From the IMG/VR virus record IMGVR_UViG_3300005521_000008, positions 1 through 30,063 of that record: DNA of 30,063 nt; one strand, given 5' to 3'. Shown piece after piece: positions 1 to 30,063 of this stretch (the first letter of the stretch is position 1; every line of letters starts with the position of its first letter). The translations under genes and the position numbers were made by a program. Origin of the DNA: a virus. Taxonomy: Duplodnaviria > Caudoviricetes. The notes below the pieces were generated by a model. That model was given only the letters and a program-made list of their open reading frames with translations. It searched no databases and had not been told where the DNA came from.

Positions 1-89
1 GCTTTAGCTGAGGAATTAACATCTTCCAATAGAGGCAACGCTGTCTCTTCATTTGGTCTTGTGAATGTCATTGTTATTGTATATGCCAT
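1..89 (-). CDS. Hypothetical late-expressed protein, 5' portion only (MAYTITMTFTRPNEETALPLLEDVNSSAK...)
   Basis: ATG at 89 with an open frame to the window edge; CAGGGA SD-like sequence and a TATAAATA late promoter at 123-130 upstream. Not in the ORF track. Confidence 0.6.
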   Translation of the reverse strand, partial: MAYTITMTFTRPNEETALPLLEDVNSSAK

Positions 90-122
90 TGTTTTTTCCC
101 TGTTAAATTTTTAATACCTTAT

Positions 123-130
123 TATTTATA
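123..130 (-). promoter_or_regulatory. T4-type late promoter TATAAATA
   Basis: Exact consensus on the minus strand in an intergenic gap; overlaps a 6-bp inverted repeat (CCTTAT 117-122 / ATAAGG 128-133). Confidence 0.75.
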
Positions 131-135
131 AGGAT

Positions 136-453
136 TTAATCGTCTAAATAATGTTTTGTGGTATTTTTATCGTGTTCTGAGAGTGCTATAATACCGTAGT
201 GTAATACCTTCATAAGATCCTTTCTATGGTCCTCTGCGGTGCCTTTTCTACCGTATCGTTGTGCGTATTTCAGAATGTTTCCTATTGTAAATCCTATTCC
301 ATGTCCACAATCACTAATGAATTCTGTGGATTGAAATTTGTTCCTACTGTAATGGCCTGAATATGTGTCGTCGATATAACGACGGAGCTCGTCTATGAGC
401 TCCCCTTCGTTAAATTTATACCCTGGCTTAGGCGTCGTCTTCGATGCTGCCAT
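136..453 (-). CDS. Conserved T4-like phage protein, DUF3310-like
   Basis: Motifs TYSGHY, GNILKYAQRYGRKG and DLMKVLHY. Start moved to ATG 453 (MAASK) because AGGAGA lies upstream. Confidence 0.75.
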   Translation of the reverse strand: MAASKTTPKPGYKFNEGELIDELRRYIDDTYSGHYSRNKFQSTEFISDCGHGIGFTIGNILKYAQRYGRKGTAEDHRKDLMKVLHYGIIALSEHDKNTTKHYLDD

Positions 454-1618
454 CTTCGTGTATCTCCTGTTCAGTTGATTCTTCTTCTGCAAGTTCTACA
501 GTTGGGTCCACCTTGGCATACAAATCTATAAATGCGTCCTTGGTGTCTTCATCGAACCTGTTAACACAAAGTTGAACTGCTTTTTGTTTGTCGCTAAACA
601 CTGCAAAAGCGTTAACAATGTGCTCCAATCTACGAGTGCTTATTAACTCGTCTATTGCTCCTTCGTAATAAGTTTTTCTTATTACATCACTCCAAGTAAC
701 AAGGTGTGTCGCGAAGTCTTCATCAACATTGTTGACCTTTTCCATCTTCTTGATCACTATCTTTTTCTCGGTAGCCATTGTAGGGTACTCCTGCTCGACT
801 GTAATTGCAAACCTTTCTAGGAATGCCTCGTCAAGTATGTTGGCAGAAATAAATTTGCCATCATCTGAACCTCGACCCTTAGTATTGGCCGTAGCCACTA
901 AGTTAAATCCAGGAGCAGGAGTTACGGTTTCGCCTGTCTTCTTGTTGAAATAAGGCTTCCCCTCAAGGATGGCTTGTAAGCACATCAACTTGTTTGAACC
1001 CCTATCTACTTCATCAAGAATGAGAACAGCGCCCCGCTTCATCGCGGTGAGGACGGGCCCTTCTCTATACACGACATTACCGTCAACTAAAGTATTGCCA
1101 CCGATTAAATCATCCTCGTCGGTTTCAATACTGATATTAATTCTAATAGCTTCACGCTTTAGATTTGCACATACTTGTTCAACCATTGTGGTTTTACCAT
1201 TACCTGATAACCCACTAATAAATATTGGGTAGAACATGCTAGTGCTTAAAACTGTTTTTAGATCTTTGTAGAATCCAAATGGAACAAAAGTCTTGTCTTT
1301 TTCTGGGACAAGATTTTCTACATCAACTCTAAGTTGAGCTTGAACCAATTCTCTAGGCTGAGTTTCAACTACTGCTAAAGGTGTTTGTTGGGCTTGTGCA
1401 ATGGGCTGTGCCTCTGCAACCTGTCCACCAAACATACTGGTCAAATTATAAACGCCTCTGTCAACTTTGACTTCTGGCATTCCGTTAACCAACCATGCTG
1501 GGAAACCTAGGCCAATTTCTTTGGCAGTTTCTATGATTTGTTTACGAGTAAAAACTCCTGTGCCGTTGTCCTGGCTTTGGAGTGTGGAGATTAAGTTCTC
1601 TCTATCTATTGCTTTCAT
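428..1618 (-). CDS. MoxR-family AAA+ ATPase (phage CobS-like)
   Basis: Walker A GLSGNGKT, Walker B LILDEVD, ATANTKGRG, LDEAFLERF and ISTRRL; GAGGA SD before MKAID. Confidence 0.9.
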   Translation of the reverse strand: MKAIDRENLISTLQSQDNGTGVFTRKQIIETAKEIGLGFPAWLVNGMPEVKVDRGVYNLTSMFGGQVAEAQPIAQAQQTPLAVVETQPRELVQAQLRVDVENLVPEKDKTFVPFGFYKDLKTVLSTSMFYPIFISGLSGNGKTTMVEQVCANLKREAIRINISIETDEDDLIGGNTLVDGNVVYREGPVLTAMKRGAVLILDEVDRGSNKLMCLQAILEGKPYFNKKTGETVTPAPGFNLVATANTKGRGSDDGKFISANILDEAFLERFAITVEQEYPTMATEKKIVIKKMEKVNNVDEDFATHLVTWSDVIRKTYYEGAIDELISTRRLEHIVNAFAVFSDKQKAVQLCVNRFDEDTKDAFIDLYAKVDPTVELAEEESTEQEIHEDGSIEDDA

Positions 1619-1655
1619 ATTATATGTCCTCACATTTATTATTTAATATACCGTT

Positions 1656-1687
1656 ATTATGCACTCTGGCGAACCAAGAGTCAAGCA
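1656..1687 (-). promoter_or_regulatory. Sigma70-like early promoter TTGACT-N17-CATAAT (copy 1)
   Basis: 32 bp identical to 4431-4462; 17-bp spacer; an A-rich upstream element (AAAAGATTTCAAAAG) is also shared. Confidence 0.85.
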
Positions 1688-1829
1688 TTTTTATACATTC
1701 TTTTGAAATCTTTTTGTCCCTAAAAGGGGCTATGGCAGGGGCTAAATCCAGGGTACCTAGGGTATTACCTAGGCCTGCTAGGGCCCTTAGAGGGGTGCTA
1801 GTAGAGCCGTTTTTAGTTAGTCTTATCAT

Positions 1830-4394
1830 CTATGCCACTAAGTCTATGATCTGGTTAAGGAATGTTCTAGAAGTCTTCTTGTTTTTGTTGAAGTTTCTGA
1901 ACCCTCTAAGTAAGTCACCTTTCTTATTAGACTTAACAGTTAACTCTTGGTTATCAATATTCAAATCCTTCTGTCCTTTAAGTAGGAACCTAGCATCATA
2001 TCCAAATGCTGGTTCAGTAACTGTGAATTTATTCTTAAGAACTTCTTTCCAAGTAACTTCTAAAAAGTTTCTATCCATGTAGTAACTTGGTTCTTTATCT
2101 TCCATCCAATCTGTTGAAACGAATTCGTTATAAAAGGAGTCACGCTTGCCATCTACTATGTGGAAATTAAGTAGAGTGCTACCTGTTACTCTTTTGTAGA
2201 ACTCTAATAATGTAGCCGTTGTAACACCATCTCTTCTTGAGTAACTACTCTTACTTGGAAGCTGTGTTGTGCTACCACCTTTCTTAATAACTATTGGTTC
2301 ACCGTAAACTGCTCTAGTAAGTCTGTTGGATGAATGTTCAGCCATATCACGAGAAGTATCTCTGTAAGAAACTCCATCAGTTGCTCCACCATCTGTTAAG
2401 AATATTGTAGTCAACTTTTCTACACCATATTTGCTTTGGAAATCCTTGGCCACTTCTGGAGCTAACATAATTGCTGCGTTAAGTGGTGTACCACCTAGGG
2501 TAAAGTATTCGTTTTTAATTCGTCCAAAGTATGGGTTATCAGACTCTGAAACTTCTGAATAGTATCTGCTTCTATTGTAACCTATTTTCATAAGTAGTAA
2601 GTAGGACATTGCGTTAATAAACTGTGACTTCCTACATGTTGAACTTAACATGTGAACAAGTGCAAATGAATCGTCTGTTATAATCATCTCACCGTCTTCA
2701 CATGCTTCTATTTGAGCTCTGTTAAGATCTTTATTTTCACTATAAGGGCTAGTGCTTACACCACTATCATAATCATATGGACGATTGTTTGAAAATCCAT
2801 ATACATCAAATGGAATGTTAACCTTTCTGCAGAATAAAGCCATGTTCATCATCTGTTCTAGCGTACCAGCCATTTGCCTGTACATACTACCTGATAAATC
2901 AACATACATAATTATACCATGGTTTTTACCGTTAGGAATAATCATATTCTTTTGGAATAAGTCTTCAGTCAATTTGTAAGCCCAAAGTTTATCCTCATTT
3001 AATTGTCCTGTTTTAGATTCTCTAGCCTTCTTGTTGGCTGCTGCTGCTTTTTTAAGTTCAAACTGTTGAGCCATTGAGTTAATGATTGGAGCTGTTTCAG
3101 TTAGGAACTTCTTGTATAGTGTTTTACTAACTTCAGGAAGTTCTGAGTTAGGAAGTTCTGTTTCATTATAGTTCCAATAGTCATTAGAATCTTTTGTAAT
3201 CTTTGAAAGTTCTATACATTTATCCCAATCATATAGATCGTCCATTGAGACAATCCAGTCTTTAGCTTTATGAAGTTTTTGTGGTTTAAGATAAACAATT
3301 TCCTGAGCCTCTGTATCAACAAGTGACTTTTCATTATCTCTGAAAGCGTTATCTGTGATTGATGATTGGCCTTCTCCATTTAAGAATTCGTGCATTGGAT
3401 TTACTTCATCAATTTTGCCTTGAAGTTCTTCTTTCTTTTCTTTGTTTTTCTTTACGTCTTCGTTGAAAAGTTCATTAGCTTTTTGTTCTGCTTCGTATTC
3501 TTCAGCGCGTCTTTTTCTTTCTTCTAGGTACTTCTCATGTTCTTCTTTATACTCTTGTTCACGACGCTCATTGTATTCTTCATCGGTTTCATCTTCACCT
3601 TTACTACCACCAGGTGTTCCTGGTTTTGGGTTGCCCCACTCATCTTTGGTGTCATCTTCTTGAGCTTCACCTTCGCCTTCGCCTTCACCCTCGCCTTCTT
3701 CTTCATCATCTTCTTTCATATGATCTGGCATGTAGTTATTCCAATCAGGAGTTGATTCTTCTAAGTCATCCATTTCTGACATTAAATCATCTAACATCTG
3801 TTGAAGTGGTTCAAGTTCGTCTGCTCTTTCCTCAGCTTCTTTTGCTGAGATATCAGCTAACTCATGAGCTAATGTTTTGACATCATCCCATGTTTCTGTT
3901 TTTTCAACTCTGTTTAAAAACTCTTGTTCTTGTTCTGTGAATTTTAGACCTAGTAAGTGGCCAATTTTGAAATGTAAATTTACTCTATCTACAAATGGAA
4001 GCTTTGTTAAATCTTTACCTTTAACACCAAAAAAGTTTTTGTCGAATAATTCTTGGTAACCTTTATGGAATGACTTAACAAGTCCTGGGTATCTGGATTT
4101 TACTTTACGCTCAATTCTAGCGTCTTCAATAATGTTATAAAAAGCTTTGAGTTGAGGAGTATCACATACTGCGTCATGCCATCCTTCTTCAGGTGTTTCG
4201 TGTGCGTGTCCTACTTCATGTCCAATAAATAAATCATACATGGAGTTGGACATCTCTTTCCAAACAGGTAAATACAGTTTACGATTCTTAACATCAAATG
4301 CTGCTGTTGGCATTTTAGCGTCATGGATAACATCAATATCTTCTGTCGCTAGTAGTTTTGCTAATACTGATTTTACTTGAACATTGTTTGGCAT
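1830..4394 (-). CDS. HExxH metallopeptidase-like + VWA (CobT-like) protein, partner of the MoxR ATPase
   Basis: N-terminal GHEVGHA and NIIEDARIE; acidic linker with EGEGEGEGE; MIDAS motif YVDLSGSM, GGTPL and IFLTDG; adjacent to the AAA gene. Confidence 0.85.
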   Translation of the reverse strand: MPNNVQVKSVLAKLLATEDIDVIHDAKMPTAAFDVKNRKLYLPVWKEMSNSMYDLFIGHEVGHAHETPEEGWHDAVCDTPQLKAFYNIIEDARIERKVKSRYPGLVKSFHKGYQELFDKNFFGVKGKDLTKLPFVDRVNLHFKIGHLLGLKFTEQEQEFLNRVEKTETWDDVKTLAHELADISAKEAEERADELEPLQQMLDDLMSEMDDLEESTPDWNNYMPDHMKEDDEEEGEGEGEGEGEAQEDDTKDEWGNPKPGTPGGSKGEDETDEEYNERREQEYKEEHEKYLEERKRRAEEYEAEQKANELFNEDVKKNKEKKEELQGKIDEVNPMHEFLNGEGQSSITDNAFRDNEKSLVDTEAQEIVYLKPQKLHKAKDWIVSMDDLYDWDKCIELSKITKDSNDYWNYNETELPNSELPEVSKTLYKKFLTETAPIINSMAQQFELKKAAAANKKARESKTGQLNEDKLWAYKLTEDLFQKNMIIPNGKNHGIIMYVDLSGSMYRQMAGTLEQMMNMALFCRKVNIPFDVYGFSNNRPYDYDSGVSTSPYSENKDLNRAQIEACEDGEMIITDDSFALVHMLSSTCRKSQFINAMSYLLLMKIGYNRSRYYSEVSESDNPYFGRIKNEYFTLGGTPLNAAIMLAPEVAKDFQSKYGVEKLTTIFLTDGGATDGVSYRDTSRDMAEHSSNRLTRAVYGEPIVIKKGGSTTQLPSKSSYSRRDGVTTATLLEFYKRVTGSTLLNFHIVDGKRDSFYNEFVSTDWMEDKEPSYYMDRNFLEVTWKEVLKNKFTVTEPAFGYDARFLLKGQKDLNIDNQELTVKSNKKGDLLRGFRNFNKNKKTSRTFLNQIIDLVA

Positions 4395-4430
4395 ATCTAA
4401 AAGTCCTCACTTTTTATTTAATATACATAC

Positions 4431-4462
4431 ATTATGCACTCTGGCGAACCAAGAGTCAAGCA
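4431..4462 (-). promoter_or_regulatory. Sigma70-like early promoter TTGACT-N17-CATAAT (copy 2)
   Basis: Identical to 1656-1687; the downstream leader (GTATATTAAATAA...GTGAGGAC) is also shared. Confidence 0.85.
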
Positions 4463-4500
4463 CTTTATGCTAATCTTTTGAAATCTTTTCTATATTTATT

Positions 4501-6045
4501 TCAAAGACTTAGGTCCAAGGACAAAGATATTTCCCTTCCACCTGCTGAATATCCAGGTAAAATCTCAAAATTCCTGTCAAAAATGTCCCTAATTTGGAAC
4601 CCTATACGATATCTGGGTGTTAAATAGTAACCCATATTGAAGTTGAAACTTGATACATTATCAATAGGACTGCCATCAAAATCATTACCCTTATCAAACT
4701 GGCCTACATATGATATTAGATAGTCCCAACCAGGCAATGGTGAGCCACCATACCAGGATATTTTAGTTTTATATTTGGCTACTCTAATTCTATCTGAATC
4801 TGTATAACCAACCATCACATGTAATGCTCCATCATCTGAGAGTAAATGCCTCTGATACTTTATACCTTTGGATTCATATGATCCTGCATTTACATACATA
4901 TTATCTTGGAAGTTGTAATCAATACTTTCACTAAAATTATAATACCATGAAGTAAAATCTCCATATGATATTTGGAAACCTTCTCCTTTCTCAGGTTGTA
5001 AGTTAGGATTTCCTTTAACCCAATCATCACCATATCTCTCATATAAATTTGGTGCTCTAAAACTATTTGATATAGCCCACTTAACACCAGCAACATCAAA
5101 GCCAGCTCTTAATGTTATTTTATCCTCTTCATACCTAGCTCCAAAAGCAAATTGTTCTTGTGTATAATTTAAATAAGTTGCGAACCTCTGATCCCATGCA
5201 CCATTATATTCTTCTCTGTGTTGCTGTGCGCCTAGTAATAGGCCAGGTTTTACTTCTTTATTAGCATCTATAAAATACTTTTCACTAACTGCATTCCAAC
5301 CTGTATTGTGTTCAACATTATTACGACTATATCCTAGGGTAAGCCAATCACCTCTGATTGATGTGTCATACTTCCTTCCTTTTTGTGTGCAATCATTACT
5401 ACCACATGCATCATAATCATATTTGTAATCTTGCATTACTGAAATTACTTTCCATTGTTTCCATTCAGTTTTAGTTTTTAATGTAGTGTTCTCAAACCAA
5501 TCCTCTTCATTGTTATCTGTTTTAACAGAACCGTTGGAACCTTTATATCTAGAAACTTGAAACCAATCTGTTCCACCTATGAGGTAATTAAGTTTCTCAC
5601 CTGTCTTTAAAAAGAATTCTCTACCATCAAAGTTATCCTCTATAAGTATAGTGCCTGCCATTGAAGAACTACCATATAAAGAACTGTTAGGTCCGTGAAT
5701 TGTTTTGTATGATTGGAATGAAGGTAGATCAGTTCCAAAATCATACCAACCAGAGCCAGGATCATTAACAGGTATTCCGTTCCTATAGACTGCTGTATGT
5801 TTTACATCAGTTCCATTTGGACTATGTCCTGCAAATCCACCAACACCACCGGGTTGATATATTTTTGTTGAATCTAATCCTTCTATGACTGAATTGTCAT
5901 ATTCAGGTTGTGAATAACCTATGGATTCTTTTGCACCAACTACTATTATTTCTTCTAGATCAGAGGCCACCGCTTCAGATGCTATCATACATAAAAAAAG
6001 TATGCCCAAAATAATCAGAGCATACTTACCACTTCTCTTCTTCAT
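4501..6045 (-). CDS. TonB-dependent outer-membrane receptor (BtuB-like, compact)
   Basis: Signal peptide; TonB box-like EEIIVVG; plug motifs TAVYRNGIPVNDP and GPNSSLYGSSSMAGTILI; SFRAPNLYE and GNPNLQPEKG; C-terminal DIFDRNFE...GYSAGGREISLSLDLSL. Confidence 0.88.
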   Translation of the reverse strand: MKKRSGKYALIILGILFLCMIASEAVASDLEEIIVVGAKESIGYSQPEYDNSVIEGLDSTKIYQPGGVGGFAGHSPNGTDVKHTAVYRNGIPVNDPGSGWYDFGTDLPSFQSYKTIHGPNSSLYGSSSMAGTILIEDNFDGREFFLKTGEKLNYLIGGTDWFQVSRYKGSNGSVKTDNNEEDWFENTTLKTKTEWKQWKVISVMQDYKYDYDACGSNDCTQKGRKYDTSIRGDWLTLGYSRNNVEHNTGWNAVSEKYFIDANKEVKPGLLLGAQQHREEYNGAWDQRFATYLNYTQEQFAFGARYEEDKITLRAGFDVAGVKWAISNSFRAPNLYERYGDDWVKGNPNLQPEKGEGFQISYGDFTSWYYNFSESIDYNFQDNMYVNAGSYESKGIKYQRHLLSDDGALHVMVGYTDSDRIRVAKYKTKISWYGGSPLPGWDYLISYVGQFDKGNDFDGSPIDNVSSFNFNMGYYLTPRYRIGFQIRDIFDRNFEILPGYSAGGREISLSLDLSL

Positions 6046-6053
6046 ACTAATCC

Positions 6054-6497
6054 TTAATTATTAAAATCGAAAACGCCAGTAATTACTCCTGACTTTAAGT
6101 CCTCTACTAACTTACGACAACGGTAACCCCAATAAGAACCACACGGATATAAATCATGTTGGAGAATTACCTTATTTGAATGTTTGTTGTAGTAGCTACT
6201 TCCAGATGTTGAACAAGTAGGGACTGCATACAATGGCATGTTATTCGTATCCATTTCAAAATAGCATTGCATGTTTCTAGTTTTTTTATACCCAGGAACA
6301 ATAATAGTACCGTGTGGGAAGTGTGTTACATACGGTTCAATGGGGTGTTTATTTTTCTGCCATTCACTACCTAACCACCCACCAAATAAAATACCGCCAA
6401 TCACATCTCTTGTATCTGCTGCTTCTGCTTTAGGTGAAATGCCTGCTAACAAAGCAAATATAAACATTACAGCTGTAAATTTTGCAAATTCTTTCAT
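6054..6497 (-). CDS. Exported hypothetical protein (signal peptide, glycine-zipper-like segment, 4 Cys)
   Basis: MKEFAKF plus a hydrophobic core and AEA cleavage site; GGILFGGWLG; AGGAG SD. Confidence 0.7.
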   Translation of the reverse strand: MKEFAKFTAVMFIFALLAGISPKAEAADTRDVIGGILFGGWLGSEWQKNKHPIEPYVTHFPHGTIIVPGYKKTRNMQCYFEMDTNNMPLYAVPTCSTSGSSYYNKHSNKVILQHDLYPCGSYWGYRCRKLVEDLKSGVITGVFDFNN

Positions 6498-6520
6498 TTC
6501 TTTCTCCTATTTAACTACTA

Positions 6521-7126
6521 TTATGAAGTCTTTGAGGGCTTAAGTAAAGCTTTTTTCTCTGTTTTTGGTCCTCTAAGTTTTTTGTTCCTAGCTTCTAGTC
6601 GTTTGTTTACTTCTGCTGGATTCATCCAGTAGTCTTTGCCACCTATTATCTCTTGTAACTCTTTTGTATTTAAGAACTCTTTGTAAACTGTATTAAATAA
6701 GTGCCTGGCCCATTTATCATCTGCCATTACACCTGCCAATTGTTCACTCCCTTTACCCCAATTACCTGAACTGTATGTATGAAACATGAAGTGGCTATGT
6801 TCTGATATCTCACAAACATCTGCTGTTAAAAATACAAGTGTAGCTGCTGACATACACATACCTTCCACCGAAGCAATTACTGTCGCTGGTGTTTCTTGCA
6901 TAGCCCTCATCATTTGTATAGCTGTAAAGATCTCACCTCCGTTGGAATTAATATGAATGTAAACAACATCATTCTCTGAGGCTGCTCTCATCATTTGGTT
7001 CCAATCCTGATAGTCTTTTGCATCTCCTATTGAGCCTGTTAGATACAGGTCATAGATGTTAGCTACTGGTCTTTGGTATGCGTTCTGTAATTGGTTTTTA
7101 TTTAGTCCGCTGTTAGATTCGCTCAT
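6521..7126 (-). CDS. ClpP-like (S14) serine protease
   Basis: IHINSNGG, GMCMSAAT (catalytic Ser), FMFH (catalytic His) and KDYWM. Confidence 0.85.
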   Translation of the reverse strand: MSESNSGLNKNQLQNAYQRPVANIYDLYLTGSIGDAKDYQDWNQMMRAASENDVVYIHINSNGGEIFTAIQMMRAMQETPATVIASVEGMCMSAATLVFLTADVCEISEHSHFMFHTYSSGNWGKGSEQLAGVMADDKWARHLFNTVYKEFLNTKELQEIIGGKDYWMNPAEVNKRLEARNKKLRGPKTEKKALLKPSKTS

Positions 7127-7466
7127 AGTATCTTGTAACCGCCTTTATCTTTTCAATTTGTTTATCAATTATTGCCGTTCTATTTGGCCAATGTATATAT
7201 TCCTTTTCAGGATTTTTTTGTAAATTGTAAAGTAAAGGGAGGACAAGATCCTCTACATCACGAAGTTTGTTTGCCACATCTTGTTCGACTAGAGCTTTAT
7301 GCTCATCAACCATACCTGAGTTATCAATTTGAAGTAACTTAGCTTCTAATTGAACTATCTTATCTATGATTGCGTCTGAATCTACAGAAGGTGCTGCAGG
7401 AGCTGGTGTACCTGTTTGTTCAGGTTCATCAACCGCTGTAAAACCAAAGTCAAAATCTTCTGCCAT
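7113..7466 (-). CDS. Conserved hypothetical phage protein (DFDFGF...LQKNPEKEYIHWPNR)
   Basis: Clean ORF with AGGAG SD, directly behind a late promoter; overlaps the ClpP start. Confidence 0.8.
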   Translation of the reverse strand: MAEDFDFGFTAVDEPEQTGTPAPAAPSVDSDAIIDKIVQLEAKLLQIDNSGMVDEHKALVEQDVANKLRDVEDLVLPLLYNLQKNPEKEYIHWPNRTAIIDKQIEKIKAVTRYYERI

Positions 7467-7485
7467 CTGTTTCTCCTATTCCAAC

Positions 7486-7493
7486 TATTTATA
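7486..7493 (-). promoter_or_regulatory. T4-type late promoter TATAAATA
   Basis: Exact consensus overlapping the def stop codon, about 20 bp before ATG 7466. Confidence 0.7.
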
Positions 7494-8064
7494 ATTGCTT
7501 GGATCGTTTCTTAGATCTCTGGTACTTCTTTACCTTCTTATCTATAGCCTTAAATGCCCTATCTAATTTCATTTTAGATACTCTCATAGTAAAGTTCAGT
7601 CCTAACATGTGATCGTACTCATGTTGTATAACACGACTCGTTACACCTTCATAAGTTTCCATTTGTTCTTCACCATCCTCGTCCCAATATTTTATCATTG
7701 CCTGTTTAGGTCTTTTAACCATAAGCCACAAACCGGGAAAGGATAAACATCCTTCTTTCATTGATTCTGTTTCATCACCAACACCAACAATCAAAGGATT
7801 AAAGAATGCTTTTTGCATTCCATCTACTTGGCCATCTCCTATAACAAATACGGCCATATCTAAACCTACTTGATTAGCTGATAAACCTACTCCACCCAAG
7901 TCATTCATCTTTGTAAGTAATAATTTTGTTATTTCTTTTGCATCTTCTTTTTCAAAATCAAATGGGTTAGGTTTTCTTTTAAGTATAGGATCAGTAAAAG
8001 GTATCAACTCTAGTTCGTCTACAGCTGTTACTTCATTTGTTTCTGTTACTGTTACTTCTTCCAT
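7489..8064 (-). CDS. def: Peptide deformylase
   Basis: All three PDF motifs are present: GVGLSANQVG, EGCLS and QHEYDH. Confidence 0.95.
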   Translation of the reverse strand: MEEVTVTETNEVTAVDELELIPFTDPILKRKPNPFDFEKEDAKEITKLLLTKMNDLGGVGLSANQVGLDMAVFVIGDGQVDGMQKAFFNPLIVGVGDETESMKEGCLSFPGLWLMVKRPKQAMIKYWDEDGEEQMETYEGVTSRVIQHEYDHMLGLNFTMRVSKMKLDRAFKAIDKKVKKYQRSKKRSKQL

Positions 8065-8066
8065 AC

Positions 8067-8426
8067 TTATAAACCTAATTGATCAAATATTGCTTCATCA
8101 TATTTTACTGTAATCTCATCTCCTGCTGATACATCTTTCTCTATAACTAGAAAACATGAGACGCCATTTCTGAAATGATCTACTCTTGCATTGGGTGTAT
8201 TACTATGATTAACAAACGCTCCTAGTGCAGTACGCACCCACTCTTTCCGTTCCCAAGTTCTAGTTTCATCATCAAAGTTTTGCGTTAGAAAACTATGTGT
8301 CTCTCCTAACTCTGTATTAGCTGGTATGTCTGCCTTAGCAAACAAACCCTGTCCATCTATAGGACTGTCTTTTATATGTACTGTCGCTGGTAAAGGCCTA
8401 TAACCTCTACCCGTAAATTCACCCAT
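8067..8426 (-). CDS. SET-domain protein (putative lysine methyltransferase)
   Basis: SPIDGQGLFA, FVNHSNTPNA and AGDEITVKY. Confidence 0.88.
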   Translation of the reverse strand: MGEFTGRGYRPLPATVHIKDSPIDGQGLFAKADIPANTELGETHSFLTQNFDDETRTWERKEWVRTALGAFVNHSNTPNARVDHFRNGVSCFLVIEKDVSAGDEITVKYDEAIFDQLGL

Positions 8427-8733
8427 GTAATACCTCTAGTTGCTGATAGCCACCAATTGGTTCTCCATCTATAAATATTTGTGGGAATGTTCTAGCATCA
8501 GGAACCATTTCAAATAGTTCTTCAGCAGTATAATCTGCATCTAGTAATTTGTATTCATAATCTAATCCTTTTTGTTCGCATAGTGCTTTAGCTCTATCAC
8601 AAAAAGTACAACGGGGCTTTCCATATATTGTAATCATTTTCTTCCTTTTAAAAATTCTATCCCAATTATCTCTATAAGCGTCGTTGTCTTTACCTCTACG
8701 CTTACTTCCTTTTCCACCATGCCACTGGCTCAC
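8419..8733 (-). CDS. Glutaredoxin with an in-frame 32-aa basic N-terminal extension (alternative start at 8637)
   Basis: CTFC active site and TFPQIFIDGEPIGGY; internal ATG 8637 has an AAGGA SD. Confidence 0.88.
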   Translation of the reverse strand: MSQWHGGKGSKRRGKDNDAYRDNWDRIFKRKKMITIYGKPRCTFCDRAKALCEQKGLDYEYKLLDADYTAEELFEMVPDARTFPQIFIDGEPIGGYQQLEVLHG

Positions 8734-10403
8734 TTAGCTATTACAGAATAGTTCTGTCTCTTTTCAAACTTAACAACAGATCTAAACTTATCAAATAGTT
8801 GATCACCCTTATGTGAAATTACAAAGACATTTGTATCTTCGCCGATAGTGTTCAACAGTTGCATAACATAGTCTGTCCCATTAGTATCTAAACTACTATC
8901 AAAGACTTCATCTAATAATAATATGTTAGTGCTAGCGCTGTTCTTCATCTTAGCAATAGTTCTCCATGTAAACACCAGGGCTAAATCTATTCTTTGTTTT
9001 TCACCTTCACTAAAAGATGCGTAACTAAATTTATCTCTGTGCCTAGACTTAATTGTTTCTTTAAATGTTTCATCTAAGTCAAACTGAACGAAGAAATCCA
9101 TTGCAGCTAAATATTTATTAACAAGTTTATTTATTATTGGTAAGTATGCTTTTATTATTTTTGTTTTGATTCCGGTATCCTGTAACATTGCTTTGGCCAC
9201 ATCATAATAATGTTCATCTTCTGCTAATGTACTCTTATTACCTACCTTCGCTATTGTTTCTTTTGCTAATGTTTTTAACTTAGTTTTCTCTTCTGTAATG
9301 TTACCTGTCTTTTGTTCTGTATCATTAAGTTCTAACTGGAGTCTTTGAAGTATCCTTTGTTGAGTAATGATCTCATTATTAGTACTCATAATTACAGCGT
9401 CTAAGTCTTGAACCTGCTTAACAAGTTTCTCGACGTCGCTATACTGCGTATCCAGATCTGTTAGAGCCTTTTCAAGTTCTGAGATCTTAGTCTGATCTCT
9501 TTCTGTCATTAATTTTTTATGATCGTGCTCTATACCTTGCTGGCATGTAGGACATTCGTCTGTATTATGAAAGAAGTCTAAGTCTCTTCTGTGTTTAGTA
9601 ACTTGGGCTTCAAACTTTGTTCTAAAAGTTTCAAGTTGTCTTTTCTTTTCTTCAGGAGTCCCAAGCGCCGACTTCTCCTCTGTGTATCTGCTGACTTCTT
9701 CAGTAGCCGTCTCGATCGTTTCATCTGTTTCCTTAATAGATTTTTGTATTTCAATTACCTTAGAAGACTTATCATCTTCTAATGTTTTAATGTATTGTTC
9801 TTGTAGTGTGGCCTTTTGTTTGGCTACATCTATTTCGCCTTCAATAATTCTTTTTTCATTTTCTAATTGAACTAATTTTGTCTTTAGCACAGAATTCATA
9901 CTTGTAAATATACTTATGTCTAATATGTCTTCAATTATCTCACGCCTCGCTCCTAAATGTAACTGCATAAAAGGAGTAAAAGAAGCACTACCTAACATCA
10001 CAATCTGTGTAAATGATTTGTAATTTAGTTTAAGAATGTTCTCTTCTAAATACTTTTGGAAATCTCTGATGTTGGCATTCTTATCTAACTTCTCACCATT
10101 AATTTCTATCTCAAAAATTCTAGGTTGTAAACCTCTCTTGATACAATAGTTTTTACTACCTATCTGAAAGTTAATATCTACTCTAAGGTTCTTACCATTA
10201 ATAGTATTTATTAATTGTGGTTTGGATACATTCCTAAAAGGCTTATTAAATAAAGCAAATGTCAAAGCATCTAATAATGTAGACTTGCCTGTGCCGTTCT
10301 CACCTACAATTAATGTACTAGGAGACTTTGTAAAATCAATCTCTGTATAGGCATTACCTGTAGATAGAAAGTTCTTCCATCTAATATTTTTAAATTGTAT
10401 CAT
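8730..10403 (-). CDS. gp46: gp46 recombination endonuclease subunit (Rad50/SbcC-like ATPase)
   Basis: GENGTGKS, zinc hook CPTC, FSEGE signature, LLDEVFD and ISH; follows gp47. Confidence 0.96.
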   Translation of the reverse strand: MIQFKNIRWKNFLSTGNAYTEIDFTKSPSTLIVGENGTGKSTLLDALTFALFNKPFRNVSKPQLINTINGKNLRVDINFQIGSKNYCIKRGLQPRIFEIEINGEKLDKNANIRDFQKYLEENILKLNYKSFTQIVMLGSASFTPFMQLHLGARREIIEDILDISIFTSMNSVLKTKLVQLENEKRIIEGEIDVAKQKATLQEQYIKTLEDDKSSKVIEIQKSIKETDETIETATEEVSRYTEEKSALGTPEEKKRQLETFRTKFEAQVTKHRRDLDFFHNTDECPTCQQGIEHDHKKLMTERDQTKISELEKALTDLDTQYSDVEKLVKQVQDLDAVIMSTNNEIITQQRILQRLQLELNDTEQKTGNITEEKTKLKTLAKETIAKVGNKSTLAEDEHYYDVAKAMLQDTGIKTKIIKAYLPIINKLVNKYLAAMDFFVQFDLDETFKETIKSRHRDKFSYASFSEGEKQRIDLALVFTWRTIAKMKNSASTNILLLDEVFDSSLDTNGTDYVMQLLNTIGEDTNVFVISHKGDQLFDKFRSVVKFEKRQNYSVIAK

Positions 10404-11461
10404 ATAGTATCTTGTGCCTCGATGTAGAGGCTCTGTAATAAGTTTTTAATTCTTTGCTTATCTAAATCTGTTTCAACAACATCAACATACTCTTTCAATA
10501 AGGTCATTGTATCTTCCAAGTCTATGTCTTCACCTAAGGCTTCGTCTTCAAACTCTGAGAAGTCTTCTATAATTTTAAGATCAATTAAGTTGTAGGTGTA
10601 TAACTTGTCTACAAAAGAATCAAACTTTTTAAAGTCTGTCTTCTTATTTACAATAAGCTTAACACTACAACCGCTGATATCATTAAAATCGAAATTGCTA
10701 ATGGCATTGACACCTTCGAATGTTGAATCGTCGTAATAAATTTTGTGGAAGATTCTATACGGGTTGTTGACATATTCCAAATCTCTTTTAACTGTGTCAT
10801 AAATGGCGAAACCTCTAGGGTCATTGTAGTCTGACCAAGTAATTTCATAAGGGTTGCCCATGTATGTAATATTGCCTCTGCTATGACGATGATGAAAGTG
10901 GCCACTAACCACAAGGTCAAAATCAATAAAAGCGTCAGTATCCATGCCATGCATATTAGGCATTCCAGGAAGCATGTCGTAACCTGCGAATTCAAAATGT
11001 CCGAAGCAAGTCTTTGCATCAGTCTTTGAAATTTTGGCCATAGTCCTGTCATAATTTTCTCCACATATCCATGGAAGGTATAGTACCTTCTCTCTATCTA
11101 ACATTATCTCTGTTGGTTCTTGATATAATGTTATGTTATTATATTCTCCTAACAATAAATCAGGAGAGTTTACATCATTTGTATTCTTAAAATAGGTATC
11201 ATGATTACCAGGAATCATATGTATATCTATACCAAACTTTGCTGCCTCACTAAAGAAATATTTTTTACAAGACTGAAGTGTATTAAAATTAATATACTTC
11301 CTTCTATCAAATACATCACCTAGGTGGCATACAGTTTTAATGTCATTGTCAACCAAGTAAGGAAAGAATATATTCTTGTAAAACCTAGCAAAGAATTTAT
11401 CAAATGCTAGACTATCACTCCTGGCACCAAAATGGGTGTCTGTAACTAAGGCTACTTTCAT
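10400..11461 (-). CDS. gp47: gp47 recombination endonuclease subunit (Mre11/SbcD-like)
   Basis: DTHFG, GDVFDRRK, GNHD, GH and SGHFH phosphoesterase motifs. Confidence 0.96.
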   Translation of the reverse strand: MKVALVTDTHFGARSDSLAFDKFFARFYKNIFFPYLVDNDIKTVCHLGDVFDRRKYINFNTLQSCKKYFFSEAAKFGIDIHMIPGNHDTYFKNTNDVNSPDLLLGEYNNITLYQEPTEIMLDREKVLYLPWICGENYDRTMAKISKTDAKTCFGHFEFAGYDMLPGMPNMHGMDTDAFIDFDLVVSGHFHHRHSRGNITYMGNPYEITWSDYNDPRGFAIYDTVKRDLEYVNNPYRIFHKIYYDDSTFEGVNAISNFDFNDISGCSVKLIVNKKTDFKKFDSFVDKLYTYNLIDLKIIEDFSEFEDEALGEDIDLEDTMTLLKEYVDVVETDLDKQRIKNLLQSLYIEAQDTI

Positions 11462-11464
11462 AAG

Positions 11465-11932
11465 TTAGCCTTCGTAAATAGCGCTATTGGCCCCGTGTTC
11501 TCTAACTTCGCAACTGACACAGAAACATCTGCCGTCAGTTTGTTTACTTACTAAATCGTTTGCAAAGTGAAAAGCTTGCTCTGCAAACTTCTCACATCCA
11601 ACACCATTCATAACTACTACTTCTGTTAATCCTTTTTCTTCTAGCTTTAAAAAATCTTGTAATGCAGGATCGTTTTTATCAACTGCATGTTTATGATCAA
11701 AGTTATTTTTTAACCATGCTTTTAAGTCCTTCAAGCCTCCAAAATCCACTACCCAATTCTTATTATCTAAACGATCACAACCAAATTTAAAACTAAACGA
11801 CAAAGCGTAACCATGTAGTAAACTACAATGACTGTGCGTTGCTGCATGTTGTCTAAAAATTGCTGATAAGCCTTCTTCGTGGCCATATGTTTTCGTTGAA
11901 TAATATTTGTAATCTATGTATGGGTCTGTCAT
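11465..11932 (-). CDS. queD: 6-carboxy-5,6,7,8-tetrahydropterin synthase (QueD/PTPS)
   Basis: HCSLLHGY, WVVDFGGLK, FDH, GCEKFAE and EVREHGANSAIY. Start moved to 11932 (ATGA overlap with the glycosyltransferase stop). Confidence 0.9.
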   Translation of the reverse strand: MTDPYIDYKYYSTKTYGHEEGLSAIFRQHAATHSHCSLLHGYALSFSFKFGCDRLDNKNWVVDFGGLKDLKAWLKNNFDHKHAVDKNDPALQDFLKLEEKGLTEVVVMNGVGCEKFAEQAFHFANDLVSKQTDGRCFCVSCEVREHGANSAIYEG

Positions 11933-12990
11933 ATAAGCTCCTTGTATAAGTTTGTTGCAGTGAAGTATTGTTCTTCTAGCCTGTTTCTGTTTTCTATAAT
12001 ACATGTTTGTATCTCTGGTGACTGAAAATTCTCCATCATAGTTTCTATCTTGCCTATTAAGATAGTCTTATTGTCCTGATATCCTTTCCAGTCTATTGTA
12101 AATTGAGTTGGGTATTTAAATAAGTCATCATACATTTCTATATAAGATAACCTATTAGGAACAAGAGGCATACCACCTGCTCTTAGTATTTCATAACAGC
12201 TAATTCCTAATGTCTCTTGTAAATTTGCTGAGAATACCATCTTAGATTGTTCTAATAATTTATTATACTCTACTTTTGTAAGATTGTAATCATTACAATT
12301 AATGAATTCGTATTGTGGCAGTTCTGCTTTTAAGTCATTAAATATATTTAACTGTTTCTCAGGTGCGTTTCTGTGAGGGAATAGGATTATATCTTCTTTC
12401 TCTATTCTATCTGGCCTTATATAGTTACCTAAGTATTCCATTGGCCAACCAGTTCTAACAATTTTACTATTTAAATATTCTTCGTCTGAAGGATCAAAGA
12501 ATGTAGTAGCAAACATTTCTATATGAAACTGACTAGCAAAATAATTTCTATCAATGGCATCAAAGAAAGCTAGTTCTGTGTGCCTAACCCAAGGTTTGTC
12601 TCCAATCTTTCTACCTAAAAAGTCTTGTGGATCATAACTTCCTGCATGCCACAGTCCATGTATTGTTGCATCTATCTGAAATAGATCTAACATGTATTTA
12701 AGATTAAGAATACCTGGATGCCAAGCATCTGCAAATACAAAATGATCTCCATTTGTTATTTGTCCTTTGTTAAAGTATTCTGCTAATAGTTTTACTTGTT
12801 CAGCTTTATAAATGTTCGTGCCTGCAAAGTTTAAGAAGGCACCAGGTGTAGTACAATCTGCTATACCTTCTGGTCCTTCAATAACTGTAATGTCTTGGCC
12901 AGTCTCATCTGCTATTTGCTGAGGAAATTCTGTTTTCCATTGAGCAGTATATCTAGTCTCGACATATTCTAAATCAACTAAATAAATCAT
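11929..12990 (-). CDS. GT-B (GT4-like) glycosyltransferase
   Basis: C-terminal domain with FPHRNAPEK and the E-x7-E motif ETLGISCYE followed by GGMPLVPNRLSYIEM; N-terminal DAWHPG and GLWHAGSYDPQD. Confidence 0.8.
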   Translation of the reverse strand: MIYLVDLEYVETRYTAQWKTEFPQQIADETGQDITVIEGPEGIADCTTPGAFLNFAGTNIYKAEQVKLLAEYFNKGQITNGDHFVFADAWHPGILNLKYMLDLFQIDATIHGLWHAGSYDPQDFLGRKIGDKPWVRHTELAFFDAIDRNYFASQFHIEMFATTFFDPSDEEYLNSKIVRTGWPMEYLGNYIRPDRIEKEDIILFPHRNAPEKQLNIFNDLKAELPQYEFINCNDYNLTKVEYNKLLEQSKMVFSANLQETLGISCYEILRAGGMPLVPNRLSYIEMYDDLFKYPTQFTIDWKGYQDNKTILIGKIETMMENFQSPEIQTCIIENRNRLEEQYFTATNLYKELI

Positions 12991-13360
12991 TCTCTAGAAT
13001 GCCTCCGTTTTCATTATCCTCATACACTTCAACTTTGACTGCACGATTAGGATAATGTTCTTCTATATAATTTATAAGATCTTCTGCTATCATTTCACAT
13101 GAACGGTGGTCTAGTTGTAGTTCGCCTTCACCATATTGTTTTTCTAATTCTCTCTTAAATTGTATGAATTCTACATCACGATCGTTATGTGTGACTCCTA
13201 GTGTTACATAAAAATAGAACATGTGTCTATGAGGATAACCTAAGAAACTTACATCGTCCCAATCACCTGTTGCATATTTAGGATCTTTATCTGCTCCTGG
13301 AAACATGTGAACACCTTCCCTTTGGAAGGATACTTTAATAAACCTTTTACCAACTGACAT
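12974..13360 (-). CDS. QueD-paralog T-fold protein, DpdL-like (putative CDG decarboxylase)
   Basis: LGYPHRHMF matches LxxxHRHxF; also HNDRDVEFIQFK, SCEMIAE and VEVYEDNENG (T-fold C-terminus); lies inside the deazaguanine cluster. Confidence 0.75.
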   Translation of the reverse strand: MSVGKRFIKVSFQREGVHMFPGADKDPKYATGDWDDVSFLGYPHRHMFYFYVTLGVTHNDRDVEFIQFKRELEKQYGEGELQLDHRSCEMIAEDLINYIEEHYPNRAVKVEVYEDNENGGILENDLFS

Positions 13361-13417
13361 ATAAAACTAACTCCATTATACAAAATGATATCATCATTAT
13401 AAAAACTAACCAACTGT

Positions 13418-14686
13418 TCATCCAAATAACTCCTCTAAACTTGCAGGTGCTTCTTTACCTACTGCCATTGACTTCATTGCACCACCTAAATATTGGTTGT
13501 TCTCCCAATAAGTAAAGTCTTCTTTATTTTTAACATTATATAGGTTCCTGAACTGGCCATCAAGTTTCATCTTACCCGTAAACTTAATTAAGGTTTCCTC
13601 ATCTAACATCATCTGTTCTAGATGTTTCATAAAGTTTTGTATGGACATTAGTATAAATGCTGTCCTAACATATATCCACTTGTTCAAATCGCCATATTTA
13701 TCTTTTGCTTTCATGCTAGGTGTATTCATAATAGAGTGAAATTCGTCTAAATCTACACCTAAATTGATTGTTTCTTGCACATTATTGTACATTTCTCGAT
13801 ACAAATTAGACATCTTTCTGCTAAACTTAGTTGTACCCTGTCCCATGTAATATAAACCTGTCTCAACCGCCCTGCTGTGTGTAGTAGAGTCATATGATAT
13901 GTCTACATTGTCATATAAACCGTTCTGACAGAACACTAAGTAAGGAATAATACGCCTGATACTTCCTACACCTAATATATGTAAGTGCATTTTATCTTGT
14001 GGCCAAGTTTTAGCTATCTCACTAGCAATAAAAGCTCTTTTCACATCTTCTAATGGTCCTGTGCCCAAGGCAGCTGCACCCATAGCTACTCCACCAATTC
14101 TGTTGTGCCATTCATTAGGTATCTCACCAAGTAAACACTCATACCATCTTAGATATGTATCAACATCATTGCCTTGTAGAATAATATATGGTTTGCAACT
14201 GCTCTCTTTCTTATCAAAAATTTCTAATTGTCTTTTAACATTACGGCCTGTCTTTTTAGCAAGCTCTTCATAGTTCTCATAATCAAAGAACCTCTGTTTA
14301 ACATCATTTCTATCTGATCTTTCACCTGTAAGTATAACAGGTATCTCATCAAAGCACATACCCACATCTGCCCACTCTGCTTGGTTCTCATATACTTTGT
14401 CTTTTAATTCATCTGTAATTGTCATGCCTTGTGTAACAATCTGTAGGCCACCTGAGTCTGCGTGGATACTATGTACATGATCTTTATATGCTGTAAACCT
14501 TTCGCCAAAACTTGACTCTGTATGTGCATTATATAACATAGAAAACTTGTGACTATGCACTCCTGTTACTAATTTATCTAGTAACATATTAATAATTTGT
14601 GAATTCGTTTCGTCTTTGGCTATACCAGGATTACTAAACCTCATATAAGAGGTTCCTGATACTACATAATCTAATTTTCTATCCAT
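13418..14686 (-). CDS. dpdA: TGT-fold guanine transglycosylase, DpdA-like (predicted DNA 7-deazaguanine insertion)
   Basis: TGT motifs in order: ADSGGLQ, CFDEIP, ILQG, GGVAMG, HLHILGVG and SYDSTT. It lacks the CxCxxC zinc site of bacterial tRNA TGT and clusters with folE/queD/queE. Confidence 0.75.
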   Translation of the reverse strand: MDRKLDYVVSGTSYMRFSNPGIAKDETNSQIINMLLDKLVTGVHSHKFSMLYNAHTESSFGERFTAYKDHVHSIHADSGGLQIVTQGMTITDELKDKVYENQAEWADVGMCFDEIPVILTGERSDRNDVKQRFFDYENYEELAKKTGRNVKRQLEIFDKKESSCKPYIILQGNDVDTYLRWYECLLGEIPNEWHNRIGGVAMGAAALGTGPLEDVKRAFIASEIAKTWPQDKMHLHILGVGSIRRIIPYLVFCQNGLYDNVDISYDSTTHSRAVETGLYYMGQGTTKFSRKMSNLYREMYNNVQETINLGVDLDEFHSIMNTPSMKAKDKYGDLNKWIYVRTAFILMSIQNFMKHLEQMMLDEETLIKFTGKMKLDGQFRNLYNVKNKEDFTYWENNQYLGGAMKSMAVGKEAPASLEELFG

Positions 14687-14816
14687 ACATACTCCCTACT
14701 ATAAATCCTAGAGCAAATATAAACCAATCAAATATGAAGTGCATAATAAAAGACAATGCAAATATTTCTTTCCAATGTACTTTACATATATCTAACCATT
14801 CTAATATCTTATTCAT
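14679..14816 (-). CDS. 45-aa hydrophobic membrane peptide (MNKILEWLDICKVHWKEIFALSFIMHFIFDWFIFALGFIVGSMYG)
   Basis: Manually translated; ATGA overlap with the upstream stop and 8-nt overlap with the dpdA start; fills the gap exactly. Confidence 0.7.
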   Translation of the reverse strand: MNKILEWLDICKVHWKEIFALSFIMHFIFDWFIFALGFIVGSMYG

Positions 14817-15319
14817 GACTTTAATATTTCAATTAACATATTTGCCTGTGCTGTTGCATCGTCTAACGCATTGTGATTATTTGCTTTAGGTAATCTTTTA
14901 TCTAGCACATTCATTAATGTTCTTAAACAAGATATATCCCAAAATTTCCAAGGGATAAACATGTCCAAGGCTCTATAGGCACTTTCTAAAATAACAACAT
15001 CAAAATTGGCACCATAACCCCATATAGGAATGGACTCTTTTCCATACCATATAGTGAATTTATCTATTGCCTCTTGTAGTGGGACTGGATTTTGTTGCCA
15101 AGCTTGTTGTGCCTCTTTACTTTGTTCACCCCACCATTTTATTGTGTCAGGATCTATATGTAGTCCTGCTTCCTTACAAGTTCTACCATCTACATTTATA
15201 TAGAAGGTGTCAGTAATTTCCATATCCTCTACAAGTACTGCTCCAATAGAAACAATACACGCATTAGCATGAGTGCTTAATGTTTCTAAGTCAACGACTA
15301 CTTGTTTAGTAGTGTCCAT
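14813..15319 (-). CDS. DEDDh 3'-5' exonuclease (DexA/DUF5051-like)
   Basis: VDLET, WGYGANFD and HNALDDA. Confidence 0.88.
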   Translation of the reverse strand: MDTTKQVVVDLETLSTHANACIVSIGAVLVEDMEITDTFYINVDGRTCKEAGLHIDPDTIKWWGEQSKEAQQAWQQNPVPLQEAIDKFTIWYGKESIPIWGYGANFDVVILESAYRALDMFIPWKFWDISCLRTLMNVLDKRLPKANNHNALDDATAQANMLIEILKS

Positions 15320-15989
15320 TTCCTATTTCCTGTAATTTAATATTATCCATAAACTCTTCTTTTAATGAAGGGTTCGTTTTAAGTTCGCCTTTAAGAACAG
15401 TTGTCTGTGTAGAACTATTACTTGCCATAATGCCTCTGTTCTCACAGCAACCATGTCTTGCTTTAATGTAAACACCTACTGCTTTAGACTTTGTAAGTTT
15501 CTCAATTCTATATGCTATCATCTCACAAAGTTCTTCTTGTAAATGTCCTCTTGAAGCTAAGTGCTGTGCCACTCTAGAATATTTTGAAAGTCCTATAACT
15601 TCTTCTCCTGGCATACATGCAATATAAGCTGTGCCTGAAACAGGTTGGTGATGGTGTGAACACATACTTTTTAATTCTGTTCTAACAACAATCAACTGAT
15701 CGTATTGTCCATCATTAGGGAATGCTGTAATCCTAGGATCTTTCCTATACCTGCCTCCCATAATTTCATTTACATACATCTTTGCCAAACGGTGTGCTGT
15801 TCCCATACTGTTTGGATCATTTGTTGTGTCTATAATAAGACTCTGTAGAACTGCTTCAAACTTTTCTTCTAGTTCTTCAATAAGATCTGCAGTTTCACCT
15901 GGCATTATATACTTTGAAATATTATCAGAAGCAAAATACCTATGGCCATCTACTTCTAACCGTTGTTTAATTTTATCACTTGTACTCAT
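15306..15989 (-). CDS. folE: GTP cyclohydrolase I
   Basis: TAHRLAKMY, SMCSHHHQP, IGLSKYSR, LQEEL and HGCCENRG. Confidence 0.95.
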   Translation of the reverse strand: MSTSDKIKQRLEVDGHRYFASDNISKYIMPGETADLIEELEEKFEAVLQSLIIDTTNDPNSMGTAHRLAKMYVNEIMGGRYRKDPRITAFPNDGQYDQLIVVRTELKSMCSHHHQPVSGTAYIACMPGEEVIGLSKYSRVAQHLASRGHLQEELCEMIAYRIEKLTKSKAVGVYIKARHGCCENRGIMASNSSTQTTVLKGELKTNPSLKEEFMDNIKLQEIGNGHY

Positions 15990-16102
15990 TTGCTTAACCT
16001 CTCCTTTGCTTCTTTCATTAATCTCATAGTTTTAATATGATTAGAATGGTGTATCCTTTTCTTTTTAAAATCTTTATTTTTGTTCTTGCATGTTATTGCC
16101 AT
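15986..16102 (-). CDS. 38-aa basic peptide (MAITCKNKNKDFKKKRIHHSNHIKTMRLMKEAKERLSK)
   Basis: Manually translated; TAATG overlap with the PRTase stop and ATGA overlap with the folE start. Confidence 0.6.
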   Translation of the reverse strand: MAITCKNKNKDFKKKRIHHSNHIKTMRLMKEAKERLSK

Positions 16103-16518
16103 TAAATTTTCTCCCATGGATATATTAACCATCTATTCTCATTATAGAGTCTCTGTCCTACAAAATCAAGCTCTAAATCTGCTTTTTGGTGTAATACAGC
16201 CCAACGACTATCAGGTATAATTTCTTTTATCTGTGTAATAGTTTTACCACTATCACAAATATCATCTACGAATAGAGTCCCGTTTAAATTCTTGTTAAAA
16301 TTGTTAGCTTTAATTGTATCTTTGAAATGTCCGTCTCTGGTTTGCCATTCTAGTGGTTCAAAGCCAGCGCCTAGCCTGTGTGATAACATAACACCAGGTA
16401 TTAGGCCTCCTCTAGATATACCTACTATTTTATCTATAGGTGTTTCTATCTTTTCATGAACGATATCTAACAATTCATCAATATCATTCCAAGTTACATG
16501 TATAAATTCATTCATCAT
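16102..16518 (-). CDS. Type I phosphoribosyltransferase (xanthine-guanine PRTase-like)
   Basis: IVGISRGGLIPG, PRPP-binding loop FVDDICDSGKT and C-terminal WLIYPWE. Confidence 0.9.
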   Translation of the reverse strand: MMNEFIHVTWNDIDELLDIVHEKIETPIDKIVGISRGGLIPGVMLSHRLGAGFEPLEWQTRDGHFKDTIKANNFNKNLNGTLFVDDICDSGKTITQIKEIIPDSRWAVLHQKADLELDFVGQRLYNENRWLIYPWEKI

Positions 16519-16724
16519 AATTTAATTGCCAATAATAAAAATATGCAGAGCTGTATAAGTATAACTAGGAATAACTCTACTGCTAATATAGTATGATACC
16601 AAATCCACCTAGTCTTATAAGCATTATCAATACTTAAATCATCTGGATCTGGATCGTTCCATTGTTCAACATCTTGCTTTGGGTGTTTACCCCATAAGAC
16701 TTCTTTAATATTTTTCCATTTCAT
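16515..16724 (-). CDS. Small protein with a C-terminal transmembrane helix
   Basis: Coupled to its neighbours (TAAATG and ATGA); hydrophobic ILAVELFLVILIQLCIFLLLA. Confidence 0.75.
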   Translation of the reverse strand: MKWKNIKEVLWGKHPKQDVEQWNDPDPDDLSIDNAYKTRWIWYHTILAVELFLVILIQLCIFLLLAIKL

Positions 16725-17603
16725 TTAAGTACCCCAAGCGTTGCCAAATAAATCAATATGTAATCGAGGGCTAAATTTATATCCTGTTTTCATACAAGCT
16801 TCTGCTACGCCTTTAGCAGTTAATGTTTGTTGTTCTAATGTTGCGCCTTCAGGCATACAGTAAACAGAATCTATCTGTACCCCATGATCTTGATAGGTCA
16901 TATAAAATTTATTAACCTCATCAAAATCTGTTATGTCTCTAACGACAAATTTATTATATAAATGACTATTGAAAACTTGGTTCATTGAAATTAAAACCTC
17001 AGGTATTAACGCATCTTCATTTGTCTCACCACTAAGACTTAACTTAGGTGATGTGCTCCAAGTTACATGTATGTCTTTGTTATTTGTATTAAAGAAATTA
17101 ATTAACTCAGGTTTAACTTCTTGTGTTCCATTAGTTTCAAATGTTACATTCTTTAATCCTACTTCCATACACATTTCTATTAGTTCAGGCCAACACCTTT
17201 GCCAACCTAATAAAGGTTCACCACCTGTAATAACTAAATGTATGTCATTGTTCTCATCAAACCTACCTCTAGGAAGTAACCCAACAATATGTTCAAACAC
17301 CTGATCAACTGTTCTTGTCATTTGTAAATGTTTATATTTCATAGCCCAACTAGCAGAACTATCACAACCAACAGGTGTAACAGGTAATTGATCTATGCTT
17401 GTATAAGCGTCTGGATTGTTTTTATCCCCTAAAGGGTCTGTCATATATGGCATTTCTTCTACAGGAATGAGATTGCCTCTCTCCTGTCCAAATCCTCTGC
17501 ATTCAAAGTTACATCCAAAGACTCTTAAGAACACACTAGGAACTCCTACGAATCTACCTTCGCCTTGAATTGAATAAAATGCTTCACTATATCTCAGTTT
17601 CAT
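16725..17603 (-). CDS. queE: 7-carboxy-7-deazaguanine synthase (radical SAM)
   Basis: EAFYSIQGEG, FLRVFGCNFEC...GCDS, ITGGEP, FETNGT, SPKL, MPEG and SPRLH. Confidence 0.93.
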   Translation of the reverse strand: MKLRYSEAFYSIQGEGRFVGVPSVFLRVFGCNFECRGFGQERGNLIPVEEMPYMTDPLGDKNNPDAYTSIDQLPVTPVGCDSSASWAMKYKHLQMTRTVDQVFEHIVGLLPRGRFDENNDIHLVITGGEPLLGWQRCWPELIEMCMEVGLKNVTFETNGTQEVKPELINFFNTNNKDIHVTWSTSPKLSLSGETNEDALIPEVLISMNQVFNSHLYNKFVVRDITDFDEVNKFYMTYQDHGVQIDSVYCMPEGATLEQQTLTAKGVAEACMKTGYKFSPRLHIDLFGNAWGT

Positions 17604-17611
17604 ATTATGAC

Positions 17612-17640
17612 ATTATATATAAGAGTTAACCAATGTTCAA
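17612..17640 (-). promoter_or_regulatory. Sigma70-like promoter TTGAAC-N17-TATAAT for the deazaguanine operon
   Basis: Fills the 37-bp gap between the gp55 stop and the queE ATG; perfect -10 and 17-bp spacer. Confidence 0.7.
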
Positions 17641-18276
17641 CTACTTTTTAGCGCTTTTGGTTGCCCTTTTCTTTGCTTCTTCCTTTTCCTTAGCAGCTGC
17701 TTCCTCTGCTTTAATTTTTTCGTCCAAATATTTTGGCCTACGCTTAACTACCTTCTTACCTTCATTAGCTTTATCCGCTGCTGCGTTATCTGCCTCTGCC
17801 TGTTCAATCATATTTCTCATATAACTAAGGTAATCATTAGAGTGCTGGCTTCCGTCTGCACTTTGTTCTAATATTTGATCTATGTCCAAGCTCTTAATAT
17901 ATTTGAACTTGGTTTCCATTTGTCTCTTCTCTTTTTGGATACGCCTGATAAAAGCGTAGTATGTGATTTGTGTAAAGTATGCAAAAGGATTTCTTGATTT
18001 TGCTGGATCAAAGTTATCCATATATGTAAGACAGTTTTCAATACCATCTAAAATCATTTCATCTCTAAATGTATAATTTACAAAGTTTGATTTATATGCT
18101 AAGTGGTTTGCTATTTTAACAAAGCACTCACCAATATAATTTGTTACCTGTGGTCTATCCTCGCCACTCTCTTCTGCTTCAATTCTTAGCTCCCTATACG
18201 CACTTATCTTTGCAAGGAATTCCTTGTTGTCTATATAGTGTGCTGAATTGGGATCTCTCCTTACTCTTTTAGCCAT
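17641..18276 (-). CDS. gp55: gp55 late-transcription sigma factor
   Basis: HYIDNKEF, YIGECFVKIANHL, NFVNYTFRDEMILDGIENCL and NPFAYFTQITYYAFIRRIQKEK. Confidence 0.96.
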   Translation of the reverse strand: MAKRVRRDPNSAHYIDNKEFLAKISAYRELRIEAEESGEDRPQVTNYIGECFVKIANHLAYKSNFVNYTFRDEMILDGIENCLTYMDNFDPAKSRNPFAYFTQITYYAFIRRIQKEKRQMETKFKYIKSLDIDQILEQSADGSQHSNDYLSYMRNMIEQAEADNAAADKANEGKKVVKRRPKYLDEKIKAEEAAAKEKEEAKKRATKSAKK

Positions 18277-18285
18277 AATATACTC

Positions 18286-18687
18286 CTAATGTATTTTGCC
18301 TTTTATAATTGCATCTGCAAGTTCTGTCATTGTGTCTGCATCTAACACTTGTTCTTCTTCTGGTGGTGCTGGATCAACCAAACTACCTCTCCAAGTAGCT
18401 TCTCGGAAATAAATTTGTTCTACCATTCTTTCATAACCATCAACAAATTGTTCTTGTAATGTAGATATATTAATAACATTATATCTTTCAATGCTAAAAA
18501 TATTTTCTTCTGCTATTGCTACCCAAGGCCTGAGACTTATTGCCTCTCCTAGAATACCTGCCATGGGTTCCATGTGTGGAACAAGTTCAATAGGATGTTC
18601 TATTTCTACAAGATCTCCATCATTAGATACTTTACCAACTATGGTAGTACCATCCATTAATTTTAATATTGATATTTGTTCAGACAT
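18286..18687 (-). CDS. Conserved T4-like hypothetical protein (Sm-like fold), uvsW-gp55 spacer gene
   Basis: ILKLMDGTTIVG...LRPW pattern; conserved position. Confidence 0.75.
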   Translation of the reverse strand: MSEQISILKLMDGTTIVGKVSNDGDLVEIEHPIELVPHMEPMAGILGEAISLRPWVAIAEENIFSIERYNVINISTLQEQFVDGYERMVEQIYFREATWRGSLVDPAPPEEEQVLDADTMTELADAIIKGKIH

Positions 18688-20164
18688 TTAATTTATTATC
18701 AACCGGTATAACTTTATGTTCGTAATCAAAACCTTCTTCGTTATAAAGCCTGACCCTCTCTTTTAAGTGTTTAATAGTGTAATTCTCATGTTGTCCTACC
18801 ACTAAATTATCACCAATATCAAATAAATTACACACTACCTTCTGATCTCCTTTACGGAGGCCTCTTCCTATTGATTGTAAGTTTCTAATTCTACTCTTGC
18901 CGGGTGAGGCAAATACAATATTATGAAGGTTCCTTATATTTATACCCGTTGAAAATGTACCGTATGAGGCAACAATAATAGCATCATTTTCTTTTTCTGT
19001 TATTGCTCTAATGTCTTCTCTAACTTGTGTGTCAACTTCTCCAGATACAAAAAATACTTTCCTACCTTTATCCACTGCTTTACTTATCATATCATATAAT
19101 ACTTTGCCATGCTTTTCTACGAACTGAAATAACACTAAAGTATTGCCGTCTTGTTCTATTACTTTATCTTTTATAATAAGATTACGATCTTCGTTTCTAA
19201 CTAACCAATCCATTTCCTCTTGATATGTCATTCCCTTAGTTTCTTTCCTTTGTTTCTCTGGATATTCTAAAACCATTATTTTAATTTTAAGGTTGGCCAG
19301 CTGTTTAGAATCTATTAATTTTTTAGTTGTAGTAACCTTATGTACTTGTCCAAACACACCTTCTAATACTAACTGGTGTGTCTTAGTTCCATCTAATGTC
19401 CCTGTTGTTCCTACTCTAAAAGGAGTATTAGTACACTTTCCCATTAGAGTTGTTAATGACTTTGCTTTAAACAAGTGTGCTTCATCTCCATAGAATACAT
19501 CAAACTGATCAAACCATTGTTTAGGATATTTGTATATAGATTGCCATGTACTAATAGTTATAGGATATTCATTTGTTTTTTCTTTACCACCATATATCCT
19601 ATGACAATTCTCCTGTACCTTCCAACCATTCTTAGTTGAATAGTCTGCGAAGTCTCCATACATTTGTTCTACCAACGATGTAGTGGGTACAATTATTAAT
19701 TGCTTCCTACTTTTTAGCTGGTGATAACGAACAAGGCTGTAAATAATAAGAGACTTCCCACTAGCAGTAGGAGATAAGAGTAAAACTCTCCCATCTTTAA
19801 TTGCCTTTGTAACTGCTTCTTTCTGATAATCGCGTATCTCGATGTCTTTCTCATTTGATTGTAACCTCAGCTCCTGTGTGAATCTATCAATGTCAATTTC
19901 CTCACCAATATTAGGTACATCTACTTCTATATCATACCCTAATGTCTCAGCGAATATTTTTAAGTAGGGTAATAGGCCTACATATAATTCTTTTTTGTAT
20001 ATGTTGTATAGTCTTGCTTTGCCATCCCATACTCTTTTCTTGTATAGTGGCATGAACCTTGCGCCAGGTATTTCAAAAGTAAAGTAATCACATATTTCCT
20101 GTGTAATGCCTGGGTCTGCATCTACAACAATATGTACTTCATCTTTCTTTGTTACCTTGATCAA
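18680..20164 (-). CDS. uvsW: UvsW SF2 helicase
   Basis: RDYQ, SPTASGKS, DEAH, TGT and QSIGRGLR; TTG start with AGGAG SD. Confidence 0.96.
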   Translation of the reverse strand: MIKVTKKDEVHIVVDADPGITQEICDYFTFEIPGARFMPLYKKRVWDGKARLYNIYKKELYVGLLPYLKIFAETLGYDIEVDVPNIGEEIDIDRFTQELRLQSNEKDIEIRDYQKEAVTKAIKDGRVLLLSPTASGKSLIIYSLVRYHQLKSRKQLIIVPTTSLVEQMYGDFADYSTKNGWKVQENCHRIYGGKEKTNEYPITISTWQSIYKYPKQWFDQFDVFYGDEAHLFKAKSLTTLMGKCTNTPFRVGTTGTLDGTKTHQLVLEGVFGQVHKVTTTKKLIDSKQLANLKIKIMVLEYPEKQRKETKGMTYQEEMDWLVRNEDRNLIIKDKVIEQDGNTLVLFQFVEKHGKVLYDMISKAVDKGRKVFFVSGEVDTQVREDIRAITEKENDAIIVASYGTFSTGINIRNLHNIVFASPGKSRIRNLQSIGRGLRKGDQKVVCNLFDIGDNLVVGQHENYTIKHLKERVRLYNEEGFDYEHKVIPVDNKLNV

Positions 20165-20201
20165 CTTTTTTTGCTCCTAGATACCGGCCAAATATTTTTT
20201 A

Positions 20202-20645
20202 CTAATAAGACCCTTGCTGAAACTTGGTCCATTCAATAGCGTTTTTTATATCAAAAGATCTGCTTGAAATCGACTTCATAACACTCTCACATAGGGTCAT
20301 ACAAGTGTTTATATACTCTAATTTATCAGTTAATTTAATAACATCAGGGTCTGTATCTAAGAAGTCATTCATTTGATTATTAAGTGGGGCATTACCTAAG
20401 TACTGTTCCCACCCTAAATCATTTAATTCCTTTTGGTCCAATTCACCACGATAATATTTCCATTTAAGCCTTCTCATTTTAAATAATTCACTCTGGGCTC
20501 TCCTACCTTGTAATCTAAAAGTAGTTAAATGGTTTAAATATTTGGAATGTAATTCTGGTATGCGTGTGGACTCTTGACCCAGGTTAAGTTCGTCAACCTT
20601 ACAGTCTTTTTGCCACATGTCTTGTAGTTCGTTTAGAGTTATCAT
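20202..20645 (-). CDS. uvsY: UvsY recombination mediator
   Basis: IPELHSKYL, KYYRG and RSFDIKNAIEW; gp3-uvsY-uvsW synteny. Confidence 0.92.
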   Translation of the reverse strand: MITLNELQDMWQKDCKVDELNLGQESTRIPELHSKYLNHLTTFRLQGRRAQSELFKMRRLKWKYYRGELDQKELNDLGWEQYLGNAPLNNQMNDFLDTDPDVIKLTDKLEYINTCMTLCESVMKSISSRSFDIKNAIEWTKFQQGSY

Positions 20646-20654
20646 AATATATAC

Positions 20655-20683
20655 ATTATAGGCTCTTATGTAGTAAGAGTCAA
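20655..20683 (-). promoter_or_regulatory. Sigma70-like promoter TTGACT-N17-TATAAT
   Basis: Near-consensus hexamers upstream of uvsY; shares TTGACTCTT and the spacer dyad with the promoters at 1656 and 4431. Confidence 0.85.
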
Positions 20684-20705
20684 CATGTTATTGTACCTTT
20701 TGGTA

Positions 20706-21290
20706 TTATAGTGTTTCGATTGTATAGAAACTGTATTTAAAAAATGCAACTCCTACCATATAGTCTGTTTGTCCCGTAGCTATTTCAAAATCTAACCCTT
20801 GTAAACTAATAGGGAAAGTATCTACAAAGTTAAATATTATTTTTGGATTATTGTTTGAATCTAATAGGGTTAATGTTGCATCGCTGCTTTGTGCAAGGCT
20901 CTTTTGCCTGGCAGGATCAATGTCAGGGAATCTATATTCTTGTGTTTTGCCATAGTTACCATATTGTTTATGGTCTTCAGGAAATCCTAGGCCTACCATC
21001 CAATCATATAATTCTTTGTAGTTTTTCATGTCCTCTTGTATGAGGAACCTTATCATTAGATTACCAAACTCTATCTTGTCGCCAGGAAGGCCAACGTCTA
21101 CCAAAGGAGTATGTTGTATGGCAGGTGGTAAATTCATTTCTGGAATGTTAGCTGCATTACAGAAGAAACTTGTATTAGGAATGTTATGTATCTGAAATTT
21201 GAATGCGTTAGGACGCAAATAATCTAATTCATTAGGATTATTACTACTCCACGATGCTTCTGTAACATTCGTAATATTAGTTGTTGTCAT
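20706..21290 (-). CDS. gp3: gp3 tail completion / sheath stabilizer
   Basis: FFCNAANIP, PGDKIEFG, EDMKNYKELYDWM, SDATL and FPISL; synteny. Confidence 0.9.
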   Translation of the reverse strand: MTTTNITNVTEASWSSNNPNELDYLRPNAFKFQIHNIPNTSFFCNAANIPEMNLPPAIQHTPLVDVGLPGDKIEFGNLMIRFLIQEDMKNYKELYDWMVGLGFPEDHKQYGNYGKTQEYRFPDIDPARQKSLAQSSDATLTLLDSNNNPKIIFNFVDTFPISLQGLDFEIATGQTDYMVGVAFFKYSFYTIETL

Positions 21291-21445
21291 CTACCTTGTC
21301 CTTTGTATTTTTTATACGATCTTTTCTTGTGTTTATTCATAGTAGAAGTAGAACATTTAACTCTTCTTCCTCTACCGCCTATTCCTTGTGATGATGCTTT
21401 CTTAACACCCTCGTGCTTTACAATCGTTCCCCATGATTTTGCCAT
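21287..21445 (-). CDS. 52-aa very basic peptide ending MNKHKKRSYKKYKGQGR
   Basis: Manually translated; GGAG SD; ATGA overlap with the gp3 start. Confidence 0.75.
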   Translation of the reverse strand: MAKSWGTIVKHEGVKKASSQGIGGRGRRVKCSTSTMNKHKKRSYKKYKGQGR

Positions 21446-21460
21446 TTTTTGTCTCCATAA

Positions 21461-21781
21461 TTAAAATCCCACACTTTCTCCACAACCACAAGCGTTAGAT
21501 TCCATAGGGTTCCAAAATGTGAACGCCTCATTAAGTCCATCTACTTGCCATCCAATTACCGTGCCGTCTAAGTAACCTGCTGACATAGGACAAATCCACA
21601 TCTTGAATTTGCCAAAGTCTAGTTCCTCATCCTGCTCAGTTTTTGGTCCATCAGCATAGTTGAAGTCATACTTAAAGCCTGCACATCCACCTCCTAACAA
21701 AGCAAGTCTAATACCAGGTGATTGTTTAACTTCTAATCTTTTAATCACTTGATCCATTGCTTCATCAGTCCAGTCTATCAT
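21461..21781 (-). CDS. iscA: A-type Fe-S carrier (IscA/HesB family)
   Basis: GGGCAGFKY and C-terminal CGCGES; start moved to MIDWT (GGAGG SD). Confidence 0.9.
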   Translation of the reverse strand: MIDWTDEAMDQVIKRLEVKQSPGIRLALLGGGCAGFKYDFNYADGPKTEQDEELDFGKFKMWICPMSAGYLDGTVIGWQVDGLNEAFTFWNPMESNACGCGESVGF

Positions 21782-22202
21782 CAGGGCCTCCGTTATGTCT
21801 TCTAAGTTTCTTTTCTTCCCAATCACTTATCGCTTTTGATATACTATCTTCTGCTAATACAGAACAATGTATCTTAATAGGCGGTAAGTCTAATGCTTTT
21901 GCTATATCTTTATCTTTAATAAGTTTAGCTTGTTCTATTGTTATACCTTTTAGCATATCAACAAACATACTAGAGCTAGCAATAGCACTACCACAACCAT
22001 AAGTCTTAAATTTTACATCTTCAATTATATCTGTATCGGGATTAAGTTTTAAATCTAACTTCATCACATCTCCACAAGCTGGCGCTCCAGTCATTCCTGT
22101 AGCAACATTTGGATCTTTAGGATCAAATCTTCCAACTCCGTGTTCCAGTGGTTTGTTCAAAACATCATTGAATCTTTCTACTACTTCTTTTGAATATGCC
22201 AT
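21765..22202 (-). CDS. iscU: Fe-S scaffold IscU
   Basis: GAPACGDVM, FKTYGCGSAIASSS and LPPIKIHCS (an LPPVK-like HscA-binding motif). Confidence 0.95.
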   Translation of the reverse strand: MAYSKEVVERFNDVLNKPLEHGVGRFDPKDPNVATGMTGAPACGDVMKLDLKLNPDTDIIEDVKFKTYGCGSAIASSSMFVDMLKGITIEQAKLIKDKDIAKALDLPPIKIHCSVLAEDSISKAISDWEEKKLRRHNGGPDDRLD

Positions 22203-22220
22203 AAGTACCTCGGTTATTAG

Positions 22221-22228
22221 TATTTATA
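22221..22228 (-). promoter_or_regulatory. T4-type late promoter TATAAATA upstream of iscU
   Basis: Exact consensus about 18 bp before the ATG. Confidence 0.8.
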
Positions 22229-22273
22229 ATACTTTCTATTTAACCATAAGTCAATTAGGACGAATACCTTTTG

Positions 22274-22281
22274 TATAAATA
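22274..22281 (+). promoter_or_regulatory. T4-type late promoter TATAAATA (divergent)
   Basis: Exact consensus upstream of the only convincing plus-strand gene. Confidence 0.75.
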
Positions 22282-22323
22282 ATAATGTCCACAACGGACA
22301 TGACACACACACAGGAGAATAAA

Positions 22324-22554
22324 ATGTCAGAAAACAAATCAGGCTTTGAAATAAGAGCCGACTTACTAAACCAAGCTCAATGTATAATCGAGCAAAACCG
22401 TAATCTTAAAATCGACGCATATCACAATGCTGTCCAAAGAGCACAAGATCAAAAGGATATTCCTTATCCTGAATTCCCAATGGTTAAACATATAACTGCT
22501 GAAGAAGTTATTGAAGTGGCCAGCAAACTAAACGAGTTTGTTAATCAAAAATAA
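22324..22554 (+). CDS. Small helical hypothetical protein (KSGFEIRADLL...EEVIEVASKLNEFV)
   Basis: AGGAG SD before ATG 22324, its own late promoter, and a hairpin after the stop. Confidence 0.8.
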   Translation: MSENKSGFEIRADLLNQAQCIIEQNRNLKIDAYHNAVQRAQDQKDIPYPEFPMVKHITAEEVIEVASKLNEFVNQK

Positions 22555-22563
22555 ATTCTAGTC

Positions 22564-22595
22564 AAAAAAACGGGCTGCCTATTGGGAGCCCGTTT
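22564..22595 (-). terminator. Rho-independent terminator after gp23 (possibly bidirectional)
   Basis: Stem AAACGGGCT/AGCCCGTTT followed by a T7 run on the minus strand; lies between convergent genes. Confidence 0.85.
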
Positions 22596-22625
22596 AGAAT
22601 TCCTTTCGGAAAATTAGACCTAAAA

Positions 22626-23891
22626 TTACATTAAGTTTGTAACTTTAACGGATCTGTAGTACTGGTTACGATCTGCAGTAAATGTGTCTGCATCCGTAGT
22701 TCCGTTTGACTGCATTACGAATGGGTTAGCGATCATGCCATATCGAGTTTTGAATCCGATTTTTGGTTGGAATGTGCTTGGGTCAATAGCCCTTACCATT
22801 TGTAGTGGGACATACGGACAATAGAATAGACCAGCGTCATAAGGGCTAGTGCCTTTATAACCACAAACATAAAACTGGCTAGCAGCTCCTGTGTTTGCTG
22901 AATATGGATCTATGTAAACTCTATAACGACCGTTTAAAACACCAGCAAATGTATTACCTGTGTCATCAACATTTAAATTAGTTGATAAAGCTGGTGCATA
23001 GTCAAGTACACCTGACATTGAAAGAGCACTAGCAACATCTGATGAACAGATGATGAAGTTTCCTTTTCCACGCCTTGTGTCTTGTGCTATAACATTAGCA
23101 TCACGCTCGATATTGAATAAAAGACCTTTAAATCTTTCTACTGACCACCTACCGTTACTGTCAACATCTAAATCAAATGTTCCAGCTGTAGCAGTTGAGG
23201 CTGAGCCTGTTTTTGCTACTTTGTAAATAGTTCTAATAACCTCACGGTTGATTTCTGCAAGTATTTCTTGTGAAAGAATATTACTTAGTTCTGATTCCGC
23301 ATCTAAACCATGAACAGCTTTTAAATCTTGAGCAAGTTCTACGGTGTACTGAGCTTTTAACGCTCTGGACTTAGCCGTAACAGTTGTCTTCTCGATTGAA
23401 AACGCCATTTCATTAAGTGTAGTTGAATCACCAAAACCTTCTGCAGTACTTGTGGATACACCTGCTCCAGTTGTGTAAGTACCGTCTACTGGATTAGCTC
23501 CAGCGTGTGTACCTGCACCTGAAAAGTCAGTGTCTGCTTCGTTAAATAAAGCTTCTGTTCCAGCTTGTGTGCTGTAATGAGACTTCATTGCGAAGATAAG
23601 GCCAGTTGGCCCAGACATAGGTTGTACGCCACAAACATCATATGCCATAAGGTTAGGCAAAGCACGTCTAACTAACGATATTAATATCGGATCATAGTTA
23701 TCAACGCCAGAGCCTGTTTGGTTAGCATGTGTAGCCTCGAAAAGAGCTTCCTTCTCCTCACGGAGAGCTTTCTCTTGGTTTTCGAGTACTACTGTGGTAA
23801 CAGCTTTTTTGTATGGATCATTGATCTCAGTGAGTTCAGGGTGATCTAAAACTGGTTGCCACTTCTTTTGTAGTTCTTCTGAAAGATACAT
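22626..23891 (-). CDS. gp23: gp23 major capsid protein
   Basis: LISLVRRA, GVQPMSGPTGLIFAM, KSRALKAQYTVELAQDLKAVHGLDAESEL and FQPKIGFKTRYG. Confidence 0.98.
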   Translation of the reverse strand: MYLSEELQKKWQPVLDHPELTEINDPYKKAVTTVVLENQEKALREEKEALFEATHANQTGSGVDNYDPILISLVRRALPNLMAYDVCGVQPMSGPTGLIFAMKSHYSTQAGTEALFNEADTDFSGAGTHAGANPVDGTYTTGAGVSTSTAEGFGDSTTLNEMAFSIEKTTVTAKSRALKAQYTVELAQDLKAVHGLDAESELSNILSQEILAEINREVIRTIYKVAKTGSASTATAGTFDLDVDSNGRWSVERFKGLLFNIERDANVIAQDTRRGKGNFIICSSDVASALSMSGVLDYAPALSTNLNVDDTGNTFAGVLNGRYRVYIDPYSANTGAASQFYVCGYKGTSPYDAGLFYCPYVPLQMVRAIDPSTFQPKIGFKTRYGMIANPFVMQSNGTTDADTFTADRNQYYRSVKVTNLM

Positions 23892-23936
23892 CAGTTTCTC
23901 CTTATTTTACTTTGTTTGTTATTTCTATAACTTAAT

Positions 23937-23944
23937 TATTTATA
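23937..23944 (-). promoter_or_regulatory. T4-type late promoter TATAAATA upstream of gp23
   Basis: Exact consensus in the gp22-gp23 gap. Confidence 0.88.
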
Positions 23945-23950
23945 AAAAAA

Positions 23951-25321
23951 TTAATTTTTAACCTTATCAAACTTCGCTGCTTGAGAAATACCTTGTACAT
24001 ATCTGCTCATTACGGTGTTGTCTGCTAAAGTTCCTTGATCAACGCTATCTTCTAGCTTATCACTATCATCAGCTTTCGCTTTAGGAAAATAATTTTCCTT
24101 GATAACATTAAGTTTCGAAGCGTACATTTCTTCGTTGTCGAATGTTACATCTTCAACCAATCCTGCAAACTTCTCTACTTCTGTTTCAGCTAGATCGTCA
24201 ACCACGGAACGGAAAACTTTTTCCTTGTGTAGTTGTTCTCTCTCTTCGCTGATTTCAATAGACTTGTTGATTTCTTCGTCTAACTTAGATTTCAGTTCGT
24301 CTATTTGTGCCTGTTGTTCTGTTAACACATCGAATTTTTCTTCAGGAACATCAATATAATGTTCTGTGAAAACCTGCTTCATTCCATTAATGAATGATTC
24401 AGTAATTTCGCTGCGTAGGCCAGATTCAACAGCCAACTCGTTTTCTTTGAGCCACTGCTCTGTCACATAGGACAGATATTTGTCTACATTTTCTACGAGT
24501 TTCTCTTTTGCTTCGTCAAAAGCCTTATTGGCTTCCTCAACAAGTTCGTTTTCAATGGTTTCCATTTGTTGATTGACTCGAGCCACAACCGATGCTTCAA
24601 ATAATGAAGCTGCTTGTGTTTTAAATTCTTCTGAAAGATGCTCTTCGTCGGCAAAAAGGTTAGCTATGTCCTCTTCAAAAAGTGTTTCAGTTTCAGAATC
24701 TTCTTCTGCTACTACTTCATCTTCTTCAGATTCTGCAATAACTTCTTCGTCTTCGTCTTCTTCTTCACCTTCGTTAACATATTCTGCTTCCTCTACTCCC
24801 TCTTCAGTCTCTTCTTCAGCAACGACTTCTTGGTCTTCCTCTGGAGTTTCTTCAGAATCTAGAACTTCTTGTTCTTCTTCTGCTTCTACTTCTTCGTCTT
24901 CACCAATTGGTCCTCTGTTACCTTGTGAGCTTGATTGATTAACTACTGACTTAGGATCTTCCTGGTCGTTGTAGTTAGGAGCTTTACCAGCACCCTCACC
25001 TTCTAGGCCGGGAGCCTTTGAAGCTTTAGATGATGCTGCTTTTCCTACTGGGCTTGTTAATCCACCTGTTGTATCAGAACCACTTAGGTCTTGTTGTTCA
25101 GGGTTTGGATTAGAAGAGCCTTGTAGGGGAGGTGTAGCGTCGCCAGCTTTTTTATCTAACGGACGGTGTGCATCCGCTGAAGACGTTGGCAAATTAGCTG
25201 TTGAACTGCTACCTTGTCTAGGTGGCTGTTGATCTCCAGCGACTTGCTCGTCTATAACTGCTACGGTATCGTCTTGCAACTTACCTTCTAACAGTTCTCT
25301 GATTTTGGATTCTACTCCCAT
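23951..25321 (-). CDS. gp22: gp22 prohead core scaffold, with a long low-complexity N-terminus
   Basis: LSEEFKTQAASLFEA, VDKYLSYVTEQWLKENELAVESGL, FTEHYIDVPEEK and IKENYF; lies between gp21 and gp23. Confidence 0.93.
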   Translation of the reverse strand: MGVESKIRELLEGKLQDDTVAVIDEQVAGDQQPPRQGSSSTANLPTSSADAHRPLDKKAGDATPPLQGSSNPNPEQQDLSGSDTTGGLTSPVGKAASSKASKAPGLEGEGAGKAPNYNDQEDPKSVVNQSSSQGNRGPIGEDEEVEAEEEQEVLDSEETPEEDQEVVAEEETEEGVEEAEYVNEGEEEDEDEEVIAESEEDEVVAEEDSETETLFEEDIANLFADEEHLSEEFKTQAASLFEASVVARVNQQMETIENELVEEANKAFDEAKEKLVENVDKYLSYVTEQWLKENELAVESGLRSEITESFINGMKQVFTEHYIDVPEEKFDVLTEQQAQIDELKSKLDEEINKSIEISEEREQLHKEKVFRSVVDDLAETEVEKFAGLVEDVTFDNEEMYASKLNVIKENYFPKAKADDSDKLEDSVDQGTLADNTVMSRYVQGISQAAKFDKVKN

Positions 25322-25375
25322 GTTACTCTCCTTTTTTATTTAGGATTATTTAAATTTTAATATAATCTAATAAAC

Positions 25376-25389
25376 TATTTATATTTATA
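25376..25389 (-). promoter_or_regulatory. Two overlapping late promoters TATAAATATAAATA upstream of gp22
   Basis: Consensus at 25376-25383 and at 25382-25389. Confidence 0.8.
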
Positions 25390-25399
25390 AAGATTTCTA

Positions 25400-26059
25400 T
25401 TATATTTTGGACAATTTATCTAAGAAATTACTAAAAACAGCGAATTTAGCTTCTTCTAGATTTCTCTGTGAAGCACTATTAATTACTGCTTGTGACTCTT
25501 CGATGTCTTGTTCAGTCCATTTACCATTAACAAAAACCCATTCCCTTCCTTCCATAATGCCGGATACAAAAGCGTCTGGAGCGCTAGGATCTGCAACAAT
25601 ATCTGCTGCTGTGGCAAGCATAAAGTCATCTTGTACTTCATTAATGCCATTCCTCTCTTTTAAAGAGCCCAATCCTCTGGAGCTTACTCCAAGCTGAGCG
25701 CCTTCGCTAATAAGTTCTTTTACAATTTTACCCATTGGTGTATCCATTATTTTGGCCTTACCAATGTAATTGCTGCCGTCTTCTCTAAGAGATGTAATCA
25801 TGTGAGATACTCTGTCTAAATTAACTGTTGGGCCATCAGGGTGTCCTAATTCACCATAAGCTCTTTTAGTTTTAACATTCTCTTCAACATATCTGTTGAC
25901 TTCTCGTTGCATGATCTCTCTAGGATATACACGACCGTTTTTGTTCTTTAAATCTGATTGTAAGAATACTCCTTCAATGAATACATTAGGTTTCTTAGGA
26001 TCTTTACTTTCTTCTGTAATGTAATTGATACTTTCGTTAAACTCTTTAATAAGTCTCAT
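25400..26059 (-). CDS. gp21: gp21 prohead protease
   Basis: NKNGRVYP, GELGHP, GVSSRGLGSL and DIVADPSAPDAFV. Confidence 0.97.
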   Translation of the reverse strand: MRLIKEFNESINYITEESKDPKKPNVFIEGVFLQSDLKNKNGRVYPREIMQREVNRYVEENVKTKRAYGELGHPDGPTVNLDRVSHMITSLREDGSNYIGKAKIMDTPMGKIVKELISEGAQLGVSSRGLGSLKERNGINEVQDDFMLATAADIVADPSAPDAFVSGIMEGREWVFVNGKWTEQDIEESQAVINSASQRNLEEAKFAVFSNFLDKLSKI

Positions 26060-26069
26060 TCTTTTCTCC

Positions 26070-26495
26070 TTAACCTAATGATCCGCCGTCATAGACAGCA
26101 CCTGCGTCATCTGTGTCTAGTGGAGCATCTTGATGTTGTTGTGAACCGTAACCAGAAACTTTAGCACAATCAACTATAACAGTTCCGCCAGACCCGCCGG
26201 CTATAACTACTTCTATATCTGATGTGTTTTCTGAGTTATCGACATATCCGTACATATCTAATGAACCATTTTCGAGTAGTTCGTATAGTACAACGGAGTT
26301 TCGTTGAACCTTTGCACTAGCACCGCTAGACAAAGTCCAATGTAGTCCCTTAATGTTTACTGCTGGGGAGCTTTGAGTCTCAGTAGATTTCTTTAGTGTT
26401 GTTGCTAAAGCAATTGTTCCGGTTGCTGCAGTACCCCTAACAGAAACGACACCCTGGACTTGGGTGAGTTTTAAATTGTTTACTGTGACTGCCAT
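26070..26495 (-). CDS. Hypothetical protein, probably virion-associated (beta-rich, Thr/Ser/Gly-rich)
   Basis: Clean ORF with SD in the head-gene operon; composition typical of structural proteins. Confidence 0.7.
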   Translation of the reverse strand: MAVTVNNLKLTQVQGVVSVRGTAATGTIALATTLKKSTETQSSPAVNIKGLHWTLSSGASAKVQRNSVVLYELLENGSLDMYGYVDNSENTSDIEVVIAGGSGGTVIVDCAKVSGYGSQQHQDAPLDTDDAGAVYDGGSLG

Positions 26496-26507
26496 TTGTT
26501 ATTCCTT

Positions 26508-26813
26508 TTATTTTGGTAAGTTATACTTTTGTTTTGATTTGTGATTCATATGAGCGTTCTCTTCTAGAACTTCTACATTAGGGTCATCCACTTCAACTGT
26601 TTCTATACCGTGTTCAAACATTACTTTATACCATGCAACCTTCCCATCAACAGGTTCTGCGTGTTCACCTATGATAGTTTTGCCTTCGTTCCACTCTTTG
26701 TGGAATATTTTACTAGCACACATATGGCCTTCACCTTCTAGTGAGCCTTTAGCGACACCATCAACAGGACTCTCGGTAATTGTCCCGCCTCTGAAATCTT
26801 TAAATGTCTTCAT
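26508..26813 (-). CDS. Hypothetical head-region protein (MKTFKDF N-terminus, His-rich)
   Basis: MKTFxxF resembles the T4 capsid-targeting N-terminus of internal proteins; also HMCA, GEHA and WYKVMFEHGIE. Confidence 0.75.
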   Translation of the reverse strand: MKTFKDFRGGTITESPVDGVAKGSLEGEGHMCASKIFHKEWNEGKTIIGEHAEPVDGKVAWYKVMFEHGIETVEVDDPNVEVLEENAHMNHKSKQKYNLPK

Positions 26814-27072
26814 TCGTTTCCCCTACAGGTCTACCAGTTGTAGTATCTATATCAACAAGTGAGTCTTCTAAACTAACACCTTGTGGTTCCATATTCGGAT
26901 CTACAACATGTTTATTAAAAACATCTTGTGCTTGTGATGCTTTTAGATCGTCTAGTGCCTCTCCGGCTCTAGATGCCATCTGGTCGTTAAATTTTTCTTG
27001 TGCCTCCGCAGAGTTACCTGCAAGTATATCGCTTACAAAATCATTAACTTCTTTTGTTCTATCTTCTGCCAT
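26800..27072 (-). CDS. gp67-like prohead core protein
   Basis: Small acidic helical protein immediately after the portal gene; start moved to MAEDR (GGAG SD). Confidence 0.65.
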   Translation of the reverse strand: MAEDRTKEVNDFVSDILAGNSAEAQEKFNDQMASRAGEALDDLKASQAQDVFNKHVVDPNMEPQGVSLEDSLVDIDTTTGRPVGETNEDI

Positions 27073-27073
27073 T

Positions 27074-28669
27074 TTATGCTCCATTATCTGGTCCAGGTAC
27101 AGGGTTACCCTCTCCTGGTACTTCATTACTTATATCACCGCCACCATTCGGTGCGTCTTGTGGGACTGCACTAAGTGGCGACCATTGATACTGTCTTTGA
27201 TACTGTGGCTCTGCTAGGAGTTCAGTTTCAATAGTATCTATCTCTTCATCAGTTAACATTAATACATTCTTTTGTATGTAACGCTTACTAAAAAATGTTC
27301 CTATGTAAGCAGCAAGACCGTTTAGTACTTCTACCCTACTTCGTAAAATCTCTTGTTCTTTAGATTCTGTATAGTAGGCATCAGTAGCAAATTCGTATTC
27401 TATATCATCTTTAATAGAATCCCAATCGTCTTCTGTTATAACACCTTTTAGTAAGAGCTGCGTTCTTAAAAGATCGTTTAATAAAACTGAGAACTTTCTT
27501 CTTAACTTGATGATGAATTTTGTAAACTTCATCTCGTCTCGGTTTATCTCAGCTGCTCTACCAAAGTTTAATCCAGCCTGTTGTTCTAATCTCGATACAG
27601 GAATGTTTAATGACTGATACAATTTCCTTTGAAAATATTCTACATCTTCAATCTGCCCCAGGTTTTGGCCTGCTGGCAATGTATCAATACTTGTTCCTGT
27701 TCCGCCTTCCCTTCTAGGTAACCAGAAGTCTTCCAACATAGACATGAACTTCTTATCATCTCTAATTTCACCTGTGTTAGCATCGTAAACTAACTTATTA
27801 CGATATCTATCCATGATGTCTTTTAGATATTGTTCTGCCTTCATCTTCGGCAAGTTACCAACATCTACATAAAATATTCGTCTTTCAGGTGCTCTTGTTA
27901 TTCTATATATAACAACAGCGTTCTCCATCATACGAAGCTGGTTTGCAGGCCTAATAGCCTTATGTAGATACGACAATGCTATATTCTTATCGTGATCTAC
28001 CAAACCACTTGGTGCGTATGCTATAGCGTCTTTTGTTATTTTTAAACCTTGTTGGTTTTCAGGAGCTACATAAGCACCTGGTTTTGTTGTTACTCCTTTA
28101 TCGTTATAGATAAAGAACTCTTCAACAGATTTAACAAATAATACGCCAGTAGGATTCTTCTCCTTCTTAACTTCACGCACTTTCCTAATTTTTCTAGGAT
28201 CAATATATCTAATATCCTTAATCCCGTCTTTAGGTTGATCCATATCGATGACTTTATGAAAATACAATTTGCCATCTATGTACCATCTTCTAAAGTAATC
28301 CTGGGCTCTTTCCTTAAAGTCCATCATGTTCTTTAGTTCTTCAAATTCTTTTTGGATTGATTTCCTAACTGCTGACGACAATTCTACATCGTCTAAGTTA
28401 AGTTCGACGGGAGATTCATTCTCCAATTGTGCAATAGACTCGTTAATTATATCTTCTACGGCCGTGTCTACATCAGCCATTGCTGCTATATCACGATACC
28501 TTTTAACGAGTTCAGACTCCGTGTGGGCGACACCTTCCAAATCCATGTAAGTGCCATAATACCCACCGGCCCGGATGCTTTCTATTGCATCGTCTTGGGA
28601 AGGCGCTACAAACGACTTTTCGCCTGTAGCATCTTTCTTCCTTTTTATTTCAAACCCAAATAAATCCAT
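27074..28669 (-). CDS. gp20: gp20 portal vertex protein
   Basis: YRITRAPERRIFYVDVGNLPK, MLEDFWLPRREGG and EINRDEMKF. Confidence 0.98.
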   Translation of the reverse strand: MDLFGFEIKRKKDATGEKSFVAPSQDDAIESIRAGGYYGTYMDLEGVAHTESELVKRYRDIAAMADVDTAVEDIINESIAQLENESPVELNLDDVELSSAVRKSIQKEFEELKNMMDFKERAQDYFRRWYIDGKLYFHKVIDMDQPKDGIKDIRYIDPRKIRKVREVKKEKNPTGVLFVKSVEEFFIYNDKGVTTKPGAYVAPENQQGLKITKDAIAYAPSGLVDHDKNIALSYLHKAIRPANQLRMMENAVVIYRITRAPERRIFYVDVGNLPKMKAEQYLKDIMDRYRNKLVYDANTGEIRDDKKFMSMLEDFWLPRREGGTGTSIDTLPAGQNLGQIEDVEYFQRKLYQSLNIPVSRLEQQAGLNFGRAAEINRDEMKFTKFIIKLRRKFSVLLNDLLRTQLLLKGVITEDDWDSIKDDIEYEFATDAYYTESKEQEILRSRVEVLNGLAAYIGTFFSKRYIQKNVLMLTDEEIDTIETELLAEPQYQRQYQWSPLSAVPQDAPNGGGDISNEVPGEGNPVPGPDNGA

Positions 28670-28712
28670 AATTATTTTATCCCGTTTCTTTGTATGCCCT
28701 TAAGCATTAAAG

Positions 28713-29225
28713 TTATGAGGCTTTTGCGTTAGTGTAATGTTGATACTGGAATGTTACCGTAAACTCTTCAATAATATCGTTCTGTGCATATTGTAATGCT
28801 ATTTCTGACATATTGATTGGGAAAGCTTGAATGAGTGAGTATGTTTGGATTACTGCATCGTTCCTATCTAGGTGTTCGACAGTCAGATCCGTTTGATACG
28901 ATTCCCATTCTACTTCTCCCCCGTTATCTTGTTTATTATTAATCTTCTCCATCCAATCCTCGAACCTAGTTCGAAGGCTGAATTTTGCATCGTTAATAAT
29001 GGTAATAGTCCATGGATCAAAAATTCTTTCTCCAGCAAATTTAACTTCCCTGCCTCTGTATTGAGTTATTACAGGGTTAACTGTAGAAGCTGGAATTGCT
29101 GCGCCAGTAACCAATAATTGTTCGTCGGCATTAGAACCGCCGTCTGGGAAGAGAAGCCCAACCTTAAATTGGTTAGGACGAGCTCCACCTTGTTTCAGTG
29201 CTGTTTTAAATTGATTTACATCCAT
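28713..29225 (-). CDS. gp19: gp19 tail tube protein
   Basis: GGARPNQF, YRGREVKFAGERIFDPWTIT and IEEFTVTFQY. Confidence 0.95.
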   Translation of the reverse strand: MDVNQFKTALKQGGARPNQFKVGLLFPDGGSNADEQLLVTGAAIPASTVNPVITQYRGREVKFAGERIFDPWTITIINDAKFSLRTRFEDWMEKINNKQDNGGEVEWESYQTDLTVEHLDRNDAVIQTYSLIQAFPINMSEIALQYAQNDIIEEFTVTFQYQHYTNAKAS

Positions 29226-29254
29226 TATAGTCTCCTATTCCTATTGTTTAATGT

Positions 29255-29262
29255 TATTTATA
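29255..29262 (-). promoter_or_regulatory. T4-type late promoter TATAAATA upstream of gp19
   Basis: Exact consensus in the gp18-gp19 gap. Confidence 0.85.
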
Positions 29263-29264
29263 AG

Positions 29265-30062
29265 TTAACCGCCAATTTCTTCGAAGTTAACACCTGTTCT
29301 AGTAGCTATAAAGTTCAATGTAATGAAGTTTATGCTTCTTGCTGGTTTAATAAAGATATCCGCAACAAATTCGTTTGCGTCAATTACTTGACCTGTGTTG
29401 TTGCTTTCGTTACAAACTACTTTGAAATCGAATATACCTCTACGACCTTGTACATTTCTTAAGAAAGGATTTACAATAGATGTAAACTGGTTTCTTGTAA
29501 ATGCGTCGTTAAATTCAAACAATTGGAATTTCGCTGCTGTTGAAATAGCCTTTTCAAGAACGATGAATAGTCTTCGAACATTAATTCTATCAAACGCACT
29601 AGGTGCTGCTAATAGAGTTTTGTCTCCAAAGAGTACAATACCGTTTCCTGGGCTGTTTATAACTGGGTTAATACCAATTTTGTAAAGTTCGTCTCTGTTA
29701 GTCTTATTAGGACTCCAGGCCAACTTAACAGCGTTTCTTACTTGTCCTCTGTTGAAGCCTGCTGGTGAGTACCACGGATCGTTACTTAGATCAGTAGCGG
29801 CACATAGTCCTGCAATGTCTGCATTTAAAGGTATCCATCTGTACACATCGTTATAACGATCGTACATGTATTTCCAGTTGCCGTCCATCACTGAATATGA
29901 TGTAGCAGCTAGTGCTCCTTTATCTGCTTGTACAGCTGTTAGCTCAGATCCTGCGTTGTTAACAACGGATGCTAAAAGAGGTGAGTGGAATGATACACAA
30001 TCCTTTCTCACTTTAGAAATATTGTCTTGAACATATTTCTGATCTGCCATAGATCTAGCTCC
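29265..30062 (-). CDS. gp18: gp18 tail sheath protein, C-terminal part (5' end outside the window)
   Basis: PWYSPAGFNRG, FGDKT, FDRINVRRLF and IKPARSINFITLNF; frame open to the window edge. Confidence 0.97.
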   Translation of the reverse strand, partial: GARSMADQKYVQDNISKVRKDCVSFHSPLLASVVNNAGSELTAVQADKGALAATSYSVMDGNWKYMYDRYNDVYRWIPLNADIAGLCAATDLSNDPWYSPAGFNRGQVRNAVKLAWSPNKTNRDELYKIGINPVINSPGNGIVLFGDKTLLAAPSAFDRINVRRLFIVLEKAISTAAKFQLFEFNDAFTRNQFTSIVNPFLRNVQGRRGIFDFKVVCNESNNTGQVIDANEFVADIFIKPARSINFITLNFIATRTGVNFEEIGG

Positions 30063-30063
30063 A

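Follow-up and report, generated by a model that had tools for sequence, protein, structure and literature searches.

FolE, QueD and QueE together convert GTP to 7-carboxy-7-deazaguanine (CDG). To our knowledge the glycosylated bases of DNA are pyrimidines, and the literature searched held no glycosylated deazaguanine in DNA. Phage phiST is described as making dDG through FolE, QueD, QueE, DpdL and DpdA3, with no QueC in its cluster and no glycosyltransferase of the type considered below; the CDG decarboxylase activity of DpdL is a proposal of the same work (Cui et al. 2023, PMC10516641). The DpdA2 enzymes of phages nt-1 and VH7D have demonstrated activity on DNA (PMC6884629, PMC10516641), and DpdA2 enzymes are reported to favour preQ0 and preQ1 (PMC10516641). 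Data S1 of Cui et al. also contains clusters with DpdA2 and DpdL, product not determined, from ACP17, BUDD, BCSR5 and PA5oct. When ACP17 dpdA2 and dpdL alone were placed in E. coli no dDG was reported, a result for which the authors considered that enzymes might be lacking (PMC10516641). PA5oct itself withstands five restriction enzymes, and its pattern of resistance points to a modified G (PMC12191111). A sugar is known on a related free base: HuiG of huimycin biosynthesis, encoded with folE, queD and queE homologues, attaches GlcNAc to a 7-deazaguanine derivative through its 2-amino group (PMC7439116) and has been assigned to PF13439 (bioRxiv 10.64898/2026.04.15.718813).

The locus described here lies in a viral stretch of 30,063 nucleotides (the window), an entire record estimated to be 17% complete, so that genome-wide absence of a gene cannot be read from it. 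The window shares FolE, QueD, QueE and DpdL with phiST, and neither cluster contains QueC; whereas phiST has a 259-aa DpdA3, the window encodes a 422-aa DpdA2-like transglycosylase (TGT) with a built-in GT4-type glycosyltransferase (GT) and a phosphoribosyltransferase (PRTase). Its TGT belongs to the same subfamily as those of nt-1 and VH7D, which have QueC beside dpdA2 and no GT, in contrast to the window, with a GT and no QueC in the cluster. The published ACP17, BUDD, BCSR5 and PA5oct clusters have the same gene set as the window, and we find that each also carries the GT. The sequence-only reading had put forward the QueC-less operon with its embedded GT as the source of a candidate new hypermodified base; the QueC-less combination of DpdA2 and DpdL was already in print, while the GT is not mentioned there, "glycosyltransferase" occurring 0 times in the supplement text of Cui et al. 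and not in the results and discussion parts covered (PMC10516641). The window GT resembles T4 alpha-glucosyltransferase, which acts on hmC DNA, in its GT-B fold, its gp55–gp47 slot and the logic of capping with a sugar, but has no detectable sequence similarity to it, and the genomes checked contained no hydroxymethylase. HuiG, to which we liken the window GT by description only, acts on a free, QueC-derived base, and no dpdA is described with it (PMC7439116).

The operon and its predicted products

Eleven open reading frames, all on the (-) strand of this marine T4-like phage, follow one another in the order given by the sequence-only reading, and the families and homologies found agree with its gene labels (Table 1). 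Its statement that every junction except one 57-bp gap overlaps or abuts was also accurate: queE abuts the 69-aa ORF (0 bp), successive overlaps of 4, 31, 4, 14, 4 and 8 bp lead down to dpdA, the 57 bp separate dpdA from dpdL, and dpdL/GT and GT/queD overlap by 17 and 4 bp. Because only 3 bp lie between queD and gp47, the transcription unit probably continues into gp47/gp46. The single promoter it proposed fared less well. A TTGA..TATAAT counterpart of the site upstream of queE is kept in 8/8 relatives inspected, but singleness is not shown, since the region has no more promoter-like sites than chance would give (30, against 30.7 in shuffles) and the dpdA–dpdL gap contains a second 10/12 site (13403-13375). 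Four metatranscriptome runs had small shares (0.05-0.13); two of them yielded short contigs, 8 in one and 7 in the other, and although some fall within GT, dpdL, dpdA, folE, PRTase and queD, they cannot serve as evidence of transcription. No tRNA genes were found in the window.

Table 1. Features of the operon and its flanks, in order of transcription
Feature	Coordinates	Strand	Evidence
gp55 late sigma factor (flank)	17641..18276	-	phrog_234 E 2e-56
Sigma70-type promoter-like site TTGAAC-17-TATAAT in 37-bp gp55/queE gap	17612..17640	-	10/12 score
QueE-like radical SAM enzyme (CDG synthase), 292 aa	16725..17603	-	phrog_2076 E 7e-51
69-aa predicted membrane peptide, clade-restricted passenger	16515..16724	-	no family match
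Purine phosphoribosyltransferase (xanthine/guanine PRT-like), 138 aa	16102..16518	-	PF00156 E 2e-6, NF006613 E 1e-13
48-aa basic ORF, lineage-specific	15986..16132	-	found only in 2/27 loci, both identical to window
FolE, GTP cyclohydrolase I, 227 aa	15306..15989	-	PF01227 E 9e-39
Rv2179c-like 3'-5' exonuclease, 168 aa	14813..15319	-	PF16473 E 6e-41
45-aa predicted membrane peptide	14679..14816	-	10/27 close loci; position shifts among relatives
DpdA2-like DNA guanine transglycosylase, 422 aa	13418..14686	-	TGT fold, DpdA2 homology
DpdL (motif LGYPHRHMF), 128 aa; QueD-paralogous, presumed T-fold, proposed CDG decarboxylase	12974..13360	-	homology to phiST CGPG_00067
GT-B fold, GT4-type glycosyltransferase, 353 aa	11929..12990	-	model pLDDT 91.9, invariant motifs
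QueD (CPH4 synthase) with CxxxHGY, 155 aa from likely start	11465..11932	-	PF01242 E 3e-12, phrog_2389 E 2e-38
gp47 (flank)	10400..11461	-	phrog_100 E 2e-112

Family matches indicate a FolE, QueD and QueE set for CDG synthesis, with the NCBIfam QueE models scoring below cut-off on the window QueE. The start of queD is most likely 11932 rather than 12004, because the former gives an ATGA overlap with the GT stop, has AAGGAG upstream and agrees with the 147-157 aa of relatives. The PRTase likely salvages guanine or a deazaguanine. Other genes vary: the 69-aa membrane peptide occurs in 17/27 close loci and not in distant clusters, the exonuclease stands outside the conserved core (31/108 clustered loci), and the 48-aa basic ORF is possibly not a gene. 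In close relatives a 185-188-aa ORF separates dpdA from dpdL; it was considered as a tailoring enzyme and rejected, being a DenV-like glycosylase (PF03013, below cut-off).

By its sequence, the window DpdA is a member of the DpdA2 subfamily of TGT-family transglycosylases, with 34% identity to DpdA2 of nt-1 (YP_008125322, E 5e-51) and 38% to that of VH7D, over ~293 aa, and 33% to that of ACP17. Its predicted model (pLDDT 92.6) retrieved TGTs in 50/50 of the Foldseek matches listed, and residues D77, D113, Q171 and D266 are invariant in 93 sequences; a DpdA2-like profile gave only chance-level matches against PDB sequences. BLASTP against phiST DpdA3 gave no match at E 0.1, nor did a profile of four short DpdA3 match in the GT loci (best 80 of several hundred per scan). 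We rejected membership in the phiST-type dDG system, which is marked by a short DpdA3. The window enzyme keeps two aspartates, which we take to map to the Z. mobilis TGT positions that bind the 2-amino face, and has the small apolar pocket motif GAAALG where nt-1 and VH7D have SGAAIG/ADTCIG.

The neighbouring protein, of presumed T-fold, is by homology a DpdL family member: it is 37% identical to phiST CGPG_00067 (E 2e-17) and 49% to ACP17 DpdL, carries LxxxHRHxF, and keeps the pocket residues of Cui et al., which are invariant in 53 sequences. Its nearest named Atlas cluster is PTPS (score 0.94, 24% of members), its profile gave chance-level matches only against PDB, and comparison with the window QueD gave no significant profile match.

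For the GT, Foldseek returned a BshA-type GT4 (E 1e-9), the model gave VIA Z 25.2 over 316 residues, and homologues match PF00534. H115, R207, K212 and E259-x7-E267 are invariant in 62 sequences, with some distant members deviating; we take these as the GT4 retaining signatures, namely the His at the end of beta4, the Arg/Lys donor-phosphate pair and E-x7-E. Model and motifs together identify the predicted enzyme as a GT4-type retaining glycosyltransferase with catalytic motifs intact. In the structural ranking SPS (Z 25.2), BshA (23.8) and a pterin glucosyltransferase (5zer, 19.6) stand above the phage HY126 GT (18.5) and T4 AGT (17.5), so this fold search does not tell DNA-acting GTs apart from small-molecule ones; the GT profile gave no match to T4 AGT. 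The family comprises at least 8,000 sequence clusters. Global pI was rejected as a marker of DNA binding, as it gave no separation from other proteins: the window GT is acidic (pI 4.7, net -22; family median 5.7), and so are the DpdA2-like family (5.8) and T4 AGT (6.1).

Company kept by the glycosyltransferase

The sequence-only reading had proposed that the GT is coupled to dpdA and dpdL, and every comparative test bears this out, whatever the TGT family or gene order. Counts refer to the best 80 loci of several hundred per scan; they lean to near relatives, and several contigs were fetched twice. Within that sample, dpdL accompanies the GT in 99/103 viral loci, the 4 misses having at most 303 bp upstream. 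Where at least 4 kb lie upstream, again among the best 80 of several hundred per scan, dpdL is present in 76/76 loci and a TGT in 75/76 (55/56 groups at 90% identity); the exception, L078, has GT and dpdL with no TGT within 8 kb. The converse search, likewise limited to the best 80 of several hundred per scan, found the GT in 46/46 DpdL loci and 47/47 DpdA2-like loci with enough flank, and QueC in none of them.

Cultured phages Paride, Phosso, ACP17, X1, BUCT-ZZ01 and BCSR5 keep the GT's partners despite shuffled order and differing TGT families. In ACP17 the GT (YP_009609724) sits between the published dpdA2 and dpdL, and in Phosso the TGT lies ~170 kb from the GT. Genome-wide, the GT is absent from 4/4 QueC-type DpdA2 phages and from 6/6 phages in which DpdL goes with a short DpdA3 of the phiST type. 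In a divergent group around PhiXhv-12 (GT 26% identity) there is no dpdL, and a TGT-like gene lies 94 kb off. Six alphaproteobacterial assemblies carry a cassette of TGT, Vut_1-like transporter and GT, with folE, queD, queE and dpdL not alongside. Because these assemblies keep the transglycosylase without dpdL, it is the GT's steadiest partner. Nucleotide-sugar genes (UDP-sugar dehydrogenase, DegT-like, Gfo/Idh, Zn-dehydrogenase) are clustered with the GT in 37/70 groups (best 80 of several hundred per scan), and the BCSR5 cluster includes a PIG-L deacetylase.

A candidate route to a glycosylated deazaguanine, and its alternatives

We think it somewhat probable that DpdA inserts 7-deazaguanine at some sites and that the base so placed is then glycosylated by the GT, with N2 as the most likely position. 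In such a route, CDG made by FolE, QueD and QueE would be decarboxylated as the free base by DpdL, and the DpdA2-like TGT would exchange the resulting 7-deazaguanine for G at a subset of sites in replicated phage DNA, the PRTase recycling the released guanine. The GT would transfer a sugar from an NDP-sugar, with retention, onto the base after insertion; the exocyclic N2 amine is the favoured atom and C7 the alternative, and the dpdL-less bacterial cassette fits an acceptor atom that does not require a free C7. The linkage of the GT, the clustered nucleotide-sugar genes, the HuiG precedent, the restriction resistance of PA5oct and the ACP17 result in E. coli speak for this reading; the structural ranking, the acidity of the GT (offset by the acidic DpdA2-like family and T4 AGT), and the distant TGT genes of Phosso and of the dpdL-less PhiXhv-12 group speak against it. 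The modification would likely serve to shield the DNA against restriction enzymes and against glycosylases that attack bare 7-deazaguanine: many Vibrio glycosylases are reported to attack the dDG phage VP1 and not C7-substituted G (bioRxiv 10.1101/2025.10.29.685425). The window has only 10 ACGT sites on both strands together, where 122 would be expected, so that protection by modification cannot be global; phiST replaces all G (PMC10516641), whereas the window phage still avoids this G-containing palindrome. We rejected ACGT avoidance as a module signature on finding it clade-specific (Paride 136/150, ACP17 146/156, X1 180/172).

It seems unlikely that the DNA carries plain dDG or dCDG and that the GT is a co-regulated passenger glycosylating cell-surface polysaccharide or protein. 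This would accord with phiST, with the sugars, lipids and proteins that GT4 enzymes mostly act on, and with the other passengers of the operon (exonuclease, membrane peptides and, in relatives, the DenV-like glycosylase). However, those passengers are clade-restricted, while the GT is found alongside dpdL and TGT whatever the TGT family, host or gene order, and beside the TGT even in three-gene bacterial cassettes.

Distinctly unlikely, in our estimate, is action of the GT on a free pathway molecule, a pterin intermediate or deazaguanine base, yielding a metabolite or storage form outside DNA. Tetrahydrobiopterin glucosyltransferases are among the fold matches (9v0l; 5zer), the enzyme is acidic, and deazaguanine N2-glycosides exist in free form, as huimycin and dapiramicin (PMC7439116). 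Yet a TGT accompanies the GT both in nearly all the long viral loci counted above and in bacterial cassettes that lack the adjoining precursor genes, whereas the secondary-metabolite deazapurine clusters described have no dpdA (bioRxiv 10.64898/2026.04.15.718813).

Could the sugar precede entry into DNA, with DpdA inserting a glycosylated base, or with a PRTase-made deazaguanine nucleotide being glycosylated and then polymerised? The PRTase is present in 68/103 loci (best 80 of several hundred per scan), DNA polymerase adjoins many clusters, and tubercidin clusters are described as using a PRTase on CDG without QueC (bioRxiv 10.64898/2026.04.15.718813). We nonetheless regard this order of events as quite improbable, as the ACP17, X1 and BCSR5 clusters and the bacterial cassettes have no PRTase, and the aspartates and small apolar pocket of the TGT argue against a bulky base as substrate.

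A QueC elsewhere, whether a divergent PP-loop protein or the host's, might instead yield preQ0 and hence ordinary, GT-independent dPreQ0, the base type that DpdA2 enzymes prefer. The description of the operon as QueC-less holds for the window, in which the search gave no match (control positive in 14/14 genomes); equally, no QueF or amidotransferase family appears among its 38 ORFs (Pfam), as the sequence-only reading had said, and the 99%-complete relative has no QueF. For the clade it needs qualifying, since 4/6 relatives searched encode, at a distance from the cluster (~53 kb in the 99%-complete relative) and near nrdA/nrdB, a divergent PP-loop protein that resembles QueC and bears SGGxDS and the Cys4 zinc motif. 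This protein scores 34.5 against a cut-off of 150 and has neither the YGQ nor the VPxRN motif seen in QueC of nt-1, VH7D and pf16. Ps15 QueC, which adjoins dpdA, also reaches only 30.8 bits, so QueC function is compatible with a low score. Against ordinary dPreQ0, singleton phage QueC-like proteins have been judged functionally unrelated (PMC6884629), QueC scores above cut-off in 0/6 complete cultured GT phages, and DpdL would have no point; we consider it highly improbable.

We hold it extremely improbable that the GT is the counterpart of T4 a-gt and modifies hydroxymethyl-pyrimidines supplied by genes elsewhere, as the shared gp55–gp47 slot might suggest: the GT travels with dpdL and TGT and not with hydroxymethyl-pyrimidine genes, thymidylate-synthase-family genes are absent from the 99%-complete relative, ACP17, X1, BUCT-ZZ01 and BCSR5, and 7/16 genomes have one full-length ThyA-type match only, where the T4 control yields a further 58-bit match. 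A TET/JBP search matched in 0/16 genomes, its controls likewise giving no match.

More tentatively than the insertion of 7-deazaguanine followed by glycosylation, and at slightly below even confidence, we suggest that transglycosylase and GT4 form a two-gene core which places a sugar-bearing purine, N2- or C7-glycosyl-7-deazaguanine, in DNA, the first of its kind known, and that this core occurs in aquatic phages, T4-like and jumbo, by the thousand and in alphaproteobacterial mobile cassettes, with neighbouring nucleotide-sugar enzymes diversifying the sugar and so countering anti-deazaguanine glycosylases. If true, this would mean a new class of DNA base and a new family of DNA-modifying GTs; the GT would be a candidate for the enzyme that the unsuccessful ACP17 reconstitution lacked, and therapeutic phages of the PA5oct/Paride type would have an identity for their unexplained modified G. 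Paride/PA5oct, BUCT-ZZ01 and Phosso are carriers of the module that are already cultured.

A QueC-less module in a T4-like phage

The module is real, intact and widespread, and it is a variant of the DpdL-type deazaguanine system. ORF positions and junction lengths bear out the eleven closely packed ORFs, and the order, that a sequence-only reading had proposed; queD most likely starts at 11932, and gp47 begins 3 bp after queD. The window is a 30-kb fragment of a T4-like myovirus (G+C 36%) encoding tail sheath, tail tube, portal, prohead protease, scaffold and major capsid as well as UvsY, UvsW, gp55, gp47 and gp46, and the slot of the cluster between gp55 and gp47 is the position of a-gt in T4. 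The genome record consists of the window only (estimated completeness 17%), and metagenomes of marine and seawater origin contain DNA almost identical to it, with at least half of words in 14 of the 24 listed runs, 6 of these marked as possible sources. The promoter proposed before queE has a similar site in all eight relatives displayed, but promoter-like sites occur regionally at chance (30 found vs 30.7 by chance), a second lying in the 57-bp dpdA-dpdL gap.

FolE, QueD, QueE, the PRTase and the exonuclease were named from family matches. The 422-aa TGT-like protein, which has no Pfam match, shares 34% identity with nt-1 DpdA2 and 38% with VH7D DpdA2 in a stretch of about 293 aa, and 33% with ACP17 DpdA2 along its full length; its predicted model (pLDDT 92.6) found only TGTs among 50 listed structural matches. 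Invariant among the homologues aligned are D77, D113, Q171 and D266, which we take to be equivalent to Z. mobilis D102, D156, Q203 and D280. The 128-aa protein matches phiST CGPG_00067 (37%, E 2e-17), the founding DpdL, and retains the pocket residues given in the supplement of Cui et al. (PMC10516641). A 175-aa companion of dpdL elsewhere, weakly similar in structure to QueE barrels (below threshold), was not found in a search of loci from the window's clade.

The 353-aa GT has no family match of its own; its homologues match PF00534, and its predicted model (pLDDT 91.9) has a GT-B fold nearest to GT4 enzymes (BshA, SPS). H115, R207, K212 and E259-x7-E267 show no variation across 62 sequences, codons changed relative to the 85%-identical relative L015 are 87 synonymous vs 51 not, and the family numbers at least 8,000, all 8,000 scored candidates having passed. 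Data S1 of PMC10516641 gives PA5oct, ACP17, BUDD and BCSR5 with DpdA and DpdL and without QueC, and the word "glycosyltransferase" is absent from the supplement text; thus, as far as that supplement goes, the QueC-less architecture is not new, and what had been overlooked is the GT.

Features of the window and of fetched homologous loci (L-numbers)
Feature	Locus	Coordinates	Remark
TonB-dependent receptor-like gene	window	4501-6045	
SET-domain protein	window	8067-8426	
IscA/IscU-like Fe-S assembly pair	window	21461-22202	could serve QueE
Methyltransf_24 gene	L004	4429-5043	in the gp55-queE gap of some close relatives
DenV-like pyrimidine-dimer glycosylase	L015	9098-9655	between dpdA and dpdL in 27/103 loci; not in window cluster
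175-aa dpdL companion	L016	7512-8039	59/103 viral loci; most jumbo-type clusters and ACP17
291-aa protein, TGT-like motifs of another type (by inspection)	L181	2521-5090	flanked by dpdL and GT; coordinates are of the region
Divergent QueC-like PP-loop/Cys4 protein	L033	1015-1698	inserted between nrdA and nrdB; likewise L126, L127, L129
PAPS-reductase-like gene	L115 (BCSR5)	8282-10120	adjoins GT; coordinates are of the region, with PIG-L deacetylase by Pfam
PAPS-reductase-like gene	L031 (X1)	7332-8944	adjoins GT
GNAT, glutamine amidotransferase, deacetylase, oxidoreductase	L116 (PhiXhv-12 group)	322-8749	beside divergent GT

Partners of the glycosyltransferase

The 103 viral loci fetched with the GT (best-scoring only, some contigs in twice) form 70 groups at 90% identity. 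The expected co-occurrence with dpdA and dpdL held: where at least 4 kb lies upstream, dpdL is present in 76/76 and a TGT in 75/76. Overall, 99/103 have dpdL, and the four misses have at most 303 bp upstream. The GT likewise accompanies 46/46 DpdL loci having 3 kb on each side and 47/47 DpdA2-like loci having 2.5 kb on each side (80 fetched each), with QueC in none. Two TGT families occur, one DpdA2-like (38 loci) and a longer one including Paride_0115 (53 loci), related by profile comparison (98% probability); Cui et al. (PMC10516641) class the PA5oct TGT under DpdA3. One GT locus (L078) has no TGT within 8 kb. Sugar-nucleotide genes lie within the cluster in 37 of the 70 groups. Paride has an epimerase-like gene there, BCSR5 a PIG-L deacetylase and a PAPS-reductase-like gene, and X1 likewise a PAPS-reductase-like gene; the position of these BCSR5 and X1 genes by the GT suggests GlcNAc transfer followed by tailoring.

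Complete cultured genomes fall into three states: GT, DpdL and long TGT (Paride, Phosso, ACP17, X1, BUCT-ZZ01 and BCSR5, none with QueC over the cut-off); DpdL and a short phiST-type DpdA3 without GT (phiST, Ahp1, D479, RHph_I1_18, Bakedbeans and, by inspection, MA9V-3); and DpdA2 with adjacent QueC and no GT (nt-1, VH7D, Ps15, pf16). BUCT-ZZ01 carries two GTs. Exceptions besides L078 are Phosso, whose TGT lies about 170 kb from its GT, and the PhiXhv-12 group. In that group the divergent GT is surrounded by genes for sugar tailoring, dpdL is missing and a TGT-like gene lies far off, so this may be a hypermodification pathway of its own.

The suggested search for queF beyond the window gave no match in G001, a 99%-complete relative (control VH7D gave a match). 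For queC, a divergent PP-loop/Cys4 protein is encoded by G001 and 3/5 other clade members. Its gene lies between those for nrdA and nrdB, at a distance of about 53 kb from the G001 cluster. It scores 34.5 vs a QueC cut-off of 150 and lacks the YGQ and VPxRN motifs found in QueC of nt-1, VH7D and pf16. Singleton QueC-like phage proteins were judged unrelated in function in PMC6884629; because Ps15 QueC scores low too, caution is due in dismissing this one. As for other acceptors, G001 has no thymidylate-synthase-family gene, and of 16 GT genomes nine have none and seven one full-length gene. The T4 control gave one extra match, presumably where its hydroxymethylase is located.

Bacterial loci

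GTDB contigs gave 39 GT loci, some evidently phage contigs binned in MAGs and others in isolates next to integrases or resolvases. They include a long TGT in 29, dpdL in 24 and a small membrane protein in 14, which weakly matches Vut_1, a preQ0-transporter family (2/3 tested, just below cut-off). Nine long loci have TGT, transporter and GT without dpdL; thus, the steadiest GT partner is the transglycosylase, not the pterin enzymes. Whole-assembly searches found dpdL in three of the nine and not in six, whose assemblies may be incomplete (L152, L153, L155, L157, L158, L160). These six carry the three-gene cassette near integrase or resolvase genes, a candidate bacterial DNA-modification island; dpdL-less hosts are Pelagibacterium, Devosia, Ochrobactrum, Rhizobiales and Azospirillum.

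Proposed pathway and occupancy

It is established that FolE, QueD and QueE produce CDG and that DpdA2 exchanges G in DNA. From the gene identities, folds, motifs and linkage shown here, we infer that DpdL would yield 7-deazaguanine and that the GT would glycosylate the base once inserted. PMC10516641 proposes DpdL as a CDG decarboxylase on the free base, describes phiST dG as wholly replaced by dDG, and reports that dpdA and dpdL of ACP17 or phiST in E. coli did not give dDG, its authors allowing that unknown enzymes may be required. Transfer after rather than before insertion is favoured because the TGT retains the aspartates reading the 2-amino face and because its pocket motif is small and apolar (BUCT-ZZ01 and the window have GAAALG and ACP17 has GAASLG, as against ADTCIG in QueF-bearing VH7D and pf16). 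On two indirect arguments, N2 is favoured over C7 as acceptor: HuiG glycosylates N2 of a C7-substituted deazaguanine (PMC7439116, bioRxiv 10.64898/2026.04.15.718813), and dpdL-less cassettes would meet C7-substituted host precursors. A search of mainly open-access literature returned no report of glycosylated deazaguanine in DNA; that the module yields an undescribed glycosylated purine in DNA is about an even call.

Occupancy is probably partial, because ACGT is scarce in a way that looks like ongoing avoidance of a host restriction site and because DpdA2 enzymes are described as low-rate in PMC10516641. The window has 5 ACGT sites (10 on both strands vs 122 expected) and close relatives 10 vs 170; the motif is not depleted in most other GT phages. 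Avoidance of AGCT, GCGC or GGCC is seen in other GT phages. Finally, capping with sugar would have a selective reason in that, according to bioRxiv 10.1101/2025.10.29.685425, 17/22 tested Vibrio glycosylases restricted the dDG phage VP1, whereas most spared preQ0- and G+-modified phages.
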